Positions 1 to 23,686 of a stretch of 23,686 nucleotides of DNA are shown here, one piece after another. Under the pieces are notes generated by a model. That model did no database searches. It was not told the DNA's origin and worked only from the letters and a program-made list of their open reading frames with translations. The DNA is taken from contig JABTUH010000016.1 in the NCBI GenBank assembly GCA_015075455.1, positions 192,001 through 215,686 of the forward strand. The letters are read 5' to 3'. Origin of the DNA: Kofleriaceae bacterium. Its GTDB lineage: Bacteria; Myxococcota_A; Polyangia; Haliangiales; Haliangiaceae. Numbering within the stretch: position 1 is the first letter of the stretch; each line of letters starts with the position of its first letter. A program made the position numbers and the translations under genes.

Positions 1-654
1 GACACGCGGGTGGTGGCGCCGACGGCGCCGCTGCGCGGGCTGCTGGCGGCGCCCGACGGCAGTCGCGGCGTCGGGGTGTACCGGGCACAGGTCAAGAAGC
101 CAGCCAGCCCGGGCGAGCGCGACGAGCTCGTCGGGTTCGCGCTCGACGGCACCGCGGCGCGGCGGCGGCTCATCCGGGACGGGGTAGTGCTGGACTGGTC
201 GTGGGACTCGCGCTGGCTGCTGGTCCAGGACGGCGCCAAGGCGTGCATCGCGCGCGCGGTGGGCGGCCAGTTCAAGTGCTGGAAGGGCTACACCGCGGTG
301 TCCCTGGCGCCCGACGGGAGCTGGGCACTGGTGGTGGGCCCGCGCGCGGGCGCCGCCGAGGCCGAGGCCGCTGGCCGCGCCGGCGCCGACGCCGGGGGCG
401 CCGACGGCGAGCGGGCTGAGGACGAGGACGAGGTCGAGGATGGCGACGCGGACGGTCAGGACGGTCAACCCCGGAGCGCCGCCCCGGTCGACATTGCCGT
501 GCCGCTGCCCCACGGCCCCTTCTCGCTCTACCGGGCGCGACTCGCCGGCCCGTACACCGAGCGCCCGGCCCTCGTCGAGACCGTGGTCGACGGCGCCGCG
601 CTCTGGCTACCCGCGGCGCCGCCCCCTGCACCCGGGTCCGCGCCGGCGCCCTGA
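1..654 (+). CDS. Hypothetical protein, 5'-truncated at window edge (Asp/Glu/Gly-rich central linker, Pro/Ala-rich C-terminus)
   Basis: Open frame from position 1 (first in-frame GTG at 10) to TGA at 652-654. GC3-rich codon usage is consistent with real coding. No recognisable motif. Confidence 0.4.
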   Translation, partial: DTRVVAPTAPLRGLLAAPDGSRGVGVYRAQVKKPASPGERDELVGFALDGTAARRRLIRDGVVLDWSWDSRWLLVQDGAKACIARAVGGQFKCWKGYTAVSLAPDGSWALVVGPRAGAAEAEAAGRAGADAGGADGERAEDEDEVEDGDADGQDGQPRSAAPVDIAVPLPHGPFSLYRARLAGPYTERPALVETVVDGAALWLPAAPPPAPGSAPAP

Positions 655-659
655 CGAGA

Positions 660-900
660 AGGCCCTCAGCGCCTACCGGGGTTGCTCCGCCCGGCCGCTT
701 CCCCCCTACCGGCCCCCTTCTGGCCCCCTTCCGGGGTTGCTCCACCCCCGGGTTGCTCCGCCCCCGCTCCCCCCGGCGCCGCCCCGGCCCCCTTCCGGGG
801 TTACCCCGCCCGGCCGCTTCCCCTCGGCGCCGCCCCGGCCCCCCGTCCAGGGCCCGGACCGCCCCGGGCCGCTGCCCCGTCCCCCCGGGGCTCCATCAGG
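660..900. repeat. C-rich degenerate direct-repeat array ('(t/a)ccggggttgctccgccc(ggccgcttcccc)' units at ~674, ~730, ~750, ~793)
   Basis: Several 17-31 bp near-identical units visible directly on the + strand. They lie between the stop of the first ORF and the transposase-like gene. Six-frame ORFs here translate to Pro/Arg/Gly low complexity. Confidence 0.5.
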
Positions 901-917
901 GTGGAGCTCCGATGGAT

Positions 918-981
918 CCCGGCCGGATTTCGGACGCGTCCGGAATCCGGCCGGGTCCCCGGCCGGATTCCGGACGCGTAG
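918..981. repeat. REP-like palindromic repeats (two copies of 'cccggccggatt(t/c)cggacgcgt'; first copy forms a 38-bp near-perfect hairpin 'ccggccggatttcggacgc/gcgtccggaatccggccgg')
   Basis: Direct inspection: arms are reverse complements with 1 mismatch in 19. Central GGACGCGTCC is self-complementary. Located ~80 bp upstream of the RAYT-like gene. Confidence 0.55.
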
Positions 982-1057
982 CACTGCAACGACTGCAGAT
1001 CACACGCGCCGATGACCGGCACGCGCTGTGCTTCTTCCGCGGCGCGAGCGTGAAGCC

Positions 1058-1954
1058 ATGACACTCCCCCGACAGGTCATTCCGGGCTCCTTCTACAAGA
1101 TCACGCGTCGTTGCACACAACGGCAGTGCTTGCTCCACCCGAATCCGGTGACGAACGAGATCTTCCTCTACTGCCTGGCTGAGGCCGCTCAGCGTTTCGA
1201 CATCGAGGTCATGCTCCCTACTGCCCTCTCCAACCACCATCACACCGACATCTTCGACCGGCACGGCAACGTCATCCCGTTCGTCGAGCACTTCCATAGG
1301 CTGCTCGCGAAGTCCATGAACGCCTATCTCGGACGTTCCGAGAACTTCTGGTCGAGCGAACAGGTCTCCATCGTTCGGATCGAGGATCCCGCGGACGTGA
1401 TCGACAAGCTCGTCTACACCGCGCTCAACCCGGTCGCCGCCGACCTCGTCGAGCGCGTCGCCGATTGGCCCGGGGTCTCGGGGCTCGAGGACCTGCTCGC
1501 CCAGCGCACCATCACCGTCAAGCGTCCGAGCTGCTTCTTCAGCGCCAACGGCTCCATGCCGGAGACCGTGACGCTGAGCCTCGTGATCCCGCCGGAGCTC
1601 GGCGATAGCGACGCGATCCGGCGAGAGCTGAGGGAACGCGTCGCTGCCGGTGAGCTGCGGCTGGCCGCGGAGCGGACGCAAGCGGGCAGACGCGTGCTCG
1701 GGCGTCGTGGCATCCTGAAGCGTTCGTGGCGCGACTTCCCCGCAACCGAAGCGCCACGCCGAGGACTGCGGCCTCGATTCGCCGCGCGCTCGCGCGCCGT
1801 CCTGGAGGCCGCGATCCAGCGGTACCACGAGTTCCTCTGCGCCTACCGACAGGCGCGCCGAGCGTGGCTGGAAGGCGAAGCTCCGCATTTCCCGGCGGGG
1901 ACGTACTGGCTCCAGCGCTTCGCGGGGGTCACCGTGGCTCCCCTGTTTCAATGA
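1058..1954 (+). CDS. REP-associated tyrosine transposase-like / IS200-like Y1 HuH transposase family protein (COG1943-like) with extended C-terminal region
   Basis: N-terminal 'PGSFYKITRRCTQRQ' resembles the IS200/RAYT beta-strand 1. 'LPTALSNHHHTDIF' sits in the HuH motif position. 'NFWSSEQVSIVRI' and 'LVYTALNPVAADLVERVADWP' match the 'YIxxNPVxxGxVxxxxDWP' C-terminal signature of RAYT/TnpA-REP proteins. ATG at 1058 (MTLPRQ...) is preferred over the upstream ATG at 1028. Stop is at 1952-1954. Confidence 0.7.
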   Translation: MTLPRQVIPGSFYKITRRCTQRQCLLHPNPVTNEIFLYCLAEAAQRFDIEVMLPTALSNHHHTDIFDRHGNVIPFVEHFHRLLAKSMNAYLGRSENFWSSEQVSIVRIEDPADVIDKLVYTALNPVAADLVERVADWPGVSGLEDLLAQRTITVKRPSCFFSANGSMPETVTLSLVIPPELGDSDAIRRELRERVAAGELRLAAERTQAGRRVLGRRGILKRSWRDFPATEAPRRGLRPRFAARSRAVLEAAIQRYHEFLCAYRQARRAWLEGEAPHFPAGTYWLQRFAGVTVAPLFQ

Positions 1955-2109
1955 GTGCGCGACGAACCGAGTGAACACGCGGCCCGGCAGGCCGCGCCGT
2001 CGCGGCGTGGTGCGGAGCGCGCGAGAACCGCGAGCCCGCGTGGCTGCAGCGGCACCGCCGACCATGCTTCGCCGGTGCCCATCGAAACAACCCCGGTGGG
2101 GCGGCGGAC

Positions 2110-2141
2110 GGGCGTCGGAACTCCGGGCGTCGGAACTCCGG
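2110..2141. repeat. Tandem 16-bp direct repeat 'gggcgtcggaactccg' x2, related in inverted orientation to the upstream REP-like unit
   Basis: Reverse complement 'cggagttccgacgccc' resembles upstream 'cggattccggacgcgt'. Sits ~155 bp downstream of the RAYT-like gene stop. Confidence 0.45.
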
Positions 2142-2188
2142 ACCCGCTGCGACGTTGGCGGGGCGCTGGGCCGCGGCAACGTTCCGGT

Positions 2189-2929
2189 TCAGGCGAGGGC
2201 GGCCGTGACGTAGTGGGCGACGCGCGGCGCCAGGACGGAGGGATCGCCGCGGGCGCCGCGGCGCAACCAGCGCTGGGTGAACGCATGGATGATGCCGGCC
2301 ACGACCGCGGCGGCGTCGGCGGCGTCGGCGCGGGCAACCCCGGTGTGGCGGTAGAGCCAGGTCGCGAGCGCCAGCAGGTAACGCTCGGCCCCGGACCGCA
2401 CCGCCTGCGCCAGCCGCGGGCAGGCGGCGACCACCGGGAAGACGAGGAGGGTGTCGCGCCAGGCGGCGGCGACGCGGAGCTGGTGGGAGACGAGGAGCTC
2501 GAGGGCGTGGCGCCGCGACAGGCCGGCGGGCACCGGCTCGGCGAGCGTGCCGGCGAAGGCGTGCCAGAGCTCGGCGTGGAGCGCGAGGAACAGGTCGTCC
2601 TTGCCGCGGAAGTGCTCGCAGAGCGACGATGCCGCCATGCCCGCTGCTCCGGCGACGTCCTGCATCGAGGTGTCCGCGCCCCGGCGCGCCATCGCCCGGG
2701 CCGCGGCCTCGAGGATGCGCCCCGCGCCCCGACCGCGCCGCCCGCTCGACCGCGCCGCCCGCTCGACCGCGCCGCCCCGCCCGACCGCGCCGCCCCCGCC
2801 CGACCGCGCCGCCCCGCCCGACCGCGCCGCCCGCCCGACCGCGTCGGCGCGGCGAGCGCCACCGGATCTCGCAGACCGTGCAGATATCGCAGACTTGCGG
2901 GGGGAGGTGGCCATGCTACGAACGAGCAT
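2189..2929 (-). CDS. TetR/AcrR family transcriptional regulator (start codon uncertain; N-terminal ~70 codons overlap a tandem DNA repeat)
   Basis: Classic TetR HTH 'RILEAAARAMARRGADTSMQDVAGAAGMAASSLCEHF' followed by a helical ligand-binding region. Divergent from the RND efflux operon. No in-frame start exists between the repeat and helix 1, so the start is taken as the ATG at 2927-2929 or the ATG at 2912-2914. Confidence 0.7.
   Translation of the reverse strand: MLVRSMATSPRKSAISARSARSGGARRADAVGRAARSGGAARSGGGGAVGRGGAVERAARSSGRRGRGAGRILEAAARAMARRGADTSMQDVAGAAGMAASSLCEHFRGKDDLFLALHAELWHAFAGTLAEPVPAGLSRRHALELLVSHQLRVAAAWRDTLLVFPVVAACPRLAQAVRSGAERYLLALATWLYRHTGVARADAADAAAVVAGIIHAFTQRWLRRGARGDPSVLAPRVAHYVTAALA
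2730..2843. repeat. Tandem repeat of 'cgaccgcgccgccc(c)(c)gc(t/c)' with unit lengths 17,17,18,19,18,17 (plus partial)
   Basis: Seen directly. Encodes Arg/Ser/Gly/Ala low complexity in the TetR N-terminal reading frame. Unit lengths are not multiples of 3. Confidence 0.85.
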
Positions 2930-2953
2930 TCGGAGCGACCGAATGCCCGTTCG
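2919..2953. promoter_or_regulatory. Candidate TetR operator: 15-bp inverted repeat 'cgaacgagcattcgg-agcga-ccgaatgcccgttcg'
   Basis: Half-sites are reverse complements with 1 mismatch in 15, separated by 5 bp. Lies between/overlapping the divergent tetR start and the OMP start, with an RBS-like GGAG at 2932-2935. Confidence 0.5.
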
Positions 2954-4316
2954 GATCGAAGTTGACCCCCGCTCACCTCGCTGTCAAGCCGCCCTCCGTC
3001 GCGCGGCCGTGGCGCTGCTCGTGCTGCTCGCCCTCGCCGGCACCGCCGCCGCCGCCCCCCTCACCCTCGACGAGGCGGTGCGCCTCGCCCTCGACACCTC
3101 CGAGGACGTACGCGCCGCACGCGCCCGCCGCGCCCAGGCCGACGCCGGCGTCACCGCCGCGCGCGCCGCGCTCCTGCCCGGCCTCACCCTCACCGGCTCG
3201 TACACGCGCCGCGCCCGCGAGGTGACGCGCAACGTCGGCGGCGAGGACGTCACGATCCAGAGCGCCAACGCCCTGGGCGCCAACCTCACCGTCGCCACCA
3301 CGCTCTTCGACGGCCGCGCCTACCCGCTCCTGCGCGCGGCCCGCCGCCAGCGCGACGCCGCCACGCTCGACGAACAGGAGCGCCGCCGCCAGATCGCGTT
3401 CGGCGCGGCCGCCGCCTTCCTCACCGCGCTCGGCCACGAGCGCGTCGTCGACGCCGCTGTCCGTCGCCAGGAGTTCGCGGTCGCCCGCCAGCGCGACGCC
3501 GCCGCCCGCGTCGACGCCCGCCTGGTCTCCACCAACGATCGCACCCAGGCCGATCTCGAGGTCGCCACCGCCAGCCGCGAGCTCGCCGGCGCGCGCGCCG
3601 CCCTCGCCGTCGCCTACGCCGAGCTGGCGTGGTGGATCGGCGGCGACGTGGCCGGCCCCCTGGTCGAGCCCGATCGCCTCCACGCGACCGCGAGCGCGCC
3701 CCAGCCCGATCCCGCCGGCCTCGCCGACCTCGCCCACCGGCAGCGGCCCGACCTCGCCGCCACCCGCCTCCGCGTCGACGTCGCCCGCGAGCTCGCCGCC
3801 GAGCCCGGCCGCCGCGCCTGGCCGACCCTCGACCTGATCGGCCAGTACCGCCTCACCAACGAGGCCGGCCTCTCGGGTCACAACACCGACTGGCTGGTGA
3901 CGCTCAGCGCCACCTGGGAGCTGTGGGACGGCGGTCGCCGCGGCGCCGACGCCCGGGCCCGCGCGCTCGACGTCGAGCTGGCCCACCTCGACGTCAGCGC
4001 CGCCGATCGCCGCGCCCGCGCCGAGCTCGCCGCCGCCCGGGCCCGCCTCGACGGCGCGCGCGCCGCCCTGCCCCCCGCCGAGCAGGTGGCGGCGGCCGCG
4101 GCCCAGCACGCCGACGAGGTCGCCGTCCTCTACGCCCAGGGCCTGGCCCGCGCGCTCGACGTGGTCGACGCCGGCGCCCGCCGCTACGATGCCGAGGTGG
4201 CGGTCGCCCGGGCCCGCGTCGAGCTCGCCGCCGCCTGGCTCGAGCTGGGCCTGGCCACCGGCGCCCCGCCCCTCGCGACCCCGACCTCGCCCTCACCCGA
4301 CGGAGACTCGCCGTGA
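2943..4316 (+). CDS. Outer-membrane efflux protein (TolC-like OEP family)
   Basis: Signal-peptide-like 'RRAAVALLVLLALAGTAAAA'. Two OEP-type repeats: 'LTLDEAVRLALDTSEDVRAARARRAQADAGVTAARAALLPGLTLTGSY' and 'RPDLAATRLRVDVARELAAEPGRRAWPTLDLIGQY'. GGAG 7 nt upstream of ATG 2943. The ORF-track frame extends upstream to 2451, but that part overlaps tetR and is rejected. Stop TGA at 4314-4316 overlaps the next start. Confidence 0.8.
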   Translation: MPVRIEVDPRSPRCQAALRRAAVALLVLLALAGTAAAAPLTLDEAVRLALDTSEDVRAARARRAQADAGVTAARAALLPGLTLTGSYTRRAREVTRNVGGEDVTIQSANALGANLTVATTLFDGRAYPLLRAARRQRDAATLDEQERRRQIAFGAAAAFLTALGHERVVDAAVRRQEFAVARQRDAAARVDARLVSTNDRTQADLEVATASRELAGARAALAVAYAELAWWIGGDVAGPLVEPDRLHATASAPQPDPAGLADLAHRQRPDLAATRLRVDVARELAAEPGRRAWPTLDLIGQYRLTNEAGLSGHNTDWLVTLSATWELWDGGRRGADARARALDVELAHLDVSAADRRARAELAAARARLDGARAALPPAEQVAAAAAQHADEVAVLYAQGLARALDVVDAGARRYDAEVAVARARVELAAAWLELGLATGAPPLATPTSPSPDGDSP

Positions 4317-5653
4317 ACCGTCCCGCCCGCCTCGCCCTCTGTGCGCTCCTCCTCGCCCCGGCGCTGGGCTGCGGCGACGGCAAGGCTGGCGGAAAGCCAC
4401 CGGCGCGCCGCGAGGTCAAGTTCCCGGTGGAGGTCCGCCCGGTCGAGCTGCGCGCCGTCGAGTACGGCGTCAACGCTCTGGGGACCATCGACGTGTTCGA
4501 GCGGGTCCAGGTCACCGCGCGGGTCGCCGGCGTCGTCGACGCGGTCAAGTTCACCGAGGGCGACGTCGTGACGCGGAACCAGGTCCTGGTCGCGATCGAT
4601 CCGGCGCGCTTCGCCCTCGCCGAGCGCCAGGCCCGAGCCGCCGTCGATCGCGCGCGCATCGCCGTCACCGACGCCGAGGCCGGCCTCGCCCGCCGCGAGT
4701 CGGCGGACCGCAGCAACCCCGGCCTCATCCCCGGCGAGGAGCTCGAGACCTGGCGCAACCGGGTGGCCGCGGCCAAGGCCGACCTCGCCGAGCGCGCCGT
4801 CGCCCGCGATCGGGCAGCCCTCGACCTCAAGGACGCCTACGTCCGCGCCCCCATCGCCGGCGAGATCGAGTCGCGCCAGGTCGCGACCGGCGCCTACGTC
4901 CAGCCCGGCACCGTGCTGGCCACGATGGTCCGCCGCGAGCCGCTGCGCCTGCGCTTCGACGTGCCCGAGGCCGAGGCCGCGCCGATGGCCAAGGGCGGGC
5001 TCGCCCGCTTCACGATCACCGGTCACGACCACGTCTTCACCGCCACGATCGTGCATGTGGCGGCCGCCGCCGAACCGACCTCGCGCATGGTCCGCGTCAC
5101 CGCCGAGATCGATGACCCCGACCGCGCCCGCCTGCGCGCCGGCGGGTTCGCCCAGGTCGTCGTTCCGGTGGGCGGCACCGCCCAGGCCCCGGTCATCCCC
5201 GAGACCGCGATCCGCCCCAGCGAGCGGGGCTTCCTCGCCTTCGTGGTCGAGGGCGAGGTCGCCCGCGAGCGCATCCTCGAGCTCGGCCTGCGCACCGCCG
5301 ACGGCCTGGTCGAGGTCCGCCGCGGCCTCGCCTCCGGCGAGCAGCTCGTCGTCCGCGGCGCCGAGGCGCTGCGCGAAGGCGCGCCGATCCGCCTCGGCGT
5401 CAAGCCGGGTCAGGGCGGCCCCGGCGGCCCAGGCGGCCCCGGCGGCCCTGGCGGCCGCGGCGGCAACGGCGGCCCCGGCGACAAGGGCGGCCCCGGCGGC
5501 AAGGGGCGGCGACACGCCGGGCCCGCCCGCGGCCGCGCCCGCCCCCACCGCGCCGGCGCCGGACGCCGACGCGCCCTCCCGACTCGCCGTCCCCGGGCCG
5601 CGCCCGCCGGCGCCGCACCCGCCCCCGCCGCGCCGCCCGGGGGGCCGCGGTGA
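4313..5653 (+). CDS. Efflux RND transporter periplasmic adaptor (membrane-fusion protein), probable lipoprotein, with Gly/Pro-rich C-terminal tail
   Basis: GTG at 4313 overlapping the upstream stop (GTGA). 'LALCALLLAPALGCGDGK' is a lipoprotein-type signal. Biotin-lipoyl/HlyD-like core 'VQVTARVAGVVDAVKFTEGDVVTRNQVLVAIDPARF...' is present. Tail 'GQGGPGGPGGPGGPGGRGGNGGPGDKGGPGGKG...' runs to the stop at 5651-5653. Confidence 0.8.
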   Translation: MNRPARLALCALLLAPALGCGDGKAGGKPPARREVKFPVEVRPVELRAVEYGVNALGTIDVFERVQVTARVAGVVDAVKFTEGDVVTRNQVLVAIDPARFALAERQARAAVDRARIAVTDAEAGLARRESADRSNPGLIPGEELETWRNRVAAAKADLAERAVARDRAALDLKDAYVRAPIAGEIESRQVATGAYVQPGTVLATMVRREPLRLRFDVPEAEAAPMAKGGLARFTITGHDHVFTATIVHVAAAAEPTSRMVRVTAEIDDPDRARLRAGGFAQVVVPVGGTAQAPVIPETAIRPSERGFLAFVVEGEVARERILELGLRTADGLVEVRRGLASGEQLVVRGAEALREGAPIRLGVKPGQGGPGGPGGPGGPGGRGGNGGPGDKGGPGGKGRRHAGPARGRARPHRAGAGRRRALPTRRPRAAPAGAAPAPAAPPGGPR

Positions 5654-8600
5654 ACATCACCGAGATCTGCATCCGGCGACCCGTCTTCGCCTGGATGATC
5701 ATGCTGGCGACCGTGCTGTTCGGCGTGGTCGCCATCGGCCGGGTCGGCGTCTCGCAGTACCCCGACGTCGACTTCCCGACGATCAGCGTCGGCGTCACCT
5801 GGGAGGGCGCCGCTCCCGACGTGATGGAGGCCGAGGTCATCGAGGTCATCGAGGAGGCGGTGATGCAGGTCGAGGGCGTGCGCGCGGTCAACTCCAGCGC
5901 GCGCCAGGGCCAGGCCTCGGTGACCATCGAGCTCGACATCGACCGCCCGGTCGATCTCGCCTTGCAGGACGTGCAGACCCGCGTCGCCCAGGCCCAGCGC
6001 CGGCTGCCGGTCGACATGGATCCGCCGACGATCTCCAAGACCAACCCCGAGGACCAGCCCATCATGTGGGTCGGCCTGTCGGGGCCCTACTCGCGCGCGC
6101 TCCTCACCGACACCGCCAAGTACGAGATCAAGGAGCGCCTGCAGACCCTGCCCGGCGTCGGCGAGGTCACGCTCGGCGGCTTCCTCGAGCGCAACGTCCG
6201 CATCTGGCTCGACGCCGCCGCCCTCGCCCGCCACAAGCTGACCCCCGCCGACGTCCAGGCCGCGCTCCAGCGCGAGCACGTCGAGCGCCCCGCCGGCCGC
6301 ATCGACGCCCGCGGCCGCGAGATCACCGTGCGCGTCCTGGGCGAGGCCTTCGACCTCGCCACGCTGCGCGACATCATCATCACCCGCATCGACGGCGCGC
6401 CCATCCGGCTCGGCGCCGTCGCCGTGGTCGAGGACGGCTTCGAGGACGAGCGACGCATCGCCCGCAGCCTCGGCTTCCCGGTCCAGGGCATCGGCATCCG
6501 CAAGCAGCGCGGCGCCAACGCGGTGGCGGTGGCCCAGGCGGTGCGCGCCGAGCTGGTCAAGATCAACGACCGCCTGCCCGAGGGCATGGTGGCCGCGGTC
6601 AACTTCGACTCGGCGCGCTTCATCGAGGACACCGTCCGCCACATCGAGATCGAGCTGATCATGGCGGTCCTGCTCACCGCGCTGGTGTGCTGGATGTTCC
6701 TGGGCTCGCTGTCGAGCACGCTCAACGTGATCCTGGCGATCCCGATGTCGTTACTCGGGACGATCGCCGCGATCTACTTCCTCGGCTTCACCCTCAACAC
6801 CTTCACCCTGCTCGCGCTGTCGCTCGCGGTCGGGATCGTCGTCGACGACGCCATCATGGTGATGGAGAACATCTACCGCCACGCCGAGATGGGCAAGCCC
6901 GCGGCGCAGGCCGCCCGCGAAGGCACGCGCGAGATCACCTTCGCCGCCCTGGCCGCCACCATCGCCGTCGTCGCCATCTTCGTGCCGGTCGTGTTCATCG
7001 AGGGCGTCACCGGCAAGTACTTCATGCAGTTCGGCGTGACCCTGTCGATCGCCGTGCTCCTGTCCTACGTCGAGGCCATCACCCTGGCCCCGGCCCGCTG
7101 CGCCCAGTTCCTGCGCGCCGGCCGCCACGACCGCATGTGGCTGGGGCAGCAGGTCGACCGCGGCTTCGCCACCCTGGCCCGCGGCTACCGCTGGCTGCTC
7201 ACCCGCGCCCTGCGCTGGTCGTGGGTCGTGCTGCTGGCCGCCGCCACCTCGATCGTCGGCCTCGTCCACGGCGTGCAGTCGCTGCCCAAGGAGATGGTGC
7301 CGGCCCAGGACCAGAGCCGGCTCATGGTCCGCATGTTCACCGAGGTCGGGACCTCGCTCGAGGAGACCGACCAGGTCTTCCGCCAGGCCGAGGAGTTCAT
7401 CAACGCCCAGCCCGAGGTCCGCCGCACGATGGCGATCGTCGGCGGCTTCGGCGGCGGCAACGTCAGCCAGGTGATCGTCATGACCTCGCTGGTGCCGCGC
7501 TCCGAGCGCCAGGTCAGCCAGGCCGAGTTCGCGACCCGGTTGCGGCGCAACCTCTCCGGCATCGCCGGCCTGCGGGTGGTGGTCCAGGACCTGTCGCAGT
7601 CGGGCTTCACCGCCAACCGCGGCTTCCCGGTCGAGGTCAGCGTGCGCGGCCCCGACTGGCCGACGCTGGTCGACGAGGCCCTGCGCCTGCGGGACGCGCT
7701 GGCCGAGAGCGGGATGGTGATGGACGTCGACACCGACTACGAGCTCGGCATGCCCGAGCTGCGGCTGCTCCCGCAGCGCGACCGCGCCGCCGATCTCGGC
7801 ATCTCCGTCGACGACATCGCCACGGCGGTCAACACGATGATCGGCGGCGTCCGCGCCGGCAAGTACAGCTCCGGCGGCCGCCGCGTCGACGTCCGGCTCA
7901 AGGTCCGCCGCGATCAGCGAGCCAGCCCCGACGCCCTGGGCCAGCTCTACCTGCGGGCGCGGACCGGCGAGATGATCCCGCTCTCGACCCTGGTCGAGCT
8001 GGAGGAGCGGCCGGCGCTGCAGTCGATCACCCGGCGCGACCGCGAGCGCGCCATCACGATCACCGCCAACGTCGCCCCCGGCTACTCCCAGCAGGACGCC
8101 CTGACCAAGGTCCGCGAGCTGAGCAAGACCCTGCCCCCCGGCTACAAGGCGGTGCTCGGCGGCGCCAGCGCCAGCTTCCTCGAGTCGTTCGCGGGGCTCG
8201 GCTTCGCCTTCCTGCTCGGCGTGGCCGTCGCCTACATGGTGCTCGGCTCGCAGTTCAACTCGTTCCTCCACCCGGTCACCGTGCTGACGATCCTGCCGCT
8301 GTCGCTGGTGGGCGCGGTGTTCGCCCTGCTCTACAGCGGCCAGACCCTCAACATCTTCTCGATGATCGGCCTCCTCCTCCTGGCCGGCATCGTCAAGAAG
8401 AACTCGATCATCCTCGTCGAGTACGCCAACAACGCCCGCGACCGCGGCCTCGACGCCCGCGCCGCGATGATCGAGGCCGGCCCCACCCGGCTGCGCCCCA
8501 TCCTGATGACCTCGATCGCGACCATGACCGCGGCGGTGCCCGCCGCCCTCGGCCTGGGCGAGGGCAGCGAGACCCGCACCCCGATGGCGATCGCCGTCAT

Positions 8601-8712
8601 CGGCGGCCTGGCGGTGTCGACCGCGCTCAGCCTGTTCGTGGTCCCCGCCTTCTACGTCGTCGCCGACGCCGTGCGCCGCCGCCTCGGCCTGGGCGGCTCG
8701 GCCGCGCCCTGA
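5650..8712 (+). CDS. RND efflux permease, AcrB/HAE1-like inner-membrane pump (1020 aa)
   Basis: Canonical N-terminus 'MNITEICIRRPVFAWMIMLATVLFGVVAIG' (GTG start overlapping the MFP stop as GTGA). Length ~1020 aa. Two large periplasmic loops plus 12-TM pattern, e.g. 'VVDDAIMVMENIYRH' (AcrB Asp407/408 equivalent). Confidence 0.9.
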   Translation: MNITEICIRRPVFAWMIMLATVLFGVVAIGRVGVSQYPDVDFPTISVGVTWEGAAPDVMEAEVIEVIEEAVMQVEGVRAVNSSARQGQASVTIELDIDRPVDLALQDVQTRVAQAQRRLPVDMDPPTISKTNPEDQPIMWVGLSGPYSRALLTDTAKYEIKERLQTLPGVGEVTLGGFLERNVRIWLDAAALARHKLTPADVQAALQREHVERPAGRIDARGREITVRVLGEAFDLATLRDIIITRIDGAPIRLGAVAVVEDGFEDERRIARSLGFPVQGIGIRKQRGANAVAVAQAVRAELVKINDRLPEGMVAAVNFDSARFIEDTVRHIEIELIMAVLLTALVCWMFLGSLSSTLNVILAIPMSLLGTIAAIYFLGFTLNTFTLLALSLAVGIVVDDAIMVMENIYRHAEMGKPAAQAAREGTREITFAALAATIAVVAIFVPVVFIEGVTGKYFMQFGVTLSIAVLLSYVEAITLAPARCAQFLRAGRHDRMWLGQQVDRGFATLARGYRWLLTRALRWSWVVLLAAATSIVGLVHGVQSLPKEMVPAQDQSRLMVRMFTEVGTSLEETDQVFRQAEEFINAQPEVRRTMAIVGGFGGGNVSQVIVMTSLVPRSERQVSQAEFATRLRRNLSGIAGLRVVVQDLSQSGFTANRGFPVEVSVRGPDWPTLVDEALRLRDALAESGMVMDVDTDYELGMPELRLLPQRDRAADLGISVDDIATAVNTMIGGVRAGKYSSGGRRVDVRLKVRRDQRASPDALGQLYLRARTGEMIPLSTLVELEERPALQSITRRDRERAITITANVAPGYSQQDALTKVRELSKTLPPGYKAVLGGASASFLESFAGLGFAFLLGVAVAYMVLGSQFNSFLHPVTVLTILPLSLVGAVFALLYSGQTLNIFSMIGLLLLAGIVKKNSIILVEYANNARDRGLDARAAMIEAGPTRLRPILMTSIATMTAAVPAALGLGEGSETRTPMAIAVIGGLAVSTALSLFVVPAFYVVADAVRRRLGLGGSAAP

Positions 8713-8754
8713 CGCCGGCGCGCGCGTCGTGGCGTGCCGGCGCGCCGCGCGCGA

Positions 8755-9138
8755 TCAGCCGGCCGTGGCCGCGATCAGCGCCAGCACCCGCGCCCGCAGC
8801 GCCTGCGGCGCCCACGGCTTGGCGATGACCTCGTCGACGACACCGGCGGCCTGGGCCGCGACCAGGGTCGGCTCGTCGTCGAAGCCGGTCACGACCACGA
8901 CCCGCAGCCGGGGCCAGCGCGCGCGCGCGGCCCGGGCCAGCTCGACCCCGGTCGGCCGCCCCAGGGCCAGGTCGCTGACCAGGGCGTCGGCCGGCCAGCG
9001 CTCGAGCACCGCCAGGGCCTCGGTGGCGTCGGCGGCGGCCACCACCTCGGCGGCGCGGGCGAAGGTCCGCACCATCAGGTCGCGGTTGTACAGCTCGTCG
9101 TCGACGACCAGGATGCGCGGCGGCGGACCGTCAGCCAC
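8755..9138 (-). CDS. Single-domain response regulator (CheY-like receiver)
   Basis: 'RILVVDDE' acidic pocket, '[12 protein letters not shown]' phospho-acceptor Asp, 'VVVVTG' Thr, 'AKPW' Lys. No output domain. GTG start overlaps the histidine-kinase stop by 8 nt. Confidence 0.8.
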
Positions 9139-10501
9139 CGCCGACCTCGTCGCCGAGGCCCGCTGCCCGTGATCCTGGCGCGACCGCGAGCGGCGCCGGG
9201 GCCTCGACCCGCGGCCGCTCCGCCGCGCCGTCGCTCGGGCCGCGCACCGGGATCGTGACCACGAACTCGGCGCCAGCGCCGGCGCGGTTGGCCCAGCGCA
9301 AGGAGCCGCCGTGGGCGCGCACGATGTTGGCGCAGATCCACAGCCCGAGGCCGGTGCCCTCGCCGACCTCCTTGGTGGTGAAGAACGGATCCGAGATCTT
9401 CTCCATCAGGTCGGGCTTGATGCCGGGCCCCGAGTCACAGATGGTGACGCGGATCGCCGCCCCGTCGTCGACGGTCTCGATCGCGACGTCGATCCACCCG
9501 GTGCCGGCGATGGCCTGGGCGGCGTTGGTCAGGATGTTCATGAACACCTGGTTGACGTGGCCGGCGTTGCACAGCACCCGCGGCACGCCGGGCGCGATCC
9601 GGCGCCGGACCTCGACCCGGTTCTTGAGCAGGGGCCCGATCAGGTTGAGCGTGGTGTCGATGCCGCCGACGATGTCGGTCTCGGCCAGCTCGTTACCCCC
9701 GGTGCGCGCGAAGCTCTTGAGATCGGCGACGATGTCGGCGGTGCGCTCGGCGCCGGCCCGGATCGACCGCAGGAGCTTGCGCCAGTCGGCGACCAGGAAG
9801 TCGAGCTCGACCTCGGCCTTGAGCGCGTCGAGCGCGGCCCGCAGCTCGGGCGGCAGCGCCGCGCCATCGACCAGCGCCACCAGCCGCAGCAGGTCCTCCA
9901 TGTACTGGCCGAGGAAGTCGACGTTGCCGTAGACGAAGTTGATCGGGTTGTTGAGCTCGTGGGCGATGCCGGCCACCAGCCGGCCCAGCGACGACATCTT
10001 CTCCTGGTGGACGAGCTGGGCCTGGGCCGCGCGCAGCTCGTCGGTGCGCTCCCGCACCTTCTCCTCGAGGTCGCCCTTGGCCCGCCGCTCGTGCTCGAGC
10101 GCGACCTTGAGCCGGCGCTGGATGCGGACGTCGGCGGTGACGTCGCGGTAGGTCTCGACCACCACCGCCTCGCCGTCGTCGAGCTCGACCGGGGCCGCGG
10201 TCACGATGAAGGTGAGGTCCTCGCCGTCGCCGCGGCGGGCGCCGATCTCGTCGACCCGAAGCCGCCGCCCGACCTCGCGCACCTTGCAGCCCAGGCACGC
10301 CTGCTCGCAGATCTCGAGCTTGAACAGCTCGTGGCAGCGGGCCCCGGCCTTGACCTTCTCGGCGAGCTGGCGCCCGCGCAGGCCGGTCAGCGCCTCGTAG
10401 GCCTGGTTGTAGTGGAGCACCCGACGCTCGGCGTCGAGGACGACGGCGGCGTCGACGCTGCCATCGAGGAGCTGGGTGATCTGGTGGAACAGCTTGGCCA
10501 A
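9131..10501 (-). CDS. Sensor histidine kinase: N-terminal PAS-like domain with 4-Cys motif, coiled coil, HisKA, HATPase_c
   Basis: H-box '[19 protein letters not shown]', N-box '[17 protein letters not shown]', G1 'DSGPGI', G2 'GTGLGLWI'. N-terminal '[19 protein letters not shown]' (C-x8-C-x3-C-x2-C). TTG start at 10499-10501. Confidence 0.85.
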
Positions 10502-10550
10502 GCGGGGGGCTCGGGGGGCGGAGCGCGGGATGGTGCCGGATCGGTCCGGA

Positions 10551-11048
10551 TCAGGCCTCCGCCAGGAACGACAGGTAGCGCTCGGGCAGGTCGTCGAACT
10601 CCATGGTCGCGCCGCACTGCGAGCAGGCGAACTGCGGGATCTCGTGCTTGCCGCCGGTCTGCGTGACGTCGACCAGCTTCTCCTCCTCCTGGCCGCAGCG
10701 GTCGCACACGTAGGGCGCGAAGAAGGAGCGGATGCGAGCGTTGCCGCGGAAGTTGTAGATCATGTTGAGCTGGGTCACGATCGCCGGCGAGCAGTGCGAG
10801 AACGACAGCTCGGTGACGTGGGGCAGATCGCGGACGAAGTTGACCCACTCGCGCACGCCGCAGCTGTTGATGCGGCGGACCTCGCCGAGCTGGAACGCCA
10901 CGGCGCCGCGCAGCCGCCGCCGCAGCTCGACGAAGTCGGCGTTCTCGTCGATCTCCCCCACGAACTCGACGGTGGTCAGGCCGGGGCGTTCGCGGATGCG
11001 CCACGACAGCGCGACCGGCTCGGGCCCCCGCACGTCCGCCGTCGCCAT
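10551..11048 (-). CDS. STAS-domain (anti-sigma-factor-antagonist-like) protein fused to C-terminal C4 zinc ribbon
   Basis: '[18 protein letters not shown]...[23 protein letters not shown]...SPAIVTQL' aligns by eye to SpoIIAA ('IRLTGELD...IVLNLEDLSFMDSSGLGVILG...SPAVKRL'), including the phospho-Ser position. C-terminal 'CDRCGQ-x24-CSQCG' zinc ribbon. ATG at 11046-11048, 4 nt after the upstream gene stop. Confidence 0.75.
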
Positions 11049-11052
11049 CGCC

Positions 11053-11976
11053 TCACTCCATCCGCTCGGGCGACTTCTCGAAGTGCTGGCGGACCTCGGT
11101 CCGCGCCGCCTCGTCGAGCGACGCCGGCTCGATCAGCACGTCCTTGACGTCGAAGCGCACCGGCTCGGGGCTGGCGAAGACGCCGCGCTTGACGACGCGG
11201 CCCATGCGCCCGGCGAGGCCCTGGTAGGCGGCCTTCGACGGCGAGGCCCAGCCCGAGATCGCGCCGCCGCCGCCGAAGCGGGTCACCGCGGTCCCGACCG
11301 AGGCGACCGTCGCCGCCGGCACCTTGGCGTTGACCTGGACGAAGGCGGGGTTGGGCACCGCGCCGGTGTCGAACAGCTTGGCCAGGCCCTTCTGCGAGCC
11401 GATGGGCGCGAACACCGCCTGCGCGCCCTTGTACGACGCGACCTCGGCGACCGCGGCCGTCAGGTCGGGCTTGCCGACCCGGCTGGCGAAGAAGCCGGCG
11501 TCGACCTCGGACTCGAGCATGGCGTTGTCGACGAAGCCGTTGTCGTTGCAGCCGGTCTGCACGAACGCCAGCTTCTTGCCCTCGAGCGCCTTCATGTCGC
11601 CGCCGGCGCCCGAGAACAGGGCGTAGGTGCGGGCGCCGCTGCCGCCGATCTGGGCGTTGGCCAGCAGGTTCCAGCCCAGGTTGGTGGCGTAGCACTGGGC
11701 GTCGACGATCGCGAAGTCGACGCCGGCGCTCTTGAGGGCGCCGAACGAGGCGAACGACTTGGCCTCGGTCTTGACCCCGGTCTGGGCCTCGATCGCCTTG
11801 GCCAGGCCCTGGACGTAGGACAGGCGGTCCTGGGCGGTGCCGAACTCGACCGACGGCGCGTAGATGCCGATCACCAGCTTGCCGGGCGCCGGCTGGGTGG
11901 TGCCGGGACGGACCACCAGGGCGACGGCCAGGGCGACCAGGCAGAGCGTCGGGATGATGATGCTGAGCTTGCGCAT
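11053..11976 (-). CDS. Periplasmic solute-binding protein, PhnD/SsuA-like (putative)
   Basis: Signal peptide '[22 protein letters not shown]'. AGGAG 8 nt upstream of ATG. Type-2 SBP-like pattern '[10 protein letters not shown]...[13 protein letters not shown]...[11 protein letters not shown]...VDAGF'. Family assignment is tentative. Confidence 0.55.
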
Positions 11977-11995
11977 GGTGTGCTCCTGGGTGCCG

Positions 11996-14647
11996 CTAGT
12001 AGCCGTAGATCCGCTTCTTGGCGTCGATCCACTTCTGGAGATCGCGCGCGCCGGCGACCCGGCCCGACGCCGAGCGCCAGGCCTCGTAGGCGTCCTTGGG
12101 CCGCCCCGCCTGGTCGTAGAGGATGCCGAGGTTGACCAGCGCCTCGGGCGGCTGGCCGCGCAGCGCCTCGAGGGCGCCGATCTTGCTCTTGTCGAGCGAC
12201 AGCACCGCGCGGTTGTTGACCAGGCGACGCTTGGCGTCGTCGCTGGCGAAGCGCTCGGCGCTGTCGAGGGCCTTGGCCGCGGGCCCGGTGCGGCCGTTGC
12301 GCCAGTGGTCGAACGCGACGTACTCCCACGACGACGCGATCAGGTCGCGGACCTTGGTGCTGAAGGCGCCGGTGGCGCTGCCGAGCAGGCGGGTGAAGGT
12401 CGCGGCCGCTCGTTCGCGCAGGGTGGCGTTGTTCGAGCGGTAGTCGGCGTAGGCGCCGAAGAACTCGGTGCCGACCTTGGCGTAGGGCGCCTTGAGGTAC
12501 GCGGCCTGGTTGCCCTTGGCGGCGAGCTGCTTGAAGTACTTGCCGGCCTCGGCGGTGTCGCCCTTCTCGAGCAGGGCCAGGGCGTAGCTGAACTCGAAGG
12601 CCGCTGGCTCGGTGCCCTTGAGCAGCGAGGGCTCGCGGGTCGCGCGCTCCAGGTCGGCCACCGCCTCCGCGTCCTTGCCGGCCTTGATCGCCCGCCAGCC
12701 GCGGCGGAACAGGGCGAGGGCGAGGTTGCGCTTGGCCGCGGGCGCCACCTCCGGCGACTGGGCGGCGAAGCCCACGGCGATGCCGAGCTTCTCGACCGCC
12801 TCGTCGAGCTTGGTGTCGACCAGCAGCGGCGCCCACTCGGTGTAGATCTCGGCCTTCATCAGGTTCGCCTGGTTCTTGGTGGCCTCCTCGTCGGCCTCCG
12901 CGAAGTGCTGGGCGGCCCGCGCCTTGTCGGGCTTCTTCGCGCACAGGTGGGCGCGGCCGGCCAGGCGGTTGTAGAGCATGGAGTAGCCGCGGCGGTTGTC
13001 CTTGATGCGGTCGAGGTAGCGCAGCCCGCCGTCGCAGTCGCCGCGGTCGATGGCCAGGACCGCCAGGTTGAGCGCGACCATCGGCGAGCGGTCGTCGACC
13101 TTGAGCGCCTCCTCGAGGAAGGCGGCCGCGGTCTTGCCGTCACCCTTGGTGAAGGCGCCGGCGGCCTGGGCGTTGATGGTCTCGACGAGCGCGCGCCGGA
13201 TCTGCAGCTCCCTGGGTCGCAGGGCCACCGCGGCCTCGAAGCGCTGGCGCGCCACCACCAGCTTGCCCTGGTTGTACTGGGCCTTGGCGCTGACCAGGTA
13301 GAGCTCGGCGGCGAGCTCGGGCGGCGCGCTGGCGAACGCCTTGCCGGCGATGAGCTGGTCGGCGGTCTTGGCGGCGTCGCCGTCGCGCCGGGCCGCCAGG
13401 TAGGCGCCGCCGAGCTCGATGCCGAGGTCGAAGCTCGACGGGTCGAGCTGGCGGCCGGCCTCGAGCTTCTCGATGGCCAGCGCCAGGTTGGTGTTCTGGG
13501 CGCCGGTCGACGGCATGCGGCGGTAGGTCTTGCCCAGCCGCACGCTGAGCTCGCTGGCGCCCGCGCCGCCGCGCATGAGCTTCTCCGCCTGCAGGTAGGC
13601 CGCCAGGGCCTGGCCCCAGTCGCGCTCCTGGAAGTAGGCGTCGCCGATGAGGATGTAGCCGCGGGGCTCGTTCTTGCGCTTCTTCAGGTACTCGTTGGCG
13701 GCCTGCCGCGCCCGCTGCGGCAGCTTCTTGGCCAGGTACGCCGAGCCGAGGTTGAAGTAGACCGAGCCGTTGCTGTCGATGTTGCGCGGGTTGCCCTGCA
13801 GGCGCTCGCACACGGTGATGGCCTGGTCGAACTTGCGCAGGCCGGTGTAGGCGGCGCACAGTCCGATGTCGGCGTTGGGCTGGGCGTACTGGGCCTTGCC
13901 GTGCTTGCGGACGACGGTCTCGAACTCCTTGACCGCGCGCTCGTAGTCCCGGTTGGCGGCGTCGTGCTGGCTCTCGCGCACCGCCATGCGGCCGCGCGCC
14001 AGGTACGAGAAGCCGAGCCGGATGCGGGGCAGGACGTCGCGGCTCTCGCGATCGGCGGGCCGCGCCGCCAGGTACGCCTCGTAGGCGGTGATCGTCTTCA
14101 GCGGATCGCGGTTGAAGTAGAACTCGCCCAGGATCTGCTGGTTGGAGAACAGCGAGGCCCGCTTGGCCACCGCCTTCTCGGCGACCGCGACCGCGCCCGG
14201 CTTGTCGCCGGTCGCCCACAGGAGCAGCGCCTCCTGCTCGAGGACCTCGGCGGCCTCGGGGTGGGTGCGCTTGGCCACGGTGCGGATGAACTCGAGCCCG
14301 CCCTTGTAGTCGGCCTGGATGATGAAGATCGCCGCCCGCTTGCCGTAGGCCTCGGGCGGGACCTGGGTCGGGGCCGAGCGGATGGCCGAGTCGAAGGCCG
14401 CGGCGGCGCGTCGCCAGTTGGCCTCCTCGAAGTAGCGATCGCCCTCCTTCAGGTCCTCGGCCACGTCGGCGACGGCGGTGCCGGCGGCGAGGAGGACGAG
14501 CACGAGCCCGAGGGCGGCGGCCCAGGTGCGGGCCAGGCCGCGCGTGGCGCAGGACGTTCGCGTTGGTTCGTTCACGGGTTCCTCGTTCACGGGTTCCTCC
14601 ACGGGGGCCGTCGCGGCCCGGGCCTGCCAGCGCTCAGCGTTGCGCAC
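11996..14647 (-). CDS. Large TPR-repeat protein (883 aa) with N-terminal signal/anchor
   Basis: Hydrophobic 'WAAALGLVLVLLAAGTAVA' followed by many ~34-aa TPR-like units ('AAAAFDSAIRSAP', 'AVAEKAVAKRASLF', 'GDAYFQERDWGQALAAYLQA', etc.). Sits in the operon between the PP2C and SBP genes. Start at 14647 is preceded by a 15-bp tandem repeat in the coding region. Confidence 0.75.
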   Translation of the reverse strand: MRNAERWQARAATAPVEEPVNEEPVNEPTRTSCATRGLARTWAAALGLVLVLLAAGTAVADVAEDLKEGDRYFEEANWRRAAAAFDSAIRSAPTQVPPEAYGKRAAIFIIQADYKGGLEFIRTVAKRTHPEAAEVLEQEALLLWATGDKPGAVAVAEKAVAKRASLFSNQQILGEFYFNRDPLKTITAYEAYLAARPADRESRDVLPRIRLGFSYLARGRMAVRESQHDAANRDYERAVKEFETVVRKHGKAQYAQPNADIGLCAAYTGLRKFDQAITVCERLQGNPRNIDSNGSVYFNLGSAYLAKKLPQRARQAANEYLKKRKNEPRGYILIGDAYFQERDWGQALAAYLQAEKLMRGGAGASELSVRLGKTYRRMPSTGAQNTNLALAIEKLEAGRQLDPSSFDLGIELGGAYLAARRDGDAAKTADQLIAGKAFASAPPELAAELYLVSAKAQYNQGKLVVARQRFEAAVALRPRELQIRRALVETINAQAAGAFTKGDGKTAAAFLEEALKVDDRSPMVALNLAVLAIDRGDCDGGLRYLDRIKDNRRGYSMLYNRLAGRAHLCAKKPDKARAAQHFAEADEEATKNQANLMKAEIYTEWAPLLVDTKLDEAVEKLGIAVGFAAQSPEVAPAAKRNLALALFRRGWRAIKAGKDAEAVADLERATREPSLLKGTEPAAFEFSYALALLEKGDTAEAGKYFKQLAAKGNQAAYLKAPYAKVGTEFFGAYADYRSNNATLRERAAATFTRLLGSATGAFSTKVRDLIASSWEYVAFDHWRNGRTGPAAKALDSAERFASDDAKRRLVNNRAVLSLDKSKIGALEALRGQPPEALVNLGILYDQAGRPKDAYEAWRSASGRVAGARDLQKWIDAKKRIYGY
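14568..14600. repeat. Tandem 15-bp repeat 'gttcacgggttcctc' x2 (+1 partial) encoding 'EEPVNEEPVNEP' in the TPR gene 5' end
   Basis: Seen directly in sequence. Confidence 0.8.
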
Positions 14648-14663
14648 CGGTGCTCGCCGGTGC

Positions 14664-16352
14664 TCAGAAGACCTTGCCGATGACGAGCGTGATGTCGTCC
14701 TTGCGGATGTTGTCGCCGAAGAAGTTGGCGGCGTCGGTCACGACGGCGTCGCGGATCTCCCCGGCCTCGAGCGCGGCCGCCCGCCGCACCGAGGCCCGGA
14801 AGCGCTTCTCGCCGTACTCCTCGCCGCCGCTCGACTCGCACTCGACGATGCCGTCCGTGTACCAGACCAGGATGTCGCCGGGCATGAGCTCGGTGGTCTT
14901 GACCTCGTACTTCGACTCCTTGAGGTCGCCGAGCCGGTTGCCGCGGATCATCAGCGAGCCGAACTCGCCCTGCCCGCCCTCCGAGGTCCGGTACAGGTAG
15001 GGGAAGTTGTGGCCGGCGTTGGCGTACGTGATCGTGCGCCGGCGGGTGTCGATGACCGAGGCGAAGCAGGTCATCACGAACTTGCGCTTGGCGCTCTGGT
15101 AGATCGCCGAGTTCATGATCTCGAGCAGCTTGGCCGGGTCGACGTTGTCGCCGTTGACGGCGCGGGCGACGTCGCACGCCGCCTTGGCCGCCGCCGTGAT
15201 CATCGCCGACGGCACGCCGTGGCCGGTGACGTCGCCGATCACGACCAGGACCTTGTCGCCGACCATGTCGTGCCACGTCCACCAGTCGCCGCCGCACTGC
15301 GACGCCGGCTGGAAGTAGCCGGCGAAGCGCAGCGTGCCCTTGTCGACCGGATCGTGGGTCGGCACCAGGGTCTCCTGGATCGTCCGCGCCACCTCGAGCT
15401 CCTTCTCCATCGTCGCCTTCTCGGCGGTCTGCTGGAGCAGCACGAGGAGCTGGTCGGCCATGAAGTTGAAGTTCTCGCCGAGCAGGCCGAGCTCGTCGGT
15501 CGACTTGACCTCGACGCGGGCGGCCAGATCACCGCGGGCGATCTGGTCGGCCTTCCACGCCAGGAGCTTGATGGGCTTGGAGATCTGGACGCCCTGGAAG
15601 ATCGCGAGCAGGGTGCCGATGAGCACGAACAGCGCGCCGAAGGCGCCGGTGCGTAGCGCGGCCTTGCGCGCCTCCTCGTCCTTGAGCTTGGCGCTCTCGC
15701 GGGCGAAGGTGTCGACCGGCGACAGGTCGTAGCCGAAGACCACGTAGCCCTGACGGTTCTCGCCCGGGTCGTCGGCCGCGGCGGCGGCCGGGCTCCAGCC
15801 GACCTGCTCGCCCGAGAACACCGGGTAGGCGAACAACAGCAGCTTGCCGTCCTCGCCGGCGGTCCAGTCGAGCGAGACGCTGATCTCGGGCTCGGTCGCG
15901 GCGGCGCGCCGCTTCCACTCCTCCAGCACCTTGGCCCACGACGCGTGCTTGACCCGCTCGCCCTCGACCTCGCCGGCGGCGTCGCAGCGGTCGTCCTTGC
16001 GCCGGCAGTACTTGATGAGGTTCTGGACGCGACCGACGACGTAGACCAGCTTGAGCTCGGCGTCGTGCTTGAGGGTGTCGTCGACGATCTCCTTGATCTC
16101 GACGTCCTGGGTGTTGATGAAGTACGAGCGCAGGCCCTGGCCGAAGAAGATCGTGTTGGTCTCGCCCTTGCTCTCGAGCTGCTTGCGGTACTCGGTGATC
16201 TTGTCCTTGGCCGCGCGATCGTAGGCCTCGCGGATGTTGCACGCGTTCAGCAGACCGAAGCCCACCACCGTGAGGAGGATCAGGAACGTGGTGGTCAAGA
16301 TCATCTTGACCGAGATGCTCAAGCCGCCGCGCTTTGCCATTGGCCATGCCAT
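14664..16352 (-). CDS. Membrane-bound RsbU/SpoIIE-type PP2C serine phosphatase with periplasmic sensor region and HAMP domain
   Basis: TM1 '[18 protein letters not shown]', ~200-aa extracytoplasmic region, TM2 '[17 protein letters not shown]'. HAMP-like '[45 protein letters not shown]'. PP2C motifs '[10 protein letters not shown]', '[15 protein letters not shown]', 'NAGHNFPYL', 'VWYTDGIVE'. Confidence 0.85.
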
Positions 16353-16522
16353 GTTACGGCGTCTGGTCGGAAGGGGTCAACGAAGCGTCCCCGCGACCGG
16401 TCGGTCCATGTCCGGTGTAAAGTTCCACATGCGCCGATGTGGGTGTCCCGCGCGCACCGCCGCGCGCCTCGGCCGTCGGCGCCAGGGGTCGCATTGGCGA
16501 GCGCGCGACGCGCTCTGCTACG

Positions 16523-17089
16523 ATGCCGGGGATGGAGTCCCACCCCGCGCTGACCCAGTTCCTGACCGAGTTCAAGCGCGTGGCCAGCGCCATCGTCGAC
16601 AGCTACTTCATCGTCGACACCGAGCGCCGCATCGTCGACTTCAACCGCGCGTTCTTCGCGATGCTGCCGCGGCAGGTGGCGCGCGGCCTCAAGGGCAAGC
16701 GCTGCTTCGAGGTCATCGAGCTCAACATCTGCCGCAGCGAGTGCATCGCCCAGCAGTGCTGGACCGACAACCGACACGTCCGGCTCGACGAGATCAGCGG
16801 CAAGGTGCTGGGCGAGCCCGACGCCAAGGAGCTGCGCTTCATCCTGTCGGCGGTGCCGATCACCGACGAGAGCGGCCAGCACGTCGGCGCCCTCGAGATC
16901 CAGCGCAACGTCACCGACGAGGCGGTGGTCCAGGTCAAGTACCAGGAGATGCTCGAGAACGAGGCCCGCGAGCGCGAGCGCCTCGCCAACCAGATCCGCG
17001 CCCGCACCAAGGAGCTGCTCGAGACCAACCAGCTCCTGCTCAAGACCCAGAAGGAGCTCCTGTCCTACAAGAAGGGCCTCTCGGCCTGA
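16523..17089 (+). CDS. Stand-alone PAS-like sensor domain with 4-Cys motif plus C-terminal coiled coil; kinase-less paralog of the histidine-kinase N-terminus
   Basis: '[22 protein letters not shown]' (C-x8-C-x3-C-x4-C). Collinear similarity to histidine-kinase residues ~20-190 ('[16 protein letters not shown]' vs '[16 protein letters not shown]', '[10 protein letters not shown]' vs '[10 protein letters not shown]', '[14 protein letters not shown]' vs '[14 protein letters not shown]'). Ends just before where the histidine-kinase H-box would start. Start at ATG 16523 or 16532. Confidence 0.75.
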
Positions 17090-17111
17090 GCGCCGGGTGC
17101 CCCCCCCGGGG

Positions 17112-18059
17112 CTACTTGCCGCTGAAGAGCAGGAACGCCAGCACGCCGATGGCCGCGAGCAGCACGACCACGAGCACGTAGATCACGGCGCTCGACTTGG
17201 GCTGGGTCAGCGCCGGGCGCTCGGCGGGGACCGGCGTGGAGAAGCTGCCGCTGCCGGGGTTGGTGCCGGGCGAGGTGAAGTTGCCCGGCCGGCTGCCCGG
17301 GTTGGTGCCCTGGAACGAGCCCACCGGGCGCATGCCGGGGTGGGTGGTGGTCGTCACCGGCGTCATCGACGGCCGGCTGCCCGGCTTGGCGGTGATCGAC
17401 GGCGAGCTGCCGCTGGGCCGCGAGATCGACGGCAAGGACGGCACGCTGGGCAACGACGACACCGACGAGCTGTGCAGGCTCGAGGTGCCGGTGCGCGAGC
17501 GGATCTTGGACTTCTCGCCGTTGTCACCGGAGGCGAACTCCTTGATGACGCCGTTGATCTTGTCGGGCTCGGCGATCTTCTTCTGGTTCGACAGGAACGC
17601 GAAGTACGAGTCGGCCATGTCGTCGAAGTCCATGACCAGATCGCACTCGTCGCAGCGACAGGTCGGCGGCTCGTGCGGCCCCGAGCCCATGTCGGCCGCC
17701 TCGACGAGCAGCACCTTCTCCTCGTCGCACTCGGGACAGAAGTACGGGACGTAGAAGCTCTTGACCACGCCCGACCCGGTGAAGTTGTTGACGAGGTTGA
17801 TCTGGGCGACGATCGCCGGCGAGCACTCGACGAGCACCGCGCGGGTCGCCTGGGTCTCGAGCTTGCCGAGCCAGTTGACCCAGTCGCGCACGCCACACGA
17901 GTTGATGCGCTCGATCTCGCCGAGATCGATCACCGCCGTACCCGCCGGGATCTTGTCGGTCAGCGCGGTGAGCTCGTTGTCCTCGTCGATGACACCGCTC
18001 AGCTTGACGTAGCTGACGTCGTCGCGGTGGTGGACCGACGCCTGAAACTTCTGGCTCAT
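17112..18059 (-). CDS. STAS-domain plus C4 zinc-ribbon protein with Ser/Pro/Gly/Thr-rich linker and C-terminal transmembrane anchor
   Basis: Paralog of 10551..11048: '[23 protein letters not shown]...[15 protein letters not shown]...YFCPECDEE...[15 protein letters not shown]'. Then ~110 aa low-complexity ('[29 protein letters not shown]...[20 protein letters not shown]') and '[22 protein letters not shown]' TM. GGAGA 5 nt upstream of ATG 18057-18059. Confidence 0.8.
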
Positions 18060-18197
18060 TGCGTCTCCGTCGACACGTAATTCACGTAGCCGTGATTACA
18101 CCTGTACCCTAGAACCTTCAACTCGCAAAGCATATCGTGATCGCGCCAGCGGGATCCACTCCATGGACGTCGATCGTGGCCCGTCCCCCGCCTCGTG
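18060..18197. promoter_or_regulatory. Lower-GC intergenic region with imperfect inverted repeat 'gtaattcacgtagccgtgattac'; probable promoter/regulatory region for the STAS-ZnR-TM gene
   Basis: Local GC visibly lower (~50%) than the ~72% background. Contains an RBS and the palindromic element. No sigma-factor consensus assigned. Confidence 0.35.
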
Positions 18198-21100
18198 TCA
18201 CGCCTGGTTCGGGGCAGCGGTGAGGTAGTCGCGTAGGCGCTGGTAGTCGTCGGACAGATAGAAGCGCACCAGGTCGGCCCCGCCCAGCACCGCGCCCAGG
18301 GCCACGGTGGCGTCGTGAGACAGGAGCATCTCGCCGGTCAGGCGCGCGATCATCCAGGTGGCGGCGGCGAAGTCGTCGCAGGCGAGGAGCCCGCCGCGCT
18401 TGGCGGCGCCCAGCATGCCGTCGATCCAGGCGTCGCCGTCGACGTCGCGGCCCCAGTTCTGGTGGCGCTCGATGACCTTCTGCGCCCGCTTGGACAGCCC
18501 CTTCACGAACTCGTTGGTCGGCGCCGGCCGCTCGCCCTCGGGCAGCAGCAGCGACTTCATGAAGTTGCCGAGCTCGGATCGCTGGCGACGGCCGAGGTGG
18601 TGGAGGAAGGCGTACCCGCCCCGCAGCGCCTCGAAGGCCCAGCCGAGGAGGAAGCGGCGCGGCCCGTCGCCCTCGCCGACCAGCGACCGGTCGATCACCA
18701 CCAGGCGGCGGGGCGCCGCCACCAGCGCCACCAGGCCGGGCACGCGCTCGCCCACGAAGACCTCGGCCTCGATGGCGTCGAGCCGGGCGATGTCGGCGAC
18801 CGCGACCTTGAGCCCGGGGTCGTCCATGCCCTGTACCGGGATCAGGTTCTCCCCCAGCATCGGCGGCGGGTACAGGCCGCCCAGCTCGGCCGCGGCCGCC
18901 GCCAGCACCTCGCCGAACGGATCGCGCGCCGCCGTCGTCACCAGCAGCCGCATCCGCATCTCGTCGTCGAGCGCCCGCCGCATCGGGTGGTAGGGCAACG
19001 ACGCCCGCACCTTGGCGGCGGCGCCGCGATCGGACTCCTCGGCGAAGCCGAGCTGCTCCATCACCGTCAGCGCCCGCGCCGCCCGCTCCGGCTCGCCGAC
19101 GCGGGTGTAGTACGACGACAGGAGGCGGTAGGCCATCGCGTTGTGGATGTCGCGATCCACGACCTTGCGCAGCTCCGAGATCGCCTTGCCCGGGTCGTCG
19201 ATGGCGTAGATCTCGGCCAGCGCCACACGATCGGGCGGGCTGTCGTCGACGCCCAGGATGCCGCGGTAGGCCTCGATCGCCGCCGGCCGGTCGCCGGACG
19301 CGAGGAGGATGCGGGCCAGGCCGCGCTGCAGCGGCACCGCCGCCGGCGGCCCGCCCTTCTCCATCGCGGCGTGGGCGGCGTCGATGAGCAGGCCCTCGGC
19401 GCCGCGCTGGTCGCCGGCCTCGGCGGCGCGCCGCGCCAGGGCCAGGGCCGGCGGCGCGTAGCCCGGATCGTACTCGCTGGCCCGGCGGTACTGCGAGGTC
19501 GCGCCGCGAGGATCGCCCGAGGTCTCGGTGATGCGCCCGCGGTAGTAGTAGTAGCGGGCCAGGTTCTCGGGCGAGATCGCCGAGCCCGGCGCCGCCGCCA
19601 GCTCGATCACGCGATCGATCGCCGCCCGGGCGTCGGCGTGGCGCCCCAGCAGGTAGTGCTCCTGGGCCAGGCGGTAGTAGGCCTCCTCGTGGATCGGGTC
19701 GATGCGGATGACCTCGCGCAGGACCGAGATCGCGCGGTGGGGCTCCATCTCGCAGTCGGCGTGGATCTCGGCCTGCCGCATGAGCGCGCCGACGCGCACC
19801 GCCTGCGACACGTCGCTGTGGTTCAGGAACTTGACGATGGCGTCGACCGCGTGGCTCCACCGCCGCATGTTGAGGTGGAGCGTGATCATCGCCGACAGCA
19901 CCTCGAAGTCGTCGGGCGCCAGCGCCACCGCCTCGGCGTAGAGCTGCTGGGCCTGATCGAGGTCGCCCTCGCGCTCCTTCATGCCGGCCTGGGCGACGCG
20001 GACCCGGGCCAGGAAGGGCCCGGCGTCGTCGCGCTTCTTGTAGAGCTTGTCGAGCTCGCGGTAGATCGCGTCGAAGTCCCAGGCCTCGGGGTGCTTGCGC
20101 TGCAGGTCGAGCAGGCCGTCGAGGGCCGACAGGTTGTTGGGCTTGATCTCGAGGGCGACGATCAGGCTCTCGGCGGCGCCGCGGGCGTCGCCGGTCATGT
20201 GGGCGACCACGCCGCGCCGGCGATAGAACTCGCTGCGGGTGTTGGGATCGCCCTCGCGCATGGCCTTGACCGCCAGCGCCTGGGCCAGGGGCAGCGCCCG
20301 CTGCCACTCCCCGGCGTCGAAGTAGTGCTCGAACAGGGCCTGGTTGGCGGGCAGGCACTCGGGATCGACGGCGAGCGCGCTCTCGTAGTAGTGCATCGCC
20401 CGGTCGGGCTGGCCGAGGCGCGACTCGTAGATGCGGCCGATCTGGGCGAAGACGCCGGCCCGCTCCTTGTCGTCCTGCCACAGCTTGACCTCGAGCTCGA
20501 GGGTCTGGATGACCCGCGGCCAGTCCTCGCGCCGGCGGTAGAGGTCGCGCAGGCCGTGGACCGCCGGCAGGCACGAGGGCGAGGTCTTGATCGCCGCGTC
20601 GTAGTAGCGGATCGCGTCCTCCTCCTTGCCGAACTTGGCCTCCATCACCGAGCCGCACTTGAAGTAGAGCAGCGCCTTGAGGTTGCGATCGGTGGTGACC
20701 CGGATCTGGCGGCGGGTGACGTCGACGAACTCGGCCCACTGCTCCGTCGACTCGTAGATGCGGCCCAGGGCCTCGAGCGCCTCCTTGTTGGCGGGCGCGA
20801 TCTCGAGGATGCGCTGGTAGTGCTCGACCGCGCGCGACTCGTCGCGCAGGCCCTCCTCGCTGATCTGGGCGATGCGCTTGTGCAGGGTGGTCGCGGCGTC
20901 GCCGGCGGGGGCGGTGGCCAGGCGGTGGCGCAGGACCTCGACCAGCTTGCCCCAGTCGTGGTTGCGCTCGTACCAGCGCTCGAGCGCGTCGAGGGCCTCG
21001 ACGTCGGACGGATCGATGTCGAGGATGTGCTGGTAGAGGCGGGCGGCCTCGCCGAAGTCGCGCATCTTGGCGGCGGCGACCCGGGCGGCGCGGCGCAGCG

Positions 21101-23686
21101 ACTCGAGGCGGCGCTCGTCGTCGCGGGTCAGGCCGGCCCGCTTCTCGTAGACCCCGATGAGCCCGCTCCAGTCGCTCTTCTGCGAGAAGATCGACTCCAG
21201 GAACTTCACGCTGGTGTCGTTCTCGGGATCGATCTCGACGACCTTGACGTAGGACTGGGCCGCGGCGTCGAGCTCCCCCAGGTACTGGAGCTGGACCTGG
21301 CCGCGGCGGGCGTAGAGGTCGCCCAGGCGGTAGGCCCGCGACGCGCCGCTCTCCACCAGGTCGATCGCGCTCTGGTAGAGCTTCATCGCCGACGCCCAGC
21401 GCTCGTGCTTGTAGCAGAGCTTCTCGAGCGAGGTGAAGACCTCGCGGTTGGCGGGGTCGGCGAGGAACGACGCGGTGAAGGCGGCGATCGCGCCGTCGGG
21501 GTCGCCGCGGTTCTGCTTGACCTGGGCGATGCGCCCGTAGAGCTGGGCCCGCTCCAGCTTGTCGATCGTCGAGTCGGCGCGGGCCTCCAGCACCCGCATC
21601 AGATCCTTGTCGCGGCCGAGCCGCTCGTACAGCCGCTCGAGGGCCTCGAGCGCAGGCACGTACTGGGGGCGGCGCTCGAGGATCGACTCGTAGGCGAGCG
21701 CGGCGTCGGCGGGCTTGGCCAGCTTCTCCTCGCGGAGCTGGCCGAGCCGGGTCAGGATCGCGAGCTGGGCGTCGACGTTGCCCGCCGGCGCCGCCGCCAG
21801 CTCGCGCTCGAGCGCGCCGGCCAGGTCGGCCCAGCGCTCGGTGCGCTCGAGCAGCCGGGTCAGGTCGCGGTGGCTGTCGGTGCTGGCGCTGCCCTGGGCC
21901 GCGAGCTGGTGGAAGCGGATCGCGGTCTCGACGTCGCCGAGCTTGTCCTCGGCCATGCGCGCCAGCGACGCCGCCAGCCGCGGCCGCTCGGCGGCCGGGG
22001 TCAGCTCGATCTCGGCCTGCCGGATCTCGGCCAGCTCGGTCCACTCGCCCAGGCGCTCGAGGGCCTCGGCCAGGACCCGCAGGTTGGCCAGGGTCCGCGG
22101 CGCGCGCCGGTAGGCGATCGCCAGCTCGCGCCAGCGATCGTGGCCGCGGGCGACGCGGTCGACCCCGGCCAGGGCGGCGGCGTCGGCGGCGTCGATCGAG
22201 AGCGCGTCGTCGTAGGCGGCGAGCGCCCGCTCGGGGTCGCGCCCGTCCTCGTACAGCTTGCCGGCCTCGAGCTGGATGGCGAGGCGCCGCGACGGCTCGA
22301 CGCCGCGGGTCAGCTCCTGCTCGAGCAGCGCCAGCAGGCGATCGTTGCGGCGGGCCCGGCGGTGGAGCTGCTGCAGGGCGCGCAGCGGCTCGACGGCGCG
22401 ATCGTCGGCGCGCGCGGCGCGCTCGTAGGCGGCCAGGGCCGCGGCGTCGTCGTTGCGCCGGGTCTCCTCGAGCTGGCCGATCTCCAGGTACATCTGGGCC
22501 TGGCGGCGGACGTCCTTGACCAGCTCGGCGACGCGGGCCCGTAGCTCGATCGCCTTGTCCCATTGCCGGCCGTGCTCGCACAGCCGCGCCAGCTCGTAGG
22601 TGACGTCGGGGTCGTCGGGCCGCAGGGTCTGGGCCTGCTCGAGCACGGCGCGGGCGCGCCGGGTGTCGCTGATGTGCTCGGCCAGGATCTTGCCGTGCTC
22701 GCGCAGGAGCACCAGCTTGAGCTCCTCGGAGGTGCACAGCGCGGTGAGATCGGACAGCGTGCTCGACAGCTCGCGCCAGCGCTCGGCCTTGCGGTAGATC
22801 GCGGCCAGCGCGCCCTTGGCCGCGGGATCCTGCGGCGCCTGGCGCGAGGCCTGGAGAAGGAGCTCCTCCGCCTCCAGCGGCCGGGCGCGCGCGAGCTCGA
22901 GGGCGCCGGCGGCGAACAGGAGCGCGGTGGCGGCGCGGCGGTCGCGGGCCGACTGCGCCGCCGCCCGGTAGATCTCGCCGAGCTGGGCGCGGTCGCGCTG
23001 GCGACGGGCGAGGCGCGCGAGGTGGTCGAGCTCGCTCTGGCGCGCCGGACCGGGAGCGCGCTCCGACGACGCGACCTTGAGCAGCTCGAGGGCGCGGGCG
23101 ACGTCGCCCAGCCGGGCCTCGATGACCAGCGCCGCCCGCCGGTTGCCGGCCCGGGCGCCGTCCTTGGCCTGGGCCAGGAGGTGGCCGACCAGGGCCTCGG
23201 GCTCGCCGGCGCGCAGGCGCTCGAGCGTGAGCAGGCCGCTGGCCGTCCGGGCACCGGACGTCGCGAGCTGGGCCAGCTCGCCGGCCATGGCCAGCCCGTG
23301 GGCGTCGGCGATCTCGAGGGCGCGCCAGGCGTGGGCCGCGGACAGGCCGCCGGCGGCCTGCGACTCGGCGAGGCCACGGCGCGCGGTCACGGCGTCGCCC
23401 CAGCGGCTGGCGCGGTGGCCGACCCGGGCCATGGCCAGCCGCGCCAGCACCGGGCCGTAGCCCTCGTCGCCGGCGGCCGAGGCGTAGCCGGAGACCGCGG
23501 CGCCCAGGACGCCGGCGGCGAGCCGGGCGTCGGCGAGGGCGTGGCGGGTGGCGGCCTCCTCGCGGCGGGCCCCGGCGTCGGCCTCGAGCAGCTCGAGGCG
23601 GCGCTCGTGCAGCGCGGCCACGGCCGCGCCGTCGGCGCCCCCGGGCAGGCGCTGGGCGGCGTCGAGGGCGAGGTCGATCGCGCGCA
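18198..23686 (-). CDS. Giant TPR-repeat protein (>1829 aa), N-terminus beyond window edge
   Basis: Frame open from window end to TGA at 18198-18200. Dozens of TPR-like helical pairs ('AIELRARVAELVKDVRRQAQMYLEIGQL', 'ALAAYERAARADDRAVEPLRALQQLH', 'AIRYYDAAIKTSPSCLPAVHGLRDLY', etc.). Acidic/aromatic C-terminal region. Confidence 0.75.
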   Translation of the reverse strand, partial: RAIDLALDAAQRLPGGADGAAVAALHERRLELLEADAGARREEAATRHALADARLAAGVLGAAVSGYASAAGDEGYGPVLARLAMARVGHRASRWGDAVTARRGLAESQAAGGLSAAHAWRALEIADAHGLAMAGELAQLATSGARTASGLLTLERLRAGEPEALVGHLLAQAKDGARAGNRRAALVIEARLGDVARALELLKVASSERAPGPARQSELDHLARLARRQRDRAQLGEIYRAAAQSARDRRAATALLFAAGALELARARPLEAEELLLQASRQAPQDPAAKGALAAIYRKAERWRELSSTLSDLTALCTSEELKLVLLREHGKILAEHISDTRRARAVLEQAQTLRPDDPDVTYELARLCEHGRQWDKAIELRARVAELVKDVRRQAQMYLEIGQLEETRRNDDAAALAAYERAARADDRAVEPLRALQQLHRRARRNDRLLALLEQELTRGVEPSRRLAIQLEAGKLYEDGRDPERALAAYDDALSIDAADAAALAGVDRVARGHDRWRELAIAYRRAPRTLANLRVLAEALERLGEWTELAEIRQAEIELTPAAERPRLAASLARMAEDKLGDVETAIRFHQLAAQGSASTDSHRDLTRLLERTERWADLAGALERELAAAPAGNVDAQLAILTRLGQLREEKLAKPADAALAYESILERRPQYVPALEALERLYERLGRDKDLMRVLEARADSTIDKLERAQLYGRIAQVKQNRGDPDGAIAAFTASFLADPANREVFTSLEKLCYKHERWASAMKLYQSAIDLVESGASRAYRLGDLYARRGQVQLQYLGELDAAAQSYVKVVEIDPENDTSVKFLESIFSQKSDWSGLIGVYEKRAGLTRDDERRLESLRRAARVAAAKMRDFGEAARLYQHILDIDPSDVEALDALERWYERNHDWGKLVEVLRHRLATAPAGDAATTLHKRIAQISEEGLRDESRAVEHYQRILEIAPANKEALEALGRIYESTEQWAEFVDVTRRQIRVTTDRNLKALLYFKCGSVMEAKFGKEEDAIRYYDAAIKTSPSCLPAVHGLRDLYRRREDWPRVIQTLELEVKLWQDDKERAGVFAQIGRIYESRLGQPDRAMHYYESALAVDPECLPANQALFEHYFDAGEWQRALPLAQALAVKAMREGDPNTRSEFYRRRGVVAHMTGDARGAAESLIVALEIKPNNLSALDGLLDLQRKHPEAWDFDAIYRELDKLYKKRDDAGPFLARVRVAQAGMKEREGDLDQAQQLYAEAVALAPDDFEVLSAMITLHLNMRRWSHAVDAIVKFLNHSDVSQAVRVGALMRQAEIHADCEMEPHRAISVLREVIRIDPIHEEAYYRLAQEHYLLGRHADARAAIDRVIELAAAPGSAISPENLARYYYYRGRITETSGDPRGATSQYRRASEYDPGYAPPALALARRAAEAGDQRGAEGLLIDAAHAAMEKGGPPAAVPLQRGLARILLASGDRPAAIEAYRGILGVDDSPPDRVALAEIYAIDDPGKAISELRKVVDRDIHNAMAYRLLSSYYTRVGEPERAARALTVMEQLGFAEESDRGAAAKVRASLPYHPMRRALDDEMRMRLLVTTAARDPFGEVLAAAAAELGGLYPPPMLGENLIPVQGMDDPGLKVAVADIARLDAIEAEVFVGERVPGLVALVAAPRRLVVIDRSLVGEGDGPRRFLLGWAFEALRGGYAFLHHLGRRQRSELGNFMKSLLLPEGERPAPTNEFVKGLSKRAQKVIERHQNWGRDVDGDAWIDGMLGAAKRGGLLACDDFAAATWMIARLTGEMLLSHDATVALGAVLGGADLVRFYLSDDYQRLRDYLTAAPNQA

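Follow-up and report, generated by a model that had tools for sequence, protein, structure and literature searches.

What a soluble histidine kinase senses with four closely spaced cysteines in its PAS domain is the question raised by a stretch of DNA from a Kofleriaceae bacterium (23,686 nucleotides of contig JABTUH010000016.1, referred to in its full length as the window). A reading of the sequence alone had singled out the arrangement C-x8-C-x3-C-x2-C in the sensor domain and had named a Zn site, an Fe-S cluster or a thiol-redox switch as its possible meanings.

The kinase and its cysteine cluster

The kinase gene occupies positions 9131–10501 of the minus strand, and its open reading frame translates into a protein of 456 residues in which neither a transmembrane segment nor a signal peptide was found. 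A PAS domain at the very N-terminus is followed by a coiled-coil-like linker, a HisKA and a HATPase_c domain; the Pfam matches are PAS_4 (residues 12–124, E 1.1e-7), HisKA (172–266, E 7e-9) and HATPase_c (315–420, E 6.9e-23). The PAS domain, the proposed Fe-S cluster-binding sensor module, comprises residues 8–125 (10127–10480, minus strand). The helical linker of residues 126–170 (9992–10126, minus strand), whose coiled-coil character is suggested by its sequence, aligns with the C-terminal helix of a kinase-less paralogue encoded in the same window and is the presumed signal route from the PAS domain to the DHp helix. The HisKA/DHp domain (9704–9988, minus strand) carries the phospho-acceptor H181 (codon 9959–9961) in the H-box AHELNNP, and the catalytic ATP-binding HATPase_c domain spans 9242–9559 (minus strand). 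With an H-box histidine in the DHp domain and a GHKL ATPase domain, the protein is a classical HisKA-class two-component kinase; no cognate response regulator is encoded within the window. GenBank holds an identical protein of 456 residues, MBE7453652.1, labelled just 'PAS domain-containing protein [Kofleriaceae bacterium]'.

Translation of the minus strand and the Pfam match confirm that the cluster lies inside the kinase PAS domain. It covers residues 56–72 (C56-x8-C65-x3-C69-x2-C72; 10286–10336, minus strand), the string of 20 letters originally quoted being residues 54–73, and its codons are 10334–10336 (C56), 10307–10309 (C65), 10295–10297 (C69) and 10286–10288 (C72). An acidic residue, E58 (10328–10330, minus strand), stands two positions after the first cysteine. 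All four cysteines are invariant in 26 Kofleriaceae/Haliangiales orthologues, drawn from species-level genomes and 62–91% identical to the kinase, in a domain where only 35 of the 116 PAS columns are invariant; position 58 is E or D in 25 of these proteins and Q in one. Loss of the cysteines from orthologues had been set as the refutation of their importance, and as they are present in 26 of 26 they are almost certainly conserved for a function. That the cluster arose by chance, or is a peculiarity of the lineage devoid of function, is scarcely credible: with seven cysteines in the kinase, the probability that random placement brings four into a span of 17 residues is ~0.0045, to which are added the invariance among the orthologues and the retention of the first three cysteines across a large family of many architectures.

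An AlphaFold2 model of the domain (pLDDT 97.2) has the PAS fold and places the cysteines in the canonical PAS cofactor region, E-alpha/F-alpha. In the model helix E-alpha begins with C56, and the loop that joins it to F-alpha contains C65; C69 occupies the N-cap position of F-alpha, whose first turn includes C72. LOV domains (e.g. 6rhg, PpSB1-LOV) are the top PDB matches both by structure and by profile, and the profile-to-PDB alignments set C56 on the LOV photoactive cysteine of GRNCRFL (GxNCRFL). The expectation that the cysteines sit where PAS domains hold their ligands is thus borne out, both for C56 and for C65, C69 and C72 in the loop and at the start of F-alpha.

Several familiar cofactor sites were considered and rejected. 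A flavin (FMN) site of the LOV type does not fit: the cysteine is the single point of agreement, the kinase has GARCHELF, it contains neither NCRFLQ nor the F-alpha arginine, and, unlike in LOV domains, two to three additional cysteines replace pocket residues. A c-type haem site (CxxCH) is contradicted by the kinase sequence CLGCK, by the varying residue after the last cysteine (K, G, V or Q among the orthologues) and by the cytoplasmic nature of the protein. The spacing C65-x3-C69-x2-C72 is that of the radical-SAM motif CX3CX2C, which ligates a [4Fe-4S] cluster. A radical-SAM site was nevertheless discarded, the fold being PAS and a scan at E<=0.1 having listed only PAS, HisKA and HATPase families; by analogy, the shared spacing would show only that the arrangement is sterically compatible with a cubane.

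A family-wide triad and a variable fourth cysteine

A profile of the domain retrieves 269 cluster representatives at E<=1e-10. In the best 150 proteins of these 269, the pattern C-x8-C-x3(4)-C is kept in 144 of 189 aligned domains. This triad, C56, C65 and C69 in the kinase, is at home in kinases, chemoreceptors, diguanylate cyclases and sigma-54 activators; 52 long family members include 20 histidine kinases, eight chemoreceptors and eight diguanylate cyclases, and some of the chemoreceptors hold up to five tandem copies of the domain. In an alignment of 57 diverse members, which had been chosen for carrying the triad, its cysteines are invariant and no other column is. The fourth cysteine is variable: of the 144 triad domains, 82 (57%) lack it, 17 have it at +3 from the third cysteine, 36 have it at +5 and eight at +2. 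The unit conserved in the family is therefore the three-cysteine triad and not the four-cysteine cluster, as had been supposed; judged by this comparison C72 is a lineage-specific addition that most family members lack.

How the acidic residue corresponding to E58 is distributed bears on what completes the site. Were it the fourth ligand in three-cysteine members, the presence of a fourth cysteine should leave this position freer to vary, and no such relaxation is seen: D or E occurs in 59% of the three-cysteine class, in 94% of the +3 class and in 86% of the +5 class. The idea that the acidic residue is a fourth ligand replaced by the fourth cysteine is accordingly unsupported.

The searchable literature yielded nothing relevant on a named motif for CX8CX3C and its variants, and the papers on PexR (PMC12754779) and PdtaS (PMC11537054) are unrelated. 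A large survey of PAS domains published in 2023 mentions Fe-S binding for NreB only (PMC10468136). No solved structure carrying the cysteine motif of the kinase was found, and the only characterised protein with a C-x8-C-x3-C PAS site in the searchable literature is OrpR, from a strict anaerobe. The site constitutes a widespread and mobile sensor module that is common in sigma-54 activators and present in presumably aerobic myxobacteria. In public annotation the triad-PAS proteins figure just as 'PAS domain-containing protein'. The kinase is a concrete case of this module driving a kinase, and the family as a whole, with members that have no fourth cysteine, one at +3 or one at +5, amounts to a natural experiment on the fourth ligand of a cluster. 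The fourth position probably determines how stable the cluster is and, through this, the signal to which the protein responds.

A candidate iron-sulfur sensor

OrpR (DVU2106) of Desulfovibrio (Nitratidesulfovibrio) vulgaris Hildenborough is a sigma-54 enhancer-binding protein whose redox-sensitive [4Fe-4S] cluster has been attributed to its N-terminal PAS domain (Fievet et al. 2021; PMC8359166). Its cysteines C52, C61 and C65 are fully conserved, and the triple Cys-to-Ser mutant loses redox sensing; a conserved D/E54 close to the triad has been raised as a possible cluster ligand (PMC8359166). Anaerobically purified OrpR absorbs at 410 and 320 nm and is EPR-silent, consistent with [4Fe-4S]2+, and DCPIP turns the cluster into [3Fe-4S]1+ (PMC8359166). 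The half-life of the cluster in air is about 10 min, and the host is a strict anaerobe (PMC8359166).

The match between the kinase and OrpR rests on the published OrpR residue numbers and on homologous activators, not on the sequence of DVU2106. A homologue search seeded with an activator-type PAS domain found 938 relatives, and among the 120 matches listed none is named as D. vulgaris. The triad motif is present in 118 of 120 N-termini of sigma-54 activators with the OrpR architecture. In 25 complete N-termini its first cysteine falls at residues 46–59, in three of them exactly at residue 52. D or E follows two positions after the first cysteine in 114 of the 118 activator PAS domains, and the fourth cysteine, C72 in the kinase, is absent from 112 of them. 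The kinase PAS domain is significantly similar to this group: BLASTP aligns it with activator P0164 (PAS-AAA+) at 28% identity (E 2e-11), setting C56, C65, C69 and E58 on activator C52, C61, C65 and D54, and the Kofleriaceae-derived profile matches activator-type PAS domains at E 1e-15 to 1e-26. An orthologue of OrpR can be ruled out, since the kinase has no Sigma54_activat domain or HTH output and shares the sensor domain only. From these comparisons the sensor domain is most likely an OrpR-type PAS domain with one extra cysteine, and what had been taken for a PAS variant belongs to a kind already described, which the sequence-only reading had not recognised.

Given the motif, how well it is conserved, where it lies in the fold and the homology of its domain to activator PAS domains that match the OrpR description, the cysteine cluster is probably where a PAS domain of the OrpR iron-sulfur type binds its cofactor, and the kinase a cytoplasmic redox or oxygen sensor. 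Redox or metal sensing thus holds up as the best reading; the three candidates originally put side by side do not carry equal weight. The triad and the acidic residue match the published description of OrpR, and by this analogy an iron-sulfur cluster is clearly a better candidate than Zn or a simple thiol switch.

The putative mechanism, for which the cofactor, the role of C72 as a ligand, the signal and the direction of the response are all inferred, would run as follows. Three irons of a [4Fe-4S] cluster are most likely bound by C56, C65 and C69, which line the canonical pocket for PAS cofactors, and the lineage-specific C72 would most likely be the fourth ligand, giving an all-cysteine site. 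Oxidation, or attack by O2, NO or ROS, would convert or destroy the cluster, as in OrpR, from [4Fe-4S]2+ to [3Fe-4S]1+ and on to its loss. The change would alter the conformation of the PAS domain and, through the helical linker of residues 126–170, that of the DHp helix with H181, so that autophosphorylation is switched.

Some general considerations count against an iron-sulfur cluster. OrpR, with its air-labile cluster, comes from a strict anaerobe, whereas cultured Kofleriaceae and Haliangium are aerobes, and in such a host most of the protein could lack a cofactor or bind another ligand; moreover, a CxxC at the N-terminus of a helix is a classic zinc knuckle. The four cysteines may be read as a structural or regulatory Zn(Cys)4 site, in which a C69-x2-C72 knuckle at the N-terminus of F-alpha would be completed by C56 and C65 and the metal would stabilise the PAS core, or its release report thiol oxidation. 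Such a site would explain four invariant cysteines with a CxxC at a helix N-terminus and suit hosts that are probably aerobes, where Zn sites outlast Fe-S clusters; the neighbouring STAS proteins bear obvious Zn ribbons, and OrpR as purified contains only 0.3–0.5 cluster per chain (PMC8359166), making partial occupancy by other metals possible within the family. Zinc is nonetheless unlikely: the conserved family unit has only three cysteines and 57% of the members do without the fourth, the paralogue has its fourth cysteine at +5 and no CxxC knuckle, and the sole characterised member binds Fe-S. The geometry, too, is unlike the paired knuckles of a Zn ribbon, C65 and C69 being four residues apart across a loop–helix junction and C56 lying on the other helix.

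The same cysteines could function as a metal-free switch, with oxidants, quinones or reactive sulfur species forming disulfides or persulfides among C56, C65, C69 and C72 and thereby altering the conformation of the PAS domain and the activity of the kinase, a mechanism that has been proposed for ArcB or RegB. Cysteine-based redox switches are known in histidine kinases (for a review, PMC8063818), and the model predicts a tight grouping of the cysteines in the sensor pocket. For such a switch one or two cysteines usually suffice, however, and three to four at fixed spacing over hundreds of diverse proteins are the signature of a metal or cluster; OrpR spectroscopy also reveals a cluster, which makes a bare thiol switch distinctly unlikely.

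The kinase-less paralogue and the neighbouring genes

The kinase-less paralogue (16532–17089, plus strand; 185 residues; Pfam PAS_9/PAS_4) consists of the same type of PAS domain as in the kinase and of the linker helix, and its sequence stops just short of where the H-box would start. It is 30% identical to kinase residues 1–168 (E 5e-23) and is public as MBE7453657.1, again a 'PAS domain-containing protein'. The claim that it repeats the arrangement of the kinase stands for the first three cysteines, whereas the fourth lies two residues further on: translation gives C-x8-C-x3-C-x4-C over 19 residues (16703–16759, plus strand), a pattern that is itself invariant in 19 orthologues of the paralogue.

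The genes around the two PAS proteins encode components reminiscent of partner switching. Directly upstream of the kinase and in the same orientation lies the gene for a 165-residue protein (10551–11048, minus strand) that ends in a CxxC...CxxC zinc ribbon. Its STAS fold is assigned by AlphaFold2 (pLDDT 79) and Foldseek, where the top matches are the anti-sigma-factor antagonists 4hyl, SpoIIAA and RsbV. Its family has a conserved INSCG and four invariant ribbon cysteines, and the gene keeps its synteny with the kinase at every orthologous locus and at L028; the protein is a possible signalling partner of the kinase. A second STAS and zinc-ribbon protein (17112–18059, minus strand), of 315 residues with a Ser/Pro-rich tail and a hydrophobic C-terminus, is encoded convergently with the PAS paralogue; it is 39% identical to the first (E 9e-39) and has weak matches to STAS_2 and anti-sigma antagonists. 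Between the two PAS genes lies the gene for a HAMP and PP2C (SpoIIE/RsbU-like) phosphatase (14664–16352, minus strand; Pfam SpoIIE 2.8e-42, HAMP 7.1e-14), which is syntenic in orthologous loci.

A tentative and rather doubtful proposal is that the +3 site of the kinase and the +5 site of the paralogue are distinct, tuned all-cysteine Fe-S sensors that arose in aerobic myxobacteria and that, perhaps acting together, pass a redox signal to a conserved partner switch of STAS (with Zn ribbon) and HAMP-PP2C proteins. The two sites might differ, for example, in O2 or redox thresholds or in cluster type. The paralogue, which has the same linker helix, could heterodimerise or compete with the kinase. 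If true, Fe-S PAS sensing, two-component signalling and partner switching would be coupled here in a way not described before.

Comparison with NreB and OrpR

NreB is an Fe-S PAS histidine kinase that senses oxygen by a [4Fe-4S] cluster in Staphylococcus carnosus and sulfide by a [2Fe-2S] cluster in Bacillus licheniformis; the B. licheniformis protein (PDB 9wex) has a three-cysteine PAS site in which the [2Fe-2S] cluster has a labile -SH ligand (PMC13478379). It is the nearest solved sequence to the kinase PAS domain (phmmer E 0.02), and kinase C56 and C69 align with NreB ligands C66 and C78, of which C78, like C69, directly precedes a short helix. With the domain profile NreB scores E 2.4e-5 over positions 1–61 only, weaker than LOV and DosP PAS domains.

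The NreB structure lends some substance to another type of cluster, a [2Fe-2S] or one with an exchangeable ligand, that would sense sulfide or NO rather than redox potential, the fourth position (Cys at +3, Cys at +5 or none) tuning the exchangeable ligand. Two ligand positions coincide and the fourth ligand is the variable element of the family, as would be expected. The spacing, however, is that of OrpR, which holds a [4Fe-4S] cluster, and not the C-x2-C-x11-C of NreB; the full set of four cysteines leaves no obvious open coordination site, and no genes for sulfide oxidation or nitrate respiration lie beside the kinase in the window. This alternative is therefore improbable.

As a system, NreB resembles the kinase in being a soluble kinase with an N-terminal PAS domain, in which cysteines hold an Fe-S cluster in the same E-alpha/F-alpha region, and in occurring in three- and four-cysteine versions. 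It differs in its motif, C-x2-C-x11-C(-x2-C) as against C-x8-C-x3-C-x2-C, of which only two positions coincide, in a sequence similarity that seems to stay at the generic PAS level, in the class of its kinase core and in its genomic context. OrpR likewise has an N-terminal cytoplasmic PAS domain, and here the C-x8-C-x3-C spacing is identical (C52/C61/C65 in the published numbering, C56/C65/C69 in the kinase) and an acidic residue, D/E54 or E58, follows two positions after the first cysteine. In OrpR, however, the output is an AAA+ sigma-54 activator, where the kinase has HisKA and HATPase domains and the extra, invariant C72; OrpR belongs to a strict anaerobe and is surrounded by orp operons, whereas the kinase comes from a presumably aerobic myxobacterium and lies among STAS, PP2C and TPR genes.

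A conserved cysteine cluster in the PAS domain of a soluble histidine kinase

The final gene of a minus-strand run (9131-10501) encodes a 456-aa protein with the Pfam domains PAS_4 (residues 12-124), HisKA (172-266) and HATPase_c (315-420), the H-box histidine being H181 within AHELNNP. Because the PAS domain starts the protein and a membrane segment is absent, the histidine kinase is soluble and cytoplasmic. Its exact 456-aa sequence is deposited as MBE7453652.1 with 'PAS domain-containing protein [Kofleriaceae bacterium]' as sole annotation, and a 99%-identical locus occurs on contig CAADGB010000479.1 of an uncultured deltaproteobacterial MAG. Positions 10286-10336 (minus strand) translate as [17 protein letters not shown], residues 56-72 of the kinase; together with the PAS_4 match this confirms the four-cysteine PAS cluster (C56, C65, C69 and C72) proposed by a sequence-only reading. 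The kinase has seven cysteines in total, and if they were placed at random, four would share a 17-residue span with P ~0.0045; window G+C is ~72%.

The conservation claimed for these cysteines is borne out. One scan of species-representative genomes yielded 26 kinase orthologues from Kofleriaceae, Haliangiales and Myxococcales MAGs (62-91% identity), and every one keeps C-x8-C-x3-C-x2-C. The four cysteines are among the 35 invariant columns of the 116 in PAS residues 10-125, while flanking residues drift: H57 is replaced by Y or F, and the position after C72 is K, G, V or Q. This variation after C72 excludes a c-type haem. A flavin site is excluded too. The more remote relative at locus L028 (45% identity) has the first three cysteines only.

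A tblastn search of the window with the kinase PAS domain finds one paralogue, a 185-aa protein on the plus strand (16532-17089; MBE7453657.1). It aligns with kinase residues 1-168 at 30% identity (E 5e-23), over the PAS domain and helical linker and ending just short of the H-box position. Its cluster (16703-16759, plus strand; [19 protein letters not shown]) had been read as the 'same arrangement', which holds for the first three cysteines; the fourth is displaced by two residues (C-x4-C versus C-x2-C). The resulting C-x8-C-x3-C-x4-C is kept in 19 of 19 paralogue orthologues. Among genomes the paralogue is much better conserved than the kinase (83-97% versus 62-91% identity), and its C-terminus falls exactly where the H-box would start; both features suggest that it is under constraint as a partner or modulator and is not a fragment in decay. 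Around the paralogue and the second STAS gene (16001-18000) G+C falls to 0.655-0.68; most of the window is at 0.70-0.79, with 0.67 at 1001-2000.

The conserved unit, a three-cysteine triad

With a profile of the domain, 1.84 billion cluster representatives yielded 2606 matches at E<=1e-3, of which 269 reached E<=1e-10. C-x8-C-x3(4)-C is present in 144 of the 189 aligned domains that cover the motif region in the best 150 proteins. After the third cysteine, 82 of these triad domains have no further cysteine, 36 have one at +5 (the paralogue type), 17 at +3 (the kinase type) and eight at +2. When 57 diverse members, chosen for carrying the triad, are aligned, the three cysteines are the only invariant columns. 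The conserved unit is the three-cysteine triad of a large family. Outputs vary widely: the 52 members that reach 280 aa include 20 HisKA/HATPase kinases, eight MCPs, eight GGDEF proteins and two sigma-54 activators, with one Ser/Thr kinase, one EAL and one HD protein.

The domain also occurs in tandem (P0041, P0077, P0043 and P0087), with up to five copies in MCPs and three in the sigma-54 activator P0087 and the 348-aa fragment P0043. An extra cysteine is frequent in the MCP copies (…CKTEKCAC…), and Fe-S chemoreceptors with multiple clusters do not appear to have been described. Several high-scoring relatives lack all of the cysteines (P0096, P0107, P0117, P0129, P0133, P0136 and P0146); mostly ~180 aa, near the size of the paralogue, they are natural Cys-less forms of the same scaffold.

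A probable OrpR-type Fe-S PAS domain

The activator OrpR of Desulfovibrio vulgaris has fully conserved C52, C61 and C65 and a conserved Asp/Glu at position 54 in its N-terminal PAS domain, and is constitutive after triple Cys-to-Ser mutation or PAS deletion (PMC8359166). Purified anaerobically, it is brown with bands at 410 and 320 nm and EPR-silent as isolated ([4Fe-4S]2+); DCPIP or ferricyanide produces a [3Fe-4S]1+ signal, and the cluster is lost in air (PMC8359166). The OrpR spacing is exactly the x8/x3 of the kinase triad. A search seeded with one activator-type PAS domain found 938 relatives at E<=1e-10, and the motif is present in 118 of the 120 N-termini of PAS-AAA+ sigma-54 activators listed. 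Across 25 complete N-termini from this list, the first cysteine falls at positions 46-59, and at exactly 52 in three. Among the 118 motif-bearing activators, 114 have D/E two residues after the first cysteine (C1+2) and 112 lack a fourth cysteine. The set matches what PMC8359166 describes for OrpR and homologous proteins.

P0164, an activator of this set, aligns with the kinase PAS domain (28% identity, E 2e-11), its C52/C61/C65 pairing with C56/C65/C69 and its D54 with E58. The paralogue aligns similarly with an activator (E 1e-10), and the Kofleriaceae-derived profile matches activator-type PAS domains with E values of 1e-15 to 1e-26. We therefore infer that the kinase domain is an OrpR-type Fe-S PAS domain, the final link to OrpR (DVU2106) resting on its published residue numbers. 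The sequence-only reading, which offered zinc, Fe-S or a thiol-redox switch, was right in spirit, yet too broad and centred on four cysteines where the family-wide unit is the triad. A Zn(Cys)4 site is plausible, given that CxxC at a helix N-terminus forms a zinc knuckle and that the hosts are probably aerobes; against it, the family shares three cysteines, the paralogue's fourth makes no knuckle, and Fe-S is what the characterised member binds. A metal-free thiol switch is hard to reconcile with a three-to-four-cysteine geometry invariant across hundreds of proteins.

Residues 8-125, modelled by AlphaFold2 from the 57-sequence alignment with very high confidence (mean pLDDT 97.2), have standard PAS topology. 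In the model the short E-alpha helix starts at C56, the loop after that helix contains C65, C69 directly precedes F-alpha and C72 sits within the first turn of F-alpha. The closest solved sequence (PDB 9wex, E 0.02) is the PAS domain of Bacillus licheniformis NreB, where C63, C66, C78 and a labile sulfur ligand bind a [2Fe-2S] cluster (PMC13478379). The phmmer alignment pairs NreB C66 and C78 with kinase C56 and C69, and C78, like C69, lies just before a short helix. The kinase is nevertheless not an NreB because the motifs differ (C-x2-C-x11-C versus C-x8-C-x3-C). NreB is independent proof that a histidine kinase can bind an Fe-S cluster in this part of the PAS pocket, and that such sites exist in three- and four-cysteine versions. 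Within the Fe-S reading, the cluster could also be of another type or sense a small molecule, as in NreB.

In the OrpR-type reading, C56, C65 and C69 would bind a [4Fe-4S] cluster, as homology and motif identity indicate, with C72 the likely fourth ligand in the kinase lineage. The spacing C65-x3-C69-x2-C72 equals the CX3CX2C of radical-SAM proteins and can wrap a cubane; no relationship is implied since the fold is PAS. If the acidic C1+2 residue served as fourth ligand in three-cysteine members, it might be relaxed where a fourth cysteine exists; the counts show no such relaxation (D/E in 59% of the three-cysteine, 94% of the +3 and 86% of the +5 class) and so lend that role no support. Oxidative conversion or loss of the cluster would alter the PAS conformation, and the helical linker (residues 126-170) would relay this to the DHp helix with H181 and switch autophosphorylation. 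Redox potential, O2, NO or ROS may be what is sensed, and the response could be of either sign.

Gene neighbourhood

The minus-strand run comprises a HAMP-PP2C (SpoIIE-type) phosphatase (14664-16352), an 883-aa TPR protein, a 307-aa protein, a 165-aa protein and the kinase; beyond it lie the PAS paralogue, a 315-aa protein and an 1807-aa TPR protein. The 165-aa protein (10551-11048, minus strand) models as a STAS domain, best matching the Haliangium anti-sigma-factor antagonist 4hyl, SpoIIAA and RsbV, with a C-terminal CxxC...CxxC ribbon. Its 315-aa paralogue (17112-18059, minus strand; 39% identity, E 9e-39) shares the anti-sigma-antagonist-like STAS fold and zinc ribbon, and further contains a linker rich in Ser and Pro and a hydrophobic tail at the C-terminus. 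Both carry a conserved INSCG loop where SpoIIAA/RsbV have their phosphorylatable Ser, together with four invariant ribbon cysteines; the family they belong to numbers at least 628 database entries, lacks a Pfam domain and is mostly annotated as 'hypothetical protein'. One STAS-ribbon gene adjoins each putative Fe-S PAS gene.

The eight-gene arrangement (9131-23621; 1807-aa TPR, 315-aa STAS-ribbon, PAS paralogue, HAMP-PP2C, 883-aa TPR, 307-aa protein, 165-aa STAS-ribbon, kinase) is syntenic in ~25 Kofleriaceae/Haliangiales genomes (loci L001-L028), and the PP2C, the STAS-ribbon protein and the three-Cys-PAS kinase still occur together even in L028 (45% identity). The window contains no response regulator gene. 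This context suggests that the putative Fe-S PAS proteins may feed a partner-switching-like module. The cluster has the phosphatase and antagonist parts of such a system, and no RsbW-type kinase or sigma factor is obvious within the window. The 307-aa protein (11053-11976, minus strand), encoded between the TPR and STAS genes, has a hydrophobic, signal-like N-terminal segment, no Pfam match and 48-84% identity among syntenic copies. An RND efflux operon (2451-8712, plus strand), convergent with the kinase, encodes an outer-membrane factor (OEP), an HlyD-type membrane fusion protein and an AcrB-type pump; the high G+C makes the ORF calls of its first two genes overlap extensively, so that their true starts are uncertain.

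Comparison with known systems

OrpR is the only characterised member of this large, barely annotated family in the literature searched, and a 2023 PAS survey cites NreB alone for Fe-S (PMC10468136). The variants with a fourth cysteine at +3, at +5 or absent offer a natural handle on cluster tuning. None of this is categorically new: the kind of PAS domain is known from OrpR, and the cofactor here is predicted by homology. What differs from OrpR is the fusion of the PAS domain to a histidine kinase and its lineage-specific fourth cysteine.

What the first reader, a model, noticed from the sequence alone, without database searches (positions are those of the whole stretch)
10551..11048. STAS (SpoIIAA-like) domain fused to a C-terminal Cys4 zinc ribbon
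The N-terminal ~110 aa align convincingly to anti-sigma-factor antagonists, including the phosphorylatable Ser position ('RINSCGV' vs SpoIIAA 'MDSSGLG'). The C-terminal 50 aa carry 'CDRCGQ...CSQCG', a treble-clef/zinc-ribbon pattern. Anti-sigma antagonists are normally single-domain. A zinc ribbon suggests an added protein- or nucleic-acid-binding output or a redox-sensitive element. The gene is wedged between an SBP and the PAS-HK in one operon.
Basis: partly seen in the sequence, partly recalled or inferred. Interest (0 to 1): 0.75.

Follow-up and report, generated by a model that had tools for sequence, protein, structure and literature searches.

The report
STAS switch protein with built-in zinc ribbon
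This small myxobacterial gene encodes a known type of phosphorylation-controlled switch protein (STAS fold) that carries a four-cysteine zinc ribbon; it belongs to a large, unnamed family that sits next to its own kinase, phosphatase and sensor enzymes, so it looks like an undescribed variant of bacterial partner-switching signalling.

Summary

The two parts form one module. About 3,700 50%-identity clusters carry it, mostly Myxococcota. The four Cys are about 97-99% conserved, and no Pfam or NCBIfam model covers the module. NCBI calls the protein 'hypothetical'.

Ser62 aligns with the phospho-serine of TM1442, SpoIIAA and RsbV. It is kept in 145 of 148 primary modules but lost in the degenerate second copy of tandem fusions, which still keeps the Cys4.

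Context supports a partner switch. The operon has a HAMP-PP2C (SpoIIE-type) phosphatase and a second, membrane-anchored STAS-zinc-ribbon protein. A REC-like/RsbW-like serine kinase gene lies just beyond the window's right end in the same genome. In paralogous loci that kinase gene directly precedes the STAS-zinc-ribbon gene (17/21).

The next gene downstream is usually a PAS enzyme: a histidine kinase here, a GGDEF cyclase elsewhere. No sigma factor was seen in the cluster.

Best reading: a phospho-switchable antagonist whose output is a PAS enzyme, with a structural zinc ribbon. This is a new variant of a known kind. Phosphorylation, zinc binding and the output are inferred.

The parts
10551..11048 (-). 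Target gene: 165-aa STAS-zinc-ribbon protein (identical to NCBI MBE7453653.1 / MCL4226000.1, 'hypothetical protein', Kofleriaceae bacterium)
   Evidence: ORF; identical database entry; structure model.
10713..11012 (-). STAS-fold part, about aa 13-112 (b1 15-21, b2 24-33, a1 40-45, b3 48-60, a2 62-73, b4 78-84, a3 88-97, b5 104-115)
10863..10865 (-). Codon of Ser62 (AGC), the position equivalent to the phospho-serine in the D-S-x-G motif of STAS antagonists
   Evidence: The profile alignment places 'rinSvGvreW' on 'YMDSAGLG' of TM1442 and 'YMSSAGLR' of 4hyl. Ser is kept in 78/80 stand-alone, 36/36 single-fused and 31/32 first-tandem modules, but in only 2/32 second-tandem copies.
10590..10712 (-). 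Cys4 zinc ribbon, aa 113-153: C115-x2-C118 at the turn between strands 108-115 and 121-127, and C142-x2-C145 before strand 148-151
   Evidence: Model DSSP, with mean pLDDT 94-95 in the ten-residue blocks that hold each CxxC pair. The four Cys are 97-99% conserved in 184 module copies. Pfam and NCBIfam zinc-ribbon hits are below threshold.
10563..10604 (-). Conserved C-terminal tail '[14 protein letters not shown]' (aa 149-162), with a short helix at 155-159
   Evidence: Invariant among orthologues. F151, D152, Y158 and F161 are conserved across the family.
9131..10501 (-). PAS-HisKA-HATPase histidine kinase directly downstream. Its PAS domain has a Cys cluster, [17 protein letters not shown]. 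Proposed output partner.
   Evidence: Pfam. A PAS gene starts within 250 bp downstream in 54/59 orthologous loci. The Cys cluster is conserved in many but not all orthologous kinases.
8755..9138 (-). Stand-alone response-regulator receiver; its gene overlaps the kinase gene by 8 nt
   Evidence: Pfam Response_reg, E 1.7e-17.
11053..11976 (-). 307-aa protein with a hydrophobic N-terminal segment (read as a secretion signal, not tested) and a PhnD-like substrate-binding fold. Its stop codon is 4 nt before the target's ATG.
   Evidence: 11 of 23 orthologues hit Pfam PF12974 Phosphonate-bd, best E 5.3e-9. The window protein itself has no hit.
11996..14647 (-). 883-aa TPR protein
   Evidence: Pfam TPR families; conserved in orthologous loci.
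14664..16352 (-). HAMP-SpoIIE (PP2C) phosphatase with a hydrophobic N-terminal segment, probably membrane-bound (not tested). Candidate phosphatase of the two STAS-zinc-ribbon proteins.
   Evidence: Pfam SpoIIE 2.8e-42 and HAMP 7.1e-14. Present in 41/59 orthologous loci.
16532..17089 (+). Divergently transcribed small PAS + coiled-coil protein (about 185 aa) with the same type of Cys cluster, [19 protein letters not shown]
   Evidence: ORF; Pfam PAS_9 and PAS_4; gene calls of 185-188 aa in L087/L088; Cys cluster conserved.
17112..18059 (-). Second STAS-zinc-ribbon protein (315 aa): the module (INSCG, CPEC...CDEC, MDFDD), then a Ser/Pro/Thr-rich linker and a C-terminal hydrophobic helix, so probably tail-anchored
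   Evidence: Translation; reciprocal phmmer hits with the target.
18198..23686 (-). 3' part of a giant TPR gene (2,129 aa in the same genome). It runs off the right end of the window. The RsbW-like kinase gene lies divergently just beyond its start.
   Evidence: Pfam TPR. The L087/L088 gene map shows the 2,129-aa TPR gene and a 312-aa gene upstream on the opposite strand. That gene matches the K335 family by hhalign at 100% probability, E 7.5e-39.

Best explanation
The gene encodes a STAS-fold switch protein whose last beta strand continues into an integral Cys4 zinc ribbon. The two parts form one composite module.

It is one of two such proteins in a conserved Kofleriaceae/Haliangiales signalling cluster. 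The cluster also holds:
- a REC-like/RsbW-SpoIIAB-like serine kinase ('K335', just outside the window);
- a HAMP-PP2C phosphatase, probably membrane-bound;
- two TPR proteins;
- a PhnD-like binding protein, probably secreted;
- a Cys-rich PAS histidine kinase with its receiver, and a small PAS protein.

Most likely mechanism (inferred): the RsbW-like kinase phosphorylates Ser62 and the HAMP-PP2C removes the phosphate in response to an envelope signal. The phosphorylation state then decides which partner the STAS-zinc-ribbon protein binds.

The gene directly downstream is usually a PAS enzyme: a histidine kinase in this lineage, a GGDEF cyclase in some paralogues. No sigma factor gene was seen in the cluster. 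So the regulated output is probably that PAS enzyme.

The zinc ribbon is probably a structural element that provides a family-specific docking surface.

Shown here: the gene, the fold, the conserved Cys4 and Ser, the module's spread and fusions, and its genomic linkage to the kinase, phosphatase and PAS enzymes.
Inferred: zinc binding, phosphorylation of Ser62, who binds whom, and the signal.
For: Fold and motif:
- S62 aligns with the D-S-x-G serine of TM1442, 4hyl and prestin.
- The longest run of invariant residues, R58-D74, covers the phospho-loop and helix a2. That is the surface SpoIIAA uses to contact SpoIIAB (knowledge of 1TH8/1TID, not tested here).
- Ser is kept in 145 of 148 primary modules but replaced by P/E/D in most second tandem copies, which keep the Cys4.

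Phosphatase:
- A SpoIIE-type PP2C is in the operon, in 41/59 orthologous loci and in 13/21 paralogous loci.

Kinase:
- The K335 model has a REC-like domain plus a Bergerat domain. It matches LvrC, SpoIIAB (TM 0.71-0.76), RsbW (up to 0.80) and SiaB.
- E-x3-N and GGAGLG motifs are invariant.
- K335 ends within 150 bp upstream of the STAS-zinc-ribbon gene in 17/21 paralogous loci.
- Starting from two K335 homologues, the downstream gene was again a STAS-zinc-ribbon gene.
- In the window's own genome a K335 homologue lies divergently upstream of the giant TPR gene. The reduced-operon orthologues also have a K335 gene on the opposite strand about 8 kb upstream; in L039, whose ORFs were mapped, it sits divergent from the giant TPR gene.

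Output:
- PAS-HK lies directly downstream in 52/59 orthologous loci. A PAS-HK or PAS-GGDEF lies directly downstream in 11/21 paralogous loci.
- Reduced operons lack the PP2C, the 883-aa TPR and the SBP genes but keep the giant TPR gene, the tail-anchored copy, the small PAS gene and the pair STAS-zinc-ribbon then PAS-HK.

Precedents for non-sigma outputs:
- HsbA-HsbD (PMC5085249).
- SiaC-SiaD (PMC8457831).
Against: - No experiment shows phosphorylation, zinc binding or any interaction.
- A conserved Ser at this position also occurs in STAS domains not known to be phosphorylated, such as prestin 'IDSVGV'. It may only cap helix a2.
- In this lineage the kinase gene is about 13 kb from the target rather than adjacent.
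- The REC-like domain of K335 lacks the acidic pair at b1 (consensus 'VxGxx'), so its regulation is unclear.
- Many family members are fused to, or adjacent to, Hanks-type kinases, which could be the real kinases.
- The link to the PAS enzyme rests on gene order alone.
- The model's pLDDT is moderate (78.7), and the Cys geometry was not measured.
- Not every ORF in the window was scanned for a sigma factor domain.
Confidence: 0.6

Rival explanations
1. Constitutive adaptor. The protein has a STAS fold but is not phospho-regulated. Ser62 is only a helix cap, and the module is a fixed scaffold or accessory subunit of the downstream PAS kinase, in the way MlaB serves MlaF or STAS domains serve SLC26 transporters.
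For: - MlaB and SLC26 STAS domains are among the structural matches.
- Prestin STAS shares the 'DSvGv' and 'CSp.vv' motifs without known phosphorylation.
- The tightest and most conserved linkage in this lineage is to the PAS-HK, not to the kinase.
Against: - A SpoIIE-type PP2C and an RsbW-like kinase are repeatedly co-encoded. That would be unexplained.
- Ser is lost specifically in degenerate second copies while the Cys4 stays. This suggests the Ser has a function beyond folding.
Confidence: 0.2
2. Redox or metal switch. The Cys4 site is a sensor rather than a structural element. Thiol oxidation or zinc loss would change partner binding, as in zinc-containing anti-sigma factors (RsrA) or Hsp33, and would act together with the Cys-rich PAS domains of the neighbouring kinase and small PAS protein.
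For: - The cluster is unusually rich in conserved Cys motifs: two Cys4 ribbons plus C-x9-C-x3-C-x2-4-C clusters in both PAS proteins.
Against: - The motif is a plain CxxC...CxxC ribbon, without the H-x3-C-x2-C signature of ZAS anti-sigma factors (read from the sequence).
- The ribbon occurs in every family context, including fusions to Hanks kinases, PilZ, REC-PilZ and FIST. That suits a generic structural role.
- The PAS Cys cluster matched the searched pattern in only some PAS partners of paralogues.
Confidence: 0.12
3. Nucleic-acid-binding output. The zinc ribbon binds DNA or RNA, so the protein would be a phospho-regulated transcription or translation factor.
For: - Weak, below-threshold similarity to RNA-polymerase and translation-factor ribbons (Zn_ribbon_RPB9, eIF-5/eIF-2B, DUF1610).
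- Some JGI names are 'RpoP' or 'RNA-binding Zn-ribbon'.
Against: - All these hits are below the curated cut-offs and cover only the CxxC knuckles.
- The C2H2-finger hits in PDB come from the P-Y-x-C-x2-C-G spacing alone.
- The ribbon and tail are acidic (EEEK..., MEFDD), with no basic patch in the sequence.
- The genomic partners are all signalling enzymes.
Confidence: 0.05

Closest known systems
SpoIIAA / RsbV anti-sigma-factor antagonists (Bacillus partner-switching systems; PDB 1TH8, 1TID, 6M36)
   Same: - Ser at the D-S-x-G position.
- An RsbW/SpoIIAB-like kinase and a SpoIIE-type PP2C are co-encoded.
   Different: - An extra, integral Cys4 zinc ribbon and a conserved acidic tail (165 aa against about 110-120 aa).
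- No sigma factor seen in the cluster.
- The kinase carries an N-terminal REC-like domain.
- Sequence similarity is too low for Pfam STAS models to detect the protein.
HsbR-HsbA-HsbD of Pseudomonas aeruginosa (PMC5085249, PMC6482189) and SiaABCD (PMC8457831)
   Same: A phospho-switchable STAS or STAS-like protein, controlled by an RsbW-type kinase and a PP2C, acts on a signalling enzyme (a diguanylate cyclase) rather than only on a sigma factor. Paralogues of the target lie directly upstream of PAS-GGDEF genes.
   Different: - HsbA and SiaC have no zinc ribbon.
- In this window the adjacent enzyme is a histidine kinase.
- Kinase and phosphatase are separate proteins here. In paralogous loci the phosphatase sits in a giant Pkinase-STAND-TPR-GAF-SpoIIE protein.
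LvrC of Leptospira (REC + Bergerat-fold anti-sigma factor; PDB 9QIH, PMC13269768)
   Same: Best structural match of the co-encoded K335 kinase, with the same REC-then-Bergerat architecture. It shows that two-component and partner-switching pathways can be joined.
   Different: - This concerns the partner protein, not the target.
- K335's REC-like domain lacks the b1 acidic pair, so it may not be phosphorylated by a histidine kinase.
- The paper, as read here, does not mention a STAS partner for LvrC.
STAS (COG1366) domains fused to eukaryotic-like kinases in Sorangium cellulosum (Treuner-Lange 2010, PMC2887360)
   Same: The paper noted 71 COG1366 proteins in S. cellulosum, some fused to Ser/Thr kinases. 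It also noted a HAMP-SpoIIE phosphatase as the only SpoIIE orthologue group shared by myxobacteria. The tandem STAS-zinc-ribbon-Pkinase proteins found here are probably what was seen.
   Different: The passages read in that paper do not mention the zinc ribbon, the module as a unit, the RsbW-like partner or the link to PAS enzymes.

Membership tests
STAS domain superfamily (SpoIIAA-like fold) | Alternating beta-alpha fold, b1-b2-a1-b3-a2-b4-a3-b5 | tested here: met
   [not shown]
STAS domain superfamily (SpoIIAA-like fold) | Match to Pfam STAS (PF01740) or STAS_2 (PF13466) above the gathering score | tested here: not met
   The target has no hit even at E<=10. 17 of 72 relatives hit STAS_2 and 12 of 72 hit STAS at E<0.01. 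The family profile hits STAS chains in PDB at E 2.6e-3 to 0.08. Homology is therefore supported only through intermediates and structure.
Anti-sigma-factor antagonists of partner-switching systems (SpoIIAA/RsbV type) | Ser/Thr at the start of helix a2 in a D-S-x-G loop, phosphorylated by the cognate kinase | tested here: inconclusive
   The position is met: N61-S62-C63-G64 aligns with D-S-x-G, and Ser is about 98% conserved in primary modules. Phosphorylation itself cannot be tested with these tools.
Anti-sigma-factor antagonists of partner-switching systems (SpoIIAA/RsbV type) | Co-encoded RsbW/SpoIIAB-type GHKL serine kinase | tested here: met
   The K335 family folds as REC-like + SpoIIAB/RsbW-like. 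It is adjacent in 17/21 paralogous loci. It is present in the same cluster of the window's genome, outside the window.
Anti-sigma-factor antagonists of partner-switching systems (SpoIIAA/RsbV type) | Co-encoded PP2C (SpoIIE/RsbU-type) phosphatase | tested here: met
   Window 14664-16352: SpoIIE 2.8e-42 plus HAMP.
Anti-sigma-factor antagonists of partner-switching systems (SpoIIAA/RsbV type) | A sigma factor as the final target of the kinase / anti-sigma factor | tested here: not met
   No sigma factor domain in the cluster genes scanned in the window or in the gene maps of L001-L004 and L087/L088. A sigma factor encoded elsewhere cannot be excluded.
Anti-sigma-factor antagonists of partner-switching systems (SpoIIAA/RsbV type) | Single-domain protein of about 110-120 aa | tested here: not met
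   165 aa with an extra zinc ribbon and tail. No solved STAS structure covers the ribbon.
Zinc ribbon (Cys4, two knuckles on a small beta sheet) | Two CxxC pairs at beta-hairpin turns, flanking a three-stranded sheet | tested here: met
   C115/C118 lie between strands 108-115 and 121-127, and C142/C145 lie before strand 148-151. The ten-residue blocks holding them have mean pLDDT 94-95. The Cys are 97-99% conserved.
Zinc ribbon (Cys4, two knuckles on a small beta sheet) | Match to a curated zinc-ribbon model above threshold | tested here: not met
   The best hits are all below the cut-offs: zf_UBZ 21.6 bits (cut-off 25.6), Zn_ribbon_RPB9 17.3 (25.2), Zn_ribbon_8 15.4 (34.4), FmdB 17.0 (31.3).
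Zinc ribbon (Cys4, two knuckles on a small beta sheet) | Binds one zinc (or iron) ion | not testable with these tools
   Needs ICP-MS or a PAR assay on purified protein.
ZAS-type redox-sensing zinc anti-sigma domains (RsrA/ChrR) | H-x3-C-x2-C motif in a helical anti-sigma domain | tested here: not met
   The sequence before C115 is 'FAPYVC', with no His at -4. The region is beta, not helical.

The most novel reading that the evidence does not exclude
The STAS-zinc-ribbon module, its REC-like/RsbW-like kinase and a PAS enzyme together form a distinct, widespread signalling system with no sigma factor. In this reading the Cys4 ribbon, possibly with the Cys-rich PAS domains, is a redox- or metal-sensitive gate. 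Thiol chemistry and Ser phosphorylation would then jointly decide whether a histidine kinase or diguanylate cyclase is switched on. That would be a new logic linking partner switching, two-component signalling, c-di-GMP and Hanks-kinase signalling in Myxococcota.
Probability: 0.15. Interest if true: 0.8.

Novelty: new variant of a known kind. Interest (0 to 1): 0.6.

Why it matters
STAS antagonists are a textbook bacterial switch, usually seen as single-domain proteins acting on sigma factors. Three points make this case matter.

- **A large blind spot in annotation.** The family has about 3,700 50%-identity clusters and is invisible to Pfam and NCBIfam. NCBI labels the target 'hypothetical'.
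- **An unusual build.** The fold is permanently extended by a zinc ribbon. The module is wired to histidine kinases, diguanylate cyclases, Hanks kinases and giant kinase-STAND-PP2C proteins.
- **Links between pathways.** Defining the family would improve annotation of Myxococcota genomes. It would also give testable links between the very large Ser/Thr-kinase sets of these bacteria and their two-component and c-di-GMP networks, and would show what a metal site adds to a partner switch.

Tried and rejected
- **Direct single-sequence searches.** Pfam, NCBIfam and phmmer against PDB gave no STAS hit. A family profile and a structure model were needed.
- **C2H2 zinc-finger hits in PDB**. Rejected: they span two adjacent fingers and match only the 'PYxCxxCG' spacing.
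- **AlphaFold-database fold search.** The library was not available.
- **Is the upstream 307-aa gene the kinase seen in paralogous loci?** BLASTP found no similarity. It is PhnD-like instead.
- **Matching reduced-operon orthologues to database protein ids** to obtain annotated neighbourhoods. No exact match, so I used my own ORF calls and local phmmer.
- **Literature on STAS plus zinc ribbon, CxxC or rubredoxin, and on MXAN_4562**. Nothing specific was found. The library misses most subscription journals, so absence there is not proof.
- **Spurious ORF on the opposite strand or in another frame** (10476-11147 +, 10387-11004 -). Rejected because the 165-aa product is conserved across thousands of clusters.
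- **Zinc-site geometry.** Not measurable, because model coordinates are not exposed.
Full report
**1. The observation**

Window 10551-11048 holds an ATG-started ORF of 165 aa on the - strand. It follows the stop codon of the upstream gene by 4 nt, and the next gene starts 49 nt after its own stop.

The product is identical to a Kofleriaceae MAG protein that NCBI calls 'hypothetical protein' (MBE7453653.1, MCL4226000.1). It has 628 close homologues; the top 120 are at least 70% identical and about 165 aa long. An exhaustive scan of 1.84 billion cluster representatives gave 3,667 hits at E<=1e-3 and 2,212 at E<=1e-10. Nearly all of the best 150 match across residues about 13-163. So this is a real, strongly constrained gene.

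**2. What the protein is**

Single-sequence searches do not see a STAS domain.
- Pfam and NCBIfam report only below-threshold zinc-ribbon hits on residues 105-156.
- phmmer against PDB reports only spurious C2H2-finger matches.

The conclusion is still right.
- An AlphaFold2 model built on 25 orthologues has pLDDT 78.7 and pTM 0.68. It shows b1-b2-a1-b3-a2-b4-a3-b5.
- Foldseek's 21 best PDB matches are all STAS domains: SpoIIAA, the Haliangium antagonist 4hyl, RsbV, TM1442, YchM-STAS, SLC26 STAS domains and MlaB.
- A profile of the N-terminal 110 residues of 36 family members hits only STAS chains in PDB (4hyl E 2.6e-3, TM1442 3.6e-3, prestin STAS, SpoIIAA, RsbV).
- 17 of 72 relatives touch Pfam STAS_2 at E<0.01.

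In those alignments 'rinSvGvreW' lies on 'YMDSAGLG' of TM1442 and 'YMSSAGLR' of 4hyl. S62 therefore takes the serine of the D-S-x-G loop. From my memory of the B. subtilis sequences, that serine is Ser58 in SpoIIAA and Ser56 in RsbV, the phosphorylated residues.

**3. The zinc ribbon**

Strand b5 (104-115) ends at C115-x2-C118. A hairpin follows (121-127), then C142-x2-C145 and a third strand (148-151). The ten-residue blocks holding each CxxC pair have mean pLDDT 94-95.

Across 184 module copies from the 150 best representatives, the four Cys are present in 176/177, 173/177, 166/170 and 164/166. A conserved acidic tail, [14 protein letters not shown], follows. No solved STAS structure extends over this part.

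I could not measure Cys-to-Cys distances because coordinates are not exposed. Zinc binding is an inference from the pattern, its conservation and the predicted topology.

**4. A mobile composite module**

STAS and ribbon always travel together. Of the 150 best representatives, the module occurs:
- stand-alone, in proteins of about 150-200 aa (77 of 150);
- as a tandem pair N-terminal to Hanks-type kinases, in proteins of about 700 aa;
- fused to PilZ, REC-PilZ, FIST or Pkinase-PDZ.

Ser62 is kept in 78/80 stand-alone modules, 36/36 single fused modules and 31/32 first tandem copies. It is kept in only 2/32 second tandem copies, where P, E or D replace it, although those copies retain the Cys4. 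The Ser and the metal site are therefore under separate selection. The ribbon behaves like a structural part, and the Ser like a functional site that can be lost.

A caveat: prestin's STAS domain also keeps this Ser without known phosphorylation.

**5. The operon**

On the - strand the window encodes, in order of transcription:
- the 3' part of a giant TPR gene;
- a 315-aa protein;
- a HAMP-SpoIIE PP2C;
- an 883-aa TPR protein;
- a 307-aa SBP-like protein;
- the target;
- a PAS-HisKA-HATPase kinase;
- a receiver.

A small PAS gene is transcribed divergently between the 315-aa gene and the PP2C gene.

The 307-aa protein has no Pfam hit itself, but 11 of 23 orthologues hit Phosphonate-bd (best E 5.3e-9).

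The 315-aa protein is a second STAS-zinc-ribbon module (INSCG, CPEC...CDEC, MDFDD). A Ser/Pro/Thr-rich linker and a C-terminal hydrophobic helix follow, which suggests a tail-anchored copy.

The whole arrangement is conserved in Kofleriaceae, Haliangiales and Polyangia MAGs. Reduced versions lack the PP2C, the 883-aa TPR and the SBP genes. They keep the giant TPR gene, the tail-anchored copy, the small PAS gene, the target and the PAS-HK. A PAS gene starts within 250 bp downstream of the target in 54/59 orthologous loci.

**6. The missing kinase**

In paralogous loci (40-45% identity) a gene of about 335 aa ('K335') ends within 150 bp upstream of the STAS-zinc-ribbon gene in 17/21 cases.
- K335 has no Pfam hit, but a few JGI entries call it 'anti-sigma regulatory factor (Ser/Thr protein kinase)'.
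- Its model (pLDDT 85, pTM 0.85) has a REC-like domain plus a Bergerat domain.
- It matches Leptospira LvrC, SpoIIAB (TM 0.71-0.76), RsbW (up to 0.80) and SiaB.
- E-x3-N and GGAGLG motifs are invariant.
- Starting from two K335 homologues, the downstream gene was again a 150-154-aa STAS-zinc-ribbon protein, with GAF-SpoIIE and Pkinase genes beside it.

In the window's own genome (L087/L088, which carry the identical 315-aa protein) a 312-aa gene lies divergently 176 bp upstream of the giant TPR gene. It matches the K335 profile with 100% probability, E 7.5e-39. It sits just beyond the window's right end. The reduced-operon orthologues also carry a K335 gene on the opposite strand about 8 kb upstream of the target. 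In L039, whose ORFs I mapped, it sits in the same divergent position next to the giant TPR gene.

The cluster therefore holds a full partner-switching set: kinase, two antagonists and a phosphatase.

**7. The likely output**

The cluster genes scanned in the window show no sigma factor domain, and neither do the gene maps of related loci. What recurs directly downstream of the STAS-zinc-ribbon gene is a PAS enzyme: PAS-HK(+REC) here and in five paralogous loci, and PAS-GGDEF in six others. Several paralogous loci also hold a 1,700-aa Pkinase-AAA16(STAND)-TPR-GAF-SpoIIE protein.

This resembles HsbR-HsbA-HsbD and SiaABCD of Pseudomonas, where a phospho-switchable STAS-like protein controls a diguanylate cyclase (PMC5085249, PMC6482189, PMC8457831). 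LvrC shows that a REC-Bergerat protein can join two-component and partner-switching pathways (PMC13269768).

I therefore propose that Ser62 phosphorylation, set by K335 (or a Hanks kinase) and the HAMP-PP2C, controls binding to K335 and/or the PAS-HK, and so tunes the two-component output. This step rests on gene order and analogy only.

**8. Comparison and novelty**

The protein works like a SpoIIAA/RsbV antagonist and shares its fold, Ser position, kinase type and phosphatase type.

It fails three membership features: single-domain size, detection by the STAS models, and a sigma factor seen in the cluster.

Treuner-Lange (2010, PMC2887360) noted many COG1366 proteins in Sorangium, some fused to eukaryotic-like kinases. 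The passages I read there mention neither the ribbon nor the module. A 2021 review of STAS-only proteins does not contain the words zinc or cysteine. My text searches found no paper on a STAS-zinc-ribbon combination. The library is incomplete, so this is not proof of absence.

I rate this a new variant of a known kind. It is of moderate-to-good interest because the family is large, unannotated and wired in an unusual way.

**9. Limits**

No biochemical fact is established here. Zinc binding, phosphorylation, partners and the signal are all inferences. The target's model has moderate confidence. Locus surveys used my own six-frame ORF calls and single-sequence phmmer seeds, so the counts are approximate. 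Most related sequences come from MAGs.

Noticed in passing
window 17112-18059 (-): A second STAS-zinc-ribbon protein in the same operon (315 aa). The module is followed by a long Ser/Pro/Thr/Gly-rich linker and a C-terminal hydrophobic helix ([22 protein letters not shown]), so it is probably a tail-anchored membrane copy. It is conserved in orthologous clusters.
   Followed up: partly
window 9131-10501 (-), HK residues about 56-73; window 16532-17089 (+): Both PAS domains of the cluster carry a four-Cys cluster: [17 protein letters not shown] in the kinase and [19 protein letters not shown] in the small PAS + coiled-coil protein. The cluster is conserved in the small PAS proteins and in many but not all orthologous kinases, and it matched the searched pattern in only some paralogue-linked PAS domains. 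It could be a metal or Fe-S site.
   Followed up: partly
L087:2358-3296 (-), just beyond the window's right end in the same genome: A 312-aa REC-like + RsbW/SpoIIAB-like serine kinase gene ('K335' family; no Pfam model; 367 relatives at E<=1e-3), transcribed divergently from the giant TPR gene. The REC-like domain lacks the b1 acidic pair, so it may be a pseudo-receiver. Its best structural match is Leptospira LvrC (9QIH).
   Followed up: yes
L070:11552-16681, L083:4641-9674, L068:3432-8585 (-): Giant (about 1,700 aa) proteins that combine Pkinase, AAA_16/STAND, TPR, GAF and SpoIIE (PP2C), so a Hanks kinase and a PP2C phosphatase sit in one chain. They are encoded next to the K335 / STAS-zinc-ribbon / PAS-GGDEF gene trio in paralogous loci.
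   Followed up: partly
P0135, P0140, P0155 and similar (about 700 aa): Hanks kinases with two N-terminal STAS-zinc-ribbon modules. The first copy keeps the Ser (31/32). The second has P/E/D there and a decayed W68/C86, yet keeps the Cys4.
   Followed up: partly
window 11053-11976 (-): A PhnD-like substrate-binding protein inside a signalling operon, with no phosphonate-type ABC transporter genes in the cluster. It may feed a periplasmic signal to the HAMP-PP2C. An ABC ATPase flanked by two genes of about 416 aa with no Pfam hit lies upstream of K335 in L087.
   Followed up: no
window 1-8712: An unrelated neighbourhood: a TetR-family regulator (2189-2929, -) and an AcrB-type RND pump (5650-8712, +), convergent with the end of the signalling operon. 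Several long ORFs here have no Pfam hit; I take them for high-GC shadow ORFs but did not check.
   Followed up: no
L090:8479-11514: In one paralogous locus the gene directly downstream of the STAS-zinc-ribbon gene is a polyketide synthase module (KS-AT-DH), not a PAS enzyme. The module's output partners may be more varied than HK and GGDEF.
   Followed up: no

Follow-up and report, generated by a model that had tools for sequence, protein, structure and literature searches.

The window, as the whole 23,686-nucleotide stretch of Kofleriaceae DNA analysed here is called, encodes a membrane-bound PP2C phosphatase at the head of a compact operon, together with a divergent PAS gene, a giant TPR gene and two STAS proteins bearing a zinc ribbon (STAS-ZnR). 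The genes and features are as follows, in window coordinates.

8755..9138, minus strand: single-domain response regulator, 127 aa (NCBIfam receiver matches; Response_reg in the MAG calls)
9131..10501, minus strand: cytoplasmic PAS histidine kinase (PAS-HK), 456 aa (Pfam matches to PAS, HisKA and HATPase_c)
10551..11048, minus strand: STAS-Zn-ribbon protein, 165 aa, candidate phospho-Ser substrate (Ser62)
11053..11976, minus strand: exported SBP-like protein, 307 aa (residues 4-22 resemble a signal sequence; conserved position)
11996..14647, minus strand: exported or membrane-anchored TPR protein, 883 aa (TPR Pfam matches; hydrophobic segment at residues 42-60)
14664..16352, minus strand: sensor PP2C phosphatase gene, longest open reading frame 562 aa (GC3, Pfam, orthologues)
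14673..15410, minus strand: its PPM/SpoIIE-type phosphatase domain, residues 315-560 (PF07228, 6k4e, Asp motifs)
15447..15587, minus strand: its HAMP domain, residues 256-302 (PF00672, E=7.1e-14)
15588..15644, minus strand: its second transmembrane segment (TM2), residues 237-255 (hydropathy score 2.16)
15645..16247, minus strand: its periplasmic single PDC/Cache-fold sensor domain, residues 36-236 (model and Foldseek)
16248..16304, minus strand: its first transmembrane segment (TM1), residues 17-35 (Kyte-Doolittle 19-residue window, score 2.32)
16351..16380, minus strand: sigma-70-like promoter match TTGACC-18-TAACAT directly 5' of the phosphatase gene (consensus match only)
16439..17089, plus strand: divergent PAS and coiled-coil protein (PAS Pfam matches; 185-188 aa in the MAG calls)
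17112..18059, minus strand: 315-aa STAS-Zn-ribbon paralogue with a tail anchor (STAS-ZnR, then a linker rich in Ser and Pro, then a C-terminal TM at residues 292-310)
18198..23686, minus strand: giant TPR protein, 2,099-2,129 aa in the MAG calls (TPR Pfam matches; 5' end cut by the window edge)

The open reading frame at 14664-16352 on the minus strand has a third-position GC content of 0.97 and full-length orthologues of 58-99% identity, and is a real, intact gene. Its true start is probably Met5 at 16340, giving a protein of 558 aa, because the upstream promoter match, the alignment of homologues and the MAG gene calls all point to that codon. The promoter match lies in the divergent intergenic region common to the PP2C and PAS genes, and was the single sigma-70-like match found on scanning 8500-18300, against 0.2 expected from shuffled sequences. 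Downstream follow the TPR, SBP-like, STAS-Zn-ribbon, PAS-HK and receiver genes, all co-directional and tightly packed (gaps of 16, 19, 4 and 49 bp and one 8-bp overlap). The proposal of the earlier note that the phosphatase heads an operon is borne out by its place as first of six genes and by the position of the only promoter-like match directly upstream.

The same note had read the protein as a transmembrane segment, an extracytoplasmic domain, a second transmembrane segment, HAMP and PP2C, and this order is upheld by Pfam, hydropathy, a model of the Cache domain and intact Asp motifs. Hydropathy places 201 residues between TM1 and TM2, forming a ∼200-aa periplasmic PDC-Cache domain; the HAMP match (52.3 bits against a gathering cutoff of 25) directly follows TM2, and the SpoIIE match (PF07228, E = 2.8e-42, 145.3 bits against a cutoff of 25) covers residues 366-560 and positions 3-190 of the 192 in the profile, which places the domain in that family. 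The best PDB match of the phosphatase domain is the SiaA PP2C structure 6k4e (E = 6e-16). All four metal-binding motifs are present (GGD356, GD374VTGHG, TD500G and DD553, i.e. D552/D553), the catalytic Asp motifs are invariant across 14 orthologues, and the cytoplasmic half is nearly invariant in the large orthologous group. The Cache sensor domain is variable in sequence among orthologues and retains two near-invariant Cys; no Pfam Cache family was matched by the sequence of the periplasmic domain, and its Cache membership holds at the level of fold only. Its AlphaFold model (pLDDT 93, pTM 0.86) retrieves CitA 1p0z, DctB 3by9, WalK, KinD and DcuS with a Foldseek probability of 1.0, and the predicted fold has the features of a PDC domain: a long N-terminal helix, a PAS-like alpha/beta core and a C-terminal helix running into TM2. 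Judged from its sequence, the protein is an inner-membrane protein in which a periplasmic PDC/Cache sensor and a HAMP transmitter are joined to a SpoIIE-family PP2C predicted to be catalytically intact. Taken alone, this phosphatase belongs to a well-known class and is ordinary within it; what is unusual about the locus is the STAS family with its Zn ribbon and the neighbouring two-component pair.

Three neighbours accompany the phosphatase invariantly: the TPR gene, which was found at all orthologous loci of sufficient length, the SBP-like gene, and the divergent PAS coiled-coil gene, present at 65-94% identity in nearly all loci. The SBP-like protein matched no family in Pfam, NCBIfam or the PDB, and its resemblance to solute-binding proteins is a judgement made by eye and from its signal sequence only. 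The giant TPR gene, complete at 3473-9862 of orthologous locus L007, always precedes the tail-anchored STAS-ZnR gene. At the far end of the operon, the PAS-HK has no transmembrane segment in a hydropathy scan and matches HisKA with 36 bits and HATPase_c with 82 bits; the receiver gene overlaps its stop codon by 8 bp, and the receiver carries the canonical DD...D...T...K residues of the acidic pocket and phospho-Asp. Because the kinase has a normal H-box (AHELNNP) and a translationally coupled receiver, the two look like an ordinary, canonical two-component pair. Sequence beyond the window was available from a Kofleriaceae MAG contig, 99.9% identical, which was anchored to the window through the STAS-ZnR protein, the 315-aa protein and a Y1_Tnp-like protein. 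The 167-aa TetR protein of the window differs from the MAG version by one Y-to-C.

The two STAS-ZnR proteins, 39% identical to one another, belong to a divergent and unannotated branch of the STAS proteins. Neither matched Pfam STAS (PF01740) at E ≤ 0.01, TIGR00377 (anti-sigma-antagonist) matched the 315-aa protein only (E = 0.0018, 18 bits against a cutoff of 53), and both fall short of these curated cutoffs. The model of the 165-aa protein (pLDDT 79) nevertheless finds SpoIIAA, 4hyl and RsbV as its best Foldseek matches, and on this predicted structure the STAS fold is genuine. The motif INSCG is invariant in the family, with NSCG standing where classical STAS proteins have DSSG and Ser62 aligned with the classical phospho-Ser; a predicted STAS-fold substrate with a Ser/Thr residue at the phospho-acceptor position thus appears to be encoded together with the phosphatase. 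The family comprises 4,275 clusters at 50% identity, its orthologues are 70-90% identical across Kofleriaceae, and in precomputed annotation it has no Pfam domain and source labels that are mostly ‘hypothetical protein’. Literature searches combining STAS, zinc ribbon and Myxococcus, and for MXAN_4562 orthologues and a myxobacterial partner switch, returned only the 2010 phosphatome survey.

Conservation of the neighbourhood was assessed in 80 orthologous PP2C loci, all from Kofleriaceae, Haliangiales or Polyangia MAGs, and in a wider scan of 91 loci plus the window (92 sequences), 36 loci having full flanks. The core, PAS followed by PP2C-TPR-SBP, is shared by all sufficiently long loci among the 80 and is the only invariant part. 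A canonical pair of RsbW and RsbV-type STAS genes lies within 10 kb of the phosphatase in 24 of the 80, upstream or downstream and in several different arrangements; the pair adjoins an EPS sugar transferase gene (Bac_transf) in a GT4/Wzz cluster. These proteins are unambiguous, the RsbW matching PF13581 with E = 2e-20 and the RsbV matching PF01740 with E = 2e-16, both above the Pfam cutoffs, and the top NCBIfam matches of the former are RsbW and SpoIIAB. Since none of the 92 sequences carries a second PP2C, the phosphatase studied here is the sole one available locally, and the idea that the RsbW/RsbV pairs are really served by another PP2C close to them was rejected. Among the full-flank loci a STAS-ZnR gene lies within 10 kb in 30/36 and RsbV in 13/36; one locus alone (L034) has neither STAS-ZnR nor RsbW/RsbV within that distance by tblastn. 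Some orthologous phosphatase loci have no STAS-ZnR in their ±10 kb flanks; where the short form does occur among the full-flank loci, in 15 of them, it lies directly upstream of HK-REC every time. The occurrence of the short STAS-ZnR follows that of HK-REC more closely than that of the phosphatase, and the protein may be no substrate of the PP2C at all. The earlier view of these proteins as the obvious candidate substrates is supported as far as the STAS fold and the conserved Ser go; ‘obvious’ is too strong, because the PP2C does not always have STAS-ZnR beside it.

An RsbW-type kinase is absent from the window, as had been reported: the sole GHKL domain found by Pfam is that of the PAS-HK, and canonical RsbW and RsbV HMMs returned nothing significant. 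The same held for RsbW-type genes, and for RsbV by the canonical HMM, over ∼37 kb of the MAG contig, which extends ∼4.4 kb to the right and ∼9 kb to the left of the window. Neither gene was found in the window-like loci that show a giant TPR gene upstream, and among the best 120 of 1,346 matches to a profile for canonical RsbW none bore the HS111 locus-tag prefix of the HS111 MAG, assembly GCA_023382815.1.

There is nonetheless a candidate close at hand. The earlier note had allowed that an RsbW-like gene just outside the window would make the system a conventional one, and a conserved gene of 312 aa, in the same conserved cluster, starts 1,078 bp past the right end; it goes part of the way, its match to HATPase_c_2 (PF13581) being sub-threshold. 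Of 15 orthologues, 10 gave this match (best E = 1.7e-5; 20.4 bits against a cutoff of 27.4), and HATPase_c_2 is the RsbW family. Encoded at 2361-3296 on the minus strand of locus L007, the protein has a receiver-like N-terminus, intact motifs resembling the N, G1 and G2 boxes, and invariant ELLMNAxYDAP, DxxG and GAGLGL. Several comparisons were negative: hhalign of the full-length protein and of its C-terminal part against a local canonical RsbW alignment gave no significant match, an HMM built from 120 sequences of canonical RsbW scored E ≥ 0.1, profile searches of the PDB gave no GHKL chain, and NCBIfam gave nothing. Every locus organised like the window carries the gene, the 21 fetched loci in which it occurs are all so arranged, and it precedes the giant TPR gene at each locus where the start of the latter can be mapped. 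It never shares a ±10 kb locus with the RsbW/RsbV pair (16 loci with the one, 24 with the other, 0 with both). That the kinase seems to be lacking is probably due to the position of the window edge.

Known partner-switching systems give several points of comparison. SiaA of the P. aeruginosa SiaABCD system likewise has two transmembrane segments, an extracytoplasmic domain, HAMP and a C-terminal PP2C (PMC7647112; 6k4e), and it works in a partner switch with an output other than a sigma factor (PMC7647112). SiaA (NF038263) is also the best NCBIfam match of the window protein (E = 4.7e-28), yet at 98.1 bits against an equivalog cutoff of 700; the protein has the architecture of SiaA and, by sequence, does not appear to be its orthologue. 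In contrast to SiaABCD, the window operon has no siaB-, siaC- or siaD-type genes, holding TPR, SBP-like, STAS-Zn-ribbon and HK-REC genes instead, and the kinase is outside the operon. The Bacillus systems RsbU/RsbV/RsbW and SpoIIE/SpoIIAA/SpoIIAB share the PF07228 phosphatase, and the STAS-fold neighbours here are structurally nearest to SpoIIAA and RsbV; in the loci of relatives an RsbW-type kinase and an RsbV-type STAS protein are adjacent, as in Bacillus. The window phosphatase differs in having a Cache and HAMP membrane sensor, not an RsbT-binding N-domain or a 10-TM SpoIIE arrangement, no sigma factor was present at any examined locus, the STAS proteins have a C-terminal Zn ribbon, one with a tail anchor, and NSCG in place of DSSG, and the kinase is either unlinked or a divergent form, for which the 312-aa protein is a candidate.

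In Anabaena, the HenR-All4160-Alr3423 system uses a SpoIIE-type phosphatase, a STAS protein and unlinked kinases to control a polysaccharide pathway (bioRxiv 10.64898/2026.04.08.717354), and the RsbV/RsbW genes beside Bac_transf in relatives of the window are the unfused equivalent of its All4160 STAS-Bac_transf fusion. HenR is a receiver-PP2C, whereas the window protein is a Cache-HAMP-PP2C, and the window has no sugar transferase or RsbV, the link to EPS being drawn from relatives only. V. fischeri SypE-SypA is a further example. S. meliloti BgrU/BgrW is another (PMC7647112), and SiaABC (PMC7647112) and Anabaena HenR-All4160 (bioRxiv 10.64898/2026.04.08.717354) are precedents for both unlinked kinases and non-sigma outputs. 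Among myxobacteria the linkage of kinase and phosphatase genes is reportedly extremely low (PMC2887360), and the MXAN_4562/Adeh_0917/sce8427 group, conserved across them, resembles the window phosphatase in combining HAMP and SpoIIE with no kinase-gene linkage, a likeness of architecture (PMC2887360).

The reading to which we incline, with confidence a little above even, is that the PP2C is the RsbU/SiaA-type input phosphatase of a partner-switching network whose GHKL kinase is encoded outside the window. A periplasmic cue would be sensed by the Cache domain directly, or via the co-encoded SBP-like and TPR proteins, and the signal would pass through HAMP to switch the phosphatase, which would then dephosphorylate cytoplasmic STAS proteins at their conserved Ser. 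In the genome of the window these would be the soluble and tail-anchored STAS-ZnR paralogues; in relatives, canonical RsbV is a further candidate. The opposing kinase would be a GHKL protein of the RsbW superfamily, for which the first candidate is the receiver-like and HATPase_c_2-like gene 1.1 kb past the right end and the second a canonical RsbW encoded elsewhere, like that adjacent to the PP2C in relatives. Once dephosphorylated, the STAS proteins would bind partners, the soluble STAS-ZnR most likely acting on the adjacent PAS-HK/REC pair and, in relatives, RsbV on the EPS priming sugar transferase. The logic would therefore be that of a conventional partner switch; unusual would be its STAS proteins and an output branch through a two-component pair. 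It would not be a novelty lacking a kinase.

It is also possible, though unlikely, that the true substrate and kinase are an RsbV and RsbW encoded elsewhere in the genome beside an EPS transferase, so that the phosphatase would control exopolysaccharide and the STAS-ZnR proteins would not be dephosphorylated by it, belonging instead to separate modules (giant TPR with the tail-anchored STAS-ZnR; STAS-ZnR with HK and REC). The variously arranged RsbW-RsbV-Bac_transf genes near the PP2C orthologues, the clear Pfam matches of their products within the GT4/Wzz cluster, the parallel with the All4160 fusion and the co-variation of the short STAS-ZnR with HK-REC and not with PP2C are all consistent with this arrangement. 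However, neither gene occurs in the ∼37 kb around the phosphatase or in window-like loci with the giant TPR gene, and it is STAS-ZnR, more often than RsbV, that lies within 10 kb of the PP2C in the full-flank loci.

Phosphorylation of STAS-ZnR by an unlinked Hanks-type Ser/Thr kinase, which the PP2C would oppose, is decidedly improbable. In the family member P0373, STAS-ZnR forms a fusion with a Pkinase domain and FIST, and STAS-kinase fusions together with weak kinase-phosphatase linkage have been reported in myxobacteria (PMC2887360); but this is a single fusion among ten proteins examined, and SpoIIE-subfamily PP2Cs are established as classically opposing GHKL kinases (PMC2887360). Hanks kinase genes do occur in 9/80 related loci, but were rejected as conserved neighbours, their position and sequence not being kept (31-38% identity, one near-identical pair excepted).

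The earlier note also suggested that something novel may stand in for the missing kinase, possibly the PAS-HK next to it, whose ATPase domain would phosphorylate STAS-ZnR on Ser as RsbW does. This is not supported and is very improbable. Such an activity might be entertained given the GHKL fold that RsbW-type kinases and histidine kinase catalytic domains are known to share, and the position of STAS-ZnR directly upstream of the HK. Against it stand the intact HisKA H-box and coupled canonical receiver, the separate HATPase_c_2-like gene kept in the same cluster, and the loci L020 and L021, in which canonical RsbW coexists with STAS-ZnR-HK-REC (in L021 RsbW and RsbV are next to the PP2C, within 1.7 kb), and because of this coexistence the HK is not a substitute for RsbW. 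That the phosphatase targets a non-STAS phosphoprotein (the PAS protein, the HK or something unlinked) or mainly scaffolds, its STAS neighbours being coincidental, would suit invariant neighbours that are PAS, TPR and SBP-like only, but is hardly credible given the single full-flank locus of 36 that lacks both kinds of STAS neighbour, the invariant PP2C catalytic residues, and the action on STAS-like substrates of the characterised SpoIIE-family enzymes among the matches (SiaA, RssB, SpoIIE and Rv1364c).

A more ambitious version of the preferred partner-switch reading takes in the whole ten-gene cluster (312-aa gene, giant TPR, tail-anchored STAS-ZnR, PAS, PP2C-TPR-SBP-STAS-ZnR-HK-REC) as a hybrid, not described before, in which partner switching and two-component signalling are combined, with the 312-aa protein as a new STAS kinase, the STAS-ZnR proteins as its substrates and the PP2C as the periplasmic input. 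This proposal is speculative and rather doubtful; if true, the 312-aa kinase might be controlled by the PAS-HK, and would fill the place held in sister genomes by the canonical RsbW/RsbV pair.

The context of the phosphatase is noteworthy in any event, comprising a large and very strongly conserved STAS-ZnR family with one paralogue tail-anchored in the membrane, a receiver-like and GHKL-like protein that is a candidate atypical STAS kinase, and an HK/receiver pair physically coupled to a STAS gene. The lineage that carries it consists of abundant, uncultured soil and wastewater myxobacteria. If the parts cooperate, a Ser-phosphorylation partner switch and a two-component system would in these organisms be wired as one envelope-sensing circuit, one that in relatives adjoins an exopolysaccharide pathway.

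The phosphatase gene belongs to a co-directional minus-strand run that extends from a giant TPR gene through a receiver gene, and from the phosphatase gene onward its members are separated by gaps of 16, 19, 4 and 49 bp and lastly by an 8-bp overlap. Genes were chosen by third-position GC because the G+C of the window is 72 per cent, and the stretch is 99.87–99.99 per cent identical to contig JAHDXB010000041.1 of a metagenome-assembled genome (MAG) of Kofleriaceae, Myxococcota (GCA_023382815.1).

Genes of the window
1028-1954, plus strand: Y1_Tnp-like (IS200/REP-type) gene, in the left third
2189-8712: TetR regulator (minus strand) and divergent OMF/membrane-fusion/AcrB-type RND efflux operon (plus strand)
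8755-9138, minus strand: 127-aa receiver (REC)
9131-10501, minus strand: PAS histidine kinase (HK)
10551-11048, minus strand: 165-aa soluble STAS-Zn-ribbon protein (STAS-ZnR)
11053-11976, minus strand: 307-aa protein resembling a solute-binding protein (SBP-like)
11996-14647, minus strand: 883-aa TPR protein
14664-16352, minus strand: PP2C phosphatase under study
16439-17089, plus strand: PAS/coiled-coil protein, divergent from the phosphatase
17112-18059, minus strand: 315-aa tail-anchored STAS-ZnR
18198 to beyond 23686, minus strand: giant TPR protein, 5' end cut by the window edge

The TetR gene and RND operon are confined to the closest relatives and are therefore unrelated to the conserved signalling cluster. 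The Y1_Tnp-like gene lies where GC is locally lower (0.67, compared with about 0.72–0.78), a weak Y1_Tnp gene likewise lies 3' of the operon in a distant locus (L010), and the cluster end may be a hotspot of rearrangement marked by such genes.

The architecture proposed in the earlier note, a transmembrane segment, an extracytoplasmic domain of about 200 residues, a second transmembrane segment, HAMP and PP2C, is confirmed by hydropathy, Pfam and a Cache-fold model. Hydrophobic segments at residues 17–35 and 237–255 enclose 201 residues, and are followed by HAMP (residues 256–302, E=7.1e-14) and SpoIIE (residues 366–560, E=2.8e-42) matches. The periplasmic domain, modelled from 19 homologues (pLDDT 93, pTM 0.86), has as Foldseek neighbours the periplasmic PDC/Cache sensors CitA, DctB, WalK, KinD and DcuS. 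This domain (15645-16247, minus strand) is the most variable stretch of the protein, in which C116, C123 and W139 are nevertheless near-invariant and W146 is invariant; these residues possibly form a disulfide-stabilised ligand pocket. Since all four Asp-containing PPM metal-binding motifs are present and invariant among orthologues, the enzyme looks active from its sequence. The one sigma-70-like match in 8500-18300 lies directly 5' of this reading frame, and together with the homologue alignment and the MAG gene calls it favours a start at Met5 (16340), giving 558 aa. SiaA is the best NCBIfam match (98 bits, where the cutoff is 700), and its PP2C domain (6k4e) is the best solved-structure match; the two proteins are alike in architecture but not orthologous, and the phosphatase adds a new member to the RsbU/SiaA class.

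Neither putative substrate reaches the Pfam STAS threshold. The claim that two STAS-ZnR proteins are encoded here nonetheless stands: the paralogues are 39 per cent identical across about 150 residues, and the predicted structure of the 165-aa protein (pLDDT 79) best matches SpoIIAA, 4hyl (a Haliangium anti-sigma antagonist) and RsbV, so that on this model they are real STAS proteins. Their INSCG motif is invariant, and its Ser62 falls in register with the phospho-acceptor serine of DSSG in a weak profile–profile match to canonical RsbV-type proteins (E=0.0018). Both carry a CxxC...CxxC ribbon after the STAS part, followed in the 315-aa protein by a Ser/Pro-rich linker and a C-terminal transmembrane segment. 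The family is large and unannotated, with 4,275 clusters at 50 per cent identity (512 at E<=1e-30); among the matches listed the precomputed Pfam column is empty, and most named ones are 'hypothetical protein'. Fusions to Pkinase plus FIST (one protein), to three FIST modules and to PDZ occur, and some members of ∼700–750 aa combine two STAS stretches with long unannotated regions (fusion and long-form representatives P0373, P0390, P0309, P0253 and P0264).

Canonical RsbW and RsbV HMMs found nothing in the window, where the HK carries the sole GHKL domain, as the earlier note had it in reporting no RsbW-type kinase. The MAG contig extends the view by about 4.4 kb rightward and about 9 kb leftward, and no HATPase_c_2-annotated gene occurs in these flanks. 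In this phylum it is nothing out of the ordinary for the neighbouring kinase to be missing. A 2010 survey of myxobacterial phosphatases described kinase–phosphatase gene linkage as 'extremely low', with few SpoIIE-type genes adjoining kinase genes (PMC2887360). Kinases encoded away from the phosphatase, and outputs other than sigma factors, have precedents in SiaABC, HsbA and BgrU/BgrW (PMC7647112).

The absence is also partly a window-edge effect. The first gene past the giant TPR gene, and divergent from it, is conserved and encodes 312 aa (2361-3296, minus strand, in the related locus L007; window-equivalent 24764-25699, plus strand). For the earlier note, an RsbW-like gene just outside would make the system conventional, and such a gene is partly supported: this one begins 1,078 bp beyond the window edge and its product resembles HATPase_c_2, but the match is sub-threshold (E=5.3e-4; 20.4 bits, cutoff 27.4). 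HATPase_c_2, matched by 10 of 15 orthologues (E=1.7e-5 at best), is the only family to recur, and the C-terminal domain has invariant N-box-like (ELLMNAxYDAP), G1-like (DxxG) and G2-like (GAGLGL) motifs; the N-terminus is receiver-like, with an invariant Asp50 at the phospho-Asp position. Searches by hhalign, HMM, PDB and NCBIfam gave no significant RsbW-like or GHKL support. The protein probably has a GHKL fold, and with less confidence it may be a STAS kinase.

A phosphatase-alignment scan with one genome per species returned 163 relatives, and the best 80 loci (51–89 per cent identity) come only from Kofleriaceae, Haliangiales or Polyangia MAGs. Window proteins mapped onto these loci define an invariant core of the divergent PAS gene, phosphatase, TPR and SBP-like genes, and nothing else. 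One locus class, that of the window, has the STAS-ZnR, HK and REC trio 3' of the SBP-like gene, with HK–REC always directly after STAS-ZnR. A second rigid pair, the giant TPR gene and tail-anchored STAS-ZnR, lies at variable distance. The 312-aa gene occurs in 21 of the loci fetched, every one of them with the organisation of the window, and in 0 of the other class; in each locus where the start of the giant TPR gene could be mapped, the 312-aa gene lies upstream of it.

The third unit, within 10 kb upstream or downstream in 24 of the 80 loci, encodes three proteins. One, of 155 aa, scores above the HATPase_c_2 cutoff (E=2e-20), and its top NCBIfam matches are RsbW and SpoIIAB; another, of 101 aa, is a canonical STAS protein with a DLIDSSGV motif (E=2e-16); the third is a divergent bacterial sugar transferase, with GT4 and Wzz-like genes after it. 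The RsbW–RsbV pair is always divergent from the Bac_transf gene (e.g. L057:16444-18100, L021:3-1597), and this neighbourhood points to EPS control. Among the 36 loci with full flanks, at least one STAS-ZnR lies within 10 kb in 30, the RsbW/RsbV pair in 13, the 312-aa gene in 12 and neither GHKL candidate in 11; RsbW and the 312-aa gene occur together in 0, and one locus has no STAS-ZnR and no RsbW/RsbV by tblastn. Over all 80 loci the 312-aa gene is present in 16, RsbW in 24 and both in 0. No fetched locus contains a second PP2C.

The SBP-like protein, an invariant operon partner of the phosphatase, is exported and matches nothing in Pfam, NCBIfam or PDB by sequence; its resemblance to a periplasmic solute-binding protein was judged by eye only. 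The PAS domain of the HK is a paralogue of the divergent PAS protein (30–33 per cent identity, tblastn), and the two have a four-Cys motif in common (RC[FH]E...IC...C...C), which suggests metal-, Fe-S- or redox-sensing domains.

What these loci conserve is a sensor phosphatase in the membrane, its active site intact, alongside a PAS protein in the cytoplasm and two proteins that are exported. The Cache domain, possibly with the SBP-like and TPR proteins, would sense a periplasmic or envelope cue and signal via HAMP to the PP2C domain, which would dephosphorylate the STAS proteins on the conserved serine; a target other than a STAS protein is given very little credence. The opposing kinase would be of the GHKL type and encoded beyond the window, whether by the 312-aa gene of this cluster or as a canonical RsbW elsewhere. 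Once unphosphorylated the STAS proteins would engage partners; for the soluble STAS-ZnR, strict adjacency makes HK and REC the most likely candidates.

The short STAS-ZnR tracks HK–REC rather than the phosphatase, so it is plausible, if rather unlikely, that the only partner of the phosphatase is a canonical RsbV/RsbW pair, unlinked here, with the STAS-ZnR proteins serving other modules. Phosphorylation of STAS-ZnR by a Hanks kinase has one STAS-ZnR–Pkinase–FIST fusion to recommend it, along with Hanks kinase neighbours that are scattered and not conserved, and is improbable. In L021 an RsbV–RsbW pair lies <=1.7 kb from the phosphatase start with STAS-ZnR, HK and REC downstream, and because both occur together the HK does not replace RsbW, contrary to the earlier suggestion that its ATPase domain might do so; that this entirely canonical-looking kinase acts on serine is most improbable.

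In relatives, the RsbV-type protein would most plausibly regulate the adjoining sugar transferase. Anabaena All4160 fuses STAS and Bac_transf, which relatives of the window carry as separate neighbouring genes; its control lies with HenR, a phosphatase of the SpoIIE type, and with kinases whose genes are unlinked (bioRxiv 10.64898/2026.04.08.717354). A further reading, in which partner switching and two-component signalling form one hybrid system and the STAS kinase is atypical, is unlikely. A literature search found no publications on Zn-ribbon STAS proteins, soluble or tail-anchored, on the 312-aa protein or on their two-component coupling. What is unusual in this cluster is the Zn-ribbon STAS family with its tail-anchored paralogue, the 312-aa protein that is both receiver-like and GHKL-like, and the physical link with a two-component pair.

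What the first reader, a model, noticed from the sequence alone, without database searches (positions are those of the whole stretch)
16523..17089. Kinase-less paralog of the histidine-kinase sensor region (4-Cys PAS + coiled coil) encoded divergently next to the PP2C operon
The protein aligns collinearly with residues ~20-190 of the histidine kinase at 9131..10501, including the Cys cluster (C61/C70/C74/C79 at 16703..16759) and the heptad-like helix '[36 protein letters not shown]'. It stops exactly where the HK DHp H-box would begin. Such truncated sensor paralogs can heterodimerise with, and titrate, the full-length kinase, or serve as a second sensor for the STAS-ZnR partner encoded convergently.
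Basis: partly seen in the sequence, partly recalled or inferred. Interest (0 to 1): 0.65.

Follow-up and report, generated by a model that had tools for sequence, protein, structure and literature searches.

The report
Stand-alone cysteine-triad PAS sensor protein
This is a real, very strongly conserved small sensor protein (a PAS domain with a cysteine cluster, a long signalling helix and no output domain) that is related to the sensor half of the nearby histidine kinase, but it belongs to its own widespread, uncharacterised family that travels with a phosphatase/STAS signalling gene cluster rather than with that kinase.

Summary
The ORF at 16523..17089 (+) aligns collinearly with residues 1-168 of the histidine kinase (HK) at 9131..10501 (30% identity, E 5e-23; profile-profile E 7.5e-41). 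It ends where the kinase's DHp domain begins. The conserved start is probably 16532, giving 185 aa.

It is not a local truncated copy of that kinase. It belongs to an old, separate family of about 170-195 aa proteins: a PAS domain plus a signalling helix, usually ending three residues after a [KR][KR]G motif. It is present in all 80 Kofleriaceae species loci fetched, at a median 86% identity, while its neighbours are 53-64% identical. The kinase module is present in only 16 of the 80.

In distant relatives one operon reads: giant TPR > tail-anchored STAS-Zn-ribbon > PAS-helix > HAMP-PP2C > TPR > binding-protein-like gene. In this window the PAS gene alone is inverted inside that cluster.

Three cysteines and an acidic residue (C61-x-E63-x6-C70-x3-C74) are kept or lost together. 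Their spacing equals that of the [4Fe-4S]-binding PAS domain of OrpR.

Best reading: a dimeric, probably redox/Fe-S-sensing adaptor that signals by protein contact to the STAS-ZnR/PP2C module. Titrating the kinase is at most a side role. New variant of a known kind; moderate interest.

The parts
16523..17089 (+). CDS of the stand-alone PAS + signalling-helix protein (188 aa from the first ATG). The conserved start is probably 16532, giving 185 aa.
   Evidence: ORF list and sequence. 811 homologues, the best 120 at 82-93% identity and mostly about 185 aa. Relatives lack the first ATG. Median dN 0.098 against dS 0.48.
16586..16909 (+). PAS core, residues about 22-129. It is preceded by an N-cap helix, residues 8-21 (16544..16585).
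   Evidence: Pfam PAS_9 29.5 bits (cut-off 27) and PAS_4 25.1 bits (cut-off 23.1). AlphaFold2 pLDDT 95.1. Foldseek top hits are LOV/PAS domains.
16703..16759 (+). Cysteine cluster C61-F-E63-x6-C70-x3-C74-x4-C79. The triad plus the acidic residue forms the conserved core; the fourth Cys is variable across the family.
   Evidence: Invariant among Kofleriaceae orthologues. The triad is kept or lost as a unit in 183 family members. The spacing equals OrpR C52/[D/E]54/C61/C65 (PMC8359166).
16913..17083 (+). Single long C-terminal helix, residues 131-187. It begins at the NVTDE ('DIT'-type) junction. Leu/Ile recur every 7 residues (144, 158, 165, 172, 179, 186) and an R161-T162 motif is conserved.
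   Evidence: AlphaFold2 secondary structure. Column conservation and period-7 power in 117 stand-alone members.
17066..17086 (+). Conserved C-terminal tail Y-K-K-G-L-S-A. The family pattern is [YFH][KR][KR]G-L-x-x followed by the stop codon.
   Evidence: 95 of 116 stand-alone members carry [KR][KR]G near the end; 85 of them end exactly 3 residues after it. Alignment A2.
16353..16522 (.). Divergent intergenic region. It holds a conserved palindrome CCACAT-N6-ATGTGG (16425..16442), a conserved TTGGCG (16494..16499) ... TACGAT (16519..16524) just upstream of the ATG at 16532, and a promoter-like site for the PP2C gene on the minus strand (16380..16351).
   Evidence: Alignment of 9 close loci. The palindrome is unique in the window. 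Promoter scan. These are consensus matches and conservation only; none was shown to function.
14664..16352 (-). Membrane HAMP-PP2C (SpoIIE-family) Ser/Thr phosphatase. It is the commonest neighbour of the PAS gene.
   Evidence: Pfam SpoIIE 145 bits and HAMP 52 bits. Adjacent to the PAS gene in 68 of 80 species loci.
17112..18059 (-). STAS + Zn-ribbon protein (315 aa) with a Pro/Ser/Gly-rich linker and a C-terminal hydrophobic tail anchor. It lies directly upstream of the PAS gene in the ancestral operon order.
   Evidence: 39% identical to the 165-aa paralogue. The paralogue's model has a STAS fold. Operon order in L086, L088, L173, L052 and L054. Sequence.
18198..23621 (-). Giant all-TPR protein (1807 aa) with no signal peptide. 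It is adjacent to the tail-anchored STAS-ZnR gene in every locus examined.
   Evidence: Pfam TPR families only. TPR>STAS-ZnR adjacency in every metagenome locus with room upstream.
11996..14647 (-). TPR protein (883 aa) with an N-terminal hydrophobic segment. It follows the PP2C gene in the cluster.
   Evidence: Pfam TPR. Sequence. Synteny.
11053..11976 (-). 307-aa protein with a signal-peptide-like N-terminus. It may be like a periplasmic binding protein.
   Evidence: Sequence. Orthologues carry a faint Phosphonate-bd hit. Synteny.
10551..11048 (-). STAS + Zn-ribbon paralogue (165 aa), directly upstream of the HK.
   Evidence: AlphaFold2 pLDDT 79.6, and Foldseek top hits are anti-sigma-factor antagonists.
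9131..10501 (-). Histidine kinase whose sensor region (residues 1-168) is the paralogue of the finding. Its motif is C56-x-E58-x6-C65-x3-C69-x2-C72.
   Evidence: Pfam PAS_4, HisKA and HATPase_c. BLASTP. hhalign.
8755..9138 (-). Single-domain response regulator (127 aa), the last gene of the cluster.
   Evidence: Pfam Response_reg 64 bits.

Best explanation
The gene encodes a stand-alone 'short PAS' sensor. It has an N-cap helix, a PAS core, a roughly 57-residue signalling-helix-type coiled coil and a short, fixed-length conserved C-terminal tail. It has no enzymatic or DNA-binding output.

It is a core, slowly evolving subunit of a conserved signalling cluster: giant cytoplasmic TPR, tail-anchored STAS-Zn-ribbon, PAS-helix, membrane HAMP-PP2C phosphatase, TPR, and a binding-protein-like gene.

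Inferred mechanism:
- It dimerises through the helix.
- In Kofleriaceae the PAS pocket holds a redox-sensitive metal centre, most likely an OrpR-like Fe-S cluster on C61/C70/C74 with E63 or C79 as fourth ligand.
- Changes in that centre are passed down the helix to a bound partner protein.
- The most likely direct partner is the tail-anchored STAS-ZnR protein, whose conserved serine would be the substrate of the PP2C. This mirrors the paralogous pair of STAS-ZnR165 and the Cys-triad PAS-HK.
- The protein would thus add a cytoplasmic redox input to a partner-switch-like module whose other input is the periplasmic domain of the PP2C.

Shown here: homology, fold, family, synteny, the conservation pattern and the motif. 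Inferred, not shown: dimerisation, the cofactor, the identity of the partner and the direction of signalling.
For: It is a real gene under strong constraint.
- Identity to the window is 80-99% in 80 species-level loci, median 86%. Neighbours are far less conserved: PP2C 58%, TPR883 53%, p307 62%.
- Median dN is 0.098, against 0.315 for PP2C and 0.308 for p307. It resembles the STAS-ZnR315 N-domain, at 0.081.

Fold.
- AlphaFold2 pLDDT 95.1: PAS core plus one helix, 131-187.
- The nearest solved structures are LOV/short-LOV proteins with A'alpha and Jalpha helices, and the PAS of Rv1364c.
- The best PDB sequence match is the short LOV protein 7r5n, E 3e-4.

It is its own family.
- Dozens of 50%-identity clusters of 165-200 aa proteins, down to about 27-35% identity.
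- 85 of 116 end exactly three residues after [KR][KR]G, and the HK-type sensors form a separate clade.
- The heptad of Leu/Ile is 84-100% conserved.

Cluster membership.
- Distant relatives without the cysteine triad (37-41% identity) sit in one co-directional operon: TPR > STAS-ZnR > PAS-helix > HAMP-PP2C > TPR > p307-like. L052 and L054 have the same order.
- PP2C is adjacent in 68 of 80 loci. STAS-ZnR315 is adjacent in 21 and within the flank in 17 more.
- The PAS gene stays next to STAS-ZnR genes where the PP2C block is missing: L013, L016, L017, L070, and L174 from a Haliangium sp..

Paired paralogy. The two STAS-ZnR proteins are 39% identical and the PAS-helix and PAS-HK are 30% identical. 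Each STAS-ZnR lies directly upstream of its PAS gene in the ancestral order.

STAS fold. It was confirmed for the 165-aa paralogue. The serine of RINSCG sits at the N-cap of the helix that follows strand 3.

Cofactor.
- The triad C61/C70/C74 is all-or-none across 183 family members, and position 63 is mostly E, D or Q.
- The spacing is identical to OrpR C52, D/E54, C61 and C65, which bind a redox-sensitive [4Fe-4S] cluster (PMC8359166).
- C61 aligns with the pocket-facing photoactive Cys of LOV domains.

Precedent. A stand-alone LOV-Jalpha protein signals to an adjacently encoded effector (PMC9758184).
Against: - No interaction, dimerisation or cofactor was tested.
- No model coordinates were available, so Cys-Cys distances could not be measured.
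The OrpR link therefore rests on motif spacing and on the position in the domain, not on an alignment.
- Many family members, including those in the intact ancestral operon (L086-L089), lack the triad. The cluster's core function therefore does not need it.
- Within Kofleriaceae, direct adjacency to STAS-ZnR315 is a minority pattern: 21 of 80 genome loci and 5 of 48 metagenome loci. PP2C adjacency is the majority, so PP2C is an equally plausible direct partner.
- No RsbW-type serine kinase is encoded in this window, so phosphorylation of STAS-ZnR is conjecture.
- About 10 of 80 loci place the gene in other contexts, such as Wza plus pseudopilins. One distant family member, L175, also lies outside the cluster.
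Confidence: 0.5

Rival explanations
1. Kinase decoy. The protein forms heterodimers with the full-length HK at 9131..10501 through the homologous PAS and helix, and so titrates or modulates its autophosphorylation.
For: The two regions are collinearly homologous, with the same heptad register and the same RT-containing helix. Both genes lie in one cluster in this genome and in 16 of 80 species loci. In L070 and L174 the PAS gene is directly divergent from the STAS-ZnR165-HK operon.
Against: - The stand-alone family is present in 80 of 80 loci but the HK module in 16 of 80.
- The intact ancestral operon in distant lineages has no HK.
- Stand-alone and HK-type sensors are old, separate clades that are only about 30% identical.
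- The stand-alone form has a conserved C-terminal tail and an 86% median identity, which a simple decoy role does not explain.
Confidence: 0.12
2. Split regulatory domain of the phosphatase. The PAS-helix dimer binds the HAMP/linker region of the neighbouring HAMP-PP2C and switches its activity. It would work like the covalently attached PAS of RsbP or Rv1364c. STAS-ZnR would be only a downstream substrate.
For: PP2C is the most frequent neighbour: 66 divergent and 2 co-directional of 80 loci. It lies immediately downstream in the ancestral operon. The Foldseek hits include the PAS of Rv1364c, which I recall to be a PAS-PP2C-kinase-STAS fusion. PAS-coiled-coil-PP2C architecture is established for RsbP (own knowledge).
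Against: The PAS gene persists next to STAS-ZnR genes in loci without a nearby PP2C: L013, L016, L017, L070 and L174. PP2C evolves about three times faster than the PAS protein. The paralogous module pairs the PAS sensor with a STAS-ZnR, not with a PP2C.
Confidence: 0.25
3. Same adaptor role, but the cysteines do not hold an Fe-S cluster. They would form a structural or regulatory Zn site or a thiol-disulfide switch, and the PAS pocket would sense something else or nothing.
For: - Cys3-4 sites often bind Zn.
- The fourth Cys is variable, and triad-less members keep D74 and C79.
- Cultured relatives (Haliangium, Kofleria) are aerobes (own knowledge), which makes labile clusters costly.
- The OrpR link is by motif only.
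Against: The spacing and the acidic +2 residue match the one PAS family shown to bind [4Fe-4S] with this motif. The triad lies on the pocket-lining Ealpha-Falpha segment, and C61 aligns with the LOV cofactor cysteine. That is not a typical place for a structural Zn knuckle.
Confidence: 0.25
4. Non-functional remnant: a decaying fragment of a kinase gene or a spurious ORF in high-GC DNA.
For: It is a short ORF in 73% GC DNA where many spurious ORFs overlap. It ends at a domain boundary of a paralogous kinase.
Against: - Full-length orthologues are 80-99% identical in 80 species.
- dN is about one fifth of dS, and a third of the neighbours' dN.
- The fold prediction is confident.
- The terminus is conserved.
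Confidence: 0.01

Closest known systems
Short LOV proteins (PpSB1-LOV, PF5-LOV 7r5n, PmSB-LOV)
   Same: Stand-alone PAS-type core with an N-cap helix and a long C-terminal Jalpha helix, and no effector domain. They give the best structural and sequence matches in the PDB. PmSB-LOV signals to an adjacently encoded effector protein (PMC9758184). C61 aligns with the LOV photoactive Cys.
   Different: The flavin-binding motif is absent (NCRFLQ and the Asn/Gln set). The helix is longer, with a fixed [KR][KR]G-xxx tail. The cofactor site is cysteine-rich. The genomic partners are STAS-ZnR, PP2C and TPR proteins.
OrpR N-terminal PAS domain (Desulfovibrio vulgaris sigma54 activator, PMC8359166)
   Same: Three conserved cysteines with the identical spacing C-x8-C-x3-C, plus a conserved acidic residue two positions after the first Cys, at a similar distance from the start of the PAS domain. 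In OrpR they hold a redox-sensitive [4Fe-4S] cluster.
   Different: In OrpR the PAS domain is fused to an AAA+ sigma54-activator and a DNA-binding domain, and the organism is an anaerobe. Here the PAS is stand-alone in a lineage whose cultured relatives are aerobes (own knowledge). Homology was not tested by alignment. A fourth Cys (C79) is present here.
NreB PAS domain (Staphylococcus / Bacillus licheniformis)
   Same: A cytoplasmic PAS domain that senses through a Cys-ligated Fe-S cluster and drives a histidine kinase. It is conceptually like the paralogous HK here.
   Different: The motif is C-x2-C-x11-C(-x2-C), not C-x8-C-x3-C. It is always fused to a kinase.
Sensor region of the adjacent histidine kinase (9131..10501) and its HK-type relatives
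   Same: Collinear homology over the PAS domain and the signalling helix, the same Cys triad plus Glu, and the same heptad register. Each is preceded by a STAS-ZnR gene in the ancestral order.
   Different: About 30% identity and separate clades. The stand-alone form stops at the DHp boundary with its own conserved tail. It is far more widespread and more conserved than the HK.
PAS-regulated partner-switching proteins: RsbP (PAS-coiled coil-PP2C), Rv1364c (PAS-PP2C-kinase-STAS), YtvA (LOV-Jalpha-STAS)
   Same: In each, a PAS domain with a helical linker controls a PP2C or a STAS domain (own knowledge). The Rv1364c PAS is among the Foldseek hits.
   Different: In those proteins the domains are fused in one polypeptide. 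Here PAS-helix, STAS-ZnR and HAMP-PP2C are separate genes, the STAS carries a Zn ribbon and a membrane tail anchor, and no RsbW-type kinase or sigma factor is encoded in the window.
HAMP-PP2C partner-switch systems that control biofilm or polysaccharide (SiaABCD; SypE/SypA)
   Same: The PP2C's best named match is SiaA, at 98 bits. In related loci an RsbW-like kinase, a 100-aa STAS, glycosyltransferases and Wza lie beside the cluster.
   Different: The SiaA match is far below the cut-off of 700. Neither system has a stand-alone PAS-helix subunit, to my knowledge. Any link to polysaccharide here rests on neighbourhood only.

Membership tests
PAS domain superfamily | Profile match above the curated threshold, and the five-stranded antiparallel sheet with flanking helices | tested here: met
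   PAS_9 29.5 bits (cut-off 27) and PAS_4 25.1 bits (cut-off 23.1). AlphaFold2 pLDDT 95.1 with PAS topology. 302 Foldseek PDB matches with E<=1e-3; all 50 listed are PAS/LOV domains.
LOV / short LOV photoreceptors | Photoactive Cys within the GXNCRFLQ motif, plus the conserved flavin-binding Asn/Gln residues | tested here: not met
   C61 aligns with the LOV Cys. However, the surrounding sequence is GKRCFEVIE, and the region corresponding to the NY.K.G..F.N flavin-binding block reads DEISGKV...LRFILSAVP (sequence).
OrpR-type Fe-S PAS | Three conserved Cys with spacing C-x8-C-x3-C and an acidic residue at +2 | tested here: met
   C61-F-E63-x6-C70-x3-C74. Invariant in orthologues. All-or-none across 183 family members. 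Motif definition from PMC8359166.
OrpR-type Fe-S PAS | Sequence homology to the OrpR PAS domain beyond the motif | not tested
   The OrpR sequence could not be obtained with the tools. No supplementary text is held.
OrpR-type Fe-S PAS | Binds a redox-sensitive [4Fe-4S] cluster | not testable with these tools
   This needs anaerobic purification and spectroscopy.
NreB-type Fe-S PAS | C-x2-C-x11-C(-x2-C) motif | tested here: not met
   The spacing here is x8/x3/x4. NreB motif.
Sensor histidine kinase | DHp with the H-box histidine, and a HATPase_c catalytic domain | tested here: not met
   No HisKA or HATPase_c hit. The protein ends at the position of HK residue about 172, nine residues before His181.
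Signalling helix (S-helix) coiled coil | A helix of about 40-50 residues with heptad periodicity and a central E-R-T signature, linking a sensor to an output domain (definition from my own knowledge of Anantharaman et al. 2006) | tested here: inconclusive
   The heptad of conserved Leu/Ile and a conserved R161-T162 are present. The HK paralogue has E-R-T and the target has A-R-T. No output domain follows, which is atypical for the class.
Partner-switching module (RsbU/RsbV/RsbW type) | PP2C phosphatase | tested here: met
   SpoIIE-family domain, 145 bits, in the adjacent gene.
Partner-switching module (RsbU/RsbV/RsbW type) | STAS-fold antagonist with a phosphorylatable Ser at the N-terminus of helix 2 | tested here: met
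   For the STAS-ZnR165 model, the Foldseek top hits are SpoIIAA, RsbV and the Haliangium antagonist 4hyl. The Ser of RINSCG follows strand 48-60 at the start of helix 62-73. The motif is invariant in both paralogues. Whether it is phosphorylated is unknown.
Partner-switching module (RsbU/RsbV/RsbW type) | RsbW/SpoIIAB-type serine kinase / anti-sigma factor, and a target sigma factor | tested here: not met
   None among the nine cluster genes (8755..23621) or the tested efflux/regulator ORFs at 896..8712 scanned with Pfam; ORFs at 1..895 were not scanned. A HATPase_c_2 gene with a 100-aa STAS lies beside the cluster in about 17 related loci.

The most novel reading that the evidence does not exclude
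The PAS-helix protein is the redox-sensing (Fe-S) subunit of a previously undescribed multi-protein signalling complex of Myxococcota. In this reading its fixed-length C-terminal tail ([KR][KR]G-x-x-x-COOH) docks into the giant cytoplasmic TPR scaffold, in the way TPR clamps bind C-terminal peptides. Its signalling helix engages the tail-anchored STAS-Zn-ribbon protein. Cytoplasmic redox state would then gate a membrane-bound PP2C/STAS switch, which may control polysaccharide export or pseudopilus machinery. It would be a PAS sensor whose output is assembly of a complex rather than an attached enzyme.
Probability: 0.15. Interest if true: 0.7.

Novelty: new variant of a known kind. Interest (0 to 1): 0.45.

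Why it matters
Stand-alone PAS proteins without an output domain are common in genomes, but almost none has a known partner or mechanism. This family offers unusually strong handles:
- It is extremely conserved: 86% median identity across a bacterial family, while its neighbours drift to 50-60%.
- It has a fixed place in a conserved operon, between a STAS-Zn-ribbon protein and a HAMP-PP2C phosphatase.
- It has a paralogous pair in which the same sensor drives a histidine kinase.
- Its cysteine motif matches the only PAS type known to hold a [4Fe-4S] cluster with this spacing.

If the inference holds, it would show how a redox signal enters a partner-switch-like pathway through a separate adaptor. 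It would also extend the OrpR-type Fe-S PAS domain from anaerobic transcription activators to Myxococcota, whose cultured members are aerobes, and to kinase and adaptor architectures.

If it does not hold, the gene is still a well-defined, uncharacterised family that deserves a name of its own.

Tried and rejected
- **LOV photoreceptor.** Rejected. Only the Cys position matches and the flavin motif is absent.
- **NreB-type motif.** Rejected on spacing.
- **Invertible (phase-variable) element, to explain the single inverted gene.** No convincing flanking inverted repeats. The best is 16 nt, lying inside coding sequence on both sides. The inversion is fixed in most species.
- **Pseudogene or spurious ORF.** Rejected by conservation and dN/dS.
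- **Direct PDB sequence search with the single protein.** No hit.
- **Genome scan with the divergent alignment A2.** The closer alignment A3 returned only Kofleriaceae, so cultured model organisms were not sampled.
- **Metagenome scan with the STAS-ZnR alignment.** It returned only close orthologues. That showed the TPR-STAS linkage, but not whether STAS-PAS pairing is general in distant lineages.
- **Cluster look-up for taxonomy of distant members.** It gave almost no names.
- **Structure prediction with locus-derived STAS sequences.** It was redone with database hits.
- **AFDB fold search.** Not available.
- **Model coordinates.** A fused-chain 'complex' prediction was also judged uninterpretable and was not run.
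- **OrpR sequence.** Not obtainable.
- **Sigma-54 promoter in the intergenic region.** None was seen by eye.
- **Intrinsic terminators.** None was found between the convergent genes.
Full report
**The observation**

The window is 73% G+C. By near-identity it comes from a Kofleriaceae (Myxococcota) metagenome-assembled genome:
- Locus L006 is 98-100% identical over all ten window proteins compared.
- The neighbouring STAS protein is 100% identical to 'HS111_33760 [Kofleriaceae bacterium]'.

The ORF at 16523..17089 (+) encodes 188 aa. BLASTP against the histidine kinase at 9131..10501 (-) aligns target residues 10-177 with kinase residues 1-168: 30% identity, 54% positives, E 5e-23. A profile of 31 stand-alone relatives against a profile of 8 kinase-type sensor regions gives hhalign probability 100%, E 7.5e-41, over 172 columns.

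Three align with kinase C56, C65 and C69. The fourth is shifted by two residues. In the profile alignment the protein ends opposite kinase residue about 172, where the Pfam HisKA match begins.

One correction. Close relatives read TACGATCG where the window has its first ATG, they share the downstream ATGGA, and most homologues are about 185 aa. The real start is therefore probably 16532.

**What the protein is**

- Pfam finds only a PAS domain: PAS_9 and PAS_4, both above threshold.
- AlphaFold2 on a 31-sequence alignment gives pLDDT 95.1. The model has an N-cap helix (8-21), a PAS core (27-129) and one uninterrupted helix (131-187).
- The nearest solved structures are LOV and 'short LOV' proteins with A'alpha and Jalpha helices, DosP, and the PAS of Rv1364c. 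The best PDB sequence match is the short LOV protein 7r5n.
- It is not a LOV domain. Only the cysteine position matches, and the flavin motif is missing.
- In the helix, Leu/Ile recur every seven residues (144, 158, 165, 172, 179, 186). These positions are 84-100% hydrophobic in 117 stand-alone relatives. The other core position is often polar, and an R161-T162 pair is conserved. This is the look of a marginally stable signalling helix rather than a structural zipper.

**It is a family of its own, not a local truncation**

- An exhaustive search of 1.84 billion cluster representatives finds 801 relatives (128 with E<=1e-10). They include dozens of clusters of full-length 165-200 aa proteins down to about 27-35% identity. 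They also include 400-490 aa PAS-HisKA-HATPase_c kinases that match through their N-termini.
- The kinase-type sensors form essentially one clade, holding 28 of 33. The window's kinase belongs there.
- The stand-alone proteins share a feature the kinases lack. 95 of 116 carry [KR][KR]G near the end, and 85 of those stop exactly three residues after it. The pattern is ...EL.x[YFH][KR][KR]GLxx-stop.

**Conservation**

One scan of species-representative genomes returned 80 loci. All are Kofleriaceae or Haliangiales MAGs with the protein at 80-99% identity. Median identity to the window:

| Protein | Median identity |
|---|---|
| PAS protein | 86% |
| HK | 74% |
| STAS-ZnR315 (whole length) | 64% |
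| p307 | 62% |
| PP2C | 58% |
| TPR883 | 53% |

(All.) Median dN is 0.098 for the PAS protein, against 0.315 (PP2C) and 0.308 (p307). It is close to the STAS-ZnR315 N-domain, at 0.081. dS is depressed by the extreme GC3 bias, so only the relative values are used. A pseudogene or spurious ORF is excluded.

**Genomic setting**

On the minus strand the window reads:
1. TPR1807 (23621..18198)
2. STAS-ZnR315 (18059..17112)
3. the PAS gene, on the plus strand
4. HAMP-PP2C (16352..14664)
5. TPR883 (14647..11996)
6. p307 (11976..11053)
7. STAS-ZnR165 (11048..10551)
8. HK (10501..9131)
9. response regulator (9138..8755)

Distant relatives are 37-41% identical and lack the cysteine triad. In them one co-directional operon reads: giant TPR > STAS-ZnR (283 aa) > PAS-helix > HAMP-PP2C > TPR > p307-like. 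Two Kofleriaceae species keep all nine genes co-directional (L052 and L054). In the window, then, the PAS gene alone has been inverted in place. The inversion is fixed in most species (PP2C divergent-adjacent in 66 of 80 loci) and is not flanked by meaningful inverted repeats.

Other linkage facts:
- STAS-ZnR315 is adjacent in 21 of 80 loci and within 8 kb in 17 more.
- It is always preceded by the giant TPR gene.
- The kinase module is present in only 16 of 80 loci.
- Where the PP2C block is missing, the PAS gene still sits beside STAS-ZnR genes: L013, L016, L017, L070, and a Haliangium sp. MAG where it lies between the two STAS-ZnR paralogues.
- About 10 of 80 loci show other contexts, notably Wza plus pseudopilins.

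**The partners**

- The two STAS-ZnR proteins are 39% identical.
- A model of the 165-aa paralogue (pLDDT 79.6) matches anti-sigma-factor antagonists best: Haliangium 4hyl, SpoIIAA and RsbV.
- The invariant RINSCG serine sits at the start of the helix after strand 3. From established knowledge, that is where SpoIIAA and RsbV are phosphorylated.
- The 315-aa paralogue adds a Pro/Ser/Gly-rich linker and a C-terminal hydrophobic anchor.
- The PP2C has two hydrophobic segments flanking a domain of about 190 residues that is presumably periplasmic, then HAMP and SpoIIE domains.
- TPR883 and p307 have signal-like N-termini. TPR1807 has none.
- No RsbW-type kinase is encoded in the window. One lies beside the cluster, with a 100-aa STAS and glycosyltransferases, in about 17 related loci.

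**The cysteines**

- Across 183 family members, C61, C70 and C74 are kept or lost together. They are present in about 97 of 128 stand-alone and about 44 of 55 kinase-type proteins.
- Position 63 is mostly Glu, Asp or Gln.
- The fourth Cys is variable.
- Triad-less members have Asp at position 74 and keep C79.
- The spacing C-x-[DE]-x6-C-x3-C equals that of OrpR from Desulfovibrio. There C52, C61 and C65, with a conserved D/E54, are needed for redox sensing by a [4Fe-4S] cluster in the PAS domain (PMC8359166).
- NreB uses a different motif, C-x2-C-x11-C.
- C61 aligns with the pocket-facing LOV cysteine. The triad lies on the Ealpha-Falpha segment.

This is a motif-level match from the literature. 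I could not align OrpR itself or measure distances in the model.

**Mechanism**

I commit to this reading: a dimeric stand-alone sensor that passes a cytoplasmic redox signal, probably from an Fe-S cluster, down its signalling helix to a bound partner within the STAS-ZnR/PP2C module.

The partner I consider most likely is the tail-anchored STAS-ZnR, for four reasons:
1. The sensor and the STAS-ZnR exist as two paralogous pairs, each with the STAS gene directly upstream in the ancestral order.
2. The pairing survives loss of the PP2C block.
3. The two proteins evolve at the same slow rate.
4. YtvA shows that a PAS-Jalpha unit can drive a STAS domain (own knowledge).

The PP2C as direct partner is nearly as plausible. 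It would follow the model of RsbP or Rv1364c, and PP2C is the commonest neighbour. Titration of the kinase is possible in the minority of species that have it, but it cannot explain the family's distribution or its conserved tail.

The fixed-length C-terminal tail, together with two large TPR proteins in the cluster, suggests docking to a TPR scaffold. That is speculation.

**Novelty**

The family carries only the generic label 'PAS domain-containing protein'. It has no specific Pfam or NCBIfam model. I found no paper describing it or the cluster.

The kind of thing is known: a stand-alone PAS-Jalpha sensor, and a PAS input to partner switching. This combination is a new variant: an OrpR-like triad, a signalling helix that ends in a fixed tail, and STAS-Zn-ribbon, HAMP-PP2C and TPR partners.

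Noticed in passing
window 16523..17089 within the cluster 8755..23621: The PAS gene is the only gene on the + strand in an otherwise co-directional nine-gene minus-strand cluster. The same genes are all co-directional in L052, L054, L086-L089 and L173. This is a fixed single-gene inversion, with no convincing flanking inverted repeats.
   Followed up: yes
window 16425..16442: Perfect palindrome CCACAT-N6-ATGTGG in the divergent intergenic region. Its arms are conserved in close relatives and it is unique in the window (0.24 expected by chance). It may be an operator shared by the PAS and PP2C promoters.
   Followed up: partly
window 16494..16534: Conserved TTGGCG-N19-TACGAT lies immediately before the conserved ATG at 16532. 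The first ATG (16523) is absent in relatives. This suggests a 185-aa product and a very short or absent leader.
   Followed up: partly
window 16351..16390 (minus strand): Promoter-like site TTGACC-N18-TAACAT for the PP2C gene. Its -10 element overlaps the annotated PP2C start codon. The GTCAACGAA block is conserved in 9 loci. Either the mRNA is leaderless or the true PP2C start lies further downstream.
   Followed up: no
L002-L004, L013, L016, L017, L019, L020: In eight loci the PAS-helix orthologue (85-90% identical) lies next to a Poly_export (Wza-like) gene, three N_methyl pseudopilin genes and an FG-GAP protein, instead of the PP2C block.
   Followed up: partly
L001 and L005 (1884..4585) and about 15 further loci: Downstream of the p307 gene, many Kofleriaceae carry an RsbW-like HATPase_c_2 kinase, a 100-aa STAS, a Bac_transf priming transferase and a GT4 glycosyltransferase. 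This window has STAS-ZnR165-HK-RR in that place. It hints that the cluster regulates polysaccharide synthesis.
   Followed up: partly
window 9131..10501: The kinase's best NCBIfam match is NF038348 'T2SS_HK', at 228 bits. That is well below its 450-bit cut-off, but it is notable given the pseudopilin genes beside the PAS gene in other loci.
   Followed up: no
window 17112..17600: STAS-ZnR315 carries a linker of about 130 residues that is low-complexity and rich in Pro/Ser/Gly/Thr, then a C-terminal hydrophobic stretch ([21 protein letters not shown]) that looks like a tail anchor. Its N-domain is 86-100% identical across 80 metagenome loci, while the linker diverges.
   Followed up: partly
L174 (Haliangium sp. 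MAG GCA_050303215.1) 7443..11459: Minimal arrangement: RR < HK < STAS-ZnR(170 aa) < | PAS-helix > | STAS(283 aa) <. There is no PP2C, TPR883, p307 or giant TPR nearby.
   Followed up: no
window 2189..8712: TetR-family regulator (2189..2929, -), HlyD-type membrane fusion protein (within 3629..5653, +) and AcrB-type RND pump (5650..8712, +). This is an efflux operon convergent with the end of the signalling cluster and seems unrelated to it.
   Followed up: no
L086 15516..16472; also L028, L043, L088: In the distant operons, a 318-aa protein with no Pfam hit follows the p307-like gene. Homologues occur near the PAS gene in some Kofleriaceae loci but not in this window.
   Followed up: no

Follow-up and report, generated by a model that had tools for sequence, protein, structure and literature searches.

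A tail-anchored STAS-zinc ribbon protein from a Kofleriaceae bacterium is a probable membrane-tethered partner-switching protein

Partner-switching modules are usually pictured as a soluble trio (a STAS antagonist, an RsbW-type kinase, and a PP2C phosphatase) that controls a sigma factor. What is the role of a protein that begins with a STAS domain and ends with a membrane helix? Such a protein is encoded in a stretch of 23,686 nucleotides from a Kofleriaceae bacterium (contig JABTUH010000016.1 of assembly GCA_015075455.1), which we refer to as the window. The complete coding sequence (17112..18059, minus strand) specifies 315 amino acids plus a stop codon, and a ribosome-binding site, GGAG, lies at 18065..18068 on the same strand, 5 nt 5' of the ATG at 18059. 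Contigs in 204 blocks of the collection carry a gene for the identical protein. A scan for promoters and terminators around the gene gave nothing informative. The original prediction, which was made from the sequence of the window, described the product as a STAS domain, a zinc ribbon, a disordered linker, and a single C-terminal transmembrane (TM) helix. This order of domains is borne out by an AlphaFold2 (AF2) model, by composition, and by conservation across homologs. The gene fits a small switch, made of a STAS domain and a zinc ribbon (STAS-ZnR), that would sit at the inner face of the membrane by way of a floppy linker and a C-terminal anchor. Our preferred reading is that the protein is probably a tail-anchored, cytoplasm-facing STAS phospho-switch and acts as the membrane-tethered "antagonist" of a partner-switching module.

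The STAS domain comprises residues 1-100 (17760..18059, minus strand), in the order b1-b2-a1-b3-a2-b4-a3. These residues adopt the STAS fold (a sheet of four to five strands with flanking helices) with high confidence. Sequence models recognize the domain poorly: it scores 14.6 bits against STAS_2 (PF13466), whose curated cut-off is 29.2, and 18.1 against TIGR00377, whose curated cut-off is 53.45. That the domain falls below both cut-offs is a point against a role in partner switching. TIGR00377 was also the only model reported by the NCBIfam scan of the protein, and neither Pfam nor NCBIfam has a model that captures the STAS-ZnR family. When the full-length protein was searched against the sequences in the PDB, we obtained only a chance match, and a profile of the STAS domain plus the zinc ribbon returned a list swamped by eukaryotic C2H2 fingers. 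A profile of the STAS domain alone was needed to obtain matches to STAS proteins, and this family profile reaches the solved STAS proteins 4hyl (E = 5.6e-5) and TM1442 (E = 0.002). The fold matches of the STAS model include SiaC, MlaB (E ~ 2e-3), and the STAS domains of SLC26 proteins.

The residue of most interest in this domain is Ser54 (codon at 17898..17900, minus strand), which lies in the invariant motif R-I-N-S-C-G-V-R. In the AF2 model, the helix a2 (residues 54-69) begins at Ser54. Ser54 aligns with Ser59 of TM1442 (in "YMDSAG") and with "YMSSAG" of 4hyl, and it is unchanged throughout our three alignments (A1, A2, and A3). Ser59 of TM1442 and Ser58 of SpoIIAA are phosphorylation sites, so Ser54 is predicted to be a phosphorylatable serine exactly where SpoIIAA, RsbV, and TM1442 carry theirs. 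The long forms of the family have a second, degenerate STAS domain, which provides an internal comparison. Among the best family representatives, 139 of 150 first domains have serine at this position, while in the degenerate second domains the serine is replaced by proline, aspartate, or glutamate. A serine that is kept in the first domains and lost in the degenerate ones points to a functional site more than to a demand of the fold. On the other side, a serine that caps the N-terminus of a helix may be conserved for structural reasons. The original prediction did not mention the conserved phospho-serine position, the membrane phosphatase in the window, or the kinase-fold gene just past the end of the window (the last two are described below).

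Residues 101-160 (17580..17759, minus strand) form the zinc ribbon and its C-terminal helix. The pattern is C108-x2-C111 and C136-x2-C139, followed by invariant F145-D-D, Y152, and F155-L156. All four cysteines are invariant in 57 aligned sequences, and they are about 95% conserved among 150 family representatives. The AF2 model has a beta-hairpin at 101-107/114-120, and we predict a zinc ribbon from the two conserved CxxC knuckles on beta-hairpins. Generic zinc-ribbon models, run on a soluble paralog, gave only scores below threshold, and no solved STAS structure extends over this part of the protein.

After a short helix (residues 165-176), a disordered linker rich in Ser, Pro, Gly, and Thr runs to residue 288 (17196..17579, minus strand, including the helix). 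The pLDDT is below 55 across residues 182-286, and these four amino acids make up 63% of residues 176-290. The linker is about 125 amino acids long; in 43 tail-anchored representatives of the family, the median length is 95 amino acids and the composition is 50% Ser, Pro, Gly, Thr, or Ala. The repeats that had been noticed in the linker are real ("TNPGS" three times and "PGSRP" twice), but the stretch that contains them is poorly conserved. Conservation is instead concentrated in a short linear motif at residues 202-212 (17424..17456, minus strand). In 42 tail-anchored homologs, each of its 11 positions except L203 shows at least 95% conservation, whereas the remainder of the linker is variable. 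It is the sole strongly conserved motif of the linker and is limited to a close clade (8 of 150 representatives). We infer that this motif, which contains PSVPSLPSI, is a candidate docking peptide.

The protein ends with a TM helix at residues 289-312 (17124..17195, minus strand) and a predicted extracytoplasmic tail of just three residues, S-G-K (17115..17123, minus strand). The mean Kyte-Doolittle hydropathy of this helix over a 19-residue window is 3.04, and its Hessa-type summed insertion energy is about -4.6 kcal/mol, compared with +9.9 or more elsewhere in the protein. Topology prediction had been proposed as a check, and residues 289-312 are the only segment with a negative insertion energy. 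The AF2 model also has a helix there (289-313, pLDDT 89-96). The protein is thus predicted to be tail-anchored: its one TM helix lies at 289-312 of 315, and there is no other TM segment. We found no signal peptide at the N-terminus, which is hydrophilic. Among the 120 best matches, nearly all full-length homologs finish with an equivalent helix plus 0-6 residues, and across the homologs the tails after the helix have 0-8 residues. The mean net charge of the 43 representatives is +1.16 before the TM helix versus +0.35 after it. Also, the four cysteines suit a reducing compartment, so a cytoplasm-facing STAS-ZnR domain fits. These features, together with the cytoplasmic location of the candidate partners, are consistent with a membrane-inserted protein whose N-terminal domain is cytoplasmic, as had been proposed.

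Could the linker and the helix be a misreading? A frameshift or sequencing artefact would make them spurious, but codon-position GC is continuous across the open reading frame (the GC content at third positions is 0.95-1.0 in the N-terminal domain, the linker, and the TM part, all in frame), and the anchor is kept in about 100 orthologs and in at least 43 distant clusters. Alternatively, the helix could be a sorting signal (MYXO-CTERM, PEP-CTERM, or LPXTG) that is cleaved from a secreted protein, as a Ser/Pro/Gly/Thr-rich spacer before a C-terminal hydrophobic helix is also found in sorted surface proteins. The protein has neither an N-terminal signal peptide nor a match to an NCBIfam sorting model, its helix is followed by "SGK" instead of a basic cluster, and its zinc ribbon suits the cytoplasm. 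We therefore consider both of these explanations to be effectively refuted. A link to defense systems was also rejected, as the sole PADLOC match was a weak one to PD-T4-6 that fell on the low-complexity linker and TM helix.

The tail anchor is common in this family. It is present in at least 43 of the best 150 cluster representatives (at 50% identity) of a family with over 4,000 clusters. Other architectures in the family join the STAS-ZnR domain to a Hanks kinase, a FIST domain, or a PDZ domain. A scan of genomes with very specific peptide patterns found only Kofleriaceae/Haliangiales-type metagenome-assembled genomes. Our literature searches on STAS domains with zinc ribbons, tail-anchored STAS proteins, and membrane-anchored antagonists found nothing relevant. 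So the claim that this topology is unusual for a STAS protein stands against the literature that we searched, but within the STAS-ZnR family the tail anchor is common and ancient. STAS-ZnR is a large myxobacterial family, and most likely its members are the phosphorylated partners in kinase/phosphatase partner-switching circuits.

If so, a phosphatase and a kinase should be encoded near these genes. A membrane phosphatase of the HAMP-SpoIIE/PP2C type is encoded in the window at 14664..16352 (minus strand; SpoIIE, E = 2.8e-42; HAMP, E = 7e-14). It has two TM segments that flank an extracytoplasmic domain of about 200 amino acids. In two distant genomes (loci L090 and L088), a SpoIIE-type gene adjoins, or is one gene away from, a tail-anchored STAS-ZnR gene. 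We predict that the phosphatase acts on STAS-ZnR proteins. Which ones is less clear-cut: its operon also encodes a soluble STAS-ZnR paralog of 165 amino acids (10551..11048, minus strand), which has its own conserved family of orthologs. The shared core that had been noted between this paralog and the tail-anchored protein is confirmed (39% identity over 150 amino acids, E = 4e-39). The paralog could be the phosphatase's only substrate in the source genome, which is a point against the partner switch, and the phosphatase operon is separable from the tail-anchored gene: there is an 8-kb insertion between them in L005, and the operon is within 8 kb in only 27 of 80 loci. The gene upstream of this paralog (11053..11976, 307 amino acids) was considered as a second RsbW-like kinase and rejected, as neither BLASTP nor hhalign found similarity; its product, which carries a signal peptide, is the counterpart of a periplasmic binding protein of the Phosphonate-bd type.

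The putative kinase is encoded outside of the window. In 48 of 80 loci (nearly all of those with enough flanking sequence), a gene for a protein with a Rec-like domain and an RsbW/SpoIIAB fold lies upstream of the adjacent TPR gene and is divergent from it. HATPase_c_2 is matched by 17 of 18 members of this group with scores that are below Pfam's thresholds, and their profile had no sequence match in the PDB, so the group was placed by fold search alone. The AF2 model (pTM 0.83) matches LvrC, SpoIIAB, RsbW, UsfX, and SiaB. In the source clade, the 6.3-kb TPR gene separates this gene from the STAS gene, and we did not find it beside the STAS gene in L088-L090. In L091, however, only 3 nt separate a homolog (E = 7.6e-27) from the long-form STAS-ZnR gene downstream of it. 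In L088, a 305-aa gene was considered as kinase-like and a 164-aa gene as a second STAS-ZnR protein; hhalign was negative for both, and the latter is a PAS homolog.

The third conserved neighbor, at 16523..17089 (plus strand), encodes a small PAS protein with a C-terminal coiled coil (it matches PAS_9 and PAS_4). Its four cysteines are invariant in 43 of 43 homologs. The gene is convergent with the STAS-ZnR gene here and is present in 37 of 80 loci. In two distant genomes (L088 and L089), a PAS homolog is directly downstream of the tail-anchored STAS-ZnR gene and on the same strand, and this synteny favors the link to the PAS gene that the original prediction had suggested.

Because the PP2C phosphatase, the four-cysteine PAS protein, and the putative RsbW-fold kinase are conserved neighbors, we favor a membrane-localized partner-switching module. 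In the proposed mechanism, the RsbW-fold protein would phosphorylate Ser54 and the membrane PP2C would take the phosphate off again. The activity of the phosphatase would be gated by its extracytoplasmic/HAMP input, and perhaps by the PAS protein. The unphosphorylated STAS-ZnR domain would then bind a partner at the membrane. This partner could be the RsbW-fold protein itself, as the classical scheme has it, or an effector, following the SiaC type. Both the tail anchor and the linker would serve to hold the switch near the membrane phosphatase and to localize whatever the switch binds.

The most consistent neighbor, however, suggests another reading. A gene for a TPR protein of about 2,100 amino acids (18198..23686, minus strand; it has TPR family matches, and its reading frame is open to the end of the window, which cuts it) is directly upstream of the STAS-ZnR gene, in the same orientation, in 77 of 80 genome loci, and likewise in L088 and L089. 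This linkage is the tightest and most universal that we found. TPR domains bind extended peptides, and PSVPSLPSI resembles a docking motif. The protein might thus be an adaptor that does not depend on phosphorylation: the STAS-ZnR domain and the linker motif would tether or organize the TPR protein or another partner at the inner membrane, Ser54 would be structural, and the kinase and phosphatase would serve the soluble paralog or other proteins. The STAS domains of MlaB and SLC26, which are among the fold matches, act without phosphorylation, and a soluble STAS-ZnR protein is already encoded in the PP2C operon. But a purely structural role fits poorly with a serine that is strictly kept in first domains and lost in degenerate ones. 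Also, the tail-anchored members that are directly beside SpoIIE-type genes in L088 and L090 have no soluble paralog in the locus, and in L091 an RsbW-fold gene lies right next to that of a family member. On balance, we think that the adaptor explanation is unlikely. The TPR protein also has a place in the partner switch: it is the best candidate for the partner or scaffold and, speculatively, it might dock on the PSVPSLPSI peptide.

Is the partner switch directed at a sigma factor? The original prediction held that a C-terminal tether is characteristic of membrane-anchored anti-sigma or anti-anti-sigma components. To our knowledge, no classical membrane anti-sigma factor is a STAS protein with a tail anchor. 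As a classical anti-anti-sigma factor, the tethered STAS domain would capture an anti-sigma factor of the RsbW type at the membrane and thereby release a dedicated sigma factor that is encoded elsewhere in the genome. The fold and the position of the serine are as in SpoIIAA and RsbV, the nearby kinase-like protein has the RsbW/SpoIIAB fold and is of the LvrC (Rec-anti-sigma) type, and JGI names many of the homologs "anti-anti-sigma regulatory factor." But we found no sigma-factor domain among the called genes in any of the neighborhoods that we read (about 20 kb each, in L001-L007 and L088-L091), so that the claim about sigma-factor components is not supported and the anti-anti-sigma label is only partly so. 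Co-inheritance with the giant TPR protein would also be left unexplained, and many partner-switching modules outside of Firmicutes have outputs other than sigma factors, such as SiaABCD and SypA (PMC8256260). Overall, a classical anti-anti-sigma factor seems quite improbable. We also found no diguanylate cyclase near the STAS-ZnR gene.

The fold match to MlaB raises one more explanation, in which the protein would be a STAS accessory subunit of an ABC transporter that is encoded a few genes upstream. Loci L001-L004 and L089 do have an ABC_tran ATPase gene and a gene for 370-416 amino acids upstream of the TPR gene. However, the transporter genes are missing from the equivalent position in L005, L088, and L090, and the ABC_tran gene is never adjacent, as the kinase-like and TPR genes intervene. 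Nor are MlaB-type STAS domains the closest by fold or by profile. We consider this explanation to be very improbable.

How does the proposed membrane partner switch compare to known systems? As in SpoIIAA, RsbV, and TM1442 (PF01740/PF13466, TIGR00377), helix a2 starts with a serine, and the genes nearby include one for a SpoIIE-family PP2C and, in 48 of 80 loci, one for a candidate kinase with the RsbW/SpoIIAB fold. Unlike those proteins, STAS-ZnR adds a zinc ribbon after a3, the long disordered linker, and the C-terminal anchor; it falls below the cut-offs of the sequence models, has no sigma factor nearby, and is paired with a giant TPR protein. The SiaABCD system of Pseudomonas aeruginosa comprises a membrane HAMP-PP2C (SiaA), a kinase (SiaB), a STAS-like protein (SiaC), and an effector (SiaD), and the unphosphorylated form of SiaC binds an effector that is not a sigma factor. 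It shares with this locus a membrane HAMP-PP2C and a small STAS-like protein, and SiaB and SiaC are among the fold matches of the kinase-like and STAS models, respectively. In contrast, SiaC is soluble and has no zinc ribbon, and the kinase-like protein here has an N-terminal Rec-like domain. In SLC26/SulP proteins, the STAS domain follows a transport domain with 14 TM segments, whereas here there is no transport domain and the single helix serves only as an anchor. Bacterial tail-anchored proteins include ElaB and YqjD of E. coli and Ser/Thr kinases of actinobacteria and myxobacteria. These also lack a signal peptide, have their one TM helix at the very C-terminus, and keep the functional domain in the cytoplasm, but none is known to have a STAS domain, and we found no tail-anchored STAS protein in the literature that we searched.

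The kinase-like neighbor (not STAS-ZnR itself) has LvrC of Leptospira (PDB 9qih) as its best structural match (Foldseek, E = 4.6e-8). LvrC combines a Rec domain with a Bergerat-fold anti-sigma domain (PMC13269768), and the neighbor shares this two-domain arrangement (Rec plus RsbW-like). Unlike LvrC, for which no STAS partner has been described, the neighbor has a Rec-like domain that keeps an Asp at the end of b3; as read from the alignment, however, neither the acidic pair that should follow b1 nor the conserved Lys is present, so the domain may be a pseudo-receiver.

A more specific proposal would be that STAS-ZnR is a membrane branch of partner switching with a non-transcriptional output, in which phosphorylation of Ser54 would control whether the tethered domain, with the PSVPSLPSI peptide, captures the TPR protein at the inner membrane. 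We are doubtful of this full version. If it is true, then a kinase/phosphatase pair switches the localization or the assembly of a giant TPR scaffold, and the Rec-like kinase domain and the four-cysteine PAS protein are the inputs to that one switch for two-component and redox or metal signals.

There is no new principle here, as the fold, the phosphorylation site, and the types of partners are already known. What goes beyond the picture of a soluble trio is a STAS domain that has a zinc ribbon and a permanent membrane tether, has a membrane phosphatase encoded nearby, and is inherited along with a giant TPR protein. Characterizing STAS-ZnR would offer an approachable system in which to see how a membrane tether affects a phospho-switch. 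In myxobacteria other than Myxococcus, STAS proteins and SpoIIE phosphatases have been noted to be greatly expanded in number, so far without an explanation (PMC2887360). With the STAS-ZnR family defined, thousands of myxobacterial proteins now called "hypothetical" would gain a domain model, which would help to explain this expansion.

The gene at 17112..18059 (-) encodes a 315-aa protein with a STAS domain, a predicted zinc ribbon (together, STAS-ZnR), and a predicted membrane anchor at its C terminus. A GGAG ribosome-binding site lies 5 nt upstream of the ATG. GC3 is 0.95 in the N-domain, 0.99 in the linker, and 1.00 in the transmembrane (TM) part, so coding constraint acts on a single frame throughout the ORF. 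The original prediction held that the STAS-ZnR core is shared with the 165-aa product of 10551..11048 (-), and we found 39% identity over 150 residues (E = 4e-39); the motifs that it quoted are indeed common to both proteins. It also proposed a disordered linker and a single C-terminal TM helix after the core, and AlphaFold2 pLDDT, hydropathy, and insertion energy agree with this architecture. In an AlphaFold2 model built from 57 homologs, pLDDT is about 90 for residues 1–160, under 55 for residues 182–286, and 89–96 for a confident helix at 289–313. The hydrophobic segment has a mean Kyte-Doolittle value of 3.04. Over 19-residue windows on a Hessa-type scale, the summed insertion energy is negative only there (about -4.6 kcal/mol, versus at least +9.9 elsewhere). 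Only S-G-K follows the TM helix.

STAS sequence models match the protein below threshold only (PF13466, E = 0.038; TIGR00377, E = 0.0018), which means that it fails their curated cut-offs. Judging from the model, the STAS fold of the N-domain is nevertheless unambiguous: in the PDB, Foldseek ranks TM1442, SpoIIAA, 4hyl (an antagonist from Haliangium ochraceum), and RsbV highest (E = 3e-5 to 4e-4; TM-score 0.6–0.7 on the target). Similarly, a profile built from the STAS domains alone of 38 diverse family members matched 4hyl (E = 5.6e-5) and TM1442 (E = 0.002). In the alignments from this profile, the invariant Ser54 (R-I-N-S-C-G) aligns with Ser59 of TM1442 (YMDSAG), which is the residue phosphorylated there and the equivalent of SpoIIAA Ser58. 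Helix a2 of the model starts at residue 54, as in SpoIIAA. All of the fold matches span only about 100 residues. The segment after the STAS domain, which is absent from every solved STAS structure, has two CxxC pairs, C108/C111 and C136/C139, both of them invariant. It also has a beta-hairpin and a helix with the invariant pattern F-D-D...Y...F-L; its sequence pattern and predicted structure identify it as a predicted zinc ribbon.

We ran an exhaustive profile search against 1.84 billion cluster representatives, which gave 4,271 clusters at E ≤ 1e-3 (3,356 of them below 1e-10). The best 150 representatives include 52 soluble proteins of about 160 aa, 43 tail-anchored ones of 240–360 aa (the TM helix is near-terminal in 6 more), and 27 of about 700–750 aa with a central TM helix. 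These long forms have a tandem pair of STAS-ZnR units and, in some, periplasmic PDZ domains. Several of them (P0249, P0262, P0297, and others) have a C-terminal region that ends in an N(I/V)WD...DDP motif. Rarer members are fusions to Hanks kinases and FIST domains; three such proteins (P0344, P0357, and P0377) join the STAS-ZnR unit to FIST sensor domains and Hanks-type Ser/Thr kinase domains, with TM helices next.

Across the 150 representatives, 139 first domains have Ser at position 54 (35/35 long forms, 54/63 mid-length forms, and 50/52 short forms). The long forms mostly have Pro, Asp, or Glu at this position in their degenerate second domain, and the four Cys are about 95% conserved in first and second domains alike. 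The Ser is thus retained in the domains expected to act as a switch and missing from those that seem purely structural, which argues for a functional site.

The tail anchor recurs across the family and is not peculiar to this gene. With the N-domain alone as the query, we obtained 1,342 proteins and inspected the tails of the best 120, which come from Kofleriaceae/Haliangiales-type MAGs and have N-domains that are 84–98% identical. Practically every full-length protein among these 120 has this TM helix at its C terminus, with 0–6 residues after it. Linkers of the 43 tail-anchored representatives have a median of 95 aa, of which 50% are S/P/G/T/A, and 0–8 residues lie beyond the helix. Their net charge is +1.16 before the helix and +0.35 after it, which is weakly consistent with an N-in orientation. 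Because the anchor is conserved across the family and GC3 indicates constraint throughout, we rejected a frameshift or sequencing artefact, which the original prediction had named as a way that it could be wrong. We also rejected a sorting signal, as the tail-anchored protein has no signal peptide and no match to the NCBIfam sorting-signal models. Within the variable linker, 10 of the 11 positions of a peptide starting at S202 (202–212; all but L203) are at least 95% conserved in 42 homologs. This peptide is limited to a close clade (8 of 150 representatives) and looks like a candidate docking motif.

Neighbors were counted within 8 kb in 80 species-level genome loci. A giant TPR gene of roughly 2,100 aa (18198 to beyond 23686, -) is directly upstream of the STAS-ZnR gene in 77 of the 80. 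Its ORF stays open to the window end, which cuts it; full-length orthologs have 2,081–2,189 aa, and the last roughly 450 residues of the protein have no Pfam match. One contig labelled as an Acidobacteriota MAG (JBLMXA010000535.1) has this TPR gene upstream of a full-length copy that is 89% identical to the present protein; the contig is probably mis-binned and myxobacterial.

A small PAS gene (16523..17089, +), convergent with the STAS-ZnR gene, is found in 37/80 loci. Its protein has a C-terminal coiled coil and four Cys (C61, C70, C74, and C79) that are invariant in 43/43 homologs from the fetched loci, and it may be a metal-, Fe-S-, or redox-sensing PAS domain. The two stop codons are only 22 bp apart (17090..17111); this spacer is a C4G8 run (CCCCGGGGGGGG), and a simple scan reported no terminator there.

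A HAMP-SpoIIE/PP2C phosphatase (14664..16352, -), present in 27/80 loci, is encoded in the next minus-strand operon. Its TM segments (about 17–37 and 237–257) enclose an extracytoplasmic domain of about 200 aa without a Pfam match; the ortholog at a distant locus (L088) has sCache_3_2 in its place. The operon also encodes an 883-aa TPR protein, a 307-aa binding protein (11053..11976), the soluble STAS-ZnR paralog, a PAS histidine kinase, and a single-domain response regulator. No Pfam family matches the 307-aa protein, which begins with a signal peptide or anchor. The gene at this operon position in L088 encodes a Phosphonate-bd (PF12974) periplasmic binding protein, so the 307-aa protein may serve the phosphatase operon as a ligand sensor. 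Downstream of this operon are genes for an OEP outer-membrane efflux protein (2451..4316, +) and an AcrB-family RND pump (5650..8712, +); an RND pump adjoins at another locus (L005) too.

Beyond the TPR gene, a divergent gene of about 300 aa is present in 48/80 loci, nearly all of those with a full 8-kb flank. Here it lies just past the window end (P0396, at 2358–3296 (-) of the fetched locus L001) and is kinase-like: 17 of 18 family members have sub-threshold HATPase_c_2 matches, and an N-box-like DELLMNA and a G2-like GAGLGLY are invariant. In its AlphaFold2 model (pTM 0.83), the C-terminal half matches LvrC, SpoIIAB, RsbW, UsfX, and SiaB, and the N-terminal half matches receiver domains. 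The best structural match overall is Leptospira LvrC, a recently described Rec + Bergerat-fold anti-sigma factor (PMC13269768). The Rec-like domain may be a pseudo-receiver, since it keeps an Asp at the end of b3 but seemingly has neither the acidic pair nor the Lys.

Loci of four distant relatives strengthen these links. L088 has, on one strand, a giant TPR gene, a tail-anchored STAS-ZnR gene, a PAS homolog, sCache-HAMP-SpoIIE, TPR, and a binding protein; L089 has the order TPR, tail-anchored STAS-ZnR, PAS; in L090, the gene immediately after the tail-anchored one encodes HAMP-SpoIIE; and in L091, a long-form STAS-ZnR gene is preceded, at a distance of 3 nt, by the gene of a Rec-RsbW-fold homolog (E = 7.6e-27). 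We found no sigma-factor gene in any neighborhood examined, including these four; a distant sigma factor is a possible output.

These components make up the set expected of a partner-switching module (a STAS domain with the canonical Ser, an RsbW-fold kinase or binder, and a SpoIIE-type PP2C) in a new architecture. We think it fairly probable that the protein is a phospho-switch. The Rec-RsbW-fold protein would phosphorylate Ser54, the membrane PP2C would remove the phosphate, and the unphosphorylated STAS-ZnR domain would bind a partner at the membrane. The anchor and long linker would keep the switch near the phosphatase and localise the bound partner. The giant, always-adjacent TPR protein is the best candidate for the output, perhaps via the linker peptide. 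We consider the main rival, an adaptor for the TPR protein that does not depend on phosphorylation, unlikely.

The tail-anchored protein resembles SpoIIAA/RsbV and SiaC in fold, phospho-site position, and types of partner, but differs in having a zinc ribbon, a tail anchor, and no sigma factor nearby. According to a 2010 survey, STAS proteins and SpoIIE phosphatases, with Hanks kinase fusions among them, show an unexplained expansion in Sorangium (PMC2887360). Neither Pfam nor NCBIfam yielded a model for the STAS-ZnR unit, and we found no description of STAS-zinc-ribbon or tail-anchored STAS proteins in the literature. Rather than a new principle, the STAS-ZnR proteins, a large and uncharacterised family, offer a clear hypothesis to test.
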